In this document: positions 1 to 64,000 of the stretch, one piece after another
How the letters are laid out: every line of letters starts with the position of its first letter
Numbering within the stretch: position 1 is the first letter of the stretch
Source: an uncultured Endomicrobiia bacterium
Lineage (GTDB): Bacteria > Elusimicrobiota > Endomicrobiia > DTEH01
Assembly: GCA_937936785.1 (NCBI GenBank)
Contig: CALDDQ010000002.1
Span: 61,192 to 125,191 of the forward strand
Reading direction: 5' to 3'
Length of the DNA: 64,000 nt
Program-made: the position numbers and the translations under genes
The notes under the pieces: model-generated
What the model was told of the DNA's origin: nothing
The model's input: only the letters and a program-made list of their open reading frames with translations
Database searches by the model: none

Positions 1-903
1 TTTGCTTTTATAATTGAACATTTAGATACTTCAATTGCAACTATTGAAGAAGTAGAAGAGTTTCTGTCACTTCCTGTTGTAGGAATAATTCCTCACATTG
101 ATGTTTTACAAAAACAACCATTCGGTTTTATTAAAGTAAAAGAATCTTTAGAAGATATGAAAAAAAAGTTGGTAATATATCATTCTCCAAAATCACCGTA
201 TGTTGAAACATACCATACATTAAGAACAAATATAAAATTTTCTCAAGAACAAACAGAAACCAAAGGTATAATATTATTTACATCCTCAGGAGTTGGAGAA
301 GGCAAGACAATGACTGCAATAAATTTTGCTTTATCATCTTCTCTTGCTGGGATAAAGACATTGTTTATAGAGTTGGATTTAAGAAGACCTTTTGTACACA
401 AAATGTTAGGGCTAAACCGTGTTCCGGGATTTACTGATTTTGTAATAGGAAGAAAAACGGTTAACGAAGTTGTGCATACAACAACAGATTTTTTATTAGG
501 TGGATTAGAAATTGACAAAGTAGTTTCAACACCTGGGTTTGAAAATTTTTCTTTTATGTCTTGTGGTAATATTCCTCCTAATCCTGTTGACATCTTATCT
601 TCTTCTGAAACAGTTAATGTTTTTAAAGAATTAAAAAAAAATTATGATTTAATTGTTATAGATACTCCTCCAGTATTATTATTTGCTGATGCACAGATAT
701 TGTCAAAAATTGTGGATACAGTTGTTATTGTTTATAGAGTTGGTAAGATTGCCCGTGGAGCATTAAAACGTGCAAAAGAACAGTTACTTAGTGTAAAAGC
801 TAATTTAATAGGACTTGTTTTAAACGATATCCGTGCAGAAGAAATGGAACCAAGATACGGATATTATTATGCATACAAATATTATAGTAGAGAGAAAAAA
901 TAA
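1..903 (+). CDS. BY-kinase (Wzc/CpsD-like) tyrosine-protein kinase, cytoplasmic ATPase domain; 5'-truncated by the window edge
   Basis: Frame 1 is open from nt 1 into the 157..903 ORF, so the true start lies upstream of the window. Walker A 'SSGVGEGKT'; Walker B-like 'LIVIDTPP'; C-terminal tyrosine cluster 'YGYYYAYKYY' typical of BY-kinases. First gene of the polysaccharide locus. Confidence 0.8.
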   Translation, partial: FAFIIEHLDTSIATIEEVEEFLSLPVVGIIPHIDVLQKQPFGFIKVKESLEDMKKKLVIYHSPKSPYVETYHTLRTNIKFSQEQTETKGIILFTSSGVGEGKTMTAINFALSSSLAGIKTLFIELDLRRPFVHKMLGLNRVPGFTDFVIGRKTVNEVVHTTTDFLLGGLEIDKVVSTPGFENFSFMSCGNIPPNPVDILSSSETVNVFKELKKNYDLIVIDTPPVLLFADAQILSKIVDTVVIVYRVGKIARGALKRAKEQLLSVKANLIGLVLNDIRAEEMEPRYGYYYAYKYYSREKK

Positions 904-941
904 TTTTTTTAAGTTAAGCTGTAATTTTGTAATTAAAATAA

Positions 942-2327
942 ATGGAGAAAAAAAATCTTTTAGTACTTACAGCAATAATTATTTTAATTACATTCTTTAT
1001 TTCTAATCTAATAGTTAATTGGGAAAGTGTATTGGTTGTTCCATTAATTTTAGCATTTCTAATTCTGTTAATTTCTATTTACAATCCTGAAATAGGGTTA
1101 ATTTTTTTGGTTTTTTCAATGTTACTTTCTCCTGAAATAAAAGTAGCAAATTTGCCAAAAAGAGAGGTTGTAATTCGTATTGATGATTTATTGATATTTG
1201 CAGTATTAGTTGGTTGGTTTATAAGGTCAGTGTTTATTAAAAAATTAATAATTTCAGTTACACCGATATTGTTGCCAATGTTTTTATACACTTTAATTCT
1301 TATTATATCTACTTTTTTAGGGATTTTAGAAGGAAGGATAATGTTTCAACGTGCTATTTTTTATATTTTAAAGTATATAGAATATTTTGTTATATATTTT
1401 TTAGTAACAAATATAGTTTATGAAAAAAAAATAATCCCAGTTTATATTGTAGCATTTATTATAACTGCTGTAATTGTTAATATACACGGAATTTCATTAA
1501 TAGGCAAGGTTGATAGAGTTTATGCACCGTTTGATACTCCACAAGCAGTTATTGGAAGTGGTGAAGTAGGTGCAGGTGAAGCAAATACATATGGTGGTTA
1601 TTTGATAATAATGATGTCTTTAGCAATTTCTTTATTTTGCTATTCTTACAATATTTCTACGAGTATTTGTTTAATAATTTTTTTTATATCATGTTTAATT
1701 CCTTTTATTTATACATTATCAAGATCATCTTATTTGACATTTTTTCCTGTAATGTTATCTATAATTTTTTTAACTGAGAAGAAAAAAAATATTTTAATAT
1801 TTATGATTTTAATAGGGATAGTATTAACGTCTACTATATTTAAACAAACAATAAAAGTAGTGACAGCAAGAATCCAGAAAACTTTTTCTGAAGAAGATAA
1901 AAATGTAGAACAAAAAGTTTTTGGAATTAGAATTACAGACCTTTCTGCTTTAACACGAGTAGAATCATTCCAGTTAATATTTAAAAAATTTTTGGTAACG
2001 AAACCTGTTTTAGGATACGGTGTTACAGGAGTTGGTTTGATGGATGCACAAATACCGTTGATAGTGGGAGAATCAGGGTTGTTAGGCCTTTTTTGTTTTT
2101 TTTGGATGATATTTGAAATATACAAACATGGATATCTTATATTCAAAAATATAGGAAATAATTATTCAAAAGTAATTTCTTTATGTGTAATTTCTTGTTT
2201 AACTGGATTGTTAGTGCAATCAATTGGAGCAAATACTTTTATAATAATACGTATAATGGAACCATTTTGGTTTTTATGTGGACTAATGATGATAATGTCA
2301 AGAATTTATGAAGAACAAAGAATATAA
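942..2327 (+). CDS. Polytopic membrane protein, O-antigen polymerase/ligase-like (Wzy/WaaL family)
   Basis: 461 aa with at least 10 hydrophobic helices and a large loop in the C-terminal half. Position beside the BY-kinase and Wzx flippase in a glycan locus. Confidence 0.5.
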   Translation: MEKKNLLVLTAIIILITFFISNLIVNWESVLVVPLILAFLILLISIYNPEIGLIFLVFSMLLSPEIKVANLPKREVVIRIDDLLIFAVLVGWFIRSVFIKKLIISVTPILLPMFLYTLILIISTFLGILEGRIMFQRAIFYILKYIEYFVIYFLVTNIVYEKKIIPVYIVAFIITAVIVNIHGISLIGKVDRVYAPFDTPQAVIGSGEVGAGEANTYGGYLIIMMSLAISLFCYSYNISTSICLIIFFISCLIPFIYTLSRSSYLTFFPVMLSIIFLTEKKKNILIFMILIGIVLTSTIFKQTIKVVTARIQKTFSEEDKNVEQKVFGIRITDLSALTRVESFQLIFKKFLVTKPVLGYGVTGVGLMDAQIPLIVGESGLLGLFCFFWMIFEIYKHGYLIFKNIGNNYSKVISLCVISCLTGLLVQSIGANTFIIIRIMEPFWFLCGLMMIMSRIYEEQRI

Positions 2328-2371
2328 TTTTTTTCAATATAAAAAATAATTTTAAAAAGAAAAATTATAAT

Positions 2372-3289
2372 ATGGTATTATATGAAAATAATCCACAAAT
2401 AAGTGTTTTAATTCCAACTTTTAACCAAACTGAAAAACTTAGAAAAACTGTTGATAAAATTGCTGGACAGACATATCCAAAAGATAAAATTGAGATTATA
2501 ATATTTAATGATGGGAATAAAGAAGATACTGTAAAAAAAATTAAGCAAATTTTAGAATATTATAAAAATTTTAATTTTTCAAAAGTAGAACTTATAAATA
2601 ACAAAGAGAATGTCGGAATTTCAGTCGCAAGAAATTTGTTAATAAAAAAAATTTCTGTTAATACAAGATATTTATTTTTTTTAGATGATGATGTTTATAT
2701 TTCAAAAGATACAATTGAAGTTTTAGAAAAATATATTTCAAAAGACAATTCTATAGGTATCATAGCACCGAGGACAGTTCTTGTTAAAAATAGAAAAACT
2801 ATTCAATCTGCAAATTTTATAAACAATTTTACTGGCAAGTATATTTCTTTAGATAGCGATGAAATTGTTGAATGTGATTTTGTAGATCCTTTGTGTATGC
2901 TAGTAAGGAGAGATATTGTAGAAAAGATTGATGGATTTAATGAAAAATATTATAGGTCGCATGAAGGAGTAGATTTTTGTCTGAGAGCAAAAAAATTAGG
3001 ATATAAAATTGTATATAATCCATATGTAGTTGTAGAACATGATATAGAATCAAATACTAACACAGGAATAAGATTGTATTATTTGTATAGAAATAAGATA
3101 TTTATTATAAAAGAGCATTTACCTTTGTTTGGTAAAATATTAGGAATTTTTATAATTATAATTTTAGGGTTGCCGTTTTATATTTTTAGTTCTGTAAAAG
3201 AAAATAAAAGGTTTTGTTATACAGAGATAAAACTAATTCTGGAAGCAATAATAGATGGTGTTATGGGTAAGAATGGAAAAAAAATATGA
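2372..3289 (+). CDS. Glycosyltransferase family 2
   Basis: N-terminal 'ISVLIPTFNQ...' GT-A signature, 'IIIFNDGN', DxD-like 'FLDDDV'. Confidence 0.75.
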   Translation: MVLYENNPQISVLIPTFNQTEKLRKTVDKIAGQTYPKDKIEIIIFNDGNKEDTVKKIKQILEYYKNFNFSKVELINNKENVGISVARNLLIKKISVNTRYLFFLDDDVYISKDTIEVLEKYISKDNSIGIIAPRTVLVKNRKTIQSANFINNFTGKYISLDSDEIVECDFVDPLCMLVRRDIVEKIDGFNEKYYRSHEGVDFCLRAKKLGYKIVYNPYVVVEHDIESNTNTGIRLYYLYRNKIFIIKEHLPLFGKILGIFIIIILGLPFYIFSSVKENKRFCYTEIKLILEAIIDGVMGKNGKKI

Positions 3290-3960
3290 ACCTAGATAAA
3301 ATAAAAAAAATTCAGGAAGAAGAATACTTTAAGCCATACCATTGGATGCTAGAAAAAAATTTAGAAAGATTATATACTTTAAGAAACGATATATTATTAG
3401 AGTTTATTGAAAATTTTGATAACAAAAAAATATTAGATTTTGGTTGTGGTGATGGTAAAGTTGCTTATGAAATTTTAAAAAATTCTAATGGAAAAGTAAA
3501 ATTATATGGAGTAGATATCTCAGAAAAGGCGATACGTTTTGCAAGATGTCTCGTGCCAGAGGCAGAATTTTTTATATTAAAAGATAAAAAATTAGATTTT
3601 CAAAATAATTTTTTTGATATAATATGTTGTATGGATGTACTTGAACATCTTTTGCCAAATGAGATATTAAGAGTTTTAAAACATGAAGGAAAATTTATTT
3701 TTTCAGTACCAACAATACTAAAAAACTTAGATAAAAAACATTTTCAACACTTTACTACAGAAAAGATAAAGAAACTGTTAGGGAATAATTATTATAATTT
3801 TAGATTCCAAGGATATTTTATTAAGTTGCCTATTATACCTATAAACATAATTGATAAAATGTATAATAAAGGTACTATTTGGAATATCTTTTCTCCATTG
3901 ATAAAAAAATGTAATTTGAAAAGAGCACTATATTTTGTTGGAATAGCTATTAAAAAATAA
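3286..3960 (+). CDS. Class I SAM-dependent methyltransferase
   Basis: Motif I 'ILDFGCGDGKV'; acidic motif 'FDIICCMDVLEHL'. Start overlaps the upstream stop by 4 nt (operon). Confidence 0.7.
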   Translation: MNLDKIKKIQEEEYFKPYHWMLEKNLERLYTLRNDILLEFIENFDNKKILDFGCGDGKVAYEILKNSNGKVKLYGVDISEKAIRFARCLVPEAEFFILKDKKLDFQNNFFDIICCMDVLEHLLPNEILRVLKHEGKFIFSVPTILKNLDKKHFQHFTTEKIKKLLGNNYYNFRFQGYFIKLPIIPINIIDKMYNKGTIWNIFSPLIKKCNLKRALYFVGIAIKK

Positions 3961-3987
3961 TTATGTAAATTTTTTTTAGAAAAGTAA

Positions 3988-5289
3988 ATGAACAAAACAA
4001 AACAGGATTTTCATTCAAATGTGGTAGTTACAGGTATTACTGAGGTATTAAATATTGTCATTCGTATTATGTTAAATATTTTTTTAGCAAGACAACTCGG
4101 TGCTCAAGGTAGAGGAGAGTATGTTTTAGCATTACTTATTCCTGGAATGTTTTTAACATTTATATACCTTGGTGTTGGAGAAGCTACAACTGCTTTATTA
4201 GGTAAAGAAAAATATCCAAAAGAAAAAATAATTGGAAATTTGAATTTTTATATTTTAATAATGTCATTATTTAGTTTTTTACTATATTATGGTTTTGGAC
4301 AATTATTATTGAAAGCTGTTAAAAATAATATTTCAGTACAATTATATAAAATTTCCTATTGTATTATTCCAATAACTTTAATGTGGGGCGGTTATGCTTC
4401 AGTGCTTTTAGGTTTATCTTCAGTAAAAGTTGTTGGATGGGGAAGAGTATTAAATAATAGTTTATTCCTTATTATGGTTTTTACATATGTATACTTTTTT
4501 AAAATAACACCTAAAATTGCTGTGTTATTTTTTTTAATTACAAGTATAGCAGAAGTTATGTATCTAATTTATTGCATTACAAAAAAATCTGTATTTAAAA
4601 TTTGTTTTGATTTGAATATTATAAAAGAACAAATAAAATTTGGTACCAGATTTTTTTTAGGTGGATTATTTAGTCAAGCAAACAGGCGCTTAGATACTTT
4701 TTTAGTAAATTTTTTTGTTGGAACTTATGGACTAGGAATTTATGGTGTTGCAGTTAATTTAACTGAGATGATTCTTAATGTTTCTAACATTTTTGGGCGA
4801 GTAATTTTTTCTTCATCGGCAGTTTCTAAAGATAAGGAAAATATTAAATTAACTACAAGTGGAATAAGACAAAATTTATTTTTTATGATAATGATATCAA
4901 TTGTGCTAGGTATTTTTTTAAAACATATAATTTTATTTTTATATTCAAAAGAATTTATTTCTGCAATAAAACCTGCATTAGTATTATTGCCAGGGATAGT
5001 AGCGTTAGGATTGAGTAATGTTATTGGATATAGTTTGACTGGATATGGAAAGCCAGAAGAGATTACAAAAGCAGCCGGTATTGCGTTTATATTTACGGTT
5101 ATATTAGATTTGGTTTTGATACCAAAATATGGTATTAATGGAGCAGCGTTAGCTTCTACATTAGCATATGGGATTAGTGCAATTTATTTATTATGGTCAT
5201 ATTCAAATTATTCAAATCAGGTATTAGTAGATATGTTATTAATAAAAAAACAAGATATAATAAATTATTTTGTTAAACATAAAAGTTAA
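3988..5289 (+). CDS. Polysaccharide flippase, Wzx/MOP superfamily
   Basis: 433 aa, about 12 predicted TM helices, MOP-type charged/aromatic loops. Located in the glycan locus. Confidence 0.65.
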   Translation: MNKTKQDFHSNVVVTGITEVLNIVIRIMLNIFLARQLGAQGRGEYVLALLIPGMFLTFIYLGVGEATTALLGKEKYPKEKIIGNLNFYILIMSLFSFLLYYGFGQLLLKAVKNNISVQLYKISYCIIPITLMWGGYASVLLGLSSVKVVGWGRVLNNSLFLIMVFTYVYFFKITPKIAVLFFLITSIAEVMYLIYCITKKSVFKICFDLNIIKEQIKFGTRFFLGGLFSQANRRLDTFLVNFFVGTYGLGIYGVAVNLTEMILNVSNIFGRVIFSSSAVSKDKENIKLTTSGIRQNLFFMIMISIVLGIFLKHIILFLYSKEFISAIKPALVLLPGIVALGLSNVIGYSLTGYGKPEEITKAAGIAFIFTVILDLVLIPKYGINGAALASTLAYGISAIYLLWSYSNYSNQVLVDMLLIKKQDIINYFVKHKS

Positions 5290-5293
5290 AGTA

Positions 5294-6265
5294 ATGAGAA
5301 TAGATATTTTTAAAAAGATAGTAAGAGAAATTTTTTCATATGGCACATATTTTAACATAGTACCTAAACCGAATTTAAGACCAAATGGTATAAGTGCAAT
5401 GGTAAAAGTTTATAATGAGGAAAGATATTTAGAAGAATCTATTGACTCAGTTATGGATTTTGTTGATGAAATTGTTGTAGTTGATAATGGTTCAATTGAC
5501 GGTTCTTGGGAAAAACTGAACAAAATAAAAGAAAAAAATTCTAAAATAAAACTGTATAAGTTTGAAAATAAAAATTTTTGGAATTTTTCTAATTATGTAA
5601 TAGAAAAAACTTCCTACAGGTGGTTATTGAAATGGGATGCAGATTTTGTAGCTATTGTAAATAAAGGTAAAAACGAACTATCTTTTTTAAAGTCATTTAT
5701 AGATACTATAGATGATAATATACATTATTATTTTAAAATTCCTTTGGTTGAACTTGTAGGAGATTTCAATCACCAATTTCCAACAATGCGAGTTCGTAAG
5801 GATGCTGAGATTTTTACTTATTCAGATAGTGCTCGTTATATACCAGTAGAAAAATTTTTTAAAACTTCTCCTTATCCTTATAAATTACCAAATGATTTTG
5901 AAATATTTCCATGTAAAATAAAAATGGAAGGACTTAAATTACCATATTATTATAGGTTAGGAGAAATACCAAGAAATATTGCTTTTCATCTTAACATAAA
6001 ACCTTCTACTCGCTATTTGATAAGATATTTTTGGCCATCTTGGGCTTCTTCAAATAAAATAGACAATAAAGAAATAAACGAGCTTGAAACGTATGTTAAA
6101 GAATGGATTACTAAAAAATGGGGATTCAAGAATTTAGAAGAAGCAGCAAAATTTTTTTGTGATGAAATGAAAAAAAGTTTGGTAGAATATGATATAAGTT
6201 TAGGAAACTTACCAGATAATATAAAAATTCTTGCAGAAAAATTTTATGTTGAAAGTAATATATGA
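5294..6265 (+). CDS. Glycosyltransferase family 2-like
   Basis: 'ISAMVKVYNEERYLEESIDSV...DEIVVVDNGSIDGS' GT-A N-terminal motif. Start placed at the ATG (5294) just after the upstream stop rather than the overlapping ORF-track start 5270. Confidence 0.5.
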   Translation: MRIDIFKKIVREIFSYGTYFNIVPKPNLRPNGISAMVKVYNEERYLEESIDSVMDFVDEIVVVDNGSIDGSWEKLNKIKEKNSKIKLYKFENKNFWNFSNYVIEKTSYRWLLKWDADFVAIVNKGKNELSFLKSFIDTIDDNIHYYFKIPLVELVGDFNHQFPTMRVRKDAEIFTYSDSARYIPVEKFFKTSPYPYKLPNDFEIFPCKIKMEGLKLPYYYRLGEIPRNIAFHLNIKPSTRYLIRYFWPSWASSNKIDNKEINELETYVKEWITKKWGFKNLEEAAKFFCDEMKKSLVEYDISLGNLPDNIKILAEKFYVESNI

Positions 6266-6301
6266 TATATAAAAAATTTTACAATAAATTGAAATAACTA
6301 A

Positions 6302-7237
6302 ATGAATAAATTAAACTTAAATCTTTCTATATCAGCAATAATTGTTACATTTAATAGAAAAAAAAGTTTAGAGAAATGTTTAGAATCTTTATTTTATCAG
6401 ACATTACCAGCTAGCCATGTAATTTTAATAGATAATGCAAGCACAGATGGTACAGAAGAAATGGTCAAAAACAGGTTTAAACAAGTGTCATATTTTAGAC
6501 TTAGCGAGAACATTGGTGGAGCGGGTGGGTTTCACGAAGGAATAAAAATTGCTGTTAAAATGGGATTTTCATGGTTTTGGCTTATAGATGATGACAGTGT
6601 TCTTGATAAAAAAGCTCTAGAAAATTTAGTGTTATCGAGTAATCTTGATAAAAATAATGTATATGGTAGCATTACAGTATCTAATGAGGAACCCAATAAA
6701 ATAGTTTTTGGAATAATTGCAAAAGAAAATGATAAAAAAAAATATATAAAATATTATTGTGAAATACCTAAAATACCTTTAATAGAAACTGTTGGTATAG
6801 GTTTTTGTGGATTTTTTATTAGTAGAAGTGTCGTTGAAAAAGTTGGATTACCTATGAAAGAACTTTTTATCTATGCGGACGATTCTGAATATTCACGTAG
6901 AATAAATTTGAAATATAAAATAAAAATGTTTTATGTTAGAGAAAGTATAATTTATCATCCTGATATAAAATTAAGACAGATAAATTTTTTATGGAAAAAA
7001 ATTTCGATAATAGATTCTCCACCATGGAAGTGTTATTATAATATAAGGAATCATCTTTATTTGTTGAAACAATATAATAATTGGTTAAAATTTTATTTTT
7101 TTATTATACCAAAACAGTTTTTTTTTCTAATAATAAGGCTCTTATTTTTAGATAAAGATCAAAAGTTAAAAAGGTTTTATTTTTACTTTTTTGGAATTTT
7201 TGATAGTTTGTTAAATCGGTTTGGAAAGAGATTTTAA
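6302..7237 (+). CDS. Glycosyltransferase family 2 (rhamnosyltransferase-like)
   Basis: 'ISAIIVTFNRKKSLEKCLESL...ILIDNASTDGT', 'WLIDDDS' DxD. Confidence 0.75.
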   Translation: MNKLNLNLSISAIIVTFNRKKSLEKCLESLFYQTLPASHVILIDNASTDGTEEMVKNRFKQVSYFRLSENIGGAGGFHEGIKIAVKMGFSWFWLIDDDSVLDKKALENLVLSSNLDKNNVYGSITVSNEEPNKIVFGIIAKENDKKKYIKYYCEIPKIPLIETVGIGFCGFFISRSVVEKVGLPMKELFIYADDSEYSRRINLKYKIKMFYVRESIIYHPDIKLRQINFLWKKISIIDSPPWKCYYNIRNHLYLLKQYNNWLKFYFFIIPKQFFFLIIRLLFLDKDQKLKRFYFYFFGIFDSLLNRFGKRF

Positions 7238-7274
7238 TTATAGGTTCAAAAAAATAAATTTATAAATTAAATTT

Positions 7275-8426
7275 ATGAGAATTTTGTATGTAATAGAAAA
7301 TATGGAATATGGTGGTGGAGAAAGATGTTTTGAATTAATTATTAAAAAAATAAATAAAGAAAAATTTAATATATATATAGCTTGTTTTAATGATGGTATT
7401 TTAGTTGAGAGAATAAAAAATATGGTCAAAGTTTTACATTTAGATCTGAGAAAAAGAATTAATATAAAGAACATTTTATATTTAAAAGATATTATTATTA
7501 ACAACAAAATAGATATAGTTCACAGTCAAGGTGCAAGAGCTGACTTTTATGCTCGTATTGCTGCTAAGATAGCACGTGTTCCTATAGTTTCTTCTGTTAC
7601 AATGCCTGTGGAGGGATTTGATGTTAGTTTTTTTAAAAAACAAGTTTATATTTTTTTTGACAGATTAACAGAAAAATTTGTTAATAAATTTTTAGTATGT
7701 TCAAAATTTTTGTTTAAACAATTAAGTGAAAAACATAAAATTCCTAGAGAAAAAATAGAATTTATACCAAACGGTGTTGATTTAAAAAATTATTTTTATA
7801 GTTCAGAAAAAAATAATCAGATAAGAAATGAATTAGGAATTGAAAATAACACAATACTGATAGGTTCTATAGGTAGATTAGTATGGCAGAAAGGTCTTGA
7901 TTATTTAATTGATGCAGTATTAGTTTTGAAAAAATCTTTAGATAAAGAAATCTTTGACAAGATAAAGTTTATAATTGTTGGCGAAGGAGAAGAAAAGGGG
8001 AGGTTAATAAAAAAAACAAAGATGTTAAATATAGATAATAAAATAATTTTTACTGGATTTAGAGAAAATATTGGTGAAATATTTGATGCATTAGATATTT
8101 TTGTTTTGTCATCAGTATTAGAAGGACAACCGTTTGTTTTACTTGAGGCTATGGCATATGGAAAACCTATTGTTGCAACTAATATTAGTGGTGTGAACGA
8201 AACTGTTTTTAATAATGAAACATCTATTATGGTGAAACCATATGATGCAAAATCGCTCGCCAAAGGAATTGAAGTTTTATTAAAGAATAAACAAAAGGCT
8301 GTATCTTTAGGTGATAAAGCTAAAAAATATGTTCAAAAATTTTATGATTTTAATGTGTTAATAAAACAGTATGAAAATGTTTATGAGAAACTTTATATGC
8401 TAAACAAAAAAGTTTTGGAGAAATAA
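7275..8426 (+). CDS. Glycosyltransferase family 4 (GT-B)
   Basis: C-terminal 'EGQPFVLLEAMAYGKPIVATNISG' (EX7E-type motif). Confidence 0.8.
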   Translation: MRILYVIENMEYGGGERCFELIIKKINKEKFNIYIACFNDGILVERIKNMVKVLHLDLRKRINIKNILYLKDIIINNKIDIVHSQGARADFYARIAAKIARVPIVSSVTMPVEGFDVSFFKKQVYIFFDRLTEKFVNKFLVCSKFLFKQLSEKHKIPREKIEFIPNGVDLKNYFYSSEKNNQIRNELGIENNTILIGSIGRLVWQKGLDYLIDAVLVLKKSLDKEIFDKIKFIIVGEGEEKGRLIKKTKMLNIDNKIIFTGFRENIGEIFDALDIFVLSSVLEGQPFVLLEAMAYGKPIVATNISGVNETVFNNETSIMVKPYDAKSLAKGIEVLLKNKQKAVSLGDKAKKYVQKFYDFNVLIKQYENVYEKLYMLNKKVLEK

Positions 8427-10301
8427 ATGTGTGGAATATGTGGATTTGCAAATATAAATGACAAAGATTTGTTGATTAAAATGACACACACAATAAAACA
8501 TCGTGGACCAGATTCTGAGGGAATATATTTTGATGGAAATGTAGGGTTAGGAATTCGCAGGTTAAAAATTATTGATCTTGAAACAGGAGACCAACCAATT
8601 CATAATGAAGATAAAACAGTTTGGCTGGTATATAATGGTGAGATTTATAATTTCCAAAAACTTAGGACTGCTTTAGAACAAAAAGGGCACAAGTTTTATT
8701 CTCATTCAGACACAGAAGTTATTGTTCATATGTATGAAGAATATGGAAAAGATTTTGTTAAACAATTGCGTGGAATGTTCGGGTTTGCGTTATGGGATAA
8801 TAAAAAAAAACAACTTTTTATAGTTCGTGATCATATTGGGATAAAACCTATATATTACTCTATTGATAGTAGCAGATTAATTTTTGGATCAGAATTAAAA
8901 ACTTTACTTTGTTATAAAAACATAAGTAGAGAAATAAATTATAATGCAATAGATACATATTTATCTTATCTTTACATCCCTTCACCAATAACAATTTATA
9001 AGAGTATAAATAAATTATTACCTGGACACCTTTTGTTGTGGCAAGATGGTGAAATAAAAATTGAAAAATATTGGGATTTGGATAATTACAAAATTGAAAC
9101 TGAGATTGATGAAAAAAAGTGTATAGAACAATTAGATGTTTTGTTAAAAGATACAATAAAAAATTATTTAGTGAGCGATGTTTCATTAGGAGTATTTCTT
9201 TCTGGAGGACTTGATTCTTCAAGCATTGTTGCTTTAGTTAGTGAAATAACAAACAAACCGGTTAAAACATTTAATATAAGTTATGGAAAAAAATATATAG
9301 AATTTAATGAGACAGAAAAAGCACGATCTGTGGTAAGAAAATTTGGTTGTGAACATTATGAAGAAATATTAGAACCAAAATTAAAAGATTTTTTGCCAAC
9401 TATAGTTAACCATTTTGATGAACCGTTTGCAGATTCTTCTGCCATACCGAATTATTTGATTTCAAAAGTTGCAAGAAAAAATGTCAAAGTTGCGTTAACA
9501 GGTGTCGGAGGTGATGAAATTTTTGTTGGGTATCCAAGATATTTTGGAGCATATTTATATAATTTATATACAAAAATACCGTATTTTTTGCGATATGCGA
9601 TTTCTAAATTTTCATATTTTTTTCCGCAAACAGGATCAAGTCGAGATTGGAGTGGAAGAATAAAAAGATTCTTAAAAAATGGGACTTTAGATTTATCTGT
9701 TGCTTACAAACTTTGGATGACAAGTATAAACTATGAACTGAAAAATAAGTTGTATTCAAAAGATATGATTTCAAATATTGGAGATAATGGTGTATCTGAA
9801 GATGAAATAAGCAAATATTTTAATTTATTAAAAAATGGTTCTGTGGAAAAAATTTTTTATATAGATTTAAAAACATATTTAGTAGACGATTTGTTGTGTT
9901 TAGCTGATAGAATGAGTATGGCAAATTCGTTAGAATTAAGAGTTCCTTTTTGTGATATTAATTTGATAGAGTTTTTGTCAAAGATACCGTTTAAGTTAAA
10001 AATAAAAAATAATAATATGAAATATTTATTAAAAAAAGTAATGAAAAATGTTTTACCAGATGAGATACTTAATCAAAAAAAAATGGGTTTTATGATACCA
10101 TTAAAACACTGGTTGAAAGAAGAAACTGTAGATTTGTTAAGAGAATATTTTAATGATTCTGTAATAAACAAAAGAAAAATATTTAATAATAAAGTAATAA
10201 GTTGGATGATAGAACAACATATTAATGGAAAATATAATTTTTCAGATCAAATTTGGTCAATGATAGTTCTGGAAGAATGGTTTCGTAATTTTGTTGAATA
10301 A
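8427..10301 (+). CDS. asnB: Asparagine synthetase B-like glutamine amidotransferase (sugar-amidating type, as found in O-antigen loci)
   Basis: N-terminal 'MCGICGF' Ntn Cys nucleophile; PP-loop 'SGGLDSS'; 624 aa. Embedded in the glycan locus. Confidence 0.85.
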   Translation: MCGICGFANINDKDLLIKMTHTIKHRGPDSEGIYFDGNVGLGIRRLKIIDLETGDQPIHNEDKTVWLVYNGEIYNFQKLRTALEQKGHKFYSHSDTEVIVHMYEEYGKDFVKQLRGMFGFALWDNKKKQLFIVRDHIGIKPIYYSIDSSRLIFGSELKTLLCYKNISREINYNAIDTYLSYLYIPSPITIYKSINKLLPGHLLLWQDGEIKIEKYWDLDNYKIETEIDEKKCIEQLDVLLKDTIKNYLVSDVSLGVFLSGGLDSSSIVALVSEITNKPVKTFNISYGKKYIEFNETEKARSVVRKFGCEHYEEILEPKLKDFLPTIVNHFDEPFADSSAIPNYLISKVARKNVKVALTGVGGDEIFVGYPRYFGAYLYNLYTKIPYFLRYAISKFSYFFPQTGSSRDWSGRIKRFLKNGTLDLSVAYKLWMTSINYELKNKLYSKDMISNIGDNGVSEDEISKYFNLLKNGSVEKIFYIDLKTYLVDDLLCLADRMSMANSLELRVPFCDINLIEFLSKIPFKLKIKNNNMKYLLKKVMKNVLPDEILNQKKMGFMIPLKHWLKEETVDLLREYFNDSVINKRKIFNNKVISWMIEQHINGKYNFSDQIWSMIVLEEWFRNFVE

Positions 10302-10303
10302 AA

Positions 10304-11467
10304 ATGAAAAATTATAATATTTTAATTATAAGCGACATTATTCCAAGCGATTACGAAGGAGGGTCTGGATCTGTTTCTTGGGAGTTGGCAAAAAATTTGC
10401 TCCTAAAGAGACATAAGGTTACAATAATTACTAAAGGAAATAAAGAACATAAATCGTATGAGAATTATGAAGATATAGATATTTATCGTTATGGTAACAA
10501 TTTGTTAAAATGTAAAAAATTGTTTACTAAGCTTAGTTATGAGTTTAAGTTTGATTTAACTATTGGAATTCATCCGTATTCTTCTTTAGGGATTTTGCCT
10601 TTAATAGGTAAAACTAAAATACCATTTATTTATATTTTCAATTCTCCTTGGCCAGAAGAATTTAAAATTCGTGATAAAGATTTTAGGCGTAATTTTTTAC
10701 AAAGTAAGATAGGTTTTTTTATTAGAAAATTTGTAGAGATGAAAGTTTTATTACAAAGTAAAAAAGTTGTTGTTTTAAGTGAATTTATGAAAAACAAGGT
10801 TAAAAGTATGTATAATATTTTAGATGAAAAAATTGAAATTATTCCCGGTGGAATAGATTTGAAAAAGTTTTATCCAGTAGAAGATAGAAAAAAAATTAGA
10901 GAAATTTTAGGGTTGCCAAAAGAAAAAGTTATTTTATTAACAATTCGTAATTTAGTTAGTAGAATGGGATTAGAAAATTTAATTTCAGCATTTAGTATGT
11001 TAAAAAAAGATTTTAAAGAAATTTTTTTAGTTATTGGTGGTCGTGGTTATCTTGAAACAAAGTTAAAAAAAATGGCTATTGAATATAATTTAAGAGATGA
11101 GATTTTGTTCACAGGATATATTCCAGAAGAGAAGTTAGCATTGTATTACCAAATGGCAGATTTATTTGTATTACCTACTAAAGAGTTGGAAGGTTTTGGA
11201 TTAATAATTTTGGAATCATATTCTTGTGGCACACCAGTTGTTGCAACACCTATAGGAGCAATACCAGAAACAATAATAAAATTTGACAAAGATTTTTTGT
11301 TTAAAGGAGTAAGAGATATAGATATATATGAAGGTTTAAAAAATTTTATTTTAAATTATTTAAATGATGAAACTTTAAGAATAAAATGTAGACAGTTTGT
11401 GGAAAAAAATTATTCTTGGAGTAAGTTTACAGATCAGATAGAAAAAATTATTTTTAAAATCATATGA
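10304..11467 (+). CDS. Glycosyltransferase family 4
   Basis: 'EGFGLIILESYSCGTPVVATPIGA' GT-B C-terminal motif. Confidence 0.75.
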   Translation: MKNYNILIISDIIPSDYEGGSGSVSWELAKNLLLKRHKVTIITKGNKEHKSYENYEDIDIYRYGNNLLKCKKLFTKLSYEFKFDLTIGIHPYSSLGILPLIGKTKIPFIYIFNSPWPEEFKIRDKDFRRNFLQSKIGFFIRKFVEMKVLLQSKKVVVLSEFMKNKVKSMYNILDEKIEIIPGGIDLKKFYPVEDRKKIREILGLPKEKVILLTIRNLVSRMGLENLISAFSMLKKDFKEIFLVIGGRGYLETKLKKMAIEYNLRDEILFTGYIPEEKLALYYQMADLFVLPTKELEGFGLIILESYSCGTPVVATPIGAIPETIIKFDKDFLFKGVRDIDIYEGLKNFILNYLNDETLRIKCRQFVEKNYSWSKFTDQIEKIIFKII

Positions 11468-12309
11468 AAAAATGTATTATTTGTGGAAGTGTTGGAAATA
11501 AAAATATTTTTTTTATTGGAGGAAGAAAGTTGGTAAAATGTAATAAATGTGGATTATACTATGCTGTATATAATACAAAAAAAGATTTTGTGGAGTTTTA
11601 TAATAAAATTTATGAAAAAAATTTTAATTTAAAAAAAGTTGATGAAAGTAAAAAGATAATTTTTTTAAATGTTTTAAAAAAAATAAGTTTGAATTCAAAA
11701 GGAAATTTGTTAGATGTAGGAAGTGGTGATGGATATTTTTTGTTTTTAGCAAAAAGATTTGGTTGGGAAACTTATGGAATTGAGATTTCTACTGCAATGT
11801 CTCAATTGGCAAATGAGCGATATAAAATAAAAGTTATAAATTCAATTTTAGTTAAAGCAAGGTTTAAAGAAAATTTTTTTGATGTGGTAACAATGTTCGA
11901 TGTTGTTGATCAGTTAGAAAATCCAATTGAAGAGTTGCAAGAGATAAATAAAATATTAAAACCTGGTGGGATTTTGTTTTTAAGGTTACGTAATTCTTTT
12001 TATCATGTTAATTTACAAATTTTTTTAAGAAAAATATTTGGTAATATGGTTAAAAAAATGTTTGTTATACATGAATATTCATTTTCTGCTTCTAAAATTA
12101 AAAAGTTATTACAAAAAATGAATTTTAAAGAAATAGAAATAAAAAATTCATTTTTTTCATTTGGTGATCCATATTCATCTTTTAAAACAGAGGAAGTTAT
12201 TATAAATTATTTAAAAATAATATTTTATTATGTTTGTGAGATATTTTATTATATAACATTTAAAAAATTATTTTTTTCTCCTTCTTTGCTTATAAGTGCA
12301 AGGAAATAA
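11464..12309 (+). CDS. SAM-dependent methyltransferase with N-terminal zinc-ribbon
   Basis: 'CIICGS...CNKCG' Cys4 ribbon; motif I 'LLDVGSGDGYF'; 'FDVVTMFDVVDQLENP'. Confidence 0.6.
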   Translation: MKKCIICGSVGNKNIFFIGGRKLVKCNKCGLYYAVYNTKKDFVEFYNKIYEKNFNLKKVDESKKIIFLNVLKKISLNSKGNLLDVGSGDGYFLFLAKRFGWETYGIEISTAMSQLANERYKIKVINSILVKARFKENFFDVVTMFDVVDQLENPIEELQEINKILKPGGILFLRLRNSFYHVNLQIFLRKIFGNMVKKMFVIHEYSFSASKIKKLLQKMNFKEIEIKNSFFSFGDPYSSFKTEEVIINYLKIIFYYVCEIFYYITFKKLFFSPSLLISARK

Positions 12310-12316
12310 TTAAATA

Positions 12317-13516
12317 ATGAAGATATTGCATATCATAACTAGACTATCACGAGGTGGATCTGCAGAAAATGTTTTGATTTGTTGTGATAGATTTTCATCT
12401 GGTAGAGTACCACTAATGACCGACTATGAAGTTGTGCTTGTTTATGGTGGTGAAAAGATTAATTTTTTGAAAAAAAATGTTGTGTATAAAATTTATCATT
12501 TACCAGAGTTAGTGCGAGATGTATCGGTTTTAAAAGATATTATATCTTTTTGTAAAATATATAAAATTATAAGTAAAGAAAATCCAGATATTGTTCATAC
12601 TCATTCATCAAAAGCAGGAATTTTAGGTCGTTGGGCAACATTTTTTTATAATTGGAAAATTCAAATTAGAAATTATAAAAAAAAGGTAAAAATAATTCAT
12701 ACTCCACACGGGCATATTTTTTATGGTTACTATGATAAAATTAAAACATTGATTTTTGTTTTGTTAGAAAAGTTCACTGCAAGAATAACTGACAAAATAG
12801 TTGCCTTGACTAAAGGTGAAAAAAATGAATCAATAAAATTTGGATTAGGAAAAAAAGAACAGTGGGTAATTATTCCTTCAGGAGTTGATTATAAATTAAG
12901 AATTAAAGATTATAAAGTGGAAAAATTAAAAAAAGAATTTGGGATACAAAATAATGATTTAATAATAGGTACAGTTGCGAGATTAGAACCTGTAAAAGGT
13001 GTAAAATATTTTATAGATGCAATAAAGATAATTACAGATTATAAATTACCGATTGTAGATTATTGCAAATTTTTAATAGTAGGGGATGGAATAGAAAGAA
13101 AGTTTTTAGAAGAAAAAAGTAGGAAATTAAAAGTTAACAACAAAATTATTTTTACAGGTATGGTGGATTATGTTGTTGAAGTTATGTCAGTAATGGACAT
13201 ATACGTTCAACCATCAATAAATGAAGGTATGGGAAAGACAATTGTCATTGCAAGTATGTTAGGTTTGCCTATAGTGGCAACAAAAGTGCAAGGAATTCCT
13301 GATGTGGTAATAGACAAAATTACAGGATTTTTAATAAAACCAAAAAGTTCAAAAGAAATTGCAAAAGCTATTATGGACCTTATTATGGATGAGAATTTAA
13401 GAAAAAAATTAGGGTCAGAAGGTATAAAATGGGTAAGAAAAGTAGTGAATGGATATGAACAATTTAGTATTGATAGGATGTTATATGATCTGGAAAGATT
13501 ATATGAAACTGTATAA
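12317..13516 (+). CDS. Glycosyltransferase family 4
   Basis: 'EGMGKTIVIASMLGLPIVATKVQGIPDVV' GT-B C-terminal motif. Confidence 0.75.
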   Translation: MKILHIITRLSRGGSAENVLICCDRFSSGRVPLMTDYEVVLVYGGEKINFLKKNVVYKIYHLPELVRDVSVLKDIISFCKIYKIISKENPDIVHTHSSKAGILGRWATFFYNWKIQIRNYKKKVKIIHTPHGHIFYGYYDKIKTLIFVLLEKFTARITDKIVALTKGEKNESIKFGLGKKEQWVIIPSGVDYKLRIKDYKVEKLKKEFGIQNNDLIIGTVARLEPVKGVKYFIDAIKIITDYKLPIVDYCKFLIVGDGIERKFLEEKSRKLKVNNKIIFTGMVDYVVEVMSVMDIYVQPSINEGMGKTIVIASMLGLPIVATKVQGIPDVVIDKITGFLIKPKSSKEIAKAIMDLIMDENLRKKLGSEGIKWVRKVVNGYEQFSIDRMLYDLERLYETV

Positions 13517-14897
13517 AATATATTTTTTGTTGATATTATGGTTTGGAAATTTATTTTCATACCAAAAAGTATCATTTGTTTTTCATGTTCACTCAAACTA
13601 TAGTTCTGATACTAATCCATCAATTGAAGAGATTTTACAGGATTGTATAAAATATGATATTGACTCAATATGTTTGACAGATCATGCCATTGCAAAAACA
13701 GAATTTGGTATAAAACCGTTTCATAGGTTGTTAAAAAAAACTGTGGAATATAAAAGTATATTAAAGTCTGGAGTAAAAAAATATTTAGAAGAAATTAATT
13801 TTTTATCAAAGAAATATCCTCAGATAATTATATTTTCTGGAGCGGAAGTGGCTGCTGCATATTATTGGACAAGGGATAAAATAAATTTTGTATTGAACAA
13901 CTATCATAAACATATGCTTGTTGTAGGTTTTGAAGACGAGCAAGATTTTTATAAGTTGCCAGTGTTAGGTAATGAGATTAGATCTGAGAAATTTAATTTT
14001 TTTTCTTTATGGCCAATTTTAGGTATTTTGTATGTGTTAAGTTTTGTGAAAAGGAACAAAAAAGTTTTTATAATAGTTTTTTTATTAATTTTAATTATGA
14101 ACTATCCATTTAAATATTTATCTTATGATGGATATAATGATTATAATGAGATACCATACCAAAGTTTAATCAATTACATAAATAAATTTAAAGATAATAA
14201 ACTAATAATTTGGGCACATCCAGATGCACCTAATTGGACTGATGTAAGTTTGTTAAAAGATTATAAACTTTTTAAAATATTTACTAAAACTGATAAGTAT
14301 TATAATTCATTACTGAAAACAGTTAATTATGATGGTTTTTCAATTTTTGCTGAAGGATATAAAGAAACAGGAAAAATAAATGGTGTATGGGACAATTTGT
14401 TGTTGGAATATTGTATGGGACAAAGAGATAAACCAGTATGGTGTTTCTCAGAGGTGGACTATGGAGAAAATTCTGATGAGATATATGTAAGGAAAAATAT
14501 AGTTTATGTAGAACATAAAAAAAAAGATTCTATATTGAACTCGTTAAAAAAGGGTAAGTTTTATAGTTTATGGAGAGAAAAGGATAGAGAGATTATTTTA
14601 GAAAATTTTGAGTTTAGATGTGGTTCAAAGAAAGTTATTTTTGGTGAAGAGGTTGATGTTGAAGGAAAAATTAATATTTCAGGTGAAATAATTTTTTCTG
14701 ACAATTCTGTTTTTCCTATAAAAATTGATATTATAAAAAATGGAGTTTTAATTAAAACAATTGAAGGTAAGACACCATATAAGTTTAATTTTGAAGATAT
14801 TTATCTTGAAGATATGAAAAAAGGATATTATAGAATATTTATAGAATCTAAATATCCGAACAAAATTGCAACAAATCCAATTTTTGTAAAAAAATAG
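13503..14897 (+). CDS. PHP-domain (polymerase/histidinol phosphatase fold) metal-dependent phosphoesterase-like protein with signal peptide and internal hydrophobic segment
   Basis: 'FVFHVHSNYSSD...CLTDHA...FSGAEV' PHP motifs I-III and a later 'IIWAHPDAP' motif. N-terminal 'MKLYKIYFLLILWFGNLFS' signal-like segment. Central TM-like stretch 'LWPILGILYVLSFV...FIIVFLLILIM'. Start chosen at ATG 13503 (the ORF-track start 13449 overlaps the upstream gene by 68 nt). Confidence 0.45.
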   Translation: MKLYKIYFLLILWFGNLFSYQKVSFVFHVHSNYSSDTNPSIEEILQDCIKYDIDSICLTDHAIAKTEFGIKPFHRLLKKTVEYKSILKSGVKKYLEEINFLSKKYPQIIIFSGAEVAAAYYWTRDKINFVLNNYHKHMLVVGFEDEQDFYKLPVLGNEIRSEKFNFFSLWPILGILYVLSFVKRNKKVFIIVFLLILIMNYPFKYLSYDGYNDYNEIPYQSLINYINKFKDNKLIIWAHPDAPNWTDVSLLKDYKLFKIFTKTDKYYNSLLKTVNYDGFSIFAEGYKETGKINGVWDNLLLEYCMGQRDKPVWCFSEVDYGENSDEIYVRKNIVYVEHKKKDSILNSLKKGKFYSLWREKDREIILENFEFRCGSKKVIFGEEVDVEGKINISGEIIFSDNSVFPIKIDIIKNGVLIKTIEGKTPYKFNFEDIYLEDMKKGYYRIFIESKYPNKIATNPIFVKK

Positions 14898-15572
14898 ATG
14901 AAAATAAGTATTCATCAACCACAGTATATACCTTGGGCTGGATATTTTAATAAGATAATAAGAAGTGATATATTTGTATTTCTTGATGATGTGCAATATA
15001 AAAAAAATGAATGGCAAAATAGAAATAGAATAAAATCTATTTCAGGAACATTGTGGTTAACAGTTCCTGTTTATTATAAATTTGGTCAAAAAATTAATGA
15101 AGTAAAAATTGACAACAAAATTTTTTGGCAAAAAAATCATTTAAAAACAATAGATTTAAATTATAGAAAAAGTCAATATTTTAACAAAATATATCCTTTA
15201 GTTGAAAATGTTTTAAATAAAGAGTATAACTACTTAATAGACATAAACATTGCATCAATAAATATGGTTTTAAAATATTTAGGTATCAAAAGAAAAATTG
15301 TAAAATCATCAGAATATAAAGTTGAAGGAGAGAAATCATGCAGGTTAGTAAATATTTGTAAGATATTAGGAGGAGATATTTATTTATCAGGACAAGGTGC
15401 ACGTGATTATATTGATGAAAAAGAATTTATAAAAAATAATATAAAATTAGAATTTCAAGAATATAAAATTATTGAATATCCACAACTTTTTGGAAAATTT
15501 GTTCCAAACTTGTCAATATTAGATATGATGTTTAATTGTAGCAAGGAACAAACTTTAAAAATTATTAGTTAA
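14898..15572 (+). CDS. WbqC-like family protein
   Basis: N-terminal 'MKISIHQPQYIPWAGYFNKI' characteristic of the WbqC family. Immediately upstream of a DegT-type aminotransferase, as is typical. Confidence 0.75.
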   Translation: MKISIHQPQYIPWAGYFNKIIRSDIFVFLDDVQYKKNEWQNRNRIKSISGTLWLTVPVYYKFGQKINEVKIDNKIFWQKNHLKTIDLNYRKSQYFNKIYPLVENVLNKEYNYLIDINIASINMVLKYLGIKRKIVKSSEYKVEGEKSCRLVNICKILGGDIYLSGQGARDYIDEKEFIKNNIKLEFQEYKIIEYPQLFGKFVPNLSILDMMFNCSKEQTLKIIS

Positions 15573-15592
15573 TTTTTATATAAATAGTTAAT

Positions 15593-16648
15593 ATGATTCT
15601 ACATTCAAAACCTACAATTACAGAAAATGAAGTTAGAACTGTAAAAAAAGTTTTGTTTTCACAACGATTAACACAGAACGGTTTTGTAAACAAATTTGAA
15701 GATAAGATATCTAAATATTTTAACAAAAAATATTCAGTTTGTGTTTCATCAGGGACAGCAGCGTTGCACATTATTTTACAATCTTTAGGCGTAAATAAAA
15801 AAAGTGAAGTAATAATTCCTTCATATACCTGTTCTGCGTTATTATATTCTGTGTTATATTTAGGTGCAAAACCTGTGTTTGCTGATGTAAACGAATATGA
15901 TGGTAATATAAATTATTCAGATGCATGTACAAAAATTACAAAAAAAACCAAAGCTATAATTGTGCCACATATGTTTGGTTTTCCAATTGTTGAGATTAAA
16001 AAATTTTTAGAATTAGGTATACCTATTATAGAAGATTGTGCCCAGAGTGTAGGAGCAAAAATTTTTGGTGTAAAAGTTGGAAGTTTTTCAGATTATGGTG
16101 TAGTATCATTTTATGGGACAAAAATGTTAACAAGTGGTGGTGAAGGTGGATGTGTGTTTTTAAACTCAAGAAAAATTTATAGAAAATTGTTACAATTTAG
16201 AGATTATGATAAAAAAAATTATACAAATTTAAGTTATAATTATAAAATGACCGAGATACAAGCTGCTATTGGTGTTTCGCAGATAAAAGAAATTGAAAAT
16301 TTTGTTTCAAGAAGAAAAAAAATTGCTCAAACATATACAAAAGAATTAAACAAAATAGATATAGAATTGCCAGTTATTGTAGATATGGCTGAACCAGTTT
16401 TTTATAGATATATTATAAAATTGCCAAATAAAAAGATAATTAAAAAGGTTATTGACAAATATTTAGATAACAAAATTTCTGTATCAAGACCTGTTTATAT
16501 GCCATTAGATTTGTTATATAAAAAAAAAGTTTATTGTAAAACATCAAAAGAGTTATATGATAAATGTTTATCTTTACCGATTTATCCTTCGTTAAAAGAT
16601 GAAGAGTTGGATAAAATAATAAAAATTACAAAAAGGATATTTGGATAA
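15593..16648 (+). CDS. DegT/DnrJ/EryC1/StrS-family PLP-dependent sugar aminotransferase
   Basis: 'SSGTAALHIIL', 'CAQSVGAKIFGVKVGSFSDYGVVSFYGTKMLTSGGEGG' (Lys in 'GTKML' is the likely PLP lysine). Confidence 0.85.
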   Translation: MILHSKPTITENEVRTVKKVLFSQRLTQNGFVNKFEDKISKYFNKKYSVCVSSGTAALHIILQSLGVNKKSEVIIPSYTCSALLYSVLYLGAKPVFADVNEYDGNINYSDACTKITKKTKAIIVPHMFGFPIVEIKKFLELGIPIIEDCAQSVGAKIFGVKVGSFSDYGVVSFYGTKMLTSGGEGGCVFLNSRKIYRKLLQFRDYDKKNYTNLSYNYKMTEIQAAIGVSQIKEIENFVSRRKKIAQTYTKELNKIDIELPVIVDMAEPVFYRYIIKLPNKKIIKKVIDKYLDNKISVSRPVYMPLDLLYKKKVYCKTSKELYDKCLSLPIYPSLKDEELDKIIKITKRIFG

Positions 16649-16653
16649 AAATT

Positions 16654-17457
16654 ATGTATGAAACATTTTGGGGATTAAAAGAAAAACCGTTTGAAAATAC
16701 ACCTGATCCAAAATTTTTTTATAATTCACAACAACATGAGGAAGCTTTAGCACGAATGTTATACGTAATCCGAGAGAGTAAAGGAGCAGGATTATTAACT
16801 GGGGTATATGGTTGTGGTAAGACATTAATTTCAAGAGCAATTTTTAAAGAATTAGAACAAGACATTTATAAAATTGCCATAATAACAAATCCTAGGTTGG
16901 ATGACATAGAAATGTTAAGAATGATAACGTATAATTTAGGTGTTGGAAGTGATATACCTACAAGAAAAACAGATGTTTTGATAAAATTAGAAACTATTTT
17001 GAAAAATAATTTGTTAGATGGTAAAAAAACTGTAGTTATAATAGATGAAGCTCATGTAATTGAAAAAAAAGAAATTTTTGAGGAAATAAGGTTATTGTTA
17101 AATTTTCAGTTAGAGGATAAGTTTTTGTTAACATTATTACTTTTTGGTCAACCGGAGTTAAAAGATAAAGTTGAAGATATTAAACAGCTTAATCAGAGAA
17201 TTGTTATGAGACAAAACTTAACATCTTTTACCAGAGAAGAAGTTGAAAATTATATTTTTCATAGATTAACAGTTGCTGGATTGAAAGAAAAAATTTTTTC
17301 TTCTGAAATTATTGGACTAATTTTTGAACGATCTGGTGGTATTCCAAGACGTATTAACCAAATTTGTGATACAATACTTCTTGCATCTTTTGGCAAAGGG
17401 ACAAAAAATATTACACAAGATTTAGTAAAAGAAACTTTACAAAGTTTTTCTTTGTGA
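16654..17457 (+). CDS. ExeA/GspA-like AAA ATPase (EPS-locus-associated secretion ATPase type)
   Basis: Walker A 'GVYGCGKT', Walker B 'VVIIDEAH'; about 270 aa, which is the typical size. Confidence 0.6.
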   Translation: MYETFWGLKEKPFENTPDPKFFYNSQQHEEALARMLYVIRESKGAGLLTGVYGCGKTLISRAIFKELEQDIYKIAIITNPRLDDIEMLRMITYNLGVGSDIPTRKTDVLIKLETILKNNLLDGKKTVVIIDEAHVIEKKEIFEEIRLLLNFQLEDKFLLTLLLFGQPELKDKVEDIKQLNQRIVMRQNLTSFTREEVENYIFHRLTVAGLKEKIFSSEIIGLIFERSGGIPRRINQICDTILLASFGKGTKNITQDLVKETLQSFSL

Positions 17458-17481
17458 AAATAAATATAATAGGAGAAAATT

Positions 17482-18102
17482 ATGAACATACTTGCAATAG
17501 GAGCACATCCTGATGATATAGAATATGGTTGTGGAGGAACGCTGTTAAAGTTAAAATCTAAAGGTGCAAAATTAAATCTTTTAGTAATGACCAAAGGCGA
17601 GTATGGCGGGAAAGAAAGTGTTAGAAAAAAAGAACAAGAAAAAGTTTGTAAAAAACTTAGTGCGAAACTTTATTGGGGAGGTCTTTATGATACTAAAATT
17701 TTGTTATCTAAAGAGTTAATTAATCTTATAGAAAATAATATAAAAAAAGTTAGCCCGGATATAATATTTATTCATTATATGGAAGACACACATCAGGACC
17801 ATAGAAATATTTCTCAAGCGACAATTACTGCTACAAGATATGTAAGAAATGTTTTGTTTTATGAATCTCCAATGAGTATAAATTTTTCTCCAACAGTATT
17901 TATGGATATAGGTGATGTATTATCTAAAAAAATTTCTTTATTAAAAACACATCGTTCACAAGTATATTCTACAAAAATTAAAGGTTTGTCCATTGTTGAA
18001 GGAATGACTTCGTGTGCAATTTATCGCGGATACCAAACAAGAGTAAAATATGCAGAAGGATTTGTCCCTTTAAGATTATCATTAGATGTGTGTTTTAAAT
18101 AA
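17482..18102 (+). CDS. PIG-L/LmbE-family N-acetylglucosaminyl deacetylase
   Basis: 'ILAIGAHPDDIEYGCGGTLLK' and 'HQDHRN' metal-binding motifs. Confidence 0.8.
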   Translation: MNILAIGAHPDDIEYGCGGTLLKLKSKGAKLNLLVMTKGEYGGKESVRKKEQEKVCKKLSAKLYWGGLYDTKILLSKELINLIENNIKKVSPDIIFIHYMEDTHQDHRNISQATITATRYVRNVLFYESPMSINFSPTVFMDIGDVLSKKISLLKTHRSQVYSTKIKGLSIVEGMTSCAIYRGYQTRVKYAEGFVPLRLSLDVCFK

Positions 18103-18108
18103 TATTTT

Positions 18109-19236
18109 ATGAAAGAGAAATTGTTATATTTTTTAGTAATTATTTTAATAATATATTTTTTATCACCTATAGGAGGAACGTGGTTTTATTTAAAAGGAGT
18201 TAGATGGTTATACATTATTTTGTTGTCAGGAATGATTTCTTTTGTTATAGTTCCTATTTTAATAAATTTATCAAACAAGTTTAAATGGTTAGATTATCCT
18301 GATGAAAGAAAAATGCATAAAACACCTGTTCCAAGAATTGGTGGTTTAGCTATAATGATTTCATTTATTATTACTATAGTTAGAAACTTACAATTTTCTA
18401 GAGAAATACAAGGATTGTTGTTTTCTAGTATTTTAATAATGGTTATTGGTGTAATAGATGATATTTGGAATGTTAAAGCATGGATAAAGTTGTTATTTCA
18501 AATAATTGCATCATTTATTATTATAAGTTTTGGGTATAAAATTACAATAATACCTAATAATTGGCCGTTTGAAAATGTTATAGAAATTATTATTACAATA
18601 ATTTGGTTTGTTGGAGTAACAAATGCAATAAATTTTTTAGATGGTATTGATGGTCTAGTAGCATCGTTTGGAATATTTTGTTCAGGTATATTTTTAGTAT
18701 TGTCAATACTTACTGAACAAAAGTTTTTAGGTTATGTTGTTGCAACACTTTTTGGTGCGTGTTTAGGTTTTTTGAGATATAATTGGTTTAGTGCAAAAAT
18801 TTTTTTAGGTGACAGTGGATCAACATTGATAGGTTTTATTTTGGCAGCAGTTTCTGTAGTAGGTTTTTGGGCAAATAAAAATTTTTTAGTATCAGCATCA
18901 ACACCTATATTAATTTTAGGTGTGCCTATTTATGATATTATATATACCACAATTTCAAGAATAAATAATGGTAAAGTAAAAAATTTCAAACAATGGATAG
19001 AATATGTTGGGAAAGATCATATACATCATAGATTATTAAATTTAGGTTTTTCTATCCAAGCGTCAGTAGGTATAATAATATTGATAACATTTTGTTTAGG
19101 ATTATCATCTATAGTAATGAGATATTTACTTGTAGAAAATATTGGTACAATTTTGTTATTAATACAAGCAGTTACAATTTTTTTTATAATATCAATAATA
19201 ATGTTTTCTGGCAAAGAAAAAAATAATAAGTTTTAA
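18109..19236 (+). CDS. Polyprenyl-phosphate N-acetylhexosamine-1-phosphate transferase (WecA/MraY family); initiating transferase of the glycan locus
   Basis: 'DDIWNV', 'NAINFLDGIDGL', 'LGDSGS' motifs; about 10 TM helices. Confidence 0.8.
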   Translation: MKEKLLYFLVIILIIYFLSPIGGTWFYLKGVRWLYIILLSGMISFVIVPILINLSNKFKWLDYPDERKMHKTPVPRIGGLAIMISFIITIVRNLQFSREIQGLLFSSILIMVIGVIDDIWNVKAWIKLLFQIIASFIIISFGYKITIIPNNWPFENVIEIIITIIWFVGVTNAINFLDGIDGLVASFGIFCSGIFLVLSILTEQKFLGYVVATLFGACLGFLRYNWFSAKIFLGDSGSTLIGFILAAVSVVGFWANKNFLVSASTPILILGVPIYDIIYTTISRINNGKVKNFKQWIEYVGKDHIHHRLLNLGFSIQASVGIIILITFCLGLSSIVMRYLLVENIGTILLLIQAVTIFFIISIIMFSGKEKNNKF

Positions 19237-19263
19237 ATTACAATTTAATAATTTTTTAAGAGG

Positions 19264-20376
19264 TTGAATTTTATGAAATACAGGTATAAAAAATTTTTTT
19301 TATTTATATTTTTTTATTTTTTTTTGATAGAATATATTTTTTCATCTGGATATATTTATACAACAGCTTTAGGTAAGAAAATATCAAATAATGCAGTTGT
19401 AGTTGGGTTGGGGAATAACTTATCTTTAATAAATTCTTTATGTGTTATGAAATACAATCCCGCAAGTTTAGTAGACAACAAAAGTTTAACATTAGAAATT
19501 AATTATGGTTTTTATATTTTAGATGAAAGAATAATGGAAGACAAACTAAGGTTAGAAAAAAATAGTTATAATTATTTTACTACTCCAGAAATATCATTGT
19601 TTTATCCTATAAGAGCTAAAGAATCTTCTTTAAGTATAGGTTTTGGTTTAGGTTATGGTTCAGAATATGAAAATAATTATTCATATATTTCTGCGAGTAA
19701 TACGTATACAATAATCTCAAACATTGATTCAATGACAATGCCGATAGTTTTTGGTAGTGATAGAATATCTTTTTCTTTAAGTATTAAAAATATTTCAGGT
19801 ATAAAAAATGTAAATATTAATTCATCTAAAATAGAACATTCAATATCTGGCAATAGTATTGTGTTTGGTTCAAAGATAAAAATCTTAAATACTACTTTTG
19901 GTATTGGATATAATCCACAGACTGAACTTGAATTAAAAACTTCTTTATTTACACAAAAAGTGTCTTTTCCTGAAAAGATATTATTAGCATTTAAACAAGA
20001 TTTTTATATAGGATCAATTAAAGATTCAAGTGCATATTTGGAATTTGGATTAATGAACTATAGTAAAATTAAAATTGACAATATTGAAAGTGGATATAAT
20101 GACATTATGACAACTTCTATAGGTTTAGAAAAAAGTTTAAGTGAAGAGATGTTGTTAAGAATAGGTTTTTTTTATGAACCAAATTATATAATTCGTGGTA
20201 GTGTAAATAGTGGATTAAGTTGTGGACTAGGATATGATAAAAATAATTTACAGTTTAATTTAGGACTAAATTATAGTAAAGAAAACTATAAGGGAGATGA
20301 TATAATTTTTTCTACTAAAAAAGTTATTGATGAAAGTTATACAAACATAGTTTTAGGAATAAAATATAGGTTATAG
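19264..20376 (+). CDS. Outer-membrane beta-barrel protein, PorP/SprF/PorQ-like (putative T9SS-associated)
   Basis: Signal peptide; 'YNPASL' resembling the N-terminal NPAxxG motif of PorP/SprF. Alternating beta-strand pattern; C-terminal '...GIKYRL'. Paralogous to the 21846..22742 product. Confidence 0.4.
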   Translation: MNFMKYRYKKFFLFIFFYFFLIEYIFSSGYIYTTALGKKISNNAVVVGLGNNLSLINSLCVMKYNPASLVDNKSLTLEINYGFYILDERIMEDKLRLEKNSYNYFTTPEISLFYPIRAKESSLSIGFGLGYGSEYENNYSYISASNTYTIISNIDSMTMPIVFGSDRISFSLSIKNISGIKNVNINSSKIEHSISGNSIVFGSKIKILNTTFGIGYNPQTELELKTSLFTQKVSFPEKILLAFKQDFYIGSIKDSSAYLEFGLMNYSKIKIDNIESGYNDIMTTSIGLEKSLSEEMLLRIGFFYEPNYIIRGSVNSGLSCGLGYDKNNLQFNLGLNYSKENYKGDDIIFSTKKVIDESYTNIVLGIKYRL

Positions 20377-20430
20377 TTAATTTTAATGATTCGATAATTA
20401 TAAAATTATAAAATTTTAAAATTTTAAAAA

Positions 20431-21849
20431 ATGGTAAAAGATATTTATAATCTATTAAAAAATAAATATTTTAGAAATTTTTTTTTATCATTTACATTTT
20501 TTTTATTTAATTATATTTTTGCAGATCAGATAAATGTGTATTTTACAGATCCTACCAACAGTAATCCTGCTGTGAGTCAAATTTCATCTAACCAAAAACC
20601 GATAGATTTTGCGTTACGCGATTTTGTTTTATCGGCTAACAGTGGAACTACAATGTATGTTTGTATTTATGAAGTCAATAACACAACAATCACTACTGCA
20701 ATAGATGAAGTTGTTAACAGAGGGGTGAAAGTTTATTCCATATTTAATGTTGCTGTTAATACATCTGTTTTTAAGACAAACTTTTATTACAAACAATACG
20801 GTTCTTCTGGTTCTCAATATATGCACAACAAATTTGTAGTAATAAAAAGTTCCAAAGTGTGGACGGGGTCATACAACTTTACAGTTTCTGCAACAAAAGA
20901 ACAAGACAACTTTGCTTTAGAAATATTTTCAAAAGATTTGGCTGACATTTATGAGCAAGCTTTTAATTATATATGGGCCTATGGTAGTACAACAATTTCT
21001 ACGGAAGTTGCAAAATTTAATGGAAAAGAAATATTTGTAGATGGAATTTCTATAAAAACATACTTTAATCCATATTCACAAAATCCAGAACTTGCTTCAG
21101 TATTAGTGCAAAATTGGTATGATTCTTCAAACGAAATCTCAAAAGTGAGTAGTTTATACTTTTCTGTTGCATGGTTTACAGAAAGCAGTATTGTAAACAC
21201 AATTAAAACTTTAAAATCAAAAGGCGTATTGGTAAAAGGTATAATTGATGATGATAGTAAAAACTTTGATACTTACTATTCTTTATGGAATTCTTCTGTT
21301 CCAATATATTTTGATGCTAGAAGAACATCTTTTGGAAGTGGTCTTATGCATCACAAGTTTTGTGTTTCTGACCCATACAAAGTTTCAGGCAAAGTTATTG
21401 CCGGTTCTGCTAACTGGTCCGATAGTGCATTAAGAAGCGGTAGAGACAAAAATTACGAAAATATTTTAGTGATACAATCACAAAGTGTAGCAGAAAAATT
21501 TTATTTAGAATATTTAAGATTATATGAAAAAATTAGCGATATGTCATATAATAGTTTATCACAAGAGATAATATCAAAAATTAAATTATATCCTAATCCA
21601 GTAAAAACAAGTTTTAAAATAAGTTTTATTCCATCAATTGCTATAAAAAAAATTGATTTTTATATATACTCTATTTATGGTAGAAAAATTTTTGAACAAA
21701 AGAATGTAAGTTTTTATCCTGAAATTGAAAATATTGTTTTGATACAATTACCCTTGGATATAAACGATGGTATATATTATTTTGTTATAGAAGCAAGTGT
21801 ATTCCAAGATAGAAAAAAATATTATCAAAAATTTGTTGTAGAAAAATGA
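20431..21849 (+). CDS. Secreted phospholipase D (HKD)-superfamily protein with T9SS type-A C-terminal sorting domain
   Basis: Signal peptide. Two HKD-like motifs: 'MHNKFVVIKSS...GSYNFT' (degenerate) and 'MHHKFCVSD...IAGSANWS'. C-terminal 'LYPNPVKTSF...IYSIYGRKI...GIYYFVIEA...KFVVEK' matches a T9SS C-terminal domain. Confidence 0.65.
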   Translation: MVKDIYNLLKNKYFRNFFLSFTFFLFNYIFADQINVYFTDPTNSNPAVSQISSNQKPIDFALRDFVLSANSGTTMYVCIYEVNNTTITTAIDEVVNRGVKVYSIFNVAVNTSVFKTNFYYKQYGSSGSQYMHNKFVVIKSSKVWTGSYNFTVSATKEQDNFALEIFSKDLADIYEQAFNYIWAYGSTTISTEVAKFNGKEIFVDGISIKTYFNPYSQNPELASVLVQNWYDSSNEISKVSSLYFSVAWFTESSIVNTIKTLKSKGVLVKGIIDDDSKNFDTYYSLWNSSVPIYFDARRTSFGSGLMHHKFCVSDPYKVSGKVIAGSANWSDSALRSGRDKNYENILVIQSQSVAEKFYLEYLRLYEKISDMSYNSLSQEIISKIKLYPNPVKTSFKISFIPSIAIKKIDFYIYSIYGRKIFEQKNVSFYPEIENIVLIQLPLDINDGIYYFVIEASVFQDRKKYYQKFVVEK

Positions 21850-22742
21850 AAAAAAAAATAACACACAAAATATTTTTTTTATTTATGGTAAACACTTTTT
21901 TTTGGTTAAACTTGAACGCAGATATTAACGAAATATTTTTATTGCCAAGTTCTATTGAAGAAAGTGGTTTAATGACATCATTATATTCTATAAGTCAAGA
22001 TATTAATTCTATTTTTTACAATCCAGCAGGGATTGCTATTAATAACATAAAACGTTTTGGGTTAAATTATTCAATTTTATTTGACAATATAAAATCTGGT
22101 AGTGTTATTTTAAACTTTCCAACAAAAAAAAATAATTATTCTTTTGGTATTAAATATAATGATTTAGGAGATATAACTTTTTATAATGATTATGGAGAAA
22201 AACTTGGTGTTAAAAATTTATATGCATACAGAATAAATATTGGTTTTGGTAATGAACTGTTTATTTCAGGGTTATATTTAGGAATAAGTTTAGGCGTACA
22301 AAATATAGTTTTAAACAAAGAATATTTTCTTACCACATTAAATATTGGCGGAATATATATAATTCCAATACAAGAAACAGAGGTGCATATCGGTAGTAAT
22401 ATTGGTTCACAATACAATTTTGTTGAAAAAAAAGTTATATTAACACCATCTTTAGGGATGAAATATTTTTTACCGGAATACAAAAGTTTTGTTTCTTTAG
22501 CATATAAAATTATAGATAGGACAGATTTTTATAGTTTTGGTTTAGAATTAAGTTTTATTAAAAATATAAATTTGATTTTAGGTTATGAAATATCTACTCA
22601 AATAAAAGATTGGAATAATAATTTTGGAATAGCAACTAAAATAAATTTAACTAAAAGGCAAGATTTTAGTATTGGGTTTGGATATAGAACGTTAAACAAT
22701 TTGGGAAATATTTTATCAACAAGTATAGAATTTAGATTATGA
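21846..22742 (+). CDS. Outer-membrane beta-barrel protein, PorP/SprF/PorQ-like (putative T9SS-associated)
   Basis: Signal peptide; 'IFYNPAGIAIN' matches the SprF/PorP NPAG motif; C-terminal '...SIEFRL'. Overlaps its neighbours by 4 nt on each side (operon). Confidence 0.45.
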   Translation: MKKKITHKIFFLFMVNTFFWLNLNADINEIFLLPSSIEESGLMTSLYSISQDINSIFYNPAGIAINNIKRFGLNYSILFDNIKSGSVILNFPTKKNNYSFGIKYNDLGDITFYNDYGEKLGVKNLYAYRINIGFGNELFISGLYLGISLGVQNIVLNKEYFLTTLNIGGIYIIPIQETEVHIGSNIGSQYNFVEKKVILTPSLGMKYFLPEYKSFVSLAYKIIDRTDFYSFGLELSFIKNINLILGYEISTQIKDWNNNFGIATKINLTKRQDFSIGFGYRTLNNLGNILSTSIEFRL

Positions 22743-23644
22743 AAAAAATTTTTTTAATAATAACATTGTTCATAAACAATATTTTTGCATTGCAACGAGC
22801 AGAATATTTGTTAAAAGAAGAATATGTTCGTTCACAGAAAGATTTGGAAGTAATATTTTTGGATGTAGGACAAGGAGATTGTTCTTTTATAAAAACACCT
22901 TCAGGAAAAACGTTACTGGTGGATGGTGGTGGTTCGCCATATTGGTTAGGGGAAGATGTGTGGGATCCTGGAAAAAATGTTATAATCCCGTATTTAAAAT
23001 CAAGAAATATTCAAGAACTTGACTATATTATAATATCACATCCTCATGGTGACCATTTTGGTGGTATTTTTGCAGTTTTAGAAAATATTAAAGTAAAAAC
23101 TTTCATTGACAACGGTTATGTTGAAGGAGATCCTAATTATAAAGACTTATTATTATTAGTTAAAAGAAAAGTATTGGTTTATGAACAAGTTAAAGAAGGT
23201 GATGAAATAAAATTAGACAAAGATATTTTTATTAGAGTATATTTTCCGCCAAAAAGAGGATTTCCATTTGAAGGTGGTAATAATTCTTCAATAATATTTA
23301 GTTTAATTTATAAAAATTTTTCTGTATTATTTACAGGAGATGCAGAAATGGATTTAGAAAATTATCTTATAAGTAAACATAAAAATTCAATAAATTCTAA
23401 TGTGTTAAAAATTCCGCATCATGGTTCAAGAACATCGTCCACAGTAAGATTTATTAAAACAGTAAATCCTGATGTTGGAATATTTTCAACTGGTAGAAAA
23501 AATCGTTTTGGTCACCCACATAGAGAAGTGGTATCAAGATATAGTAAGTTAAATGTAGATATTTACAACACAGCTGAAGAAGGTAATATTGTTGTGTTGT
23601 CAGACGGAGAAAGATTTACGGTATATTCAAATGTTGGTGAATAA
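22739..23644 (+). CDS. Exported MBL-fold metallo-hydrolase, ComEC/Rec2 C-terminal-domain-like
   Basis: Signal peptide; 'IIISHPHGDHFGG' HxHxDH motif; 'IPHHGS'. Confidence 0.7.
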   Translation: MKKIFLIITLFINNIFALQRAEYLLKEEYVRSQKDLEVIFLDVGQGDCSFIKTPSGKTLLVDGGGSPYWLGEDVWDPGKNVIIPYLKSRNIQELDYIIISHPHGDHFGGIFAVLENIKVKTFIDNGYVEGDPNYKDLLLLVKRKVLVYEQVKEGDEIKLDKDIFIRVYFPPKRGFPFEGGNNSSIIFSLIYKNFSVLFTGDAEMDLENYLISKHKNSINSNVLKIPHHGSRTSSTVRFIKTVNPDVGIFSTGRKNRFGHPHREVVSRYSKLNVDIYNTAEEGNIVVLSDGERFTVYSNVGE

Positions 23645-23721
23645 TTTTTGGTTATAAAAAATGTATTTTTTTATAATTATTGACAATTTATAAAAAATAA
23701 TTTATTAAAGACAACATTCTT

Positions 23722-23794
23722 GGGCCCGTAGCTCAGCTGGTAGAGCACCAGCCTTTTAAGCTGGCTGCCGAGAGTTCGAATCTCTCCGGGCTCA
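23722..23794 (+). tRNA. tRNA-Lys (anticodon UUU)
   Basis: Cloverleaf folded by hand: acceptor GGGCCCG/CGGGCUC (one G-U pair), D-arm GCUC/GAGC, anticodon stem CCAGC/GCUGG with loop CUUUUAA (anticodon at 23755-23757), T-arm GAGAG-UUCGAAU-CUCUC, discriminator A. CCA is not encoded. Confidence 0.9.
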
Positions 23795-24085
23795 GTTTTT
23801 ACTATCCGTTAAGTAGTGTGAAAATTTTTAAGTATTATCTTTTATAATCTATTTAAATTGATAGATTTGTATTTTAATAATTTTATAATACTTGCAAATA
23901 AAAAAACAAAAATATTTTTATCTATGAGATTGTTATAAATGGAAATTAATCTGTGGGTTTTTAATAAATTATTAAAAAAATCTAAAAAATAGTTTATATC
24001 ATAAATTTTTTATCAGTATTTTTTCTGGTCCATACTATACTTATTTTTTTAGTTATAAAAAATTCATTTATCTAATAGTCTTCAA

Positions 24086-24114
24086 AATATTATTGTTGAC
24101 TTTCTGTGTTAAAA
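24086..24114 (+). promoter_or_regulatory. Candidate sigma-70-type promoter for the BMC operon (TTGACT-N17-TATATT)
   Basis: TTGACT at 24086-24091, a 17-nt spacer, TATATT at 24109-24114, about 90 nt upstream of the first BMC gene. Found by eye only; Bacteroidota-type promoter rules may apply instead. Confidence 0.3.
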
Positions 24115-24200
24115 ATGATATATTTACAAGATAAAACGGTTTAAATTAAACAAAATATTTTTATTATAATTAGTGTTAACATTTATTGGAGGTAAGAGAT

Positions 24201-24509
24201 ATGCTTTTTGCACGGGTAATTGGCAATGTTGTTTGTACAAGAAAAGATGATAAATTGAAAGGTTCAAAATTGTTATTGGTCCAACCTGTAGATTTAGAAA
24301 ATAATCCTAAAGGGAATCCTATTGTGGCAGTTGACGCAGTTGGTGCAGGAGAAGGTGAGATGGTTTTGATAGTACAAGGTTCTTCTGCTCGTCAGACAAA
24401 GTATACTGAAGGTACACCTGTAGATTGTACAATTTTTGCAATTGTAGATTCAGCAGAACGTGATGGAAAAAAAGTTTTTAACAAAACACAGGATTATGAT
24501 AAAAGATAA
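24201..24509 (+). CDS. BMC vertex protein (BMC-P; EutN/PduN/CcmL family)
   Basis: 'MLFARVIGNVVCTRK...LLLVQPVD...AVDAVGAGEGEMVLIVQGSSAR'. GGAGG RBS 8 nt upstream of ATG 24201 (the ORF-track start 24186 lies further upstream). Confidence 0.85.
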   Translation: MLFARVIGNVVCTRKDDKLKGSKLLLVQPVDLENNPKGNPIVAVDAVGAGEGEMVLIVQGSSARQTKYTEGTPVDCTIFAIVDSAERDGKKVFNKTQDYDKR

Positions 24510-24552
24510 GGTTTAGTCGTTAACTAAAATTCTATGAAAATTAAACAGGAGA

Positions 24553-26010
24553 ATGTTTATGGTACAAATTACCGAATCTGAACTAAAAAATTTAGTAGAA
24601 CTTGTTTTACAGAGATTAGAACAAAGAAATATAAATTTTGATAATAGTCATACAATTGAGACAGGTATAAATTATTCTAAGTATCATTTATGTTTAACTG
24701 TAGAAGAAGCAGTTACAAGAGCAAAATACGCACAAAAAATATTTCAAAGTTTAGGTCTTGAGAAAAGAAAAGAAATTATAGATAACATCAGAAGAAAAAG
24801 TTTAGAAAATGCACAATATTTAGCACAAATTACTGAAGAAGAAACCAAAATGGGCCGTTGGGAAAATAAGGTAAAAAAAAATGTTTTAGCAGCAATAAAA
24901 ACGCCCGGTGTGGAAGATATTCAGCCTGTAACAGCATACACAGGAGATCATGGTTTGACTTTGGTTGAATATGCACCTTATGGAGTAATTGCTGCTGTTA
25001 CACCATCAACAAATCCAACTTCGACAATAATTAACAATTCAATTTCAATTTTATCAGCAGGAAATTCTGTAATTTTTGCTCCACACCCATCAGCAAAAAA
25101 ATGTTCTCAAGAAACTATAAGAATAATTTATGATGCAATAGTAGAATGTTCTGGTCCGAAAGATTTGATATTAACTATAGATCCGCCTTCTGTAGAAGCA
25201 ACGCAGTCATTATTAAAACATCCTGATATAAAATTGGTAGTTGTTACTGGAGGTCCAGCGATAGTGAAAGTAGCGATGCAGAGTGGTAAAAAAACGATAG
25301 CTGCGGGACCTGGAAATCCGCCTGTAGTAGTAGATGAAACAGCTGTGTTTCCAAAATGTGTAAATGACATAATAGATGGTTCGAGTTTTGATAACGGGAT
25401 TTTGTGTACTGCAGAAAAAGAAGTTATTTTAGTTGAAAGCGTAAAAGAAAAGTTTATATCATACATGCGCAGGGAGACTCGTGCTTACGAACTAACAAAA
25501 GAACAGATGGACCATTTAGCAAAACTTGCAATAAAAGAACCTGCAGGACCACACTGTAAAGAAGGTGTTATAAATCGTGATTTTGTAGGTAAAGATGCAA
25601 ATGTTATTGCTAAAAGTATTGGTTTAAATTTATCTGAAGATATAGTTTTATTATGGGGAGTTGTGCCTAATGATCATCCATATATATGGACAGAACAACT
25701 TATGCCAGTTTTACCCGTTACGGTAGTAAAAGACATTGATGAAGCAATAGATCTTGCAGTTAAGGTTGAAGGAGACAATCATCATACTTTTATAATACAT
25801 TCGTTAAATGTTGACACATTGACAAAAATGGCAAAAGCATGTCAAGGATCAATTTTGGTAAAAAACGGTCCTTCATTTATGGGGTTAGGTTTTGGTGAAG
25901 GATATGCTACCTTAACAATAGCGACACCTACAGGCGATGGTCTTACAAAAGCAAAAAATTTTACAAGACCATTAAGATGTGTTTTGGTAGATTATTTAAG
26001 GATAGTATAA
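24553..26010 (+). CDS. CoA-acylating aldehyde dehydrogenase (PduP/EutE-like), BMC-encapsulated type
   Basis: 485 aa ALDH fold; 'GILCTAEKE' catalytic-Cys region. N-terminal amphipathic 'SELKNLVELVLQRLEQ' resembles an encapsulation peptide. Confidence 0.85.
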   Translation: MFMVQITESELKNLVELVLQRLEQRNINFDNSHTIETGINYSKYHLCLTVEEAVTRAKYAQKIFQSLGLEKRKEIIDNIRRKSLENAQYLAQITEEETKMGRWENKVKKNVLAAIKTPGVEDIQPVTAYTGDHGLTLVEYAPYGVIAAVTPSTNPTSTIINNSISILSAGNSVIFAPHPSAKKCSQETIRIIYDAIVECSGPKDLILTIDPPSVEATQSLLKHPDIKLVVVTGGPAIVKVAMQSGKKTIAAGPGNPPVVVDETAVFPKCVNDIIDGSSFDNGILCTAEKEVILVESVKEKFISYMRRETRAYELTKEQMDHLAKLAIKEPAGPHCKEGVINRDFVGKDANVIAKSIGLNLSEDIVLLWGVVPNDHPYIWTEQLMPVLPVTVVKDIDEAIDLAVKVEGDNHHTFIIHSLNVDTLTKMAKACQGSILVKNGPSFMGLGFGEGYATLTIATPTGDGLTKAKNFTRPLRCVLVDYLRIV

Positions 26011-26032
26011 TTTATTTAATAAAAAAAAGTTT

Positions 26033-27358
26033 ATGGATGAGATAATTTATAGAATAAAAAGTGCTGGTATAGTAGGTGCAGGTGGTGCTGGGTTTCCAAC
26101 ATATTTTAAGTTAGAATCTGCAAAAGGTAAAGTTGATACTTATATAATCAATGCAGCCGAGTGTGAACCGTTATTAAAAGTTGACCAACAAATTTTAAAA
26201 GTTTATACAGAAGAAATTTTATCTGCAGCAAAGAAAGTTGGTGATTATCTCGGAGTGAAGAAGATTGTTATAGGAATAAAAGAAAAGTACAAAGATGCTA
26301 TAGAAGTTTTAGAAAAAAGTATCAAACAATATAATAATATAGAACTATATTTGTTAGAAAATTTTTATCCTGCAGGGGATGAGTTTACCTTAATAAACGA
26401 AGTTACAGGCAGGATTATTCCGGAGGGCGGGTTACCAGTAAATGTTGGTTGTGTGGTAAATAATGTTGTTACATTACTAAACATTTATAACGCAATTGAA
26501 AAAAATATTTCTGTTATTACGAGACCTGTGAGTATTGTAGGTGAAGTAAAAGATCCAAAAACTTTAATAGTTCCGGTTGGGACAATTATTAAGGATTTAA
26601 TAAAATTATGCGGTGGGACAACAGTGGAACATTTTGCGATTATTGATGGTGGTCCGATGATGGGAAAAGTTGTCTGTGAAGATGATGTTGTTACAAAACG
26701 TACTTCAGGTATACTTGTGTTACCTTTAGAACATCCTGTTGTTATTATGAAAACAGTATCTGAACATCAGTATTTGTATCAGATAAAATCTGCTTGTGAA
26801 CAATGCCAGGATTGTACCGAAATTTGTCCGAGGTATTTGTTGGGTCATGAATTTGAATGTCACAAGATTCAAAGATCTGTGTCATATCAAATAGACGAAT
26901 TTTTAACACAAGCGTTTTTATGTTGTGAATGTGGACTTTGTGATTGGGTTTGTCCTATGTATCTATTACCAAGAAAAACAAACCAGTTAGTGAAACAAAT
27001 TTTAATAAAAAAAGGAATAAAAAATTCGCATAACAAAAAACCTGATAATGTTCGTGCAACAAAAGAATATAGAAAAGTGCCTGTAGAACGTTTAATTTCA
27101 AGATTTAATTTAACAGAATATTTATCAAAAGAAGCACCTTTAGAATTAGATGTTAAAGAATTTTCTGTTGTTAAAATACCTTTGGTACAACACATTGGCG
27201 CAAAACCTGTTTCTGTGGTAAAAGTTGGAGATGAAGTAAAAAAGAATGATTTGATATCTGTCATAGATGATTACAAATTAGGGACAAATCATCATGCATC
27301 AATAGATGGTAAAATAATTTTAGTTAATGACGAACATATTGTAATAAGCAAAAATTAG
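26033..27358 (+). CDS. pduS: PduS-like / RnfC-like Fe-S flavoprotein (BMC-associated)
   Basis: 'SAGIVGAGGAGFPTYFKL...INAAECEPLL' RnfC/PduS N-terminal motif. Two 4Fe-4S motifs: 'CEQCQDCTEICP' and 'CCECGLCDWVCP'. Confidence 0.8.
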   Translation: MDEIIYRIKSAGIVGAGGAGFPTYFKLESAKGKVDTYIINAAECEPLLKVDQQILKVYTEEILSAAKKVGDYLGVKKIVIGIKEKYKDAIEVLEKSIKQYNNIELYLLENFYPAGDEFTLINEVTGRIIPEGGLPVNVGCVVNNVVTLLNIYNAIEKNISVITRPVSIVGEVKDPKTLIVPVGTIIKDLIKLCGGTTVEHFAIIDGGPMMGKVVCEDDVVTKRTSGILVLPLEHPVVIMKTVSEHQYLYQIKSACEQCQDCTEICPRYLLGHEFECHKIQRSVSYQIDEFLTQAFLCCECGLCDWVCPMYLLPRKTNQLVKQILIKKGIKNSHNKKPDNVRATKEYRKVPVERLISRFNLTEYLSKEAPLELDVKEFSVVKIPLVQHIGAKPVSVVKVGDEVKKNDLISVIDDYKLGTNHHASIDGKIILVNDEHIVISKN

Positions 27359-27372
27359 TGGAGGCATAATTT

Positions 27373-27927
27373 ATGCAATCATCATTAGTATTATTAGAAT
27401 TAAATTCAATTGCTCGTGGGCTAGAAACTGCAGATGCAATGTGCAAAGTTGCCACAGTAAATTTGATTGATGCATATGCAATTTGTCCTGGGAAATATAT
27501 CATAATAATAAACGGTTTATTAGCAGATGTGCAGTCATCTTTAAACAAAGGTATAGAAGTTGCGCAGCAACATTTAATTGATAAGTTGTTAATACCTAAC
27601 ATTAGTCCAAAAATTATTCCTGCAATATTAGGAACGTCAAAGATAAGACAAAATATAATTTCGTTAGGTTCTATAGAAACATTTTCAGCAGCAAGTTGTA
27701 TTGTTGCATCAGATTTAGCATCGAAAAAAGCAGATGTTGATTTGATAGAAATACGATTAGCAAAAGGTTTAGGTGGAAAATCGTATGTAACATTATGTTC
27801 TGATGATGTAGGTGCAGTAAAAAGTGCAATTAACGAAGCTGTAATTTATACCAAAAAAAATGGTTCACTGGTACAAAAAACAGTTATTCCACAGATACAT
27901 CCTGATATGTTAAAAACAATTTTATAG
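27373..27927 (+). CDS. pduT: Tandem-BMC-domain shell protein (BMC-T), PduT-like with Fe-S-ligand cysteine
   Basis: 184 aa, the same length as PduT. Two BMC domains ('LVLLELNSIARGLETADAMCKVATV' and 'SLGSIETFSAASCIVASDLASKKADV'). 'AICPGK' corresponds to the PduT [4Fe-4S]-ligating Cys. Confidence 0.8.
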   Translation: MQSSLVLLELNSIARGLETADAMCKVATVNLIDAYAICPGKYIIIINGLLADVQSSLNKGIEVAQQHLIDKLLIPNISPKIIPAILGTSKIRQNIISLGSIETFSAASCIVASDLASKKADVDLIEIRLAKGLGGKSYVTLCSDDVGAVKSAINEAVIYTKKNGSLVQKTVIPQIHPDMLKTIL

Positions 27928-27948
27928 GGATTATGATGTGAGGGAAGT

Positions 27949-28401
27949 ATGAATATAGTAATAGGTTCAGACCATGGAGGGTTTAAATTAAAAGAAATAT
28001 TAAAAAAGTTTTTGCAATTACAAAATCATACTGTGGCAGATTTTGGTTGTTATTCGGAGGAACCTGTTGATTGGACAGACATTGCATTATTAGTAGCAGA
28101 ATCGGTAAAGGACAGATATTATGATTTTGGTATTTTGATTGACGGGTTTGGTGGAGCTGTATGTCTTGCAGCAAACAAGGTTAAAGGAGTTCGTGCAGTT
28201 TGTGCATATAACGAATTTTCAGCTAGATTAGCAAAAGAACATGACGATGCAAACATACTATGTCTTGGTGGCAAGACAGTTGGTGATTTGGAAAATATTG
28301 AAATCGTGAAATCCTTTTTGTCAGCACTGCCTGCGAAAGATGAAAAATATTTACGTAGGTTAAAAAAGTTGGATGATATTGAAAAAAAATATTTTAAATA
28401 A
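27949..28401 (+). CDS. Ribose-5-phosphate isomerase B / LacAB-family sugar-phosphate isomerase, paralogue 1 (divergent)
   Basis: 'IVIGSDHGGFKLK'; 'GILIDGFGGAVCLAANKVKGVRAV' (Asp where RpiB normally has the catalytic Cys). Confidence 0.75.
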   Translation: MNIVIGSDHGGFKLKEILKKFLQLQNHTVADFGCYSEEPVDWTDIALLVAESVKDRYYDFGILIDGFGGAVCLAANKVKGVRAVCAYNEFSARLAKEHDDANILCLGGKTVGDLENIEIVKSFLSALPAKDEKYLRRLKKLDDIEKKYFK

Positions 28402-28407
28402 AAAATT

Positions 28408-28875
28408 ATGAACTTAGCAATAGCTTCAGATCATACAGGGTTTGAGATAAAAAAAAATCTTGTTAAAAAACTTAATAATGAAGGGTATAATGTAATAGAT
28501 TTTGGTTGTTATAGTGATGAAAGTTGTGATTATCCTGATTATGCAATAAAAGTATCAAAAGCTGTTCAAAGAAAAGATGCAAAATTTGGGATATTAATTT
28601 GTGGTAGTGGTATAGGGATGAGCATTGTTGCAAACAAATTTAAAGGTATTCGTGCAGGATTGTGTTTTTCGGAAGAAACAGCCAAACTTATTGCAGAACA
28701 CAATTTCGCAAACATAATATGTTTACCTGCAAGAATAAAAGTTTGTGGTGAGAATATATCCGAGGATAAACTTTATTTATGGATAAAGATCTGGTTAACA
28801 ACTTCAAATTCAACTGAAGATAGGCATATTAACAGAATAAAAAAAATTGAGTTGTTAGAGAAAGAGATTTTGTAA
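28408..28875 (+). CDS. rpiB: Ribose-5-phosphate isomerase B (RpiB/LacAB family), paralogue 2 (canonical)
   Basis: 'LAIASDHTGFEIK'; 'GILICGSGIGMSIVANKFKGIRA' with the conserved Cys. Confidence 0.8.
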   Translation: MNLAIASDHTGFEIKKNLVKKLNNEGYNVIDFGCYSDESCDYPDYAIKVSKAVQRKDAKFGILICGSGIGMSIVANKFKGIRAGLCFSEETAKLIAEHNFANIICLPARIKVCGENISEDKLYLWIKIWLTTSNSTEDRHINRIKKIELLEKEIL

Positions 28876-28900
28876 AAAGTTTTTTAAAGAGGCTAATGTT

Positions 28901-29299
28901 ATGATAAAAAAAATGTATTTATTAACAATGATACTTTTTCAAACAATTGTCTATGGACAAGAAAATTTAGATGATATTATAAAATTGTTAAACTCAGGAC
29001 AAAATGACAATGCAATAAACATGTTAAAATCTTTGGGTTCTGATAATGAAATATTGTTTGCGATAGCATATCTTGAGAAAAAAGATTTTTCTAATGCTAA
29101 AAGTTATGCTTTAAAAAGTTTTTCAAAAAATTCTAGTATTGTGGTTGCAAGTTATATTTTAGCACAGATATATGAAGAGCAGAAAGATTATTTAACTGCA
29201 ATAAAATATTGGGACAACGTATATCGTAATGCAAAAGATAAGACAGTGAAAATGTTAGCAAAAAAACAGTGTGAAGTTTTAAAAGTTTTAACAAAATGA
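28901..29299 (+). CDS. Small exported TPR-like protein
   Basis: Signal peptide 'MIKKMYLLTMILFQTIVYGQ'; helical repeat-like composition. No family recognised. Confidence 0.35.
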   Translation: MIKKMYLLTMILFQTIVYGQENLDDIIKLLNSGQNDNAINMLKSLGSDNEILFAIAYLEKKDFSNAKSYALKSFSKNSSIVVASYILAQIYEEQKDYLTAIKYWDNVYRNAKDKTVKMLAKKQCEVLKVLTK

Positions 29300-29877
29300 A
29301 AATAATATATAATACAACTGCCAAATTTTTAATTTTATTAACCATGTTGTTTTATGTTGGTTGTACGCTAACGCCAAGAGGTGTGTTTTATAAAGATTTT
29401 GACCCGAGAAGAATTTCAGTTATTTCAGTAGGACAATTTACAACTTCAAGTGGTAATGCTATTAGTGACTATGTGAAAAATTTAATGATACAAAATTTGT
29501 TAGCAAGAAACTTTACTGTAAAAGAAGTTAACTCGGAAGATGTAGATTATGTATTATTAGGGAGTGTAACAAAATTTTTGCCAGAGAAAAAATTTTTAGT
29601 ATACACAGGGACAAACAAACAACAAGTAATGTTAGGTGGTCCTTTGACAGAAATTAGTGGTAGTAATGTGTACAACATTGGCACTGCATTTGGTGTTTCG
29701 GATGGAGAAATAGTTGTTACTAACGCTACAGTAGGAGTTAGTGCGAGGTTAGTAGAAAAAAGAACAGGTAATGTTGTCTGGAGCAGTTCATTTTCGTACG
29801 AAGCGCTAACTGCAGATACTGCAGCAGAAATTGTTGCAAATTATTTGATTACTTCATTGACAGGGTTAAGAAGATAG
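29296..29877 (+). CDS. Putative lipoprotein
   Basis: Signal peptide with lipobox-like 'LFYVGC' followed by a Ser/Thr/Gly-rich beta-type domain. No family recognised. Confidence 0.4.
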   Translation: MKIIYNTTAKFLILLTMLFYVGCTLTPRGVFYKDFDPRRISVISVGQFTTSSGNAISDYVKNLMIQNLLARNFTVKEVNSEDVDYVLLGSVTKFLPEKKFLVYTGTNKQQVMLGGPLTEISGSNVYNIGTAFGVSDGEIVVTNATVGVSARLVEKRTGNVVWSSSFSYEALTADTAAEIVANYLITSLTGLRR

Positions 29878-29902
29878 CTCTAAACAAGGAGAATAAAAAA
29901 TT

Positions 29903-30193
29903 ATGCAAGCAGGGATAGTAGTAGGCCGTGTTTGGGCAACACAAGAATATGAAAGTTTGAAAGGAAAAAAATTGTTGTTAGTATTACCAACAACATGGGA
30001 TAAAAAAATTAAATCTAATGATCCGATTGTTATGGTAGATACAGTAGGTGCGGGTGCAGGTGAGTTTATTTTTTATGTTTCATCTAGAGAAGCAGCAGTA
30101 GCTTGTGGTGGCAACAGTTTAAAAGATACACCTCCGGTAGATGCAGCTATTGTTGGAATAATTGATGGAATAAATTTAACAGAGGAATTATAA
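29903..30193 (+). CDS. BMC vertex protein (BMC-P; EutN/CcmL family), paralogue 2
   Basis: 'MQAGIVVGRVWATQEYESLKGKKLLLV...MVDTVGAGAGEF'. Confidence 0.85.
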   Translation: MQAGIVVGRVWATQEYESLKGKKLLLVLPTTWDKKIKSNDPIVMVDTVGAGAGEFIFYVSSREAAVACGGNSLKDTPPVDAAIVGIIDGINLTEEL

Positions 30194-30492
30194 TGTTTAT
30201 AGCAAAAGTTGTAGGAAATCTTTGGGCTACAAGAAAACATAAAAGTTTAGAAGGTGGAAAACTTTTATTAGTAAAAAAGTGTGATGGTTTAACAGGCAAG
30301 TTTTACAATGAAGAACCATCTTTAGCAATTGACATAAATATTGGAGCAGGTATTGGCGATATTGTTTTAGTTATGGATGAAGGCAGTTCTGCTAGACAAA
30401 TTCTAAACAACAAAATTGCTCCTGTTAGAACAATAGTATGTGGAATTATTGATTTGGTAAATTCTGGCAAACAAACAAAAAAATGGCATTAA
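30193..30492 (+). CDS. BMC vertex protein (BMC-P; EutN/CcmL family), paralogue 3
   Basis: 'MFIAKVVGNLWATRKHKSLEGGKLLLV...AIDINIGAGIGDIVLV'. Start overlaps the upstream stop by 1 nt. Confidence 0.8.
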   Translation: MFIAKVVGNLWATRKHKSLEGGKLLLVKKCDGLTGKFYNEEPSLAIDINIGAGIGDIVLVMDEGSSARQILNNKIAPVRTIVCGIIDLVNSGKQTKKWH

Positions 30493-30530
30493 ATGTTAAG
30501 ACAAAAAAAAATTAAGGAGTTAAATAGATT

Positions 30531-32027
30531 ATGAAAAACTTGTTATGTATTTTAATGGGTGGAGACAGAAATTTGCAAACAGCGTTTAATGCAGTGAAAG
30601 AGTTTACAAAAATTTTTATAGTAAAAATTTTTGTAAGCAAATCAGCAACACAAATTATTGGCACAGAAAAGATAAAGTCAGAATTAAGAGGTTGTGAAAT
30701 TATTATACCAAACGGAGAATATCTTGACCCACATAAATTATCTAATTGGGCAGATGTTTTAGTTATTCCGATTTTAACTTTGAACGGTTTGGCAAAAATT
30801 GTAAATCTTATGCCAGATAGTCAACAGATTAATATTACGATTGGTTGTCTGGAAAAAGGTATTCCAGTGATTGTATCAAAGGATAGTGTATTTTGTTCTT
30901 GTTATCCAGACCCTTCTGTGAACAGTCCATTATATAGAAAAGTAGAACAAAATTTGTCAGAGTTAAAATCATTAGGGATAACAGTTTCTACAGGTGAAAA
31001 TTTAGTTAACAATGTTTTAATACAATGTGGTATGGTAGAAAGTGTGATAAAACCATCTTCAGGTGGGAAAATTTTTTCTAACAACAAAATAATTAATGTA
31101 ACTTCAACTACACTTGGAAAAAATTTTGTTTCTGATAATGTAAATGTTACGATAGGTTCAGCAGGAAAAATATTTTCTAAGCCTCTAACAAAAAGTGGTA
31201 ATATTATTGATGATATTTGTGTCGCATTTAAGTTGAGTGACACATCACAAAATTTAGAATGTTTAAGTTGTGGAAAATGCGTAGAACGAAAAAAAAGATC
31301 CGTAGCACAAGTAATAAATGCTGGTGCAGATAGAATTGCTGCATATGATGTAAAAGATGTTGGGAAAGAAATTGCTCCATTAATAGATCACACCTTACTT
31401 AAAGCAAATGCAACTCAAGAAGAGATTGTAAAATTGTGTGAAGAAGCGAAGAAATATAAGTTTGCTTCTGTATGTGTCAATCCCGCATATGTAAATTTGT
31501 GTAAGCAACTATTAGGATCAAGTTCAGTAAAGGTATGCACAGTGATAGGGTTTCCGTTGGGAGCAACAACTTCGACTGTCAAAGCAATAGAAACAAAAGA
31601 AGCAATTGCAAACGGTGCAGATGAAGTTGATATGGTAATAAATATAGGTGCACTAAAATCAGGAAATTATCAATTGGTTTTTGATGACATTAAATCTGTT
31701 AGGGAAGCCTCTAGAGGAAAAATTTTAAAGGTAATAATTGAAACTGCATATTTAACTAAAGAAGAAAAAATTAAAGCATGTGAATTGTCCAAAGAAGCAG
31801 GTGCAGATTTTGTAAAAACATCAACAGGATTTGGACCTTCAGGTGCAACAGCAGAAGATATTGCATTAATGAAATTTGTTGTTGGACCTAAAATTGGTGT
31901 TAAAGCTTCTGGTGGAATACGTTCATTAGATGATGCAGTAAAAATGGTGAAAGCAGGAGCGACACGAGTAGGAGCTTCTGCTTCAGTAGCAATTGTAAGA
32001 GGTGAAGTTGGTAAAAGTAAATATTAA
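30531..32027 (+). CDS. deoC: Fusion protein: N-terminal degenerate flavoprotein (HFCD/CoaC)-fold domain plus Cys-rich linker plus C-terminal class I deoxyribose-phosphate aldolase (DeoC)
   Basis: C-terminal about 230 aa are near-canonical DeoC ('[11 protein letters not shown]', '[11 protein letters not shown]', Schiff-base Lys in '[10 protein letters not shown]', '[10 protein letters not shown]'). N-terminal 'CILMGG...[18 protein letters not shown]...LKSLGITV' resembles the flavoprotein fold but lacks the FMN-binding signatures. Linker carries 'ECLSCGKC'. Confidence 0.8.
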
Positions 32028-32107
32028 AAAAACAGTTAACTAAAAAATGACAGTAAATAAAATTTTATAAAAAACCCGTGGAAAAATTTTTTATACAGGA
32101 GGAATTT

Positions 32108-32404
32108 ATGGAAGAGAAAGATGCAGTAGGAATGATAGAAACGCGCGGAATGGTTGGTATGGTAGAAGCCACAGATGCAATGGTAAAAGCGGCAAAGGTT
32201 AGACATATTGGGTATGAAAAGGTTGGGACAGGTTTAGTAACAACTTTTGTAAGAGGAGAAGTTGGAGCAGTGAGAGCTGCAGTTGAATCTGGTGCTGCCG
32301 CAGCACAGAAAGTTGGTGAGTTAGTTTCTGTCCATGTAATTCCGCGTCCACATGAGTATTTGGAAAAATTGTTGTCTAAAATAGAAAAAGATTTTGAAAA
32401 ATAA
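32108..32404 (+). CDS. BMC hexamer shell protein (BMC-H; PduA/EutM-like)
   Basis: 'AVGMIETRGMVGMVEATDAMVKAAKV...GEVGAVRAAVESG'. Start taken at ATG 32108, which follows a GGAGG RBS; the ORF-track start 32078 is a GTG. Confidence 0.85.
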   Translation: MEEKDAVGMIETRGMVGMVEATDAMVKAAKVRHIGYEKVGTGLVTTFVRGEVGAVRAAVESGAAAAQKVGELVSVHVIPRPHEYLEKLLSKIEKDFEK

Positions 32405-32455
32405 AAACTTTTTATTCCAAATTTTAATGATTTTAATTTTTTGATAAATTTTTAA

Positions 32456-32770
32456 ATGAATAAAGAAGTTATTGTTGAGATTATTATTGAAGAACTTAAG
32501 AAACTTGGTTATTATGTTAATACAGAATCTCAATCAACAAATTTGGCTAAAAATTATAAATCAGGTTTTTTTACCAAAGAAAAATATATAAAAAGTGTAA
32601 CATCATTACCACCGGGTAAAAAATTAATTACAGAATATGATGTTAGACAGTATATTAAACTAAAAAATAACACAAAAGAATTTATAGTTCCAGAAAATGT
32701 TATTATAGGTCCTTTAGCAGAAGATTTAATAAATAGTTTAGAACTAAAGATTGTAAAGAAAAAAGGTTAA
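32456..32770 (+). CDS. Hypothetical protein (104 aa) immediately downstream of BMC-H
   Basis: ORF only; no recognisable motifs. Confidence 0.3.
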   Translation: MNKEVIVEIIIEELKKLGYYVNTESQSTNLAKNYKSGFFTKEKYIKSVTSLPPGKKLITEYDVRQYIKLKNNTKEFIVPENVIIGPLAEDLINSLELKIVKKKG

Positions 32771-32849
32771 ATTGCTCGTCATACAAGTTGACAAATACAA
32801 AGATGTATATTTTAAAAACTAATTAGTAAAAATCTAATTTAGGAGATTA

Positions 32850-33929
32850 TTGATGAACATAGACCAACTGTTGCAGGTTATGATAAAAACAGGGATTTCG
32901 GATATACATTTTAAATCAAACTCTGCCCCGTTAATAAGAATGAATGGGAAACTTATACCAACACAATATGAAAAGTTTACAAATGAATCAATACAAAAAA
33001 TGGCATATAGTTTAATGAACGATGTTCAAAAAAAAATTTTTGAGCAAGAAAACGAATTAGATTTTGCATATTCAATTTCTGGCTATGCAAGATTTAGAGT
33101 TAATATTTATAAACAAAAAAATTCTGTAGCTTTAACATTAAGAGTAATACCATTAGATTTAAAAACATTTCAAGATTTACATTTACCAAACGATGTTTTG
33201 ACAAAATTATGTAATGAATCACGGGGGTTAGTTTTAATAACAGGAGTGACAGGTTCAGGTAAAACAACGACATTAAATGCGATGTTGAATTTTATAAACG
33301 AAAAGTATCAATATAATATAATTACTGTAGAAGATCCAATTGAATATTATCATATTGACAAAAAATCTTCAATTTCTCAACGGGAAATAGGTAGTGATAC
33401 AAAATCGTTCAAGAATGCTTTAAGATACGTTTTAAGACAAGATCCAGATGTTGTAGTAATAGGAGAAATGCGCGATTTTGAAGCAATTTCTGCCGGGATA
33501 ACAGCAGCAGAAACAGGGCACTTAGTATTATCAACTATACATACTATAGATGCAGTACAAACAATTGATAGAATAATTGATACATATCCGCCACATCAAC
33601 AAAAACAAGCAAGGATTCAGTTATCTAATGTTTTAAAAGGTATTATTGGTCAAAGACTATGTTTATTAAATTCAGGCGAAGGAAGAATTCCTGCAACAGA
33701 AGTGTTAATAGCAACATCATTAGTTAGAAAATTAATTTTAGAAGATAAACCTCAAGAACTTTATAAAGCCATGGAAAATGGTGCATATTATTTAATGCAT
33801 ACATTTGACCAGGCATTATTAAAATTACATATTGATGGTGTAATTTCTTTTGAAGAAGCGATGGACAAAGCTACTAATCCAGAAGATTTACAATTAAAAC
33901 TTCGTGGAATTTCACAATCAAAAAGTTAA
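32850..33929 (+). CDS. pilT: Type IV pilus retraction ATPase PilT
   Basis: 'ISDIHF', Walker A 'GVTGSGKTTTL', Asp box 'NIITVEDPIEY', His box 'GHLVLSTIHT'; 359 aa. Confidence 0.85.
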   Translation: MMNIDQLLQVMIKTGISDIHFKSNSAPLIRMNGKLIPTQYEKFTNESIQKMAYSLMNDVQKKIFEQENELDFAYSISGYARFRVNIYKQKNSVALTLRVIPLDLKTFQDLHLPNDVLTKLCNESRGLVLITGVTGSGKTTTLNAMLNFINEKYQYNIITVEDPIEYYHIDKKSSISQREIGSDTKSFKNALRYVLRQDPDVVVIGEMRDFEAISAGITAAETGHLVLSTIHTIDAVQTIDRIIDTYPPHQQKQARIQLSNVLKGIIGQRLCLLNSGEGRIPATEVLIATSLVRKLILEDKPQELYKAMENGAYYLMHTFDQALLKLHIDGVISFEEAMDKATNPEDLQLKLRGISQSKS

Positions 33930-33947
33930 TTTTGGAGAAAATATTTC

Positions 33948-34778
33948 GTGAATGAATCAAGAAAGGATTTAAACGATATTTTATCAGAACTACATAAAGT
34001 ATTAGATGATTTATCTTTAGAAACAGGGGTGAAGGAAAAGTTAGAACCAGTAATTTCTAAAGAACCAAAATTAGATGAACTGGTTTCAGATAATAAGATT
34101 AAAAAAGAAGATATTGCTTTAGACACAGAACAAAATGTTAAGTTGAATACTTTGGTTAATGACAAAGAAAAAGAAATTTTCCAAGAATCAAAGGAATTTT
34201 ATGTGGAAGATAAAAAAGAACCATTGGTTGACAAACAAACGGTTGCTTTTGAACAAAATCATGCTGAACAACAACAAGATTTGCATGGACATCTGGTTAA
34301 TAACAATAACACAGAAAAAGTTTTAGAAGAAAAGTTACCACAAGAAACTAAAATAAAAGAATCTCAATCACAAGAATCTATTGTAATAAAACAAGAAGAT
34401 ATAAATCAAACTATAATAAATACAATCATTATATATCCTAAAAGTATTCCGGATGCTAAACAAACTTTTTATGATCAAGTCAACACAACATTAAAACGAG
34501 TAAGTAAAAAACCAGTAAGGATGATTTCTGTTTGGGAATTGCAGTATGAAAATTCAGAACAAGATTTGATAAAAAATTATAATTGGCTATTGTCACAGAT
34601 AAAAACAAATGATGTAAAAGGTCTTTTTTTTATAACGAATGAAGCAGTAATTTTAGATGATTTCATAAAAAAGGTTGCAATGGAAGTTTTTATGATAAAA
34701 TCTATAAAATATTCAGAACTTAAATCAAAATCTATATATTTGGATATAGCAATTGACATACTACTTACTGTAAAATAA
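33948..34778 (+). CDS. Acidic hypothetical protein whose C-terminal about 140 aa domain is shared with the downstream DnaA-like protein
   Basis: The Glu/Lys/Gln-rich N-terminal half is low complexity. C-terminal 'IIIYPKS...NYNWLLSQIKTNDVKGLFFIT...SIYLDIAIDILL' aligns by eye with the C-terminus of the 34790..36694 product. Confidence 0.4.
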   Translation: MNESRKDLNDILSELHKVLDDLSLETGVKEKLEPVISKEPKLDELVSDNKIKKEDIALDTEQNVKLNTLVNDKEKEIFQESKEFYVEDKKEPLVDKQTVAFEQNHAEQQQDLHGHLVNNNNTEKVLEEKLPQETKIKESQSQESIVIKQEDINQTIINTIIIYPKSIPDAKQTFYDQVNTTLKRVSKKPVRMISVWELQYENSEQDLIKNYNWLLSQIKTNDVKGLFFITNEAVILDDFIKKVAMEVFMIKSIKYSELKSKSIYLDIAIDILLTVK

Positions 34779-34789
34779 AATAATAAAAA

Positions 34790-36694
34790 ATGATAACTTC
34801 TTGGGAGTTAAAATTTTCTCCTGTTGAAAAATATTCCAACAGGTATAGATTAAAGGTAAATTGTTCTAATGAAGATGTTGAAGAAATTAGTAGTTTTTTA
34901 AAAGACGAGTTAAAACTTGATATATCACCTGCGTTTCAATCTTTAAGTGGCGAATATAACTGGGGAATTTATATTTATGATTTGAAGAATGATGAAAAAC
35001 AAAAACTCGTAGAAAAAATGTTTTTTGTATGTAAAAATGGTTTTGTAGAGGATAAAGAAAAAATGCAACCAAATGTAGAAAAAACAAATGTTGCAGATGT
35101 TTCACCCGAGCTAGGAAATATTTTATCAGATTTAGTAAAAAATATGACAGAAAAAGCTGTTGCTACAAATTCAGAAAAAGAAACTTTTGTAAATGTAAAA
35201 ACTATTGAAGAAGAATATCAAGGGTTACCTTTAGTTCCAAGATATACATTTGAAAATTTTGTAGTAGGTCCAAATAATAGGTTTACTCACGCAGCAGCAT
35301 TGGCTGTTGCAGAAAATCCTGGCAAAACTTATAATCCATTATTTATTTATGGTGGAGTAGGTCTTGGTAAAACACATTTAATGCAAGCTGTAGGGCATTT
35401 TTTAAAAACAAAAAAACCTCTAAGTAAAATCATGTATATAACTTCAGAAAAATTTGTAAGTCAAGTTATAGAAGCTATAAGAAAAGGTGGAATTCGTAAT
35501 TTACGCGATTCGTATCGTGATATAGATTTACTTTTGATTGATGATATACAATTTATGGCAGATTCAGAATCTACTCAAGAAGAATTTTTCCATATATTTA
35601 ACACATTACACCAATATGGCCGGCAGATAGTAATGACTAGTGATAGACCACCAAAATTACTTACAACTTTAGAGGATAGATTAAGGTCAAGGTTTGAGTG
35701 GGGCTTAATTGCAGATATAAAATCTCCTTCATTAGAGACACGTGTCGCAATTTTAAAACGCAAAGGTGAAGAAGAAAATGTTAATTTAGATGATAATATT
35801 TTGTTATACATAGCATCAAAACTTAAGTCCAACATTCGTGAATTAGAAGGTTTTTTAAAACGAATAAATGTGTATGCAAATTTGACGAATCAGCCAGTAG
35901 ATATTACTTTAGTTAAACAATTAATGAGCGAATTGTTACCAAAAGAAGAACTTACTGATGAAGAAAAAAGTATTTTAGAAAAAAGTAATGAAGAGACATC
36001 TTCTTCGACTAAGGATGTTGTATCTATTCCCAAACCGAAACCCAAGGTTCAAACATTTAAATCAGCAACACAAAATGACAGTCGTGATAATGTAAAAACT
36101 GTTGTTCAAAAAGTAAAACCAATTTCAATTGAGAACATATATAAATCATCTAAAGAAATTCCTAATACAGTATCAAAACCAGAATCAAAAAATATAGAAG
36201 AACAAAAATTTGTTGTAGAACAACAAAATAAGATTTCTCCACAACAGAATGAAGATAAACTAATAAAGATAGATGAAGAAAAATTTTATCAGGACTACGA
36301 ATCTGCAGTTAATGTAGTTGAAGTATCATTTTTTTATCCGGAGGGTAAGTTAGAAGAGTTGTATGTAGTAAAACAGAAGTTTGCTGAAATTATCAAAAAA
36401 CATAATTTAAGATACAAAATAGTTACAGCTTTTGATAGGCCATATGCATTAGAAAACATAAACTATAAAATGTTTTTAGAATTATGTAAAACTAATAAAA
36501 TTGATGTTTGTGTTTTAATCTCGCCACAACCCGGCGAGATAGTTTCTACGGAAGAATTTTATGAAAACATAGCTCCGTTAATGGAAGCAGGAGAGATTAT
36601 CTTTGAATTCATTCCTTGGCGTGATTTAACTAAAGAATATAGATATTTAAACCTAGCATTAGACATTGCATTGTCAAAATTTAAATTAGAATAA
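34790..36694 (+). CDS. DnaA-like AAA+ ATPase: canonical DnaA domain III, but no DnaA domain IV (DNA-binding HTH); instead a charged linker and an unrecognised C-terminal domain
   Basis: Domain III motifs: 'RYTFENFVVGPNNRFTHAAALAVAENPGKTYNPLFIYGGVGLGKTHL', 'IDLLLIDDIQF', 'QEEFFHIFNTLHQYGRQIVMTSDRPP', 'LEDRLRSRFEWGLIADI', 'SNIRELEGFLKRI'. No 'GGRDHTTV'-type signature anywhere C-terminal. Not followed by dnaN. Confidence 0.6.
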   Translation: MITSWELKFSPVEKYSNRYRLKVNCSNEDVEEISSFLKDELKLDISPAFQSLSGEYNWGIYIYDLKNDEKQKLVEKMFFVCKNGFVEDKEKMQPNVEKTNVADVSPELGNILSDLVKNMTEKAVATNSEKETFVNVKTIEEEYQGLPLVPRYTFENFVVGPNNRFTHAAALAVAENPGKTYNPLFIYGGVGLGKTHLMQAVGHFLKTKKPLSKIMYITSEKFVSQVIEAIRKGGIRNLRDSYRDIDLLLIDDIQFMADSESTQEEFFHIFNTLHQYGRQIVMTSDRPPKLLTTLEDRLRSRFEWGLIADIKSPSLETRVAILKRKGEEENVNLDDNILLYIASKLKSNIRELEGFLKRINVYANLTNQPVDITLVKQLMSELLPKEELTDEEKSILEKSNEETSSSTKDVVSIPKPKPKVQTFKSATQNDSRDNVKTVVQKVKPISIENIYKSSKEIPNTVSKPESKNIEEQKFVVEQQNKISPQQNEDKLIKIDEEKFYQDYESAVNVVEVSFFYPEGKLEELYVVKQKFAEIIKKHNLRYKIVTAFDRPYALENINYKMFLELCKTNKIDVCVLISPQPGEIVSTEEFYENIAPLMEAGEIIFEFIPWRDLTKEYRYLNLALDIALSKFKLE

Positions 36695-36857
36695 AAAAAG
36701 TATAGAAATACATAGTATAATTTGTTATACATTGAAAAAGAGTTGGAAATTTGAGGATTTTGATAATTTTGTGTCAGAGATTAAAAATATAAATAAAATA
36801 TAAGATAAAATATGTTTTATTCTTAATAACTTAACTTTTAACATAGGAGAATTAAAA

Positions 36858-38135
36858 ATGAAGCGATTTATAATTTTTGTTTTGTTGACAACATTTTTTT
36901 CTATAACAACAACGTTTGCAAAACAGGAACAGGATAAGACATATCAGCAATTGAAAATTTTGTTAGATGTGTTAAACTATACAAAAGAAAATTATGTAGA
37001 GGAAGTTGATATAGAAAAATTGATAAATTCAGCAGCTAAAGGAATAACAAGATCTTTAGATGCTTTTTCACAATTTATGGAACCAGATGATTTTAAAGAA
37101 CTAAAAGTTGAAACAGAAGGCCAGTTTGGAGGGTTAGGAATAAGAATTGCAATTAGAGATGAATGGTTAACTGTTATTACACCGCTACCTGGCACTCCTG
37201 CATATAAAATAGGTATATTACCTGGGGATAAAATTGTAAAAATTGAAAATGAATCTACGCAAGGAATTACAGTTACTGATGCAGTAAAAAAACTTCGTGG
37301 TACACCTGGGACAAAAGTTAATATTACAATAGTTCGTGAAGGAGTGAAAGAACCGATTGATTATACTATTACTCGTGATATTATAAAAATTGAAGCGGTG
37401 AAATTTAAGACAGAACTAAAAGATGGTATAGGGTATATTGCTCTTTATGAGTTTAATAGTAATTCTTATAGTGAGATGGTTGATTCATTGAACGAATTAA
37501 AGAAAAGAGGTATGACAAGTTTAGTTTTAGATTTAAGAAATAATCCCGGTGGTTTACTAAATCAAGCTGTAGATATTTCGAAACTTTTTATTGGTGATAA
37601 TAAACTAATAGTTTATACTGAAGGTAGAAATGCTCCAAGAAAAGATTATCGTGCAGATGAGAAAGCTTTGTTTGCTGATATTCCAATGGTAACTTTAGTT
37701 AACGGAGGTTCTGCTTCTGGAGCTGAGATTTTAGCAGGAGCGTTGCAGGATAACAAACGGTCTTTAATAATTGGTTCACAAACTTTTGGTAAAGCATCTG
37801 TGCAAAGTGTTTTAAATTTGGATAAGGGATATGGATTAAAAATTACAACAGCGAAATATTATACTCCTTCAGGAAGAAGTATTCAAAGGGAAGAAAAGTC
37901 TTCTGTTAAAGGTTCAACTGAAACTTACACAGGTGGAATTATACCTGATATTATTATAAACGTTCCCAAGGAGATAGAAGCAAAATTATATCAGCAAAGA
38001 GAAGAAATTTATTTTTCTGGTAAAGAGCCTGTTTCTGCAGTAAAAAAAGAGGATCAGGTTGAAGATGTTGTTTTAAATCGTGCATATGAAATTCTAAAAG
38101 CAATAAATATTTATTCTCAATATAACAGAAAATAA
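36858..38135 (+). CDS. S41-family C-terminal processing peptidase (Ctp/Prc-like)
   Basis: Signal peptide; PDZ region 'GLGIRIAIRDEWLTVITPLPGTPAYKIGILPGDKIVKIE'; 'LDLRNNPGG'; catalytic 'GSASGAEI'. Confidence 0.8.
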   Translation: MKRFIIFVLLTTFFSITTTFAKQEQDKTYQQLKILLDVLNYTKENYVEEVDIEKLINSAAKGITRSLDAFSQFMEPDDFKELKVETEGQFGGLGIRIAIRDEWLTVITPLPGTPAYKIGILPGDKIVKIENESTQGITVTDAVKKLRGTPGTKVNITIVREGVKEPIDYTITRDIIKIEAVKFKTELKDGIGYIALYEFNSNSYSEMVDSLNELKKRGMTSLVLDLRNNPGGLLNQAVDISKLFIGDNKLIVYTEGRNAPRKDYRADEKALFADIPMVTLVNGGSASGAEILAGALQDNKRSLIIGSQTFGKASVQSVLNLDKGYGLKITTAKYYTPSGRSIQREEKSSVKGSTETYTGGIIPDIIINVPKEIEAKLYQQREEIYFSGKEPVSAVKKEDQVEDVVLNRAYEILKAINIYSQYNRK

Positions 38136-39104
38136 ATGTCTAACATAAAATATATTCTTGGGATAGAAACTTCCTGTGACGAAACTTCTGCAGCAGTAGT
38201 AGATGAAAAATTAAATATAATTACAAATATAATTTTTTCTCAACAAAAACTTCATTCTCAATATTTTGGTGTTGTGCCTGAACTTGCCAGTAGAACACAT
38301 TATGAAAAAATACAATATGTATTAGAAAAAGTTTTCAAAAAAGTTAAAATTAGTGAAATTAGTTTAATATCGTATACAGAAGAACCTGGTTTAAAAGGTG
38401 CATTACTTATTGGAAAAATAGTTGCACATACTCTGTCGTATATTTATAAAATACCTATAGTAGGAGTTAACCATTTGTGGGGGCATATAAATTCAATATT
38501 TTTGTCTAATACAAAATTTAGATTTCCATTCTTATCATTAATAATTTCAGGTGGACATACAGAACTTAGTATAGTGAGTTCTTATAACAAAAGAAAAATT
38601 TTAGGCAATACAAGAGACGATGCAGTGGGCGAATCTTTTGATAAAGTAGCAAAAATGTTAAAACTTACATATCCAGGAGGACCGATTATAGAAAAATATG
38701 CCAGGTATGGAGATAAAAATTATGTATATTTTAAAAGACCTTATATGGAAGAAACTTGGGATTTTAGTTTTAGTGGATTGAAAACTGCAGTATTATATTA
38801 TTTAAATTCTATAAAATTAAAATCTTTACTATTAGATAAAAAATTTATTGCAAACATTTGTGCTTCTTTTCAAGAAGCTATATGTGACACTTTGTCTAAA
38901 AAATTGATTTTAGCAACTCAAAAGTTTAATTGTAAAACTGTTTGTATATCTGGTGGCGTGTCTGCTAATAAATATTTAAGACAATATATTAAAAAAGAAT
39001 TAAGTAAAGAAAATATAGAAGTAGTCTTTCCTAAAGAAAACCTTTCTACAGACAATGCCGCAATGATAGCAGTTGCCGGTAGAAACAAATATATATTCAA
39101 TTAA
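38136..39104 (+). CDS. tsaD: tRNA N6-adenosine threonylcarbamoyltransferase TsaD (Kae1/Gcp family)
   Basis: 'ILGIETSCDETSAAVV', 'VGVNHLWGH', 'ISGGVSAN'. Confidence 0.85.
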   Translation: MSNIKYILGIETSCDETSAAVVDEKLNIITNIIFSQQKLHSQYFGVVPELASRTHYEKIQYVLEKVFKKVKISEISLISYTEEPGLKGALLIGKIVAHTLSYIYKIPIVGVNHLWGHINSIFLSNTKFRFPFLSLIISGGHTELSIVSSYNKRKILGNTRDDAVGESFDKVAKMLKLTYPGGPIIEKYARYGDKNYVYFKRPYMEETWDFSFSGLKTAVLYYLNSIKLKSLLLDKKFIANICASFQEAICDTLSKKLILATQKFNCKTVCISGGVSANKYLRQYIKKELSKENIEVVFPKENLSTDNAAMIAVAGRNKYIFN

Positions 39105-39128
39105 ATATTACTTTTTTTATAACAACTG

Positions 39129-39185
39129 TTGACAAACTTTTGTCAAAGTGGTATAAAGTGGTAGTAAGTAGTAATAATGTGGACT
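39129..39185 (+). promoter_or_regulatory. Candidate Pmra promoter (TTGACA-N17-TATAAA) overlapping an 8-bp inverted repeat and about 10-bp-phased MraZ-box-like direct repeats
   Basis: TTGACA at 39129-39134, TATAAA at 39152-39157. Inverted repeat TTGACAAA-CT-TTTGTCAA at 39129-39146. Direct repeats AAGTGGTA (39146), AAGTGGTA (39156), AAGTAGTA (39166) and ATGTGGAC (39177), ending 5 nt before the mraZ ATG. Confidence 0.45.
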
Positions 39186-39189
39186 TTTT

Positions 39190-39618
39190 ATGAATATATA
39201 TACTGGAATATCATATCATATTTTAGATTCAAAAAGTAGACTATTTTTAGCACCAAAATATAGAGGTAAATCAAATAAATATATTTTGTGTTCTGGTATT
39301 GATGATTGTGTGGTTATATATTCTTATGATAACTGGAATAAGATTGTAGGTAAGATAGAATCTATTTCTTTAAAAAACAAATCTTATCAGAGAGCTTTTT
39401 TAAGAACTTTTTTTGCAGATGTAGAGATGGTAGTGATTGACAATCAAGGAAGAATATTGATACCACAAAAATTTAAAGAAAAATATAATCTGATAAAAGA
39501 AGTTGTAGTGGTTGGAGTTAAGGACAAAATAGAATTATGGAACAAAAAAGTTTGGGAAAGATATTACTTAACTTCTGTAAATGTGTTGAAAAAAATAAAA
39601 GCACAGCTGGAAATATGA
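39190..39618 (+). CDS. mraZ: Transcriptional regulator MraZ
   Basis: 142 aa. Two MraZ half-domains with 'LDSKSRLFLA' and 'DNQGRILIPQ' (DxxGR motifs). First gene of the dcw cluster. Confidence 0.85.
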   Translation: MNIYTGISYHILDSKSRLFLAPKYRGKSNKYILCSGIDDCVVIYSYDNWNKIVGKIESISLKNKSYQRAFLRTFFADVEMVVIDNQGRILIPQKFKEKYNLIKEVVVVGVKDKIELWNKKVWERYYLTSVNVLKKIKAQLEI

Positions 39619-39622
39619 TTTT

Positions 39623-40495
39623 ATGCACATTCCTGTAATGGTAGATATTGTAATAAAATATTTTTCAGAAAACAAAGGAAAAGTTTTTGTAGATGCGACT
39701 TTAGGTTGTGGTGGTTATGCAAAAAAAATATTAGAAAACTGTAAAGAAAGTTTTGTCATAGGAATAGATTGTGATATAAACGCTATAAATTATACAAAAG
39801 AGTATTTAAAAGATTATATTGATAAAAAAAGATTAGTTCTAATAAATACTAGTTATATCAACATAAAAGATGTCATAAATAATTTGGGATTAGAATCTAT
39901 AGACGGGGTAGTATTTGATTTAGGTATGTCAACTTTGCAATTGAGAACTAACAGGGGGTTTAGTTTTAGTGATGAAAAGTTAGATATGAGAATGTCACAG
40001 AAAGACAATTCAATTACTGCAGAATCAATAGTAAATACTTTTAGAGAAGATCAACTGGCAGATATATTTTATAATTATGGAGAAGAAAGATATAGTAGAA
40101 TTGTTTCAAAATATATTTGTGAATATAGAAAATCTAAAAAAATAGTTTCTGCACGAGAGTTGTCTGAACTGATTAAAAACAAATTAGGTAAGTTTTATTA
40201 TAAGTCAAAAATACATCCTGCAACAAAAATATTTCAAGCTTTAAGAATATTTGTCAATAACGAACTTAGTAATATTGAACAAGGAGTTTCTAATTCAATA
40301 GAATTGTTAAATAGTTCAGGCATATGTGTTTGTGTTTCATTTCACTCATTAGAAGATAGAATAGTAAAAAATATTTTCAAGAAAAGAGATGATTGTAAAA
40401 TTTTAACTAAAAAACCGCTAATTGCTTCACAAGAAGAGGTAAAGATAAATCCTGCATCAAGAAGTGCAAAGTTAAGAGTTGTTAAAAAAATATGA
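39623..40495 (+). CDS. rsmH: 16S rRNA (cytosine1402-N4)-methyltransferase RsmH (MraW)
   Basis: 'HIPVM', 'VDATLGCGGY', 'VVFDLGMSTLQL', 'LNSSGICVCVSFHSLEDRIVK'. Confidence 0.9.
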   Translation: MHIPVMVDIVIKYFSENKGKVFVDATLGCGGYAKKILENCKESFVIGIDCDINAINYTKEYLKDYIDKKRLVLINTSYINIKDVINNLGLESIDGVVFDLGMSTLQLRTNRGFSFSDEKLDMRMSQKDNSITAESIVNTFREDQLADIFYNYGEERYSRIVSKYICEYRKSKKIVSARELSELIKNKLGKFYYKSKIHPATKIFQALRIFVNNELSNIEQGVSNSIELLNSSGICVCVSFHSLEDRIVKNIFKKRDDCKILTKKPLIASQEEVKINPASRSAKLRVVKKI

Positions 40496-40755
40496 ACTTA
40501 AGATATTTTTTGTTTCTTATAATATTATTTGGGATAGTATTTTTTTATTTACGACAACAAATTGAAATTACTAAAATTCAGTATAAAATTAAAGATACTT
40601 TTGATAAAATATCAATTTTAGATATTGAAAACAAACAACTTTCTGTTCAAATAGAGAGTTTAAAATCTTATGCCAGATTGGAAGAGTTTGCGACAAAAAA
40701 TAATTTTATAAAACCTAATTTTAAAGAAATAAAAATTGTTTATTACAAAAATTAA
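40492..40755 (+). CDS. ftsL: Cell-division protein FtsL-like (small bitopic membrane protein)
   Basis: 87 aa, single N-terminal TM helix followed by a coiled-coil-like segment. Conserved position between rsmH and ftsI. Confidence 0.55.
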   Translation: MNLRYFLFLIILFGIVFFYLRQQIEITKIQYKIKDTFDKISILDIENKQLSVQIESLKSYARLEEFATKNNFIKPNFKEIKIVYYKN

Positions 40756-42482
40756 TGAAAAAATTAAATTTTAGTAACAAAACAGAATCTTTTAGCAAAA
40801 AGAGGTTCGATTTAATAAAATTTCTAGTTTTATTAATTATTCCCACTATAATAATTTTAAAATTATTTTTCTTACAGGTATGGCAATATGAAAATCTTTT
40901 ACCTATAATTAAAAAACAAATTTCTACCTTTATGAAAATAAACATTCCTCGTGGGGACATATACGACAGAAATTACAAGACTTTAGTTACAACATTAGAA
41001 TATGATTTAATTTCTGTTAATTCTAATGAATTTTTGAAAGGATTAGAAAAAAACAGGGACAATCTTACCTTGTTATCAAAGATTATGGAAGTTCCTGAAA
41101 TAGAAATTCTCAAACGGTGTGAAAAAGAGAAATATTTTTGGTTTTCTAAAGAGTTAGATGTTAGTATTTCATATGAATTAAGAAATATTCGTGGTTTGGA
41201 TTTTAATAGATTTTTAAAACGACACTATCCACAAAATAATTTAGCTTGTTATGTCTTAGGTGGTGTTGATAATAACAATGTTGGATATTCAGGGATAGAA
41301 CGTGAATATGAGAATATTTTATGTAATGTAAAGAGTAAAAATATAGCAGTTTATAAAACAGGAAACATTAACAATAGAACAATTCGTTTAACAAAAATTT
41401 CTGATATAGATGAAGTTGAAAATTTAAACAAAAATAATTCTGTTATTCTTACAATAGATTCAAAAATACAATATAAAGTTGAAAAAATATTAAAAGATGC
41501 ATATGAACAATTTTTTCCTGAAAAAGTTATGTGTGTGATCCAAGAACCAAACTCAGGTGAAATTTTAGCGATGGCAGTTTATCCTCCTTCATCCAAACCG
41601 TTAAGCAATCCAATTATTAATTTGGCTTTTGAGCCAGGATCAACATTTAAAGTATTTCCAGTAGCGATGTTTCTGGAAGAAAATATAGTAGATAAAAATA
41701 CAATATTTGATTGTGAGAATGGAAAATTTTATTATGCAGGGAATGAAATTTCAGATCTTAAACCACACAAAAAATTGTCTATGAAAGATATTATAGTGCA
41801 TTCTTCTAATATTGGAATGGCAAAAGCATATTTATCTATGAACGATCCTGAAAAGTATTGTTCGTATTTAAAATTATTTGGATTTGGTACTTTGACTGGG
41901 ATAGAATTACCTGGAGAAATTAAAGGTTGGATAGTTACACCCAGAAGTTCTCGTTGGTCAAACTATCAACCTGTAGCAATGAGTTTTGGTCAAGGAATGT
42001 TTGTTACAGCAATTCAAATTGTTAATGCATACTCTGCAATTGCTAATAGAGGAGAACTGTTACAGCCACGCATTGTGAAATATATTCTTGATAGTAATGG
42101 CAATGTTGTTCAAGAAAATAAAAAGACTTTTGTGAGGCGAGTTTTAAGTCAAGAAAATGCAGATGTTATAAAAGAAATGTTAGAAGAAACAGTATTAAGA
42201 GGTACAGCTTTTGGTACTAAGATTGATGGGATAAGTATTTGTGCTAAGACAGGTACTGCTCAAAAGTATGATCCACAAATAAAAAAGTATTCAAACACAA
42301 AATCGTTAATAAGTGTATGTGGTTTTTTCCCAAAAGAAAATCCTATGTATGTGATAGGATTATTTTTTGACGAACCCAAAAAAGGTAGGTTAGCATCTGA
42401 TGTTGCAGTTCCTGTTTTTAAAAGAATAGTTTTAGAAATTTTAAATATTACCGAAGATATAAAATATGCAAAAGCGAATTAA
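40755..42482 (+). CDS. ftsI: Peptidoglycan D,D-transpeptidase FtsI (class B PBP)
   Basis: N-terminal TM anchor; 'GSTFKVF' (SxxK), 'HSSNIGM' (SxN), 'AKTGTAQ' (KTG). Confidence 0.85.
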   Translation: MKKLNFSNKTESFSKKRFDLIKFLVLLIIPTIIILKLFFLQVWQYENLLPIIKKQISTFMKINIPRGDIYDRNYKTLVTTLEYDLISVNSNEFLKGLEKNRDNLTLLSKIMEVPEIEILKRCEKEKYFWFSKELDVSISYELRNIRGLDFNRFLKRHYPQNNLACYVLGGVDNNNVGYSGIEREYENILCNVKSKNIAVYKTGNINNRTIRLTKISDIDEVENLNKNNSVILTIDSKIQYKVEKILKDAYEQFFPEKVMCVIQEPNSGEILAMAVYPPSSKPLSNPIINLAFEPGSTFKVFPVAMFLEENIVDKNTIFDCENGKFYYAGNEISDLKPHKKLSMKDIIVHSSNIGMAKAYLSMNDPEKYCSYLKLFGFGTLTGIELPGEIKGWIVTPRSSRWSNYQPVAMSFGQGMFVTAIQIVNAYSAIANRGELLQPRIVKYILDSNGNVVQENKKTFVRRVLSQENADVIKEMLEETVLRGTAFGTKIDGISICAKTGTAQKYDPQIKKYSNTKSLISVCGFFPKENPMYVIGLFFDEPKKGRLASDVAVPVFKRIVLEILNITEDIKYAKAN

Positions 42483-43971
42483 AGATATTTTAGATGGAGT
42501 TGATATTATAAGATTTTATGGTGATATATCTTTAAATGTTAGTGGTATAAAATATGATTCTCGGAGTGTAACAAAAGATGATTTATTTATATGTTTAAAA
42601 GGACAACATTTTGATGGTAAAGATTTTGTGAATGAAGCGATAAACAGAGGTGTTTTAGGAATAGTTGCAGAGAAAGAAATTTCTGGATTACCCAAAGATA
42701 AAGTACTGATAGTTGTAAAAGATACATACAAAACTTTAGGGAAAGTTTCATCAAATTTTTATGACCATCCATCAAAAAAAGTTTTACTTATAGGTGTTAC
42801 TGGGACAAATGGTAAAACTACAATAACTTATATTTTAGAATCAATATTTCGTTTTGCTGGCTATAATACAGGTGTAATAGGGACGATAAATTGTCGCTAT
42901 AATAATGAAGTAATACCTTCCGTACATACAACTCCGATTTCTTCAGATTTACAAAAGATTATGTATGAAATGGTAGATGCTGGTGTTGAAGTTATAATAA
43001 TGGAAGTTTCATCACATTCATTAGTTCAAGGAAGAGTATCTGAATGTGAGTTTGATGTTTCAATATTTACGAACTTAACAAATGAACATTTAGATTTTCA
43101 TAAAACTATGGAAGAATATTTCAAAGCCAAAAGTTTATTATTTAAAAATATGGTTGAAATAAAAAAAGAGAAGTTATTATCAAAACCTTTTGGAGAAAAA
43201 TGTTGTGTAATAAATTTAGATGATGATTGGGGTAATCAAATGGCAAGTGAATGTTCAATAAAAAATGTTTTTACATTTGGTAAAAACAAAACAAGTAAAT
43301 TTAAATGGAATGGAGTAAAACCTTCTTTAGATGGGACAAATTTTGAGATAAAATTTAATGGTAGTATAATAAGCATTTATACACCACTTATAGGGGAATA
43401 TAATATTTCAAATGTAGTTGCATCGTTTGTAGCATCATATTCACAAAAAATAGATATTGCAAAAATTGTTGAAGGAATAAAAAATGTTCCACCAATAGCT
43501 GGCAGGCTTGAAAAAATACAAACAAACCAAAAATTTAATATTTTAATAGATTATGCTCATACACCAGATGCATTAGAAAAAGTGATTAAAGTTATAAAAA
43601 AGTTGCCTCATAGAAAGTTAATAGTAGTATTTGGTTGTGGTGGGGATAGAGACAGGACAAAACGTCCTTTGATGGGTTCAATAGCCACTTCTTTATCGGA
43701 TTATGTGATTTTAACTTCAGATAATCCAAGGACAGAAGATCCAGAAAAAATTATTTTAGATATTGAAGTTGGAATAAAAAGGATTAACAAAACAAACTAT
43801 GAAATTTGTGTTGATAGGAAAGAGGCAATATTTCGTGCAATAAAATTTGCTTCTGAAGGTGATATAATTTTGTTAGCAGGCAAAGGTCATGAAAATTATC
43901 AAATTGTAGGTGAAAAAAAAATACATTTTGACGAGCGCGAAATCGTTAAAGAAGGATTAAAGTTTGTATGA
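42466..43971 (+). CDS. murE: UDP-MurNAc-L-Ala-D-Glu:meso-diaminopimelate ligase MurE
   Basis: 'GVTGTNGKTT'; 'LTSDNPRTEDP' (DNPR motif, consistent with meso-DAP specificity). Confidence 0.9.
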   Translation: MQKRIKDILDGVDIIRFYGDISLNVSGIKYDSRSVTKDDLFICLKGQHFDGKDFVNEAINRGVLGIVAEKEISGLPKDKVLIVVKDTYKTLGKVSSNFYDHPSKKVLLIGVTGTNGKTTITYILESIFRFAGYNTGVIGTINCRYNNEVIPSVHTTPISSDLQKIMYEMVDAGVEVIIMEVSSHSLVQGRVSECEFDVSIFTNLTNEHLDFHKTMEEYFKAKSLLFKNMVEIKKEKLLSKPFGEKCCVINLDDDWGNQMASECSIKNVFTFGKNKTSKFKWNGVKPSLDGTNFEIKFNGSIISIYTPLIGEYNISNVVASFVASYSQKIDIAKIVEGIKNVPPIAGRLEKIQTNQKFNILIDYAHTPDALEKVIKVIKKLPHRKLIVVFGCGGDRDRTKRPLMGSIATSLSDYVILTSDNPRTEDPEKIILDIEVGIKRINKTNYEICVDRKEAIFRAIKFASEGDIILLAGKGHENYQIVGEKKIHFDEREIVKEGLKFV

Positions 43972-45377
43972 ACTTTAATTTAGATGTGCCAGTTTTGTTA
44001 GAAACTTTTTTACAAAAAACAGAAGCAAAATATTATTTTAATAATAAAAATTATTTAATTAAAAGAGTTATAACTGATAGCAGAAAATTTGACACAGAAG
44101 GTGGGATATTTTTTGCAATAAAAGGAAAAACTTTTGATGGTCATAATTTTATAAATGAAATAATTTCAAAAGTAGATTTTGTAGTATTATCACAGAAATT
44201 AGATGTAGATAGTAAATATATTTCAAAACTAATTTATGTAAAAGACACAACTATTGCATTAGACACTTTAGCAAATATTTATAGAAACTTGTTTAGTGAA
44301 CTAAAAATAATTGCAATTGTTGGGTCTAACGGAAAAACTACTACTAAAGAAATAATAAAAAGTATATTTTCAAAAAAGTATAAAGTTTCTGCTACTGAAA
44401 AAAATTTCAACAACTTATTAGGTGTAGCTTACACACTTTTTCAGGTTAAAAAAAACACACAATTTTGTATTGTAGAGTTAGGTATTTCATTTAAAGGAGA
44501 GATGCAACTTTTAGGTTCAACTGTAGAACCAGACATTGTAGTTTTAACAAATATAGGTAAGGAACATTTAGAATTTTTAGAGGACACAAATACAGTTTTT
44601 AATGAGGAAACTCAGATTATAAAATACATTCGTGATAAAGGATTGGTTATAATAAATAAGGATGACAAATATTTGTCGAAATTATTAGTTAATAAACCAA
44701 AAAAATATTTTAGTATAAATTCTAAATCAACAGACATATTTGCTAGTGATATTGTTTATGATATAAATATTACCAAATTTAAGATAGTTATAAGAACATC
44801 TATAGGAGTAAAATTGTATTTTAATATAGAAACAAAACTTTTTGGCATTCACAACATCTATAACATTTTAGCTGCAATAACCACAGCGTTTTACTGTGGT
44901 ATTGACGATGTTGAAATTATTCAACAAACGATCTCTGAATTTGAAGGAGTAGAGATGCGTGGAAAAAAGTATTTTGTTAACAATAACATTATTTTAGATG
45001 AGAGTTATAATGCTAATCCCGATTCTATGAAAACTGTTATAAAAGAATTTTTTGCTGTAGAGAGAGAAAAAGTTCTAGTTTTAGGTGATATGCTTGAATT
45101 AGGTAAAAGTTCAAAAGTAGAACATGAAAATTTATTTAATGAAATAGATTTAAGCAAAGTAAAAAAAATATTTCTTATAGGACAGGAAATTAGATATTTG
45201 TATAAAAAAATTAGTGATAAAAAAAATGTTGTTTATTGTGACACAAAAGAAGAACTTTTAAATGAAATTAAAAAATTGGTTTATTCACAAAAAAATTTAA
45301 TAATTTTATTTAAAGCATCTAATCATATAGGACTTAGTAAAATTGTTTTAGAATTGATATCAAATAACAAGATTTAA
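43968..45377 (+). CDS. murF: UDP-MurNAc-tripeptide:D-Ala-D-Ala ligase MurF
   Basis: 'GSNGKTTTKE' P-loop, Mur ligase architecture. Position after murE. Confidence 0.85.
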   Translation: MNFNLDVPVLLETFLQKTEAKYYFNNKNYLIKRVITDSRKFDTEGGIFFAIKGKTFDGHNFINEIISKVDFVVLSQKLDVDSKYISKLIYVKDTTIALDTLANIYRNLFSELKIIAIVGSNGKTTTKEIIKSIFSKKYKVSATEKNFNNLLGVAYTLFQVKKNTQFCIVELGISFKGEMQLLGSTVEPDIVVLTNIGKEHLEFLEDTNTVFNEETQIIKYIRDKGLVIINKDDKYLSKLLVNKPKKYFSINSKSTDIFASDIVYDINITKFKIVIRTSIGVKLYFNIETKLFGIHNIYNILAAITTAFYCGIDDVEIIQQTISEFEGVEMRGKKYFVNNNIILDESYNANPDSMKTVIKEFFAVEREKVLVLGDMLELGKSSKVEHENLFNEIDLSKVKKIFLIGQEIRYLYKKISDKKNVVYCDTKEELLNEIKKLVYSQKNLIILFKASNHIGLSKIVLELISNNKI

Positions 45378-45418
45378 AGCTTTTTTGATTTTATAACTTA
45401 AATTTTTAGGAGATAAAT

Positions 45419-46501
45419 ATGTTTTATTACTTGTTTACAAATCTCACACCTTATTATTCAGTATTTAATTTATTTAAATATATTACTGTTAGATCATTTT
45501 TTGCATTTTTGACTGGTTTTATAATTTGTATTTTGATTTCACCAGTAATAATAAGGTTTATAAAATCTAGACAGTTTGTCCAAACAATTCGCGATGATGG
45601 TCCTCAGACACATAAAATAAAAAAAGATACTCCGACAATGGGAGGGATAATAATATTAATTTCGTTAATTGTTTCATCATTACTTTGGGCACAGATGAAT
45701 AAATTCGTTCTGTGGTCAAATTTTGTGGTATTGTATTTAGGTGTGTTAGGTTTTGTAGATGATTATTTAAAGGTTATAAAAAAACATTCAAAAGGTGTAA
45801 GTGTGGCACAAAAAATTTTTTTTCAACTGATTCTTTCTGTTGCTATATGTATTTTTTTATACATTAATCCAAACAATTTTTTATATCAGAACCGATTACA
45901 TATACCATATTTAAAAGAAACATTTATTTTTATTGGAACAGGATATTTTTTGTTAGTAATATTAGTATTACTTGGTAGTTCTAATGGAGTAAATTTAACT
46001 GATGGACTTGATGGATTGGCTATTGGTAATTTAATTTTTGTAAGTATAACTTATGCTATACTAAGTTACGTAGCAGGAAATTTTAGGCTTGCTACATATT
46101 TAAAATTGATTTATGTGCCCGGAGCAGGTGAATTAACAGTATTCTTGTCATCTATGGCAGGTGTAGGGCTTGGTTTTTTGTGGTACAACTGTTATCCTGC
46201 AACAATTTTTATGGGTGATACAGGTTCTTTATTTCTCGGAGGAGTTATAGGTTTAATTGCAGTTTTTATACATCAAGAGTTATTGTTAATTATAGCAGGT
46301 GGAATTTTTGTAGCAGAAGTTGTATCAGTTATGTTACAAGTTGGGTATTACAAAAGGACAAAAAAACGAATTTTTCTTATGTCGCCATTGCATCATCATT
46401 TTGAACTAAAGGGTTGGCCTGAAACAAAAGTTACTGTAAGATTTTGGATAATAAGCATAATACTATCAATGATAACTTTAGCTTCTTTAAAAATAAGATG
46501 A
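45419..46501 (+). CDS. mraY: Phospho-N-acetylmuramoyl-pentapeptide transferase MraY
   Basis: 'NLTDGLDGLA', 'MGDTGSL', 'HHHFE'; 10 TM helices. Confidence 0.9.
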   Translation: MFYYLFTNLTPYYSVFNLFKYITVRSFFAFLTGFIICILISPVIIRFIKSRQFVQTIRDDGPQTHKIKKDTPTMGGIIILISLIVSSLLWAQMNKFVLWSNFVVLYLGVLGFVDDYLKVIKKHSKGVSVAQKIFFQLILSVAICIFLYINPNNFLYQNRLHIPYLKETFIFIGTGYFLLVILVLLGSSNGVNLTDGLDGLAIGNLIFVSITYAILSYVAGNFRLATYLKLIYVPGAGELTVFLSSMAGVGLGFLWYNCYPATIFMGDTGSLFLGGVIGLIAVFIHQELLLIIAGGIFVAEVVSVMLQVGYYKRTKKRIFLMSPLHHHFELKGWPETKVTVRFWIISIILSMITLASLKIR

Positions 46502-47901
46502 GTATTGTAGAATTGTTTAAAAACAAGAAAGTTGGGTTTATAGGTTTTGGGAAAAGTAATATTAGTTTAGCAAAATTTTTGTTAGAACATTTTTTAAAAG
46601 AAGAAGATACAGAAATTTTTTTTACTGAGTCTTTAGAGGAAAAAAAATTTGTTGAACAAATATCAAAATTAAATCTTTTAAATTCAAAGATTCAATATGA
46701 ATTTGGTGGGCATAGTGAAAAGATATTAGATTGTGATATAATAATAAAATCTCCAGGTATATCAAACAATAACGAATTAGTACAGAAAATAAAACAAAAA
46801 CAAATCCCTATTTTTAACGAATTAGAGATTTCATATAGACTTATTGTTGAAAAACTAAATTGTATTCCCAAAATTGTTGCAATAACAGGTACTAATGGCA
46901 AAACCACAACTACAACTTTGATTGGAAAGATATGTGGATCATATTTTAAAGAAGTTTTTGTTGCAGGGAATATCGGTGTTCCAATGATAGAATATTATGA
47001 CAAAATTACAAATGATTCTATAATAATTTTAGAAGTATCAAGTTATCAGTTGGAAGATATCTCAGAATTTAAACCGTACATATCTTGTATATTAAATATA
47101 ACAGAGGATCATCTTGAACATCATGGTAACATGCAAAATTATGTTGCATCAAAATCAAAAATTTTTATGAACCAAACAAAAACAGATTTTCTAGTATTAA
47201 ATTATGACAATAAAATTATTTATAGAATGAACATAAGAAATATTATTCCAAAAAAAATATATTTTAGCACACAAACAAGGTTGGTTGAAGGATGTTTTTG
47301 GTTTAATAAAAGTAAAAAAATAATTTTTGTAGATGAAAAGTTTAATGAAACAGTTTTGGTCCCAAAGATAAATATTCCCGGATTGCACAATATAGAAAAC
47401 ATCTTAGCATCTGTAATTTGTGCGTTTATTTTAAAGGTTCCAAAAGAAATAATTGAAAAATCAATTTCAGAATTTAATGGTGTCGAACATAGGTTAGAAT
47501 TTGTTCGCAAGGTAGATTCAGTAGATTACATAAACGATTCTAAAGGGACAAATGTAGATTCTACAATAGTAGCGTTGAAAAGTTTTGATAATCCAATTCA
47601 TTTAATACTGGGTGGTAGAGATAAAGGTGCTCCTTATACTCCACTAATTCCGTTAATAAATTCAAAAGTAAAGTCTATTTTACTAATAGGAGAATCTACG
47701 GATGTAATCTATTCCCAACTTAAATATTCAAGAGCAGAAATTTATAAATGTGAAACTTTAGAGAATGCAATAAAAAAAGTAAAATCTATTGCCAAAAGAG
47801 GTGAGATAGTTTTGTTTTCTCCTGCTTGTAGTTCGTTTGACCAATTTAATAATTTTGAGCATAGGGGAAAAGTTTTTAAGGATTTAGTTAATAGGTTATG
47901 A
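46498..47901 (+). CDS. murD: UDP-MurNAc-L-Ala:D-Glu ligase MurD
   Basis: 'GTNGKTTTT'. Start taken at ATG 46498, which overlaps the mraY stop, rather than the ORF-track start 46444. Confidence 0.85.
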   Translation: MSIVELFKNKKVGFIGFGKSNISLAKFLLEHFLKEEDTEIFFTESLEEKKFVEQISKLNLLNSKIQYEFGGHSEKILDCDIIIKSPGISNNNELVQKIKQKQIPIFNELEISYRLIVEKLNCIPKIVAITGTNGKTTTTTLIGKICGSYFKEVFVAGNIGVPMIEYYDKITNDSIIILEVSSYQLEDISEFKPYISCILNITEDHLEHHGNMQNYVASKSKIFMNQTKTDFLVLNYDNKIIYRMNIRNIIPKKIYFSTQTRLVEGCFWFNKSKKIIFVDEKFNETVLVPKINIPGLHNIENILASVICAFILKVPKEIIEKSISEFNGVEHRLEFVRKVDSVDYINDSKGTNVDSTIVALKSFDNPIHLILGGRDKGAPYTPLIPLINSKVKSILLIGESTDVIYSQLKYSRAEIYKCETLENAIKKVKSIAKRGEIVLFSPACSSFDQFNNFEHRGKVFKDLVNRL

Positions 47902-49001
47902 AAGATAAGATAGGTTTGATTAAAACACATTCAGGAGATATATTTTTATTAACTATATTGTCAATTTCAATTTTTGGTGCTGTGATGATATTTTCAACTA
48001 CAGCGCAACAAAGTGTTAATCCGTATGAATATTTTATAAAACAGTTAAGATATATTTTTTTAGGTTTATTTATAAGTTTTGTTTTTAGTAAAATTAATTT
48101 TCGAAATTATAAGAAGATTACAGAAATATTTTTGTTTTTTACGATAGTATTGTTAATCTATGTATTATTTTTCACACGAGAAATCAAAGGTGCCAATAGA
48201 TGGATTTCGTTACCAGTTTTAGGTAACTTTCAACCTGCAGAATTGGCAAAAATTAGTATAGTGATGTTTATCGCAAAATTTGTTGATAATCACAGAAGCA
48301 AAATAATTGCGTTTAAACAAGAAACATGGATTTTGTTAGGAGTAATATTTTTAATATGCGGGTTAATAATTATTCAACCAGACATTGGAATTCCAATAGT
48401 AATTTTCTCTACCAGCACAATATTACTTTTTATTTCAGGATTGAAGATAAAGTTTATGATAAAAGTTATTTTTCCAATAATTATTGTTTTAGCAATATCA
48501 ATACTTTTTGTTCCACATAGAATAAAACGTATGACAACGTTTATGGATCCGTGGAAATACCAAAAAAAAGAAGGGTATCAACTAATCCAATCATATTTAG
48601 CGTTATCTTATGGGAACATTTTTGGTCGTGGGTTAGGTAAGAGCCAGTTTAAAGAATTTTATTTACCTGAAGCGCATACAGATTTTATTTTTTCCGTAAT
48701 AGGAGAAGAGTTAGGTTTTATTGGCACAGTTTTAGTTTTATTAGTATTTATGTTTTTATTCTTTATTAGCACAAAAATGGTTGAACAAACGAGGTCTTTC
48801 TATGGTGCATTGTTAATATATGGACTTGTTTTAAACATAGTTTTACAATCTTTTGTAAACATAGCAGTAACAGCAGGACTTTTACCAACCAAAGGATTGG
48901 GGCTTCCATTTATTTCTTATGGAGGTTCTGCATTGATTACAAATTTTATTAGTGTAGGGATAATATTAGGTGTATGGAAACAAAACCAGAAAAAATTTTA
49001 G
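47898..49001 (+). CDS. ftsW: SEDS-family peptidoglycan glycosyltransferase FtsW
   Basis: 10-TM SEDS topology; 'LPEAHTDFIFS'; conserved dcw position. Confidence 0.85.
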   Translation: MKDKIGLIKTHSGDIFLLTILSISIFGAVMIFSTTAQQSVNPYEYFIKQLRYIFLGLFISFVFSKINFRNYKKITEIFLFFTIVLLIYVLFFTREIKGANRWISLPVLGNFQPAELAKISIVMFIAKFVDNHRSKIIAFKQETWILLGVIFLICGLIIIQPDIGIPIVIFSTSTILLFISGLKIKFMIKVIFPIIIVLAISILFVPHRIKRMTTFMDPWKYQKKEGYQLIQSYLALSYGNIFGRGLGKSQFKEFYLPEAHTDFIFSVIGEELGFIGTVLVLLVFMFLFFISTKMVEQTRSFYGALLIYGLVLNIVLQSFVNIAVTAGLLPTKGLGLPFISYGGSALITNFISVGIILGVWKQNQKKF

Positions 49002-50092
49002 TTGTAAGTTCTCCTACTGGTGGACACTTGTATCCTGCAATAGAAGTTAGTCGTCAGTTATTGAATTCAGGAGGTAAAATAATTTTTGTAACACAGCAAC
49101 AGTCTAAATTTATTGATTTAATAAAGGATGAGTTAAATTTATTTTTTTTAGTACCTAATAATTTTTTAGTTATAGAAACTGTTCCAGCAGCAAAATTTTC
49201 AAGAGACAATCCAATAAAAATTTTAATTTTTTTATTTTCAACATTAAAGTCATTTATAAAATCGATAAGAATTTTATTAATTCACAGACCAAATTTAATT
49301 TTTAGCACTGGTGGATATACTTCAATTTCTTTAATTTTAGTTAGTAAACTTTTTTTTCCAAAGATGAAGATTGTTTTACAGGAACAAAATTATGTGTTAG
49401 GGTTAACAAACAAGTTTTTATCGGTTTTTGCTGACAAAATTTGTTGTGGATTTCCTGTAGAAAAAAAATTTAATTCTAAAAAGTATATTTTTACTGGAAA
49501 TCCTATCCGAGAAAAATTTAAGTTAAAAACAAACAAAGAACAAATATATAAAAAATTTGGGTTTGACAAACAAAAATTTACACTTTTAATATTTGGTGGA
49601 AGTCAAGGAGCAAAAAGATTAAATGATGAGATAATAAACATTTTAAAAGTTGAAGGTGAGAAGTTAAAAAATGTTCAAGTTATACATATAACTGGGTCCA
49701 ATGATTTTGTAAGGATGAAAAATGAATATAACGATCTCAAAACAAAAAATGTAGTATTGCCATATTTATCCAATATGGAAGAAGCTTATATAATATCAGA
49801 TTTAATAATTTCACGGGCTGGAGCTATGACAATTTCAGAACTAATTTATTTTAAAAAACCTGCAATTTTGGTGCCATTTCCATTTGCGACAGAGTTTCAT
49901 CAAAACTGGAATGCACAATATTTAAAAACGTATGGATGTGCTTTAGTTGTTTATCAAAAAAATGATTTTGGAAAAAAATTGAAAGAAACATTAGTGTCTT
50001 TAATGAGTGATAAAAACAAATTAGAAATGATGAAAAAAAATTTTGATAAATTATCATTTCCAAAAAATACTATAATAGAGGTATTAAACTAA
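48974..50092 (+). CDS. murG: UDP-GlcNAc:MurNAc-pentapeptide-PP-undecaprenol GlcNAc transferase MurG
   Basis: 'SSPTGGHLYPAIEV' N-terminal G-loop; GT28 architecture; 'GGSQGA'. Confidence 0.85.
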   Translation: METKPEKILVVSSPTGGHLYPAIEVSRQLLNSGGKIIFVTQQQSKFIDLIKDELNLFFLVPNNFLVIETVPAAKFSRDNPIKILIFLFSTLKSFIKSIRILLIHRPNLIFSTGGYTSISLILVSKLFFPKMKIVLQEQNYVLGLTNKFLSVFADKICCGFPVEKKFNSKKYIFTGNPIREKFKLKTNKEQIYKKFGFDKQKFTLLIFGGSQGAKRLNDEIINILKVEGEKLKNVQVIHITGSNDFVRMKNEYNDLKTKNVVLPYLSNMEEAYIISDLIISRAGAMTISELIYFKKPAILVPFPFATEFHQNWNAQYLKTYGCALVVYQKNDFGKKLKETLVSLMSDKNKLEMMKKNFDKLSFPKNTIIEVLN

Positions 50093-50266
50093 AAATTGAT
50101 AAAAAATAAAGTTTTTATAAAAATAATAATTTTAACTAAAAAGTGAAAATTAATAATATCGTATGATTAAAATTAAATATCAGATATTATTCTAAATTGG
50201 TTTTATAATTAGTAATTTTTTAATCCTTGACAAATAAAAAAAATTCTTGTAAAACAGATAAAAATA

Positions 50267-50911
50267 ATGGACAAAGACACTAATAAAAAAATCTTCATGA
50301 GGAAACAGTTAGAAAGTGTTTCCAAAATTCTTTTCAAAAACAATTTTGAAACTTATATTTTTGATGATACACAATCTGCAACTGATTATATTATATCCAC
50401 TGTGGGAAAAAATAAAAACATTGGTATAGGTGGTAGTGTAACTATTACAGAGATTGGTTTAGTGGCAAAGTTAGAAAAAAATGGAAACAAAATTTTTACC
50501 CATGTAAGGAATATGACAAACGAACAACGTCGCAAGGTTTGGTTAAAAGCCCAAAATTCAGATTATTATTTTGCTTCTCCTCAAGCAATAACAATTAAAG
50601 GTGAAATGATATTTTTAGATGCAAACGGTAACCGTGTTTCTTCAATAATTTATGGTCCTAAAAAAGTTGTTTTAGTTGCTGGATATAACAAAATTGTAAA
50701 AGATTATAATTTAGGTTTATGGAGAGCAAGAAATATTAGTGCGATAATAAACAATTTGAGGTTGAACCGTAAAAATCCTTGCATTGTTACAGGGAAATGT
50801 GAAGATTGTAATTCTAAAGAAAGAATTTGTAATATATTAACAGTATTATACAAAAAACCAAGTTATACGGACTACATAGTAATATTGATTAACGAGGAGT
50901 TAGGATATTGA
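50267..50911 (+). CDS. LUD-domain (LutC/DUF162-like) protein
   Basis: 'IGIGGSVTITEIGLV...ASPQAITIKGEMIFLDANGNRV' resembles the LUD domain. C-terminal Cys pair 'CIVTGKCEDCNSKERIC'. Confidence 0.4.
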   Translation: MDKDTNKKIFMRKQLESVSKILFKNNFETYIFDDTQSATDYIISTVGKNKNIGIGGSVTITEIGLVAKLEKNGNKIFTHVRNMTNEQRRKVWLKAQNSDYYFASPQAITIKGEMIFLDANGNRVSSIIYGPKKVVLVAGYNKIVKDYNLGLWRARNISAIINNLRLNRKNPCIVTGKCEDCNSKERICNILTVLYKKPSYTDYIVILINEELGY

Positions 50912-50952
50912 AACTAAAAATAATTGTTTTATTATAACAAAAAATTCGGCAT

Positions 50953-51486
50953 ATGAAAATAGTACTTAATGATGAAGAAATAAAAAATATAATAAAAACT
51001 CTTGCAGCAGAAATTGTTAAAAGGTACAAGGATTTATCACAGGTTGCATTGGTGGGTATACATACAAACGGTGTTTATATTGCAAAACGGTTAAACGAAG
51101 AAATTTTTATTCTAACAGGGAAAAAACTAAATTTGGGTGTAGTGGACATAACATTTTATCGTGATGATATTGGTTTAAGCGATATTATAAAATTAGCAAA
51201 GGATACTGAGATAAATTTTGACATAAATGGTAAAGAAATAATTTTAGTAGATGATGTAATTTATACTGGAAGAACAATTCGTGCTGCAATGGAACAAATA
51301 TTAGAGATAGGTAGAGCAAAAAGTATAACAATTTTAGCGTTAGTAGATCGCGGGTTGCGTGAATTGCCAATATATGCTGAGTTTGTAGGGAAAGTTATAA
51401 AAACTTTGCCTAACCAAAAGATTAAAGTTTTGTTAAAAGAAGATAATAAGTTAAAAAAAGATAAAATAGTTTTATATGATGAATAA
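50953..51486 (+). CDS. pyrR: PyrR bifunctional pyrimidine regulatory protein / uracil phosphoribosyltransferase
   Basis: PRPP-binding 'ILVDDVIYTGRTIRAAM'; 177 aa. Confidence 0.85.
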   Translation: MKIVLNDEEIKNIIKTLAAEIVKRYKDLSQVALVGIHTNGVYIAKRLNEEIFILTGKKLNLGVVDITFYRDDIGLSDIIKLAKDTEINFDINGKEIILVDDVIYTGRTIRAAMEQILEIGRAKSITILALVDRGLRELPIYAEFVGKVIKTLPNQKIKVLLKEDNKLKKDKIVLYDE

Positions 51487-51507
51487 GATTACATAAATTT
51501 TAAAAAT

Positions 51508-52452
51508 ATGACAAACAAAATATTATTTACTAAAAAACATTTGCTGGGGTTGGAAGATTTTACAAGAGAAGAGATAAAACTTATTTTAGACACAGCAAAA
51601 CCATTTAAAAATTTATTTACTCGGTCAATAAAAAAAGTTCCTACTTTACGTGGCAGGAGTGTAGTATTACTTTTTTATGAAGCATCAACTCGTACAAGAA
51701 CATCATTTGAACTTGCAGCAAAACGTTTATCTGCTGACACAATAAACATTGCGGTAAATGTTTCCAGTGTAAAAAAGGGAGAATCATTAATAGACACAGC
51801 AAAAACTTTAGAGTCAATGAAATCAGATTTTATAGTGATTCGACATTCGTATTCTGGTTCACCACATATTTTAGCAAAAAATGTTTCTTCGTCAATAATA
51901 AACGCTGGGGACGGGTTTCATGAACATCCGTCACAAGGTTTATTGGACATATACACGGTTAACGAAAAAAAAGGTAGAGTTGCAGGGTTAAAAGTTGTAA
52001 TAGTAGGCGACATTTTACATAGTCGTGTTGCGCGGTCAAACTTGTGGGGACTGACAAAATTAGGCGCAAAAGTAATTTTGTGTGGTCCACCAACATTGAT
52101 ACCAAAAGATGTTCAAAAAGTTTCTCCATCCAACATTGATATAGAATATAATTTAGACAAAGCAATAAAAGATGCTGATGTGGTAAATATTTTACGTGTT
52201 CAATTTGAACGTCAGATGGAACATTTATTTCCATCTATAAGAGAATATAGTTTGTTGTATGGTATGAACAAAGAACGATTGTCAAGAGCTAAAAATGATG
52301 TTTTAATTTTACATCCAGGACCAATGAATCGCGGGTTAGAAATTACAAGTGAAGTAGCAGATAGTTTAAACTCTGTAATAAATGAACAGGTTACAAATGG
52401 TATTGCAGTAAGAATGGCAATTTTGTATCTTTTGTCAAGTGTGAAAGAATAA
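51508..52452 (+). CDS. pyrB: Aspartate carbamoyltransferase catalytic subunit
   Basis: 'STRTRTSFE', 'HPSQGLLD', 'HPGPMNRG'. Confidence 0.9.
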
Positions 52453-52481
52453 AAAGATAATATATTAAATTTTAAAAAATT

Positions 52482-53771
52482 ATGAAAATATTAATAAAAA
52501 ATGGTTTTGTAGTAGACCCAAGCCAGAAGTTAGAAAAGAAATTAGACTTATTGATAGAAAATGGCAAGATTATAAAATTGTTATCAAAAATTAACAGGTC
52601 TAAAGGTGCAAAAGTTATTGATGCAAAAAATTGTGTTGTATGTCCTGGATTGATAGATATTCATACTCACTTACGTGAACCTGGCCATGAAGAAGAAGAA
52701 ACAATTGCAACTGGGACTCGTGCTGCAGCTGCTGGTGGTATAACAACGGTATTTTGTATGCCTAATACGCATCCTGTTATAGATAACCAGACAACGGTAG
52801 AATTTATTTTATTAAAAGCGAAAAAAGAAGGTGTTGTGAATGTTTTTCCAGTAGGGTCAATTACAAAAGGTATTCTGGGAGAAGAATTGTCTGAAATCGG
52901 TGAACTAAAAAAAGCTGGTGTGGTAGGTGTTACTGATGATGGAGAACCAGTAATGAATTCAAAAATAATGCGTCGTGCATTGGAGTATTCCAAAATGTTT
53001 AATTTACCGGTAATTTCTCATTGTGAAGATAAAAATTTATCCAAAGATGGAGTAATAAATGAAGGTTTAATTTCTACTTTATTAGGTTTGCGAGGTATTC
53101 CATCACAATCTGAAGATATTATGGTTATAAGAGACATAATTTTATCTTCGTTGGCTGGTGGCAAACTACATATTACGCATATTTCAACAAAAAAATCAGT
53201 AGAATATATCCGTAGAGCAAAAAAGGAAGGTGTAAATGTTACCTGCGACACTGCACCACACTATTTTGTTTTGACAGAAAATTATATCAAAGGAAAAAAG
53301 TTAGAACATGTTTATGATACAAATGCAAAGATGAAACCACCTCTTAGAACACAAGAAGATGTTGATGCAATTATTGAAGGATTAAAAGATGGCACAATAG
53401 ATTGTATTGCTTCAGACCATGCACCACATACTTTGGAAGAAAAAAGTAAAGAGTTTGATTTAGCACCTTTTGGAATTATTGGATTAGAAACACTACTGCC
53501 GTTGAGTGTAACATTTTTATATAAAAAAAATAAGATGTCATTATTAAAACTTATCTCAAAATTTACGACCAACCCATCCAAAATATTTAATTTAAAATGC
53601 GGTTGTTTAAAAGAAGGTTTTGTTGCAGATGTAACAATTTTTAATCCTGAAGAAGAGTTTTTAGTTAAAAAATTTGTTTCTAAGAGTTGTAATTCACCAT
53701 TTTTGGGCTGGAAACTTAAAGGAAAGATAAAATATACAATTTGTAATGGAAAAATTGTTTATTCTACATAA
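52482..53771 (+). CDS. pyrC: Dihydroorotase
   Basis: 'PGLIDIHTHLREPG', 'ASDHAPH'; 429 aa. Confidence 0.85.
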   Translation: MKILIKNGFVVDPSQKLEKKLDLLIENGKIIKLLSKINRSKGAKVIDAKNCVVCPGLIDIHTHLREPGHEEEETIATGTRAAAAGGITTVFCMPNTHPVIDNQTTVEFILLKAKKEGVVNVFPVGSITKGILGEELSEIGELKKAGVVGVTDDGEPVMNSKIMRRALEYSKMFNLPVISHCEDKNLSKDGVINEGLISTLLGLRGIPSQSEDIMVIRDIILSSLAGGKLHITHISTKKSVEYIRRAKKEGVNVTCDTAPHYFVLTENYIKGKKLEHVYDTNAKMKPPLRTQEDVDAIIEGLKDGTIDCIASDHAPHTLEEKSKEFDLAPFGIIGLETLLPLSVTFLYKKNKMSLLKLISKFTTNPSKIFNLKCGCLKEGFVADVTIFNPEEEFLVKKFVSKSCNSPFLGWKLKGKIKYTICNGKIVYST

Positions 53772-53810
53772 AGTTTTTTTCAAGTGTTATTTTAGTGTCA
53801 CTATTGTGAA

Positions 53811-54731
53811 ATGAACAAAAACATTTTTGTACAAAAAAGTAAAGTTATTAAAAACAGTAGTATTTCACGAGACACTTTTTTATTAAAATTCTTTTCAAGA
53901 GAAAAATTTTATCCAACTCAGTTTTTAATGATAGATGTTTATCCTAAAAAATTTTTGTTAAAACCTTTCACAGTAGCAGATTATGATGAGAAAAGAAATA
54001 TAGTTTCAATAATTTATCGCATAATTGGTGAAGGAACAAGATTTTTGGCAGAGAAAAAGGTAGGAGAAAAAATAAGTTTTTTAGGCCCGTTTGGTAATGT
54101 GGAAAAGATTGAAAAGATTAAAGAGAGTTTAATTTCTAATAAAGATTACTTTAATAGTGAAGGATGGGTGTCAAAGAGTAAAATAATTTTGCTTGCTGGC
54201 GGAAGTGGTATAGCATCAATAATTTATTTATATAAGTGGTTATCAAAAAAAATAAATAATATCAAAGTTTTTTATGGTGAAAGTGACAATAAATTTGTTG
54301 TAGATTTAAAAAAGTTTGGAATTAACAATGTTGTTTATACTACAGACAACGGTTCTTGTGGTAAGAAAGGTTTTGTTACCGGAATATTTTTACAAGAAGT
54401 TAAAAAATTAAAACTTGCTAAAAAAAATAAATTTAATTTACACATAATTCAAGATAGTCAACCGATTACAATTTTTTCTTGTGGTCCAAAAGCGATGTTG
54501 AAATCATTGCAACAGATAGTAAAAGAACATAAAAATATTAAATGTTATGTTTTGTTAGAAGAATATATGTGTTGTGGTGTGGGTTTATGTCGAGGTTGTG
54601 TAGTTAAAACGGTTCGGTCAAAGGTTAAAATTAATAGTGATGAGAAATTAATTTTGAGAGAAAAAAGTTTTGAATACAAATCTGTATGCAAAGATGGTCC
54701 AGTGTTTGATATTAATGAAGTTATATTTTAA
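53811..54731 (+). CDS. pyrK: Dihydroorotate dehydrogenase electron-transfer subunit PyrK-like (FAD/NAD-binding with 2Fe-2S)
   Basis: FNR-like fold; C-terminal 'CGVGLCRGC...C' 2Fe-2S motif. Has an N-terminal extension of about 50 aa. Confidence 0.65.
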   Translation: MNKNIFVQKSKVIKNSSISRDTFLLKFFSREKFYPTQFLMIDVYPKKFLLKPFTVADYDEKRNIVSIIYRIIGEGTRFLAEKKVGEKISFLGPFGNVEKIEKIKESLISNKDYFNSEGWVSKSKIILLAGGSGIASIIYLYKWLSKKINNIKVFYGESDNKFVVDLKKFGINNVVYTTDNGSCGKKGFVTGIFLQEVKKLKLAKKNKFNLHIIQDSQPITIFSCGPKAMLKSLQQIVKEHKNIKCYVLLEEYMCCGVGLCRGCVVKTVRSKVKINSDEKLILREKSFEYKSVCKDGPVFDINEVIF

Positions 54732-54826
54732 ATTTTATTTATAAAACCATTGTTGATTTTTATTTTTTTTGTTTATAAAATACTATATTATTGTACAAAA
54801 CTAAGTGTTAAAGGAGGAATATTTTT

Positions 54827-55996
54827 ATGCATATAGCAATACGAATGGCAAGGTTAGGAACAGAAACAGCGTTTGAAGTTTTAGCCAAAGCAAAAGCGTT
54901 AGAAGCAAAAGGAAAAAGTGTTGTTCATTTAGAAATAGGAGAACCGGATTTTGACACACCACAAAATATTAAAAAAGCTGCAATTGATGCTATTAATAAC
55001 GGGTTTACACATTATGGTCCATCAGCAGGGTTACCTGAACATAGAAAAGCTATCGCAGAATATATTTCCCAAACTCGTGGTATAGAGGTTGATCCTGATG
55101 AAGTTGTTGTTACTCCAGGTGCAAAACCAATAATTTTTTTCACAATTTTGACCTGGTTACGACCTGGTGATGAAGTTTTAACACCATCGCCTGGGTTTCC
55201 AATTTATGAGTCAATGATAAATTTTGTAGGAGCAAAGCCAGTTTTGTATCCGCTAAGAGAAGAAAACAATTTTGATATTGACATTGATGAGTTTAAAAAA
55301 TTAGTATCTCCAATGACCAAAATGATAATTTTAAATTCACCACAGAATCCTACTGGCAGTGTTTTGTCTAAAGAAACATTATATGAAATTTCACGAATTG
55401 TTAAAGAAGATAATGATATGTTAGTAATTTCAGATGAAGTGTATTCAGAGATAATTTATGAAGGGAAACATTCAAGTATAGCATCAATTGATGGTATGAA
55501 AGATAGAACAGTTATAATAGACGGTTATTCAAAAACTTTTGCAATGACAGGATGGCGTTGTGGGTATGGTATAATGAACAAAGATTTGGCAAAATATGTC
55601 TCACAGTTGCAAACAAATTCTACAAGTTGTACTGCGACATTCACACAGATTGCTTGTATAGAAGCGTTAAAAGGACCAAAAGATGATGTAAAAAATATGG
55701 TTGAAGAATTTCGTAAACGTCGTGATATTATTGTTGATGGGTTGAATAAAATACCGGGTTTTACTTGCAAGATGCCCAAAGGTGCATTTTATGTATTCCC
55801 AAACATTAAAGGTACAGGTAAAACAGCAAAAGAGTTACAGGAATATTTGTTAAACGAAGCAGGTGTTGCGTGTTTAAGTGGTACAGCATTTGGTGCTTAT
55901 GGAAAAGGTTATTTACGGTTCTCATATGCAAATTCGGTTGAGAATATTAAAGAAGCATTAAAACGTATTGATGCAGCGGTTAGAAAGTTGAAATAA
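54827..55996 (+). CDS. Class I/II pyridoxal-phosphate aminotransferase (aspartate aminotransferase-like)
   Basis: 'VTPGAKP', 'NSPQNPTG', PLP-lysine motif 'YSKTFAMTGWRCGY'. Confidence 0.8.
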   Translation: MHIAIRMARLGTETAFEVLAKAKALEAKGKSVVHLEIGEPDFDTPQNIKKAAIDAINNGFTHYGPSAGLPEHRKAIAEYISQTRGIEVDPDEVVVTPGAKPIIFFTILTWLRPGDEVLTPSPGFPIYESMINFVGAKPVLYPLREENNFDIDIDEFKKLVSPMTKMIILNSPQNPTGSVLSKETLYEISRIVKEDNDMLVISDEVYSEIIYEGKHSSIASIDGMKDRTVIIDGYSKTFAMTGWRCGYGIMNKDLAKYVSQLQTNSTSCTATFTQIACIEALKGPKDDVKNMVEEFRKRRDIIVDGLNKIPGFTCKMPKGAFYVFPNIKGTGKTAKELQEYLLNEAGVACLSGTAFGAYGKGYLRFSYANSVENIKEALKRIDAAVRKLK

Positions 55997-56065
55997 ATTT
56001 TTTAAGTTAAAAATTTTAAGAATAGAAAAAAATAAAAACTTAAATAAGACTTTAAAAAAAAATGT

Positions 56066-56139
56066 TCCGGGATTGTGTAATGGTAGCACAAGAGACTTTG
56101 GATCTCTTTGTCTAGGTTCGAATCCTAGTCCCGGAGCCA
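56066..56139 (+). tRNA. tRNA-Gln (anticodon UUG)
   Basis: Hand-folded: acceptor UCCGGGA/UCCCGGA, D-arm GUGU-AAUGGUA-GCAC, anticodon stem AGAGA/UCUCU with loop CUUUGGA, T-arm CUAGG-UUCGAAU-CCUAG, discriminator G. CCA is encoded (56137-56139). Confidence 0.85.
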
Positions 56140-56488
56140 TTTTGAAAAATCGTTCAAACTGGCTCCACAATCAAAAACACTGCGAGCCTACGACCACTAA
56201 TTTATCTTGTTTGTATTGAGTGATAAATTTCATTTTTGAATTTTAGAGGTATTGTTTGAAAGTTGTTTAATATTAAGAGCCAGCTTAAAAGATTGTTTAA
56301 GATTTTATATATGATAAATTGTAGTGAATCGTTATTATAAGTTTTGTTAAGTTATAATTATTTTTTAATTTCAGTTTATAAATCGATTTTTGATTTGATA
56401 ATCATATTTAAAAATTATTTTGGAATATAAAATGCAAACAATTTTTTGTCTGACTTAAAAATTATACTTTACCTATCTTTTTTATTAT

Positions 56489-58342
56489 ATGTTAAAAATA
56501 TTTATATGTTGTTTAATTATTTTTTCTTGCAACCTTTATAGCAATAATTTTAAAGATGAAAATTTTATTGCAGGGATAGCATTAAAAGATTTTGGATTTC
56601 CCGGGTGGGCAAAAAAATATACGGCATCAACTTTAGATGCTGTAAGAAATTCTGCTGCAAAGTGGGTAAGTGTCCATTATTTTAATTCTTATACTTCAAC
56701 TGGTACACCAACAATAGCATCTTCTTATAAATCAGATGGGTATAGTTCTAACCAAGCAAAACTTGATGAATATAAATATGTAATCCAAGAAGCAAAAAAA
56801 CGTGGATATAAAATTTGTTTAATTTCATCATTATTTTTTGGTGAGATGTTAGGTGGGTTATCTGTGGAAGAAGAGGTAGCATTAAATGAATCATTATACA
56901 TTGCTCACAGTAATGATTGGTATGATAACTGGTTTAATTCTTATAAAGAAAGATTAACAGAACTTGCAAATTTAGCAAACGAGTCTGGTGTAGATATGTT
57001 AGCATTAGGGTGGAACATTACTTATGTTACAGGTGATGTGAAAGGTTCTTATGATGTAACATCTAAGTGGAAGGAAATTATTAATGATTTGAGAAAAATA
57101 TATAAAGGAAAAATAATTTTACCTGAAACAACTAATGGTTATGACAATAACTATCTAAAAGGTATAGAAGGACTTTTTAATGATTTAGATTATATAAGTT
57201 TACATCTTACAATGGATGGTTTAAAAGGTTTTAGTGGAAAAAAATACATAGAAGATATTGACGAAATAAAAACAACTTTTAAAATAATTTTTTCCACTTT
57301 TGGTTTTTCAAGATATTATCAATATTATGGCAAGAAAACAATAATTTTTACTACTGTAACAAGCAGCACAAGATGTTTTGAGGGAGTATGGTTTGAAGAA
57401 ATGGTGGAACAACCAGGACTAATTCAAGATTTTGATGCACAAAAAAATGTTTATCAGGCAATGTTTGATGTACTATCTTCTACAGATTGGATTGGAGGGA
57501 CATTTCCGTGGGGATATTGGTGGAAAGATGATTTTTATAAAAACGAAGATGGGAATAATACATATTCTTTTGACAAAGGTGCTTCTATAAGAAAAAAGCC
57601 ATCTGAAGAAGTTGTATATAATTTTTATAGTGTAGAAGAAAAAAAACTTTTATTAAACACTACAACATATTATGAAATTTTTTTAAATAACAAAAATAGT
57701 TTTACAAAGATAATTATCCCAGAAGGAACTTTTAACCAAAATGTTAATATTACAATTTCTACTTTAAGTACTTCAGGTATTACAAAAAGAACAACAAAAG
57801 GAGATGCACAGTTGACTAATATTGGTATTGAGATAAAAACAGATTTAGATTTACAGCCAAGTAAAGGAATAGTAATAGAGACATATTATAAAGATAGTGA
57901 CATAGAACAGATAACAAATGATGAGTCAAAATTAACTTTTGTAATGGTAAACGAAGAAACGAATTTTTTGGATGAAATAAAAAGTATAGTTAATTCTGAT
58001 TATAACCAGATAACAACAACTACTACACACTTATCAAAGTTTGTAATTATTTTACCTTCACAGACAAATCTCTCTGAAGCAAAGGTTGTTATTTATCCAA
58101 ATCCGTTTAATCCGCACAAAAATTTAAATGTTACAATCAAATATTATCCAGCTGATGCTACCGCAACAGTTTACAACCTTTCAGGAGAATTAGTTACTAG
58201 TCTTGTTTATGACAGTTTTTCTGGTAAAACAACTTGGGATGGAAAAAATTCTGGTGGAAACATGGTAGCCAGCGGTATATATTTTGTTTTAATAAAAACA
58301 AACACAAAATCTGCAACTGGCAAAATTGCAGTAATAAAATAA
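56489..58342 (+). CDS. Secreted protein with T9SS type-A C-terminal sorting domain; N-terminal TIM-barrel glycosidase-like region (family not determined)
   Basis: Signal peptide. C-terminal 'VIYPNPFNPHKNLNVTIKYY...ATVYNLSGELV...GIYFVLIKT...GKIAVIK' matches a T9SS C-terminal domain. No catalytic family recognised by eye. Confidence 0.55.
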   Translation: MLKIFICCLIIFSCNLYSNNFKDENFIAGIALKDFGFPGWAKKYTASTLDAVRNSAAKWVSVHYFNSYTSTGTPTIASSYKSDGYSSNQAKLDEYKYVIQEAKKRGYKICLISSLFFGEMLGGLSVEEEVALNESLYIAHSNDWYDNWFNSYKERLTELANLANESGVDMLALGWNITYVTGDVKGSYDVTSKWKEIINDLRKIYKGKIILPETTNGYDNNYLKGIEGLFNDLDYISLHLTMDGLKGFSGKKYIEDIDEIKTTFKIIFSTFGFSRYYQYYGKKTIIFTTVTSSTRCFEGVWFEEMVEQPGLIQDFDAQKNVYQAMFDVLSSTDWIGGTFPWGYWWKDDFYKNEDGNNTYSFDKGASIRKKPSEEVVYNFYSVEEKKLLLNTTTYYEIFLNNKNSFTKIIIPEGTFNQNVNITISTLSTSGITKRTTKGDAQLTNIGIEIKTDLDLQPSKGIVIETYYKDSDIEQITNDESKLTFVMVNEETNFLDEIKSIVNSDYNQITTTTTHLSKFVIILPSQTNLSEAKVVIYPNPFNPHKNLNVTIKYYPADATATVYNLSGELVTSLVYDSFSGKTTWDGKNSGGNMVASGIYFVLIKTNTKSATGKIAVIK

Positions 58343-58363
58343 ATTTTAAAGGAGAAAAAATGT

Positions 58364-61300
58364 ATGAAAAAAATTTTAATTTTAGTTTTTGTTATGAATT
58401 TTATAGGAATTCTATCTGCAAAAAATATTATTGTAGAACAATTTGATTGGAATGAAGGTTGGGAAAAAATATTAGCAGAGAATTCAAAAATAGAAATTTC
58501 TTTAGACAAAGGTTATAAAAATAAATCAATAAAAATGGATTATAATTTAGGTTCCCAAAAACTTTATGCTGTTATTGCAAAAAAGCTTGATTTGTTATTG
58601 CCTGAAAATTATAAATTTACATTTTATGTTAAAGGTGAGGGAAAAAACAATTTAGAGTTTAAACTTATAGATGAAGACGGTAACACTTTTTGGAAAATAT
58701 TTGAAAATAAAAAATTTCCATCTAATTGGGAAAAAATTACAATTTATGACAAAGATATAATTTATGCTTGGGGTCCGAAAAAAAAAGAAAAAATTAGTTT
58801 AGTAAAAAGTATTGAACTTGGAATTTCAGGTGGTGAGACACAAAAGGGTATTGTGTGGTTTGATGAGTTAGATTTAATTCAAATAGTAGATGATAATATT
58901 ATTTTAAAACCGAGTTCAGTCAAAGCGTCATCTCAGGAATTGGATTTATATCCACCGGAAAACGTTTTTGATGGTAAAATGGAAACTCGTTGGAGTAGCC
59001 AGTTTTTAGATAATCAATGGTTTGAAATTGATTTAGGAGAAACAAAAAAAATTTCCGGATTAACAATTTTTTGGGAAGCTGCATATACAAAAATTTATGA
59101 TGTTGAAATCTCTGTTGATGGTAAAACATGGAAAAAAGTTTATGCTACACAAAACAGTGATGGTGGTCGTGACGAAATATTTTTTCAAGCACAAAATATA
59201 CGATTTGTAAAATTAAATTTACACAAAAGAGCAACATCGTGGGGAAACTCAATTTATGAAATAATTTTACGTCCTGCTTCGGAAGAAATTAAGTTGTCAG
59301 CATCATCTTCAAAAAAAGAGACGTTTATTTATAACATTTTAGACAATGATCATCAAACAGTTTGGCATAGTGGAAAAACTAACAAAGCAATTGTTGAACT
59401 AAATTTCGTTAAAGAATACGAACTTGGCGGATTATTTATTTTTTGGGATAATGATTTTGCAAAAGATTATACGATAGATTATTCTGTTGATGGCAAGCTT
59501 TGGCAAAATATAAAGACAGTAACTTCTGGCAATGGAGATTGGGACAAATTTTATTTTGATAAAGTTAAAATTAAATATTTAAGAATAAATTGTATAAAAA
59601 GTGCAACTGGCGCAGGTTTTGGAATAAGAGATATAGAAATAAAAGGTGCGGACGAATCTGTAACACCGTTGCGTTTATATGAAATAAAAGCAGAAGAAGC
59701 ACCTGCTGGATATTATCCAATTTGGTTGTCAAAAAAACAAATTTATTGGACAGTATCTGGTGTTTTAGATGATGATAAAGAGATTTTATTATCTGAGTTT
59801 AGCGATGTGGAACCAGATAAAGGTAGTTTTTCAATAATGCCATATTTGTATCTTGACAACAAACTAATTACAAGAAACGACGTTATAATAACACATAAAT
59901 TAGAAAAAGATTATTTACCAATTCCAAGTGTAATTTGGGAAAATGACAAAATTAATTTTGAAACAAAAGCAATTGTGTATGGTAAAGAAGACGAGTCTGT
60001 TGCTTATATGAGATATAAGGTGAAAAATGTAACAAAAAATATGGTATCGGGAAAGTTTTATCTTACAATAAGACCTTTTCAGGTAAATCCTCCATGGCAA
60101 TATGGTGGTTTGTCTAAAATAGAAAATATTTATAATGAAAAAGATGTTATATTTGTTGATAACAAAAAAATATTTACAATTACTCCACCTGCAAAAATTG
60201 GTTTTGTTACAAGCCGGGAAGGTGATATTATTGATTATGTGTGGACAGGTAAATTGTTCAATTTATCAAATAAAGTTTATGATGAGAATGGTTTTGCTAG
60301 TGGGGCAATAGAATATGACCTTATATTGAAACCAGAAGAAGAAAAAAATTTTTACATTGCAATACCGTTACATAAAACTTTTTCAGAAATTAAGTTTGAC
60401 AATTTTGATATTCAGTTTGAAAATATGACAAAAGATACGACAAAAATCTTTGATGATATCGTTAGCAAAACGGAGTTTAACATTCGACAAAAGGATGTTT
60501 TAAACACATTAAAATCAAACTTGTTATATTTATTAATCAACAAAGACAAAGATACACTTCATCCTGGGTCAAGAAATTATCAACGTGCATGGATGCGAGA
60601 TGGAGCTTTAATGTGTAGAGCATTGTTAAATATGGGTTATACAAAAGGCATTGAAGATTTTATAGAAATATTTGCAAAAAATCAATTTTCTGACGGAAAA
60701 ATTCCAGCTATAATTGATGTAAATGGAGTTGATCCAATAGATGAATTTGATAGTCAAGGACAGTTTGTATATGTAATATTACAATATTATTATCACACAA
60801 AAAACAAGTTAGTACTAGAAAAATATTGGCCTAACATAAAAAAAGCGCTTGAATTTTTGGTTCAACTTAGAAATAAAAGGTTAACTGAAGAATATAAAAA
60901 TGGTCCTGTAGAAAAAAGGATTTTATATGGTATATTACCAGAATCTGTTAGTCACGAAGGATATTTTAATCCACCAAGACATTCTTACTGGGACGATTTT
61001 TGGGCATTGAAAGGGTATAAAGATGCAAAAATAATTGCAAAAATTTTAGGCAAAAATGATATGATAAATTGGATACAAAGGGAAGAAACAGCACTTAGAA
61101 AGTCATTGCTTGAATCTATAAAACTTGTTATGAGATATAGAAACATAGATTATATTCCCGGGTGTGCCGAGTTGGGTGATTTTGATCCTACTTCAACTGC
61201 AATCGCAGTTGCAATTTGTGATGAAACCAAATATTTGCCACAAGAAATTTTAGAAAACACTTTTGACAAATATTATAGAGAAAAAGATTTGAATCTTAGT

Positions 61301-61846
61301 GGAAATTATTCTCCATATGAAGTCCGTATAATTGAAGCATTTGTTCTTATGGGGCAAAAAGACAGAGCAAACGATTTGTTAAAATATTTATTAAGAGATA
61401 GAAGACCTTTAGAGTGGAATCATTTTGCAGAAGTTGTTCACAGAGATTATAGGTTATCTCAGTATATTGGCGATATGCCACACACATGGATTGGTGCAGA
61501 ATATATAAATTCTGTTAGGAGTATGTTGGTGTTAGAAGGTGAAGAATCTGGGATTTTAATGTTATGTAAGGGTTTAACAGAAGAATGGATAAGTGAAAAT
61601 GAAAAAATAGGAGTAAGAAATTTACCAACAATATGGGGTAAAATAAATTTTGAAATGACCAGAACCAACAATAGTATAAAAGCTAGAATTAATGGAGATA
61701 TTAAGGTGCCCAAAGAAACAATTTTATATGTTCCTGTGAACAAAAAAATCAAAGAAGTAAGAATTAATGGTAAAGAATGGGAAAAACATTCAGGAAACGA
61801 GGTCAATATAACAAACATTCCAGCTGAAATAGAAATTAAGTTTTAG
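58364..61846 (+). CDS. Large secreted protein: two F5/8 type C (discoidin) domains plus a C-terminal six-hairpin (alpha/alpha)6 glycosidase-like domain
   Basis: Signal peptide 'MKKILILVFVMNFIGILSA'. Discoidin motifs 'NVFDGKMETRWSS...WFEIDLGE' and 'ILDNDHQTVWHSGK...'. C-terminal 'YQRAWMRDGALMCRALL' resembles glucoamylase/debranching-type six-hairpin enzymes. Confidence 0.5.
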   Translation: MKKILILVFVMNFIGILSAKNIIVEQFDWNEGWEKILAENSKIEISLDKGYKNKSIKMDYNLGSQKLYAVIAKKLDLLLPENYKFTFYVKGEGKNNLEFKLIDEDGNTFWKIFENKKFPSNWEKITIYDKDIIYAWGPKKKEKISLVKSIELGISGGETQKGIVWFDELDLIQIVDDNIILKPSSVKASSQELDLYPPENVFDGKMETRWSSQFLDNQWFEIDLGETKKISGLTIFWEAAYTKIYDVEISVDGKTWKKVYATQNSDGGRDEIFFQAQNIRFVKLNLHKRATSWGNSIYEIILRPASEEIKLSASSSKKETFIYNILDNDHQTVWHSGKTNKAIVELNFVKEYELGGLFIFWDNDFAKDYTIDYSVDGKLWQNIKTVTSGNGDWDKFYFDKVKIKYLRINCIKSATGAGFGIRDIEIKGADESVTPLRLYEIKAEEAPAGYYPIWLSKKQIYWTVSGVLDDDKEILLSEFSDVEPDKGSFSIMPYLYLDNKLITRNDVIITHKLEKDYLPIPSVIWENDKINFETKAIVYGKEDESVAYMRYKVKNVTKNMVSGKFYLTIRPFQVNPPWQYGGLSKIENIYNEKDVIFVDNKKIFTITPPAKIGFVTSREGDIIDYVWTGKLFNLSNKVYDENGFASGAIEYDLILKPEEEKNFYIAIPLHKTFSEIKFDNFDIQFENMTKDTTKIFDDIVSKTEFNIRQKDVLNTLKSNLLYLLINKDKDTLHPGSRNYQRAWMRDGALMCRALLNMGYTKGIEDFIEIFAKNQFSDGKIPAIIDVNGVDPIDEFDSQGQFVYVILQYYYHTKNKLVLEKYWPNIKKALEFLVQLRNKRLTEEYKNGPVEKRILYGILPESVSHEGYFNPPRHSYWDDFWALKGYKDAKIIAKILGKNDMINWIQREETALRKSLLESIKLVMRYRNIDYIPGCAELGDFDPTSTAIAVAICDETKYLPQEILENTFDKYYREKDLNLSGNYSPYEVRIIEAFVLMGQKDRANDLLKYLLRDRRPLEWNHFAEVVHRDYRLSQYIGDMPHTWIGAEYINSVRSMLVLEGEESGILMLCKGLTEEWISENEKIGVRNLPTIWGKINFEMTRTNNSIKARINGDIKVPKETILYVPVNKKIKEVRINGKEWEKHSGNEVNITNIPAEIEIKF

Positions 61847-61956
61847 GTTTTAAAAAGTTGTATACAAATTTTAAATGAAACACTTGACAAAAAAATATAA
61901 TTATTGTATTCAATACTAACTTTGTGAAAAATTTCACAATCTTTTAGGTATAAAAA

Positions 61957-63000
61957 ATGCAAAAAATTATACAATATCAAGATTTTATAACAAGATTATG
62001 TCAGATTTATGAAGAAATGTCTTCAAATTATAATTTAGACATTTATTTGCCTACAAAAGATTTAAAGTATAAAGAAGTTCAAAATAAAGAAGATATTGTA
62101 GATATTTCTTTAGATAGTATTAGAATGACAGAACCTGTAAAAACATTTTTTTTTCGTCCAAAGGAAGATTTGTTAAGATATGAGAAAGAAAATTTTTTAC
62201 AAATAATTGTTGGTATAAAATCTTGTGACTTATCCGCGATAAAAGTTTTAGACGCAATGTTTTTAGAAAAAGGTTATGTTGACAGTAGTTATAAATTTTT
62301 CAGGGATAGAACAATTATAATTTCTTGTGATTGTCCAAAGCCAGAAAAAAATTGTTTTTGTAGTCTAATAAACAATACACCATATCCTACAAGCGGTTAT
62401 GATTTAAATTTAGAGTTTGTAGATGATACGCGATTTATTTTGTCCAGTGGTAGTGTAAAAGGCGAAGATCTGCTAGATAAATATTTTTTAAATTATGATG
62501 CTCCTACGAAGGATGATATTGTTAAGCGAGATAATTTACATATTTTATCAGTACAAAATGTTAAAGAAATAAACAAAGAATACTTATTAGAACACAAAGA
62601 TGACTATTATAGAGTTGTAAAAGAAAGTTATGACATAAACAACATTTGGCAAGAGGAAAGTTCAACCTGTGTTCAATGCAAAGGGTGCAACTTTATTTGT
62701 CCAAGTTGTTATTGTTTTTTCATACGTGAGAGTTCAAAAGATTTTGAAAATCAATATAGAGATAGAGTGTGGGACGCATGTCATTCTACTGGTTATGGAA
62801 GGGTAGCTGGAGGTGGAAATTCAAGAAAATATAAATTTCAACGGTTTAGAAACAGGTATCAGTGTAAGTTTGTTTATAGAAAAGATAATTTTAATTTTTA
62901 TGCTTGCACAGGTTGTGGAAGATGTATAGAAGTTTGTCCTGGGAAAATTGATATTAGGAAAGTGGTAAAAAGTTTGACCAAAGTAATTACTTATGCATGA
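61957..63000 (+). CDS. 4Fe-4S cluster protein, anaerobic sulfite reductase subunit A (AsrA)-like / sulfhydrogenase-like
   Basis: 347 aa. 'CVQCKGCNFICPSCYC' and 'CTGCGRCIEVCPGKIDI' ferredoxin-type motifs plus additional Cys clusters 'CDCPKPEKNCFC'. Confidence 0.45.
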   Translation: MQKIIQYQDFITRLCQIYEEMSSNYNLDIYLPTKDLKYKEVQNKEDIVDISLDSIRMTEPVKTFFFRPKEDLLRYEKENFLQIIVGIKSCDLSAIKVLDAMFLEKGYVDSSYKFFRDRTIIISCDCPKPEKNCFCSLINNTPYPTSGYDLNLEFVDDTRFILSSGSVKGEDLLDKYFLNYDAPTKDDIVKRDNLHILSVQNVKEINKEYLLEHKDDYYRVVKESYDINNIWQEESSTCVQCKGCNFICPSCYCFFIRESSKDFENQYRDRVWDACHSTGYGRVAGGGNSRKYKFQRFRNRYQCKFVYRKDNFNFYACTGCGRCIEVCPGKIDIRKVVKSLTKVITYA

Positions 63001-63037
63001 TTTTTTAAAAATTTTATAGTATCAGAAAAAGTTAAAA

Positions 63038-63862
63038 ATGAAAAATATATATTCACCAATTGGTGCAAAAATTATAAAAATTATTGACGAAACTGCTAAT
63101 ATTAAAACATTTACTTTTAAACGTTTAGATAATCAAAAATTTTCCTTTAACACAGGACAATTTATAGAACTTACAGTATTTGGTGTTGGAGAAGCACCGT
63201 TTACACCGTCATCATCACCATTTGAAACTGATACGATAGATGTCACAATAATGAAAACGGGTCGTATGACAGAAGTGTTACATTCAATGAAAGAAGGAGA
63301 TGTGATTGGTCTAAGAGGTCCTTATGGTAATGGTTATCCGGTTGAAAAATTTAATGGCAAAGAAATTTTAATTATAGGTGGTGGTGTTGGGTTAGCACCT
63401 TTAAGGTCGTTATTATTGACCTTGATTGCTACAATAAAAAATTATAGAAAGATTACACTAAATTATGGTGCTAAAACGCCACAGGATGTGGTATACAAAT
63501 ATTTGTTTCCCGGTTGGAAAAAGATAAGTGGATTAGAAATTAACCGTAGTGTAGACAAATGTCAGGAAGGCGAATGGAATGAAACCACAGGTGTAGTAAC
63601 ATGTTTGTTAGACAACATCAAGATAGATATAAGAAACTCTGTCGCAATAGTTTGTGGTCCGCCTATTATGATGAAGTTTACTACGTTAAAACTTTTAAGT
63701 ATTGGTTACAGATCTGACCAGATTTATCTTTCAATGGAACGAAATATGAGCTGTGGATTAGGTAAATGTGGTCATTGTCAGTTAGGTAGTTATTTTATTT
63801 GTAAAGATGGTCCTGTATTTACATGGGAACAGATCAAAGATATTCAGGATCCATTTGAATAA
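63038..63862 (+). CDS. FAD/NAD(P)-binding oxidoreductase with C-terminal 2Fe-2S, AsrB-like
   Basis: 274 aa. FNR-like 'RPFTPSS'-type and 'ILIIGGGVGLAP' motifs; C-terminal 'CGLGKCGHCQLGSYFICKDGPVF' 2Fe-2S cluster. Confidence 0.5.
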   Translation: MKNIYSPIGAKIIKIIDETANIKTFTFKRLDNQKFSFNTGQFIELTVFGVGEAPFTPSSSPFETDTIDVTIMKTGRMTEVLHSMKEGDVIGLRGPYGNGYPVEKFNGKEILIIGGGVGLAPLRSLLLTLIATIKNYRKITLNYGAKTPQDVVYKYLFPGWKKISGLEINRSVDKCQEGEWNETTGVVTCLLDNIKIDIRNSVAIVCGPPIMMKFTTLKLLSIGYRSDQIYLSMERNMSCGLGKCGHCQLGSYFICKDGPVFTWEQIKDIQDPFE

Positions 63863-64000
63863 AGACTTGGAGTATTAATAGCGAAATAGTTTTGTTCACG
63901 AACTAAAAGTTAGCGTTGTGTTTCATCAGATCCAAAGTTGCAAAATCGATACTCCGATCATAACGTTGTTTATTTTGATAATTGTTATTGAAAAGTTTTA

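Follow-up and report, generated by a model that had tools for sequence, protein, structure and literature searches.

The gene at 30531..32027 on the + strand joins a flavoprotein-fold domain to a deoxyribose-phosphate aldolase (DERA) in one continuous frame. This fusion is a real, conserved single gene, and it is the signature enzyme gene of an SPU bacterial microcompartment (BMC) locus. The N-terminal ~280 residues can be read as a non-catalytic assembly or tethering region, an interpretation that we hold with even confidence.

Integrity and distribution of the fusion gene

The 498-aa ORF is complete and starts with ATG, and its parts follow one another as flavoprotein-fold domain, repeat linker, four-Cys motif, helix and DERA. 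With a Shine-Dalgarno-like AAGGAG 11 nt 5' of the ATG (30514..30519, +; read off the sequence), the continuous 498-aa frame reported in the preliminary description is confirmed. An in-frame TAG at 30525-30527, two codons 5' of the ATG, means that the ORF cannot be extended upstream, which rules out an upstream encapsulation peptide (EP). The genome is Endomicrobia-like, and GC content is 27.5 % across the window, i.e., the whole stretch of 64,000 nucleotides that was analyzed. At this composition a frame of 498 codons is far beyond chance, and a chance ORF was therefore rejected.

Four close homologues have the same architecture, their N-terminal parts being 44-78 % identical, and the fusion is collinear through the junction in P0001-P0005. 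The N-terminal part as query matched five genome loci (L004-L008) from Endomicrobia/Elusimicrobia and one Ignavibacteria MAG, with continuous ORFs of 483-533 aa in L006, L007 and L008. Twelve more divergent fusions were found among the top 150 cluster representatives. The preliminary description suggested a comparison with DERAs of other SPU loci, and the flavoprotein-domain extension indeed recurs, in 37 of the 112 nearest DERAs with a called extension; a rough NJ tree of these extended DERAs gives about 6 gain/loss events for the domain. At least 37 collinear fused homologues, down to about 40 % identity, are thus present in independent assemblies. A frameshift artefact, which at first could not be excluded, is excluded by the collinearity in P0001-P0005, L004-L008 and these 37 extended DERAs.

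The microcompartment locus and a small neighboring gene

The SPU locus (24186..32404, +) was delineated from Pfam scans and translations of the neighboring genes, all of which lie on the + strand. It starts with BMC-P (24186-24509), AldDH with an N-terminal EP (24553-26010), a PduS-like MNdh (26033-27358) and a BMC-T with a CPGK pore motif (27373-27927). These are followed by an RpiB pair (27949-28401 and 28408-28875), a TPR protein (28901-29299), a lipoprotein-like protein with no assigned function (29296-29877) and, directly before the fusion gene, two further BMC-P genes (29903-30193 and 30193-30492). BMC-H (32078-32404) stands after the fusion gene. The locus thereby combines BMC-H, BMC-T and BMC-P shell genes with AldDH and RpiB, as expected of SPU, and the same synteny is found in L001, L009 and L010.

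A 104-aa gene at 32456..32770 (+) encodes an N-terminal EP-like helix (MNKEVIVEIIIEELKKLG) followed by a 'KKLITEYDV...VIIGPLAEDL' module, and is a candidate partner in trans. Free-standing BMC flavoprotein-fold proteins end in a PduM-like module with which this one shares homology: the 104-aa protein scores 29 bits against a custom HMM of such C-terminal modules and matches TIGR02536 positions 123-206 with an E of 5.4e-6. The Pfam PDU_like scan of small ORFs gave no match; the PduM-like link is that of the custom HMM and TIGR02536. The order of DERA, BMC-H and small ORF is conserved in L003, L006, L007, L009 and L010. Gene fission, in which a TIGR02536-type gene was split into the DERA-fused domain and the 104-aa gene, was weakened as an origin of this arrangement, as the small gene in L009 adjoins a DERA without the flavoprotein domain, so that the pairing is not confined to the fusion.

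The aldolase half

Residues 281-489 (31371..31997, +) form the TIM barrel of a class I deoxyribose-phosphate aldolase. They score 299 bits against the DeoC equivalog TIGR00126 (cutoff 117.3), and the barrel superposes on solved DERAs. D367, the Schiff-base lysine K429 and K458 are present and align with D102, K167 and K201 of the E. coli DERA sequence. Judged by active-site residues, fold and HMM score, the DERA half is intact. The earlier domain assignment, an HFCD fold followed by a canonical DERA with its Schiff-base lysine, was correct.

The 280 residues that stand before the barrel have no counterpart in housekeeping DERAs, from which the N-extension is absent. An SPU6 DERA was active and dimeric after removal of its N-extension (PMC11585597). 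The model of the whole chain has a pTM of 0.55, with the placement of the N-domain relative to DERA carrying no confidence and no inter-domain contact predicted.

The N-terminal flavoprotein-fold domain

Residues 1-172 (30531..31046, +) constitute an HFCD/PF02441-fold domain of the BMC-associated, TIGR02536-like branch. A shallow alignment of five close homologues alone gave pLDDT <50 for the N-terminal half, and the protein was remodelled with 148 sequences. In this AlphaFold2 model, residues 1-172 adopt the Rossmann-like HFCD fold with pLDDT 92-98, which answers the earlier call for a structure prediction of the N-terminal region. As a single sequence the fusion protein scores 19.4 bits against Pfam Flavoprotein (PF02441), below the gathering threshold of 22.7, and 26.3 bits against TIGR02536 (cutoff 152.6), of which model positions 52-141 alone are matched. 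None of the curated HFCD equivalog models comes near its cutoff. The family profile of the N-domain matches EpiD (E 5e-9) and DpaB (E 1.6e-7), and profile homology extends to EpiD, PPCDC and UbiX.

HFCD proteins are known by an N-terminal G-S-(V/I)-A FMN-phosphate loop, a catalytic His and a PxMN motif, as described from EpiD and AtHAL3a. The motifs within residues 1-172 are GGDRNL (10-15), SKSA (36-39), a PASANT-like segment (80-90) and FCSC (121-124). GGDRNL, which includes an acidic residue, occupies the G-S-x-A position of the FMN-phosphate loop, and SKDSVFCSC occupies the PxMN position. At the positions of EpiD H67 and HAL3 H90 there is no conserved His, and His68 varies among the close homologues. 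The preliminary description stated that the usual FMN-contacting signatures are lacking, which holds for the phosphate loop, the catalytic His and PxMN, but not for the S/T-x-x-A motif, retained as SKSA, and only in part for the PASANT-like segment (P80-I-L-T83-L-N85-G-L-A-K89), which keeps T, N and K but differs in A, S and T. Conservation in the BMC branch is strongest at P80, N85, K89, D96 and A39, and these residues coincide with the HFCD FMN-pocket motif. Beta-1 of the HFCD fold is the first element of the chain, which has no N-terminal amphipathic EP helix, whereas such a helix is present at the N-terminus of its relatives P0004 and P0008-P0028.

The family to which the domain belongs comprises 148 members, of which 135 match PF02441 (E <= 0.01), 122 TIGR02536, 53 the PduM model TIGR04493 and 27 PDU_like, the link to PduM being based on sub-threshold HMM scores. 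Free-standing members are about 250-290 aa long and carry an N-terminal EP, the flavoprotein fold and a C-terminal PduM/EutQ-like module with the pattern 'K-x-I-T-x-x-D-V ... I-I-T-P-L-A-x-D' on the same chain. The fusion protein has the middle, flavoprotein-fold part alone; an EP and the C-terminal module are found in the gene at 32456-32770. One family member, P0021, is flanked in a pdu operon by PduL and PduN, i.e., it occupies the PduM slot, and in P0138 the flavoprotein domain is fused to PduL. BMC-P adjoins the closest free-standing relatives, P0007 and P0013, both on short contigs. PduM itself is a core-localised structural protein required for core-shell coupling (PMC12108088).

Linker, four-Cys motif and GADRI helix

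Residues 173-226 (31047..31208, +) are a predicted disordered linker with pLDDT <50. It holds three copies of x-G-K-(I/N)-F spaced about 16-17 aa, all on the + strand: SGGKIF (31062-31076), TLGKNF (31113-31127) and SAGKIF (31161-31175), the last with VNVTIG directly before it. Among ORFs >=80 aa of the window, the strict repeat form has a single occurrence, in the fusion gene. Repeats of the form '(V/I)TxG(T/S)AGK(V/I)F' are also found in the N-extensions of Elusimicrobia DERAs without the flavoprotein domain. Speculatively, the VTxG...GK repeats are reminiscent of the [IV][TS]G shell-binding repeats of CsoS2.

The Cys triad noted earlier between the two domains, ECLSCGKC, is indeed present at residues 243-250, but it is part of a larger four-Cys motif that includes C230: C230-x13-C244-x2-C247-x2-C250 (CVAFK...ECLSCGKC; residues 230-250, 31218..31280, +), a putative Fe-S or Zn site. 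All four cysteines are invariant across the five close homologues, and about 94 of the 112 extended DERAs have CxnCx2Cx2C or CxnCx3Cx2C. The fourth Cys (C230) sits upstream of the triad and not downstream as in the C-x2-C-x2-C-x3-C-P signature. The Pfam threshold for Fer4 was not reached (Fer4_21, E 0.021, 15.4 bits vs cutoff 35), and weak matches in 3 of the 10 Cys regions scanned (E 0.003-0.03) were likewise sub-threshold; an Fe-S site is thus put forward tentatively.

Just 5' of the DERA barrel lies a helix ending in 'AGADRI' (residues 255-269, 31293..31337, +), of which residues 255-266 are modelled as helical with pLDDT about 60. A264-I269 are invariant in the close homologues and most extended DERAs have a GADR-type motif. 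The helix probably matches a stretch of the N-extension known from SPU DERAs (PMC11585597). The four-Cys motif, the AGK(I/V)F repeats and the GADRI helix are found in nearly all DERAs of the clade, with or without the flavoprotein domain, and DERAs of the same synteny that have no flavoprotein domain carry the same extension elements. The Cys-rich linker, first described as a feature of the fusion, is therefore a general N-extension element of this clade.

Proposed role of the N-terminal region

An assembly or tethering region would consist of four pieces: an HFCD-fold domain of the BMC-specific PF02441/TIGR02536 branch, a disordered linker with three linear motifs of the AGK(I/V)F type, a four-Cys knuckle that would bind metal, and the GADRI helix, which may pack beside the barrel. 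The last three pieces make up the standard N-extension of the DERA clade. In the Endomicrobia-like lineage, the HFCD-fold domain occupies the position at which relatives have an N-terminal encapsulation helix. HFCD proteins assemble obligately into trimers or higher cages, and together with a dimeric SPU DERA this would make the fused polypeptide multivalent. Such a multivalent fusion could nucleate or cross-link the cargo core, while its linear motifs and metal knuckle, along with the EP-bearing PduM-like protein (32456-32770), could link the core to the shell. Acetaldehyde from DERA would be consumed by the neighboring AldDH. A non-catalytic role in BMC targeting or oligomerisation, as proposed at the outset, fits with the absence of the catalytic His and PxMN, which suggests that flavin chemistry is lost, and with the membership in a BMC-specific branch that carries EPs and a PduM-like tail. 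The Fe-S-type spacing of the four cysteines and the locus's MNdh/BMC-T(SE) electron-export pair count against the assembly reading.

Alternative explanations

The N-terminal region could instead be a redox module, with a flavin in the HFCD-fold domain and a [4Fe-4S] cluster on the four-Cys motif, acting as a relay or acceptor for MNdh/BMC-T(SE) NAD+ recycling or as a redox/oxygen sensor that gates DERA packaging or activity. We find this credible but unlikely. Conservation within the BMC branch is highest at the PASANT-like motif (T83, N85, K89, D96) and S/T-x-x-A, and since these coincide with the FMN pocket, flavin binding may be retained, which would favor a redox role. On the other hand, the FMN-phosphate loop of the fusions reads GGD(R/x) with an acidic residue, PxMN is lost, and the chemistry of DERA is non-redox. 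The spacings C-x(n)-C-x2-C-(G)-x-C and C-x3-C-x2-C, known from classic three-Cys Fe-S motifs and joined by a fourth Cys, often as 'CP', are accompanied by the weak Fer4 matches in the Cys regions, which however remain far under threshold. Most DERAs of the clade have the four-Cys motif without the flavoprotein domain and the fusions P0012 and P0027 lack the motif, i.e., each occurs alone and the two are not an obligate pair. Within the locus, the PduS-like MNdh adjoins the CPGK BMC-T, and pfam02441 proteins of MNdh operons have been suggested as possible electron acceptors (Sutter et al., 2024, PMC11626177), which supports a redox role. Such an acceptor would need a position outside the shell, whereas the relatives of the domain carry encapsulation peptides. 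The corresponding reading for the whole clade is similarly doubtful: that its N-extension is a redox device, with [4Fe-4S] on the four-Cys motif and flavin in the fused HFCD fold, which couples DERA to the luminal NADH/MNdh/BMC-T(SE) chain or gates the assembly of cargo by sensing oxygen or the redox state. If true, this would make it the first encapsulation module to bear a cofactor, and would give a function to the PF02441/PduM-like proteins of EUT, PDU, GRM and SPU organelles.

Allosteric control of DERA, through re-use of the Rossmann-like HFCD fold for binding a nucleotide or sugar phosphate, is improbable in our judgement. The fold is of the nucleotide-binding type, its catalytic residues are gone while the pocket-lining motif is kept, and the domain is fused straight to the enzyme. 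However, the domain occurs also in free-standing proteins, alongside EP and PduM-like modules, and in a fusion with PduL, which argues for a generic BMC role rather than one specific to DERA. A disordered linker of about 55 residues between domain and DERA, and the lack of any predicted inter-domain contact, also speak against allostery.

An active second enzyme, which would make the protein bifunctional, was rejected as highly improbable. The true HFCD fold and the profile homology to EpiD, PPCDC and UbiX would allow for a Cys decarboxylase, a UbiX-like prenyltransferase or a DmrB-like reductase, but each of three elements, the catalytic His, the substrate/FMN motif PxMN and the phosphate loop, is missing or replaced, the curated equivalog models fall far below cutoff, and nothing in the locus points to a plausible substrate. 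The chance of a sequencing or assembly artefact, i.e., a frameshift or misjoin of a flavoprotein gene and deoC, is negligible: no support for it was found, and although DERA-only NCBI annotations such as the 231-aa product P0185 of L008 could mimic two genes, the actual ORF of L008 spans 533 aa and the same continuous frame is found at 40-85 % identity in independent ENA, NCBI, JGI and Logan assemblies.

Significance and comparison with known systems

Few bacterial organelles are as widespread as SPU microcompartments, and we know of biochemical studies of DERA and RPI for one SPU subtype only. Our results show a large Elusimicrobia-centred clade in which the signature enzyme carries a BMC 'flavoprotein'/PduM-like domain, a near-universal four-Cys motif and short linear repeats. 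The main text of the SPU/BMC literature searched mentions neither the flavoprotein-domain fusion nor the four-Cys motif or the linear repeats. These features are handles on cargo recruitment without a canonical EP, on the role of PF02441/PduM-type proteins and on metal or flavin in SPU cargo. Annotation pipelines label the genes plain 'deoxyribose-phosphate aldolase' or shorten them, which hides the architecture.

The closest known system is the SPU DERA described by Dwyer, Sutter & Kerfeld (2024, PMC11585597), likewise a DeoC-family signature enzyme among BMC shell, AldDH, RpiB and PduS-like genes, with a conserved D/K/K triad and an N-extension that is absent from non-BMC DERAs. That extension of about 70 residues (a helix and two strands) is read as an encapsulation peptide and is often missed by automated annotation (PMC11585597). 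In contrast, the extension of the fusion protein is about 280 residues long and opens with a folded HFCD-type domain instead of an EP helix at the N-terminus. The main text of that study makes no mention of the four-Cys motif or of the AGK(I/V)F repeats. The RPI-DERA fusions of SPU3 (PMC11585597; Axen 2014, PMC4207490) resemble our protein in that a module of the locus is fused N-terminally and the DERA-proximal extension is kept between the domains. The partner here, however, is a flavoprotein-fold/PduM-associated domain and not RpiB, which is encoded separately as a pair.

Compared with the HFCD flavoproteins EpiD, MrsD, CoaC/Dfp, AtHAL3a/PPCDC, DmrB/AfpA, UbiX and DpaB, the fusion protein is 15-23 % identical, lacks the catalytic His and PxMN, and has GGDRNL for the FMN-phosphate loop. 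Homology to the BMC PF02441/TIGR02536 eut_hyp proteins of EUT2, GRM3 and PDU loci, a BMC-specific and uncharacterised family, covers residues 1-172 and the flavoprotein-fold part of those proteins. The fusion protein differs from these in that it has no EP, the C-terminal module is found in the separate 104-aa gene and the domain is joined to DERA. Unlike PduM, the fusion protein has no PduM-like module, and its similarity as a single sequence is sub-threshold. Nevertheless, a module that matches PduM over its C-terminal half is found at the end of the N-domain's free-standing relatives, one of which lies in the PduM position of a pdu operon, and the 104-aa protein, an EP followed by such a module, is laid out like a mini-PduM.

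Reality and spread of the fusion

The fusion gene (30531..32027, + strand) is a continuous ORF of 498 codons, which in a window of 27.5 % GC is not a chance event. Read from the sequence, AAGGAG precedes it at 30514-30519 (+) and an in-frame TAG lies at 30525-30527 (+); the latter pins down the start codon and leaves no room for the ORF to reach further upstream. Residues 1-280 as query retrieved four proteins of 483-487 aa with identical two-domain layout and 44-78 % identity, which align with the fusion protein across the junction without breaks. Five loci came up when species-representative genomes were scanned, their hosts being Endomicrobia/Elusimicrobia MAGs and one Ignavibacteria MAG; the ORFs at L006, L007 and L008 are unbroken (483-533 aa). 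Furthermore, among 1.84 billion cluster representatives a profile retrieved 199 relatives of the N-terminal region, and the top 150 contained 12 further DERA (DeoC) fusions, far more divergent and from GC-rich organisms. The nearest public DERAs, with residues 222-498 as query, are mostly from Elusimicrobia. As the preliminary description proposed, the extension was compared with those of DeoC proteins from other sugar-phosphate-utilising (SPU) loci: the long flavoprotein-containing form is present in 37 of the 112 nearest DERAs with a called extension, and a rough NJ tree places about six changes of this character across the nearest DERAs. Since collinear fusions recur in independent homologues, loci and divergent relatives, the frameshift between two genes that had been left possible is excluded.

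Public records of fusion sequences are labelled deoxyribose-phosphate aldolase, some with precomputed PF02441+PF01791. Several NCBI records call the DERA part only, which matches the warning of Dwyer et al. (PMC11585597) that automated annotation misses SPU extensions. At L008 (4836-6437), an ORF of 533 aa that includes the flavoprotein-fold domain is annotated by NCBI as a 231-aa DERA (P0185), and gene calling seems to have shortened about 15 of the 127 nearest DERAs in a similar way.

Fold and motifs of the two domains

Residues 281-489 match the NCBIfam deoC equivalog TIGR00126 with 299 bits (cutoff 117.3), and the Pfam DeoC match has an E value of 1.7e-22. In a BLASTP alignment, D102, K167 and K201 of what we take to be the E. 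coli DeoC sequence pair with D367, K429 and K458. The N-terminal part scores 19.4 bits against Pfam Flavoprotein PF02441, just under the threshold of 22.7, while TIGR02536 ("ethanolamine utilisation hypothetical") matches residues 72-162 (E 5e-6). The AlphaFold2 model uses a 148-sequence alignment, a five-sequence alignment being insufficient for the N-terminal domain. It gives residues 1-172 a pLDDT of 92-98, predicts residues 174-226 to be disordered and residues 227-275 with low to moderate confidence (helix 255-266), and is confident for the DERA barrel. A 22-sequence family profile matched EpiD (5e-9), DpaB (1.6e-7), PPCDC, CoaBC and UbiX in the PDB. Together, model and profile matches establish the HFCD fold and homology, so that the architecture first described, an HFCD/CoaC fold ahead of a class I DERA, is borne out.

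The comparison used the HFCD motifs as they are known from EpiD and AtHAL3a. Presumably, the S/T-x-x-A motif is kept as SKSA and the PASANT-like motif is kept in part; T83, N85, K89 and D96 are retained and are among the best-conserved positions in the entire BMC branch. However, the catalytic His is, as we align it, not conserved, SKDSVFCSC appears to replace PxMN, and GGDRNL stands at what we take to be the FMN-phosphate loop. The earlier statement that FMN signatures are lacking thus holds for the loop, the His and PxMN, but not for SKSA and only in part for the PASANT-like motif. Judged by these replacements, the domain is not an HFCD decarboxylase.

Relatives of the N-terminal domain

Most relatives of the domain are free-standing proteins of 250-290 aa in which the flavoprotein fold is flanked by an amphipathic encapsulation peptide (EP) at the N-terminus and, at the C-terminus, by a "K-x-I-T-x-x-D-V ... 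I-I-T-P-L-A-x-D" module; the latter is the site of PduM and EutQ matches. Among 148 family sequences, 135 match PF02441, 122 TIGR02536, 53 the PduM model TIGR04493 and 27 Pfam PDU_like. One relative, P0013, adjoins a BMC-P gene. Another, P0021 (L014, 9001-9786), has EP, flavoprotein fold and PduM-like tail; its neighbours in a full pdu operon are PduL on one side and PduN on the other, i.e., it occupies the position of PduM, which the literature describes as without homologues outside Pdu. In P0138 (477 aa, a cluster representative), PduL phosphotransacylase is joined to the flavoprotein-fold domain and a PduM-like tail, so the domain occurs on another core enzyme as well. PduM itself is a structural protein of the core, present in small amounts and bearing an N-terminal signal sequence; when it is lost, core and shell become partly uncoupled (PMC12108088). 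Axen et al. (PMC4207490) and Sutter et al. (PMC11626177) go no further on the BMC "flavoproteins" than to list them as accessory proteins that are uncharacterised or that might carry electrons. The family matches, the PduM-like tails and the pdu-operon slot indicate that the N-terminal domain belongs to a microcompartment-specific and apparently structural lineage.

A 104-aa gene (32456-32770, +) encodes an EP-like N-terminus (MNKEVIVEIIIEELKKLG), a conserved "YKSGFFT" and a C-terminal PduM/TIGR02536-type module. This module scores 29 bits against an HMM of the free-standing family tails and covers TIGR02536 positions 123-206 (E 5.4e-6); the fusion N-domain covers positions 52-141, so the two genes tile the model. 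The order DERA, BMC-H, small gene is kept in L003, L006, L007, L009 and L010. As the L009 DERA is without the flavoprotein domain, the small protein is best seen as common to these loci in general rather than as a fission product tied to the fusion; it looks like a "mini-PduM" of SPU loci.

Linker and four-Cys motif

In the same clade, DERAs without the flavoprotein domain (310-350 aa) carry an N-extension ordered as EP helix, one to three "(V/I)-T-x-G-(T/S)-A-G-K-(V/I)-F" copies, a four-Cys motif (C-P-A-F-x(n)-C-x2-C-G-x-C or the variant C-x(n)-C-x3-C-x2-C-N-P), a GADRI-type helix and the DERA barrel. The fusion protein has three G-K-x-F repeats (residues 178-182, 195-199 and 211-215), four Cys that are invariant in the close-homologue alignment (C230, C244, C247 and C250) and AGADRI at 264-269, and its flavoprotein fold occupies the place of the EP helix. 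The EP is also absent from the close relatives P0005 and L006, and is kept ahead of the flavoprotein fold in the more distant fusions P0004 and P0008-P0028. The Cys triad reported between the domains is present, but it is part of a four-Cys motif generic to DERA extensions of the clade (either pattern in about 94/112) rather than specific to the fusion. The Cys spacing makes an Fe-S cluster plausible, with Zn as the alternative metal at this putative site; any Fer4 match in the ten Cys regions scanned fell below threshold. Among the Elusimicrobia DERAs P0175-P0268 (310-350 aa), an alternative pattern occurs in the extension, "C-x5-6-C-x3-C-x2-C-N-P ... ADRVSFCNP"; it comprises 6-7 Cys, and its CX3CX2C spacing resembles that of radical-SAM proteins, although there is no radical-SAM domain.

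Locus context

Pfam scans of the neighbours identify the host locus as an SPU microcompartment locus, in the order BMC-P, AldDH (with an N-terminal encapsulation helix), PduS-like NADH dehydrogenase (MNdh), tandem-BMC shell protein, two RpiB paralogues, TPR protein, unknown protein, two BMC-P, fusion gene, BMC-H and the 104-aa unknown. It begins at BMC-P (24186), and TIM, PTAC and BMC-H are absent upstream (23644-24186), unlike in the related Endomicrobia locus L001 (1644-3414); the only BMC-H in the window is at 32078. The adjacent RpiB paralogues (27949-28401 and 28408-28875, +) are a LacA/LacB-like pair without N-terminal extensions, with Asp at the catalytic-Cys position in the first (GILIDGFGG) and Cys in the second (GILICGSGIG). 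The second thereby departs from the statement of Dwyer 2024 (PMC11585597) that every SPU RPI has Asp at this position. Between RpiB and the BMC-P pair, the TPR protein (28901-29299, +) is followed by a 193-aa protein (29296-29877, +) with a lipoprotein-like signal (…LLTMLFYVGC); both have equivalents at the same position in L001 and L009, and a secreted lipoprotein in a microcompartment operon would be odd. Downstream (32850-36694, +), a PilT-like T2SSE ATPase and a DnaA-ATPase-domain protein (634 aa in the window) follow the DERA/BMC-H/small-gene block, as in every Elusimicrobia relative examined (L003, L009, L010); in L010 and L011 the block is set apart from other SPU genes.

Proposed role and alternatives

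The best supported reading, to which we give an even chance, is that the chemistry falls to DERA, with the N-terminal 280 residues serving as a recruitment/scaffolding region that has no catalytic role. SPU6 DERA without its extension is soluble, dimeric and active and keeps RPI binding (Dwyer et al., PMC11585597); the extension is thus dispensable for catalysis and RPI binding. With a trimer- or cage-forming HFCD fold on a dimeric DERA, the protein would gain multivalency and could seed the cargo core. Ties from this core to the shell may be provided by the linear repeats, the metal knuckle and the mini-PduM-like protein. All of this is what we infer, the oligomerisation as well as the binding partners and the metal content.

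The main rival, which we regard as possible but rather unlikely, is a flavin/Fe-S redox module coupled to the MNdh/BMC-T(SE) NAD+-recycling system. The locus has such a pair: the MNdh (26033-27358, +; Complex1_51K, SLBB, Fer4, RnfC_N) directly adjoins the tandem-BMC shell protein (27373-27927, +). The CPGK pore motif of this shell protein has been linked to BMC-T(SE), which bears Fe-S and pairs with MNdh, and the two neighbours match the NAD+-recycling electron-export pair described by Sutter et al. (PMC11626177). An allosteric ligand-binding domain is improbable, an active HFCD enzyme, its decarboxylase residues gone, very improbable, and an artefact scarcely conceivable beside the collinear homologues.

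Comparison with known systems

Full-text searches, which for PMC11585597 covered the main text, returned no paper on a flavoprotein-fold-DERA fusion or on a Cys motif in SPU DERA extensions. Two described systems are closest: the SPU DERA, with an extension of roughly 70 residues, and the SPU3 fusions of RPI with DERA (PMC11585597). The BMC PF02441/TIGR02536 proteins, which are uncharacterised, stand at a further remove, and PduM is more distant still.

Follow-up and report, generated by a model that had tools for sequence, protein, structure and literature searches.

A DnaA-derived AAA+ protein of Elusimicrobiota in which two other domains take the place of domains I and IV, possibly a lineage-specific signalling paralogue

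In the present study, a gene in the 64-kb stretch of DNA that was analysed (the window) was found to encode a 634-aa protein built around the AAA+ domain of the replication initiator DnaA. Judged from its sequence, this AAA+ module is intact and slowly evolving, with the motifs for ATP binding and hydrolysis, the arginine finger, sensor II and the lid in place, while two other globular domains, attached by long flexible linkers, stand in for domain I and for domain IV, which serves origin recognition (Table 1). On balance, we lean towards the view that this protein is a lineage-specific DnaA-derived paralogue that acts as a signalling switch, and not the chromosomal initiator. Databases label as DnaA what is most likely a lineage-specific regulator.

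Table 1. Positions in the window of the DnaA-like gene, its domains and its upstream neighbours
Feature	Coordinates	Strand	Remarks
SPU (sugar-phosphate-utilisation) type microcompartment locus	24186..32770	+	
PilT-like ATPase (T2SSE)	32850..33929	+	conserved upstream neighbour of the pair
Upstream partner, 276 aa	33948..34778	+	11-nt gap to the next gene
DnaA-derived three-domain protein, 634 aa	34790..36694	+	N-domain, DnaA AAA+ domain III, MID-like C-domain
N-domain, residues 1-84	34790..35041	+	topology b-b-a-b-b-a-b
Low-complexity linker 1	35042..35224	+	family median 66 aa, up to about 390
DnaA domain III (AAA+)	35225..35947	+	Pfam, NCBIfam, PDB alignment, motifs
Charged low-complexity linker 2	35948..36295	+	36-185 aa in the family; Q/P-rich in other lineages
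C-domain, residues 503-634 (about 130 aa)	36296..36691	+	four-stranded parallel a/b, b1a1b2a2b3a3b4a4

The assignment of the central region to DnaA domain III, which had been read by eye from the sequence, was borne out by each of the searches. Pfam Bac_DnaA matched residues 150-308 with an E value of 2.5e-70, and a search of PDB sequences aligned residues 142-386 without gaps to domain III of Bacillus subtilis DnaA (8btg; E 4.5e-90), with 54% identity over the 245 ungapped residues. Walker A (GGVGLGKTHL), Walker B (LLLIDDIQF) and sensor I were each found, and box VII with the arginine finger (RLRSRFEWGL), sensor II (SNIRELEG) and the lid are kept; AAA+ motifs are likewise preserved in 105-126 of the 129 long family members. 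The protein also passes the NCBIfam equivalog model for DnaA, TIGR00362, at 365 bits (cutoff 343.9), in an alignment that covers model positions 33-366 of 437 and the early end of which indicates that domain IV is missing. In agreement with this and with the original prediction, neither Bac_DnaA_C (PF08299) nor DnaA_N was matched in the protein by Pfam, even at E values of up to 1 to 10; PF08299 had no match at E<=10 in the C-terminal 164 aa taken alone, and it was absent from all 120 best homologues. A canonical DnaA with a diverged domain IV was ruled out by the lack of HMM signal and by the C-terminus, which models as an a/b fold.

One position of the AAA+ core departs from the canonical pattern. 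The B motif, which is GKExTQ in canonical DnaA, reads ADSESTQ in the 634-aa protein and xSESTQ or xAESTQ in nearly all members of the family, with serine in place of the canonical lysine; this lysine is kept in the canonical DnaAs that were compared (8btg, 2z4r and those of loci L003-L006). In the DnaA of Aquifex aeolicus and Escherichia coli, the basic residue or residues of this motif, which follows Walker B, contact single-stranded DNA. With the lysine lost, the 634-aa protein probably does not itself hold unwound origin DNA.

Regarding the N-terminus, the suggestion that it is not DnaA domain I was also upheld, since DnaA_N was not matched and residues 1-84 are modelled as a separate domain of another fold than the KH-like domain I, which was thereby rejected. 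This N-domain, of about 80 aa, is confidently modelled with a SUI1/eIF1/YciH-like or ACT-like fold. It also heads a GGDEF cyclase in loci L001 and L007 as well as paralogues that lack the AAA+ domain. A large homology search started from the alignment of the N-domain yielded no matches.

The C-domain, with a mean column identity of 58% across the family, carries the motifs FFYPEG, IKKHxLK, CKTNK and KxYRYLNLALDI, and by eye its conserved residues gather where the strands end on their C-terminal side (FFYPEG, GPPP and PW..K.YRYLN). Among the invariant positions of the C-domain are F13, P15, K35, H36, K113, Y115, Y117, N119 and D123. The domain had previously been called unrecognised, which holds for earlier descriptions; it may now be described from its model as an a/b domain with a MID-like Rossmann-type fold, resembling the MID domain of Argonaute, with type II lumazine synthase ranked above MID domains by Foldseek E value. 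Sequence homology to Argonaute/PIWI MID domains was not found by Pfam at E<=10 or by a profile search of PDB sequences. When secondary-structure elements were matched by eye against the human Ago2 sequence, the lysines that bind the 5'-phosphate appeared not to be kept, and an invariant Asp seemed to stand at one of these positions.

The gene immediately upstream encodes a 276-aa protein, in which a conserved amphipathic helix at the N-terminus (DLNDILSELHKVLDDLS) is joined by an acidic disordered linker to a divergent copy of the C-domain at about 34389-34775. By eye, the helix resembles a microcompartment encapsulation peptide. That the two neighbours share their C-terminal domain had been proposed from visual alignment. 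BLASTP between them gave only an E value of 8e-4, and a profile-profile comparison produced an end-to-end alignment of 120 columns (E 9.7e-5, probability 58%). In an iterative HMM search with the C-domain, run with a conservative database size, the 276-aa protein joined at round 3 (E 7.7e-4) and had reached 1e-15 by round 5, as part of a set that also held the ORFs upstream in L001 and L007, which establishes the shared domain. The C-domain profile directly matches the upstream genes of L012, L014 and L016 (E 1.3e-5, 2e-11 and 6e-12, respectively). The products of these three genes, together with P0174, P0196, P0202 and P0208, combine the N-domain and the C-domain without an AAA+ domain; the gene for such a protein usually lies just 5' of the DnaA-like gene. 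Since the upstream protein of these deeper lineages carries the N-domain as well, the partner is a paralogue without the AAA+ domain, of which only the C-domain is kept in the window. In one lineage, an AAA-less protein occupies the syntenic slot of the DnaA-like gene; such proteins need not derive from a deletion and could instead be partners that survived.

The fixed order of N-domain, linker, DnaA AAA+ domain, linker and C-domain recurs in more than 150 sequence clusters from Elusimicrobiota and in at least one Caldisericota MAG, which rules out an assembly or frameshift artefact. No relatives of the family were found in viral contigs. The original prediction had named a phage or plasmid-like setting as a circumstance that would weaken it; the gene instead shares a stretch of chromosome with the dcw cluster, tsaD and pyr genes, and PADLOC returned only generic P-loop matches, so a phage, plasmid or defence context was dismissed. 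Matches in a promoter and terminator scan were at chance level.

The gene sits mid-replichore. As had been stated before for the immediate surroundings of the gene, dnaN and a cluster of DnaA boxes are missing: dnaN is absent from the window and from all 10 related contexts, and 32 DnaA-box-like sites were counted in the 64 kb against 26.6 expected, with neither enrichment nor clustering. The related loci likewise contain no DnaA-box cluster. GC skew across the window is monotonic, with no switch. In all 10 contexts, the family gene lies among genes for sugar-phosphate and nucleoside catabolism and for signalling (PilT-like ATPase, GAF histidine kinase, c-di-GMP genes). The microcompartment locus of the window contains three EutN genes, an aldehyde dehydrogenase, an RnfC/Nuo51-like protein, BMC shell proteins, two RpiB genes, a DeoC fusion and a conserved 104-aa ORF. 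Across the phylum, the family genes are preceded by SPU or DeoC/RpiB/TIM genes, and transketolase, phosphopentomutase, nucleoside phosphorylase and sometimes RecJ follow them. The PilT-like ATPase is upstream of the pair in 6 of the 10 contexts. A GAF-HisKA kinase gene is directly 3' of the DnaA-like gene in L012 and, with an overlap of 4 nt, in L009, L014 and L015, and directly 3' of the gene for the AAA-less protein in L010 and L017. Response regulator genes adjoin family loci, and a PilZ gene lies within the L014 cluster. The window's own locus has neither a GAF kinase gene nor a GGDEF gene.

The paralogue reading draws on the catabolic and signalling site of the gene, with its lack of dnaN, DnaA boxes and a skew switch, on the loss of the lysine for contact with single-stranded DNA, on the AAA-less variants in the same syntenic slot, and on the genome of Elusimicrobium minutum. 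For Elusimicrobia, published surveys list DciA in place of DnaC or DnaI, and the DciA of E. minutum (Emin_0004) has been described inside a dnaA-dnaN-recF-gyrB operon (PMC5109545), which implies a separate, conventional dnaA in that species. A canonical dnaA is presumably also carried by the cell that contains the 634-aa gene; no second DnaA-like ORF lies in the window or in any locus examined. The original prediction had left two readings, of which a DnaA-derived regulator with a dedicated partner protein fits this evidence and the cell's only DnaA does not fit it well. In the latter case, the C-domain, alone or with the partner, would replace domain IV, and the N-domain would replace domain I. 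The conservation of domain III to the degree of real DnaAs and the score above the TIGR00362 equivalog cutoff speak for such an initiator, as do the extreme conservation of the C-domain, expected of a module that binds a fixed target, the absence of a canonical DnaA from the carrier loci examined, and the report of a relative, 'Candidatus Endomicrobium trichonymphae', with only a pseudogene given the name dnaA (PMC5174739). Nevertheless, we regard it as highly improbable, given a mid-replichore position fixed in a catabolic and signalling cluster in 10 of 10 contexts and away from any dnaN, DnaA-box cluster or skew switch, the lost B-motif lysine, the AAA-less occupant of the same slot, and an E. 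minutum gene numbering that places a dnaA-dnaN-recF-dciA-gyrB operon elsewhere.

Two further alternatives take the neighbourhood as their starting point. An ATPase that serves signalling alone and is unconnected with replication, namely an ATP-gated scaffold that acts together with response regulators, c-di-GMP enzymes and the GAF kinase to control the expression or assembly of the catabolic and microcompartment genes or of the pilus, would agree with the 4-nt overlaps, the adjacent response regulators, the N-domain in common with a GGDEF cyclase, the PilZ gene and the resemblance by eye of the partner's helix to an encapsulation peptide. However, a paralogue freed from DnaA-type contacts should have drifted as Hda, DnaC and IstB have, rather than remain 54% identical to a Firmicute DnaA, and no output domain is evident; we rate this explanation as somewhat unlikely. 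The other alternative, the handling of nucleic acid for the uptake or catabolism of external DNA, we consider unlikely. Here, a PilT-driven pilus would import DNA, the MID-like domain would grip a 5'-phosphate end or mononucleotide, and the AAA+ domain would coat or remodel single-stranded DNA, which would pass to nucleases and the deoxyribose-phosphate microcompartment. SPU compartments have been proposed to metabolise the products of DNA degradation (PMC8217296), and the DeoC, RpiB and TIM genes upstream, the nucleoside and pentose genes downstream with the occasional RecJ, the PilT-like neighbour and the fold of the C-domain are all compatible with this view. Against it stand the loss of the basic B-motif residues, the lack of a nuclease or helicase that is fused or always adjacent, the absence of PilT from 4 of the 10 contexts, and the 5'-phosphate lysines, which, in the comparison by eye with the hAgo2 sequence, seem not to be kept.

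Returning to the paralogue reading, we propose that the AAA+ core is a switch whose oligomerisation depends on ATP. Judged from its near-canonical sequence, it may retain DnaA-type contacts between protomers, either among its own copies or with the genuine DnaA of the cell, co-assembly with the latter being a guess from conservation; the protein might then modulate or cap an assembly of DnaA, in a manner comparable to the action of Hda. Input or targeting would fall to the N-domain and the MID-like C-domain, which may recognise either the paralogous partner or a ligand with a phosphate group, for example a nucleotide or the 5' end of a nucleic acid. They could tie the switch to its neighbours, i.e., the GAF histidine kinase, response regulators, the N-domain GGDEF cyclase or PilZ protein and the PilT-like ATPase, a conserved signalling set placed within a nucleoside, deoxyribose and sugar-phosphate catabolic cluster. 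A more specific proposal, which we hold to be quite unlikely, is that the C-domain, on binding a nucleotide signal or the 5'-phosphorylated end of a nucleic acid, directs or gates the DnaA-type assembly. This might take the form of a start or restart of DNA synthesis independent of origin boxes, in which case the protein could be a working initiator where canonical dnaA has decayed, e.g., in 'Ca. Endomicrobium trichonymphae', or of direct nucleotide sensing that slows or speeds up DnaA and so couples initiation to the scavenging of DNA and nucleosides.

The labelling has practical consequences for Elusimicrobiota and Caldisericota MAGs. Public records call family members 'chromosomal replication initiator protein DnaA', and PGAP-type rules give the product described here the name 'DnaA'. 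Because the family passes the NCBI equivalog threshold, origin prediction, the rotation of genomes to dnaA and single-copy-marker logic can be misled. Our literature search on domain-IV-less DnaA, MID plus DnaA and microcompartment plus DnaA retrieved no earlier description; we found no published account of a DnaA domain III that stayed canonically conserved after losing DNA-binding and domain I functions. The AAA+ core is, moreover, flanked by two domains that also occur as a stand-alone paralogue encoded next door.

Among known systems, the terminal domains have structural rather than sequence counterparts. The N-domain is alike in fold to the eIF1/SUI1/YciH and ACT-like a/b domains but matches no Pfam family in sequence, and this fold class is so common that the likeness assigns it no function. 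The modelled C-domain has the four-stranded parallel Rossmann-like sheet of Argonaute MID; in Argonautes, MID binds the guide strand by its 5' phosphate in a pocket of Y-K-Q-K type residues and is associated with PIWI, whereas neither PIWI nor PAZ was found in the 634-aa protein or its neighbours, and PADLOC gave no relevant match. If the C-domain is a true relative of MID, this fold would have a role outside Argonautes. The helicase loaders DnaC and DnaI and the IstB proteins, which are transposition helpers, belong to the same initiator AAA+ clade, but the Pfam family IstB_IS21 is matched weakly (E 7e-8), the scores for all NCBIfam models of loaders and IstB fall far below their cutoffs, and the helicase-binding N-domain of the loaders is absent. 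Hda/HdaA, a regulator of DnaA-ATP hydrolysis made up of domain III only, is also a DnaA-derived AAA+ protein without domain IV, and the 634-aa protein could likewise act on DnaA through AAA+ contacts. The 634-aa protein is much closer to DnaA than Hda is and carries additional N- and C-domains. It scored 115.4 bits against the Hda model TIGR03420 (cutoff 194.8) and 26-58 bits against other Hda/HdaA models (cutoffs 268-316), and a pattern search for a beta-clamp-binding motif (QL[SD]LPL-like) ahead of Walker A found it in 0 of 130 members, the only matches being the Walker B strand. Membership in Hda, DnaC or IstB was ruled out by these cutoffs together with the missing clamp motif. With canonical DnaA (TIGR00362), it has in common a complete and near-canonical domain III; unlike canonical DnaA, it lacks the domain IV HTH, domain I and the B-motif lysine, bears two foreign terminal domains on long linkers, and is not encoded beside dnaN or DnaA boxes. 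If it acts on DnaA, it would represent a class of regulator distinct from Hda, YabA, SirA and DiaA, by which initiation would be linked to two-component or c-di-GMP signalling and to DNA-scavenging metabolism.

The DnaA-like gene and its upstream partner were both present with the coordinates and lengths originally predicted, separated by 11 nt on the + strand, with the partner following a PilT-like gene after 18 nt. A sigma-70-like promoter match (11/12; TTGACA, 17 nt, TAAAAT) at 34753-34781 falls within the end of the partner gene, immediately ahead of the start codon of the DnaA-like gene; the region as a whole has no more promoter-like sites than chance would give. The domain III read from the sequence was confirmed by a Pfam match to Bac_DnaA at residues 150-308 (E 2.5e-70) and by a PDB sequence search, in which residues 142-386 aligned ungapped to B. 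subtilis DnaA (8btg; E 4.5e-90; 133/245 residues identical, 54%) and likewise to T. maritima DnaA. The suggested absence of domain IV and DnaA domain I also held: Pfam gave no match to Bac_DnaA_C or DnaA_N in the 634-aa protein, and nothing relevant at E<=10 in the C-terminal 164 aa or N-terminal 147 aa scanned alone. The protein scored above the cutoff of the DnaA equivalog model TIGR00362 (365 vs 343.9 bits), and domain IV is absent, since this alignment stops at model position 366/437.

Positions of the gene pair, its surroundings and the upstream genes of deeper lineages
Feature	Sequence	Position	Strand	Remarks
SPU-type microcompartment locus	window	24186-32770		complete; directly upstream
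Partner gene	window	33948-34778	+	276 aa, GTG start
DnaA-like gene	window	34790-36694	+	634 aa
Upstream gene	L012	8449-9891		N-domain E 6e-16, C-domain E 1.3e-5
Upstream gene	L014	8101-9969		N-domain E 4e-10, C-domain E 2e-11
Upstream gene	L016	3059-3853		N-domain E 2e-15, C-domain E 6e-12
Polysaccharide/glycosyltransferase cluster, asparagine synthase, PLD-like protein	window	157-23644		ordinary flank
Pyrimidine biosynthesis (pyrB, dihydroorotase, PyrK-like gene)	window	50267-55996		ordinary flank
Flank ORFs	window	157-903, 942-2327, 13449-14897, 21846-22742		no Pfam match

The DnaA-like family, probably a DnaA-derived AAA+ paralogue, has two undescribed domain families and is systematically mis-annotated. 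Among the best 120 homologues from a collection of 5.8 billion proteins, all had Bac_DnaA without PF08299 (120/120); where named by the source, their organisms were Elusimicrobiota or Endomicrobiia and their product label was 'chromosomal replication initiator protein DnaA'. Full-text literature searches yielded no prior description of this architecture. Nearly all homologues end in (D/E)Y(R/K)YLNLALDI(T/A)L. When C-terminal domains from 34 diverse members were aligned (A1), mean column identity was 58%, and the A1 profile retrieved only 92 proteins from 1.84 billion representatives, with the C-domain C-terminal in every one. The first ~80 residues form the second conserved domain (N-domain), found in almost all full-length members and duplicated in two, and the low-complexity linkers are variable (medians about 66 and 89 aa), with Q/P-rich expansions in other lineages.

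Regarding the C-domain, the predicted structure (pLDDT 90.7, pTM 0.85; b1-a1-b2-a2-b3-a3-b4-a4) gave its best Foldseek E-value with type II lumazine synthase (2.7e-5), matched Argonaute at E 4e-4 to 1.5e-3, and reached its top TM-score with the MIWI MID domain (0.70/0.73). Because these hits are split, and profile and sequence searches tied the domain to no Pfam family or PDB chain at the sequence level, we call the modelled domain MID-like in fold only. The N-domain was modelled as b-b-a-b-b-a-b (pLDDT 96.2). This domain recurs at the N-terminus of a GGDEF diguanylate cyclase, whose gene belongs to the same cluster and lies a few genes further upstream, at two related loci, L001 (5681-7126; profile E 2.9e-10) and L007 (6566-8032; partial match, E 5e-6).

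The C-terminal domain proposed to be common to both window proteins was recovered by hhalign of the C-domain profile against a six-member partner family (end-to-end alignment over 120 columns; E 9.7e-5, probability 58%) and by an iterative HMM search (Z = one million), which picked up the window partner in its third round, partner relatives in later rounds, and also unannotated upstream ORFs of L001 and L007; direct BLASTP was marginal (E 8e-4). Since the upstream gene of deeper lineages (L012, L014 and L016) encodes both the N-domain and C-domain, the partner is, as judged from sequence, a paralogue of the DnaA-like gene without the AAA+ domain. In the window clade, an amphipathic helix, short and conserved, has taken the place of the partner's N-domain, and a long acidic linker comes after it. 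This helix (residues 5-25, 33960-34022; DLNDILSELHKVLDDLS), its best conserved N-terminal part, resembles a microcompartment encapsulation peptide by eye, and the partner gene lies just downstream of a microcompartment locus.

The gene pair also occurs outside Elusimicrobiota, in the Caldisericota MAG GCA_003648235.1 (L016, 3134-5702), the long protein of which has an extra CxxC...CxxC zinc-ribbon ahead of the C-domain; zinc-ribbon plus C-domain proteins also stand alone (P0199 and P0159). The AAA+ domain of the L016 member (3834-5699) scored 243 bits against the window AAA+ domain (35225-35947), below the 306 bits that a separate search of PDB gave for the window protein and canonical B. subtilis DnaA; this may point to rate differences or to recurrent exchange with the resident dnaA.

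Linkage to two-component/c-di-GMP genes and nucleoside/sugar-phosphate catabolism was conserved across the ten contexts examined (the window, L001, L007, L009, L010/L017, L012, L013, L014, L015, the P0208 contig and L016). The recurring order is TIM, PTAC and RpiB, then SPU-type microcompartment genes, DeoC or both, in some cases an N-domain GGDEF cyclase or PilZ protein, then the PilT-like ATPase, partner and DnaA-like gene, followed by a GAF-HisKA kinase, response regulators, transketolase, phosphopentomutase and nucleoside phosphorylase. In L009, L014 and L015, the kinase start and the DnaA-like stop overlap by 4 nt; the window has no such kinase, and the DnaA-like gene is followed by ctpA, tsaD and the dcw cluster. 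The window SPU locus comprises three EutN, an aldehyde dehydrogenase, an RnfC/Nuo51-like flavoprotein, tandem-BMC and BMC-H shell proteins and two RpiB, and SPU-like loci are likewise found ahead of the gene family in L010, L017 and L018. Within the window locus, the DeoC aldolase encoded at 30531-32027 (residues 284-482) is part of a fusion, in which the ~280-aa N-terminal region matches Flavoprotein weakly (E 8.5e-4) and has a linker containing Cys; DeoC in other loci is stand-alone (210-290 aa). A ~103-aa ORF that is conserved and matches no Pfam family (window 32456-32770, L010 9268-9579, L017 9261-9572) always lies between the last BMC-H gene and the PilT gene or response regulator.

Considering these contexts, the DnaA-like protein is probably a paralogue, a well-supported reading, rather than the sole replication initiator of the lineage. 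The very good conservation of domain III would suit an initiator; however, domains IV and I are lost, and the genes nearby are catabolic and signalling genes, never dnaN, recF or gyrB. In keeping with the original prediction of no adjacent dnaN or DnaA-box cluster, the 64-kb window showed no excess of DnaA boxes (32 sites vs 26.6 expected) and no second DnaA-like ORF; since all 2-kb bins have a positive GC skew (1-64000; G+C 24-32%) and essentially all credible genes are on the + strand, the window lies well inside one replichore. Variants lacking AAA+ also argue against an initiator: in one lineage (L010 and L017), a protein of N-domain and C-domain only lies immediately ahead of the GAF kinase, and the genes downstream match those of L014. 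Just after Walker B, moreover, the family has x-S-E-S-T-Q in place of the G-K-E-x-T-Q of canonical DnaAs (8btg, 2z4r and L003-L006). In the DnaA of A. aeolicus and E. coli, this lysine and the arginine two residues on are ssDNA contacts of the open complex. In 'Ca. Endomicrobium trichonymphae', dnaA was reported as a pseudogene only (PMC5174739), together with an atypical GC skew, which speaks for the sole-initiator reading. Against it, DciA of E. minutum has the locus tag Emin_0004, and the dnaA-dnaN-recF-gyrB operon of Elusimicrobia is stated to include dciA (PMC5109545), implying that the E. minutum genome begins with a separate, conventional dnaA.

The DnaA-type ATPase core is intact at the sequence level, and it is flanked by two foreign terminal domains common to the adjacent AAA-less paralogue. 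One competing explanation is a role in handling scavenged DNA, and SPU microcompartments have been proposed to catabolize DNA-degradation products (PMC8217296); another is a replication-independent signalling scaffold, with two-component and c-di-GMP genes as neighbors. For a DnaA-derived regulator, the core may still make DnaA-type ATP-dependent contacts, most likely with the DnaA-like protein itself or the resident DnaA, and, lacking both domain IV and the B-motif lysine, it would act as a modulator of an initiation complex instead of performing initiation. Targeting or signal input may come from the end domains, either through the partner or through a ligand that carries phosphate. Hda, DnaC and IstB have drifted from DnaA, whereas the AAA+ core of the DnaA-like protein has not, possibly because its DnaA-type contacts have been retained.
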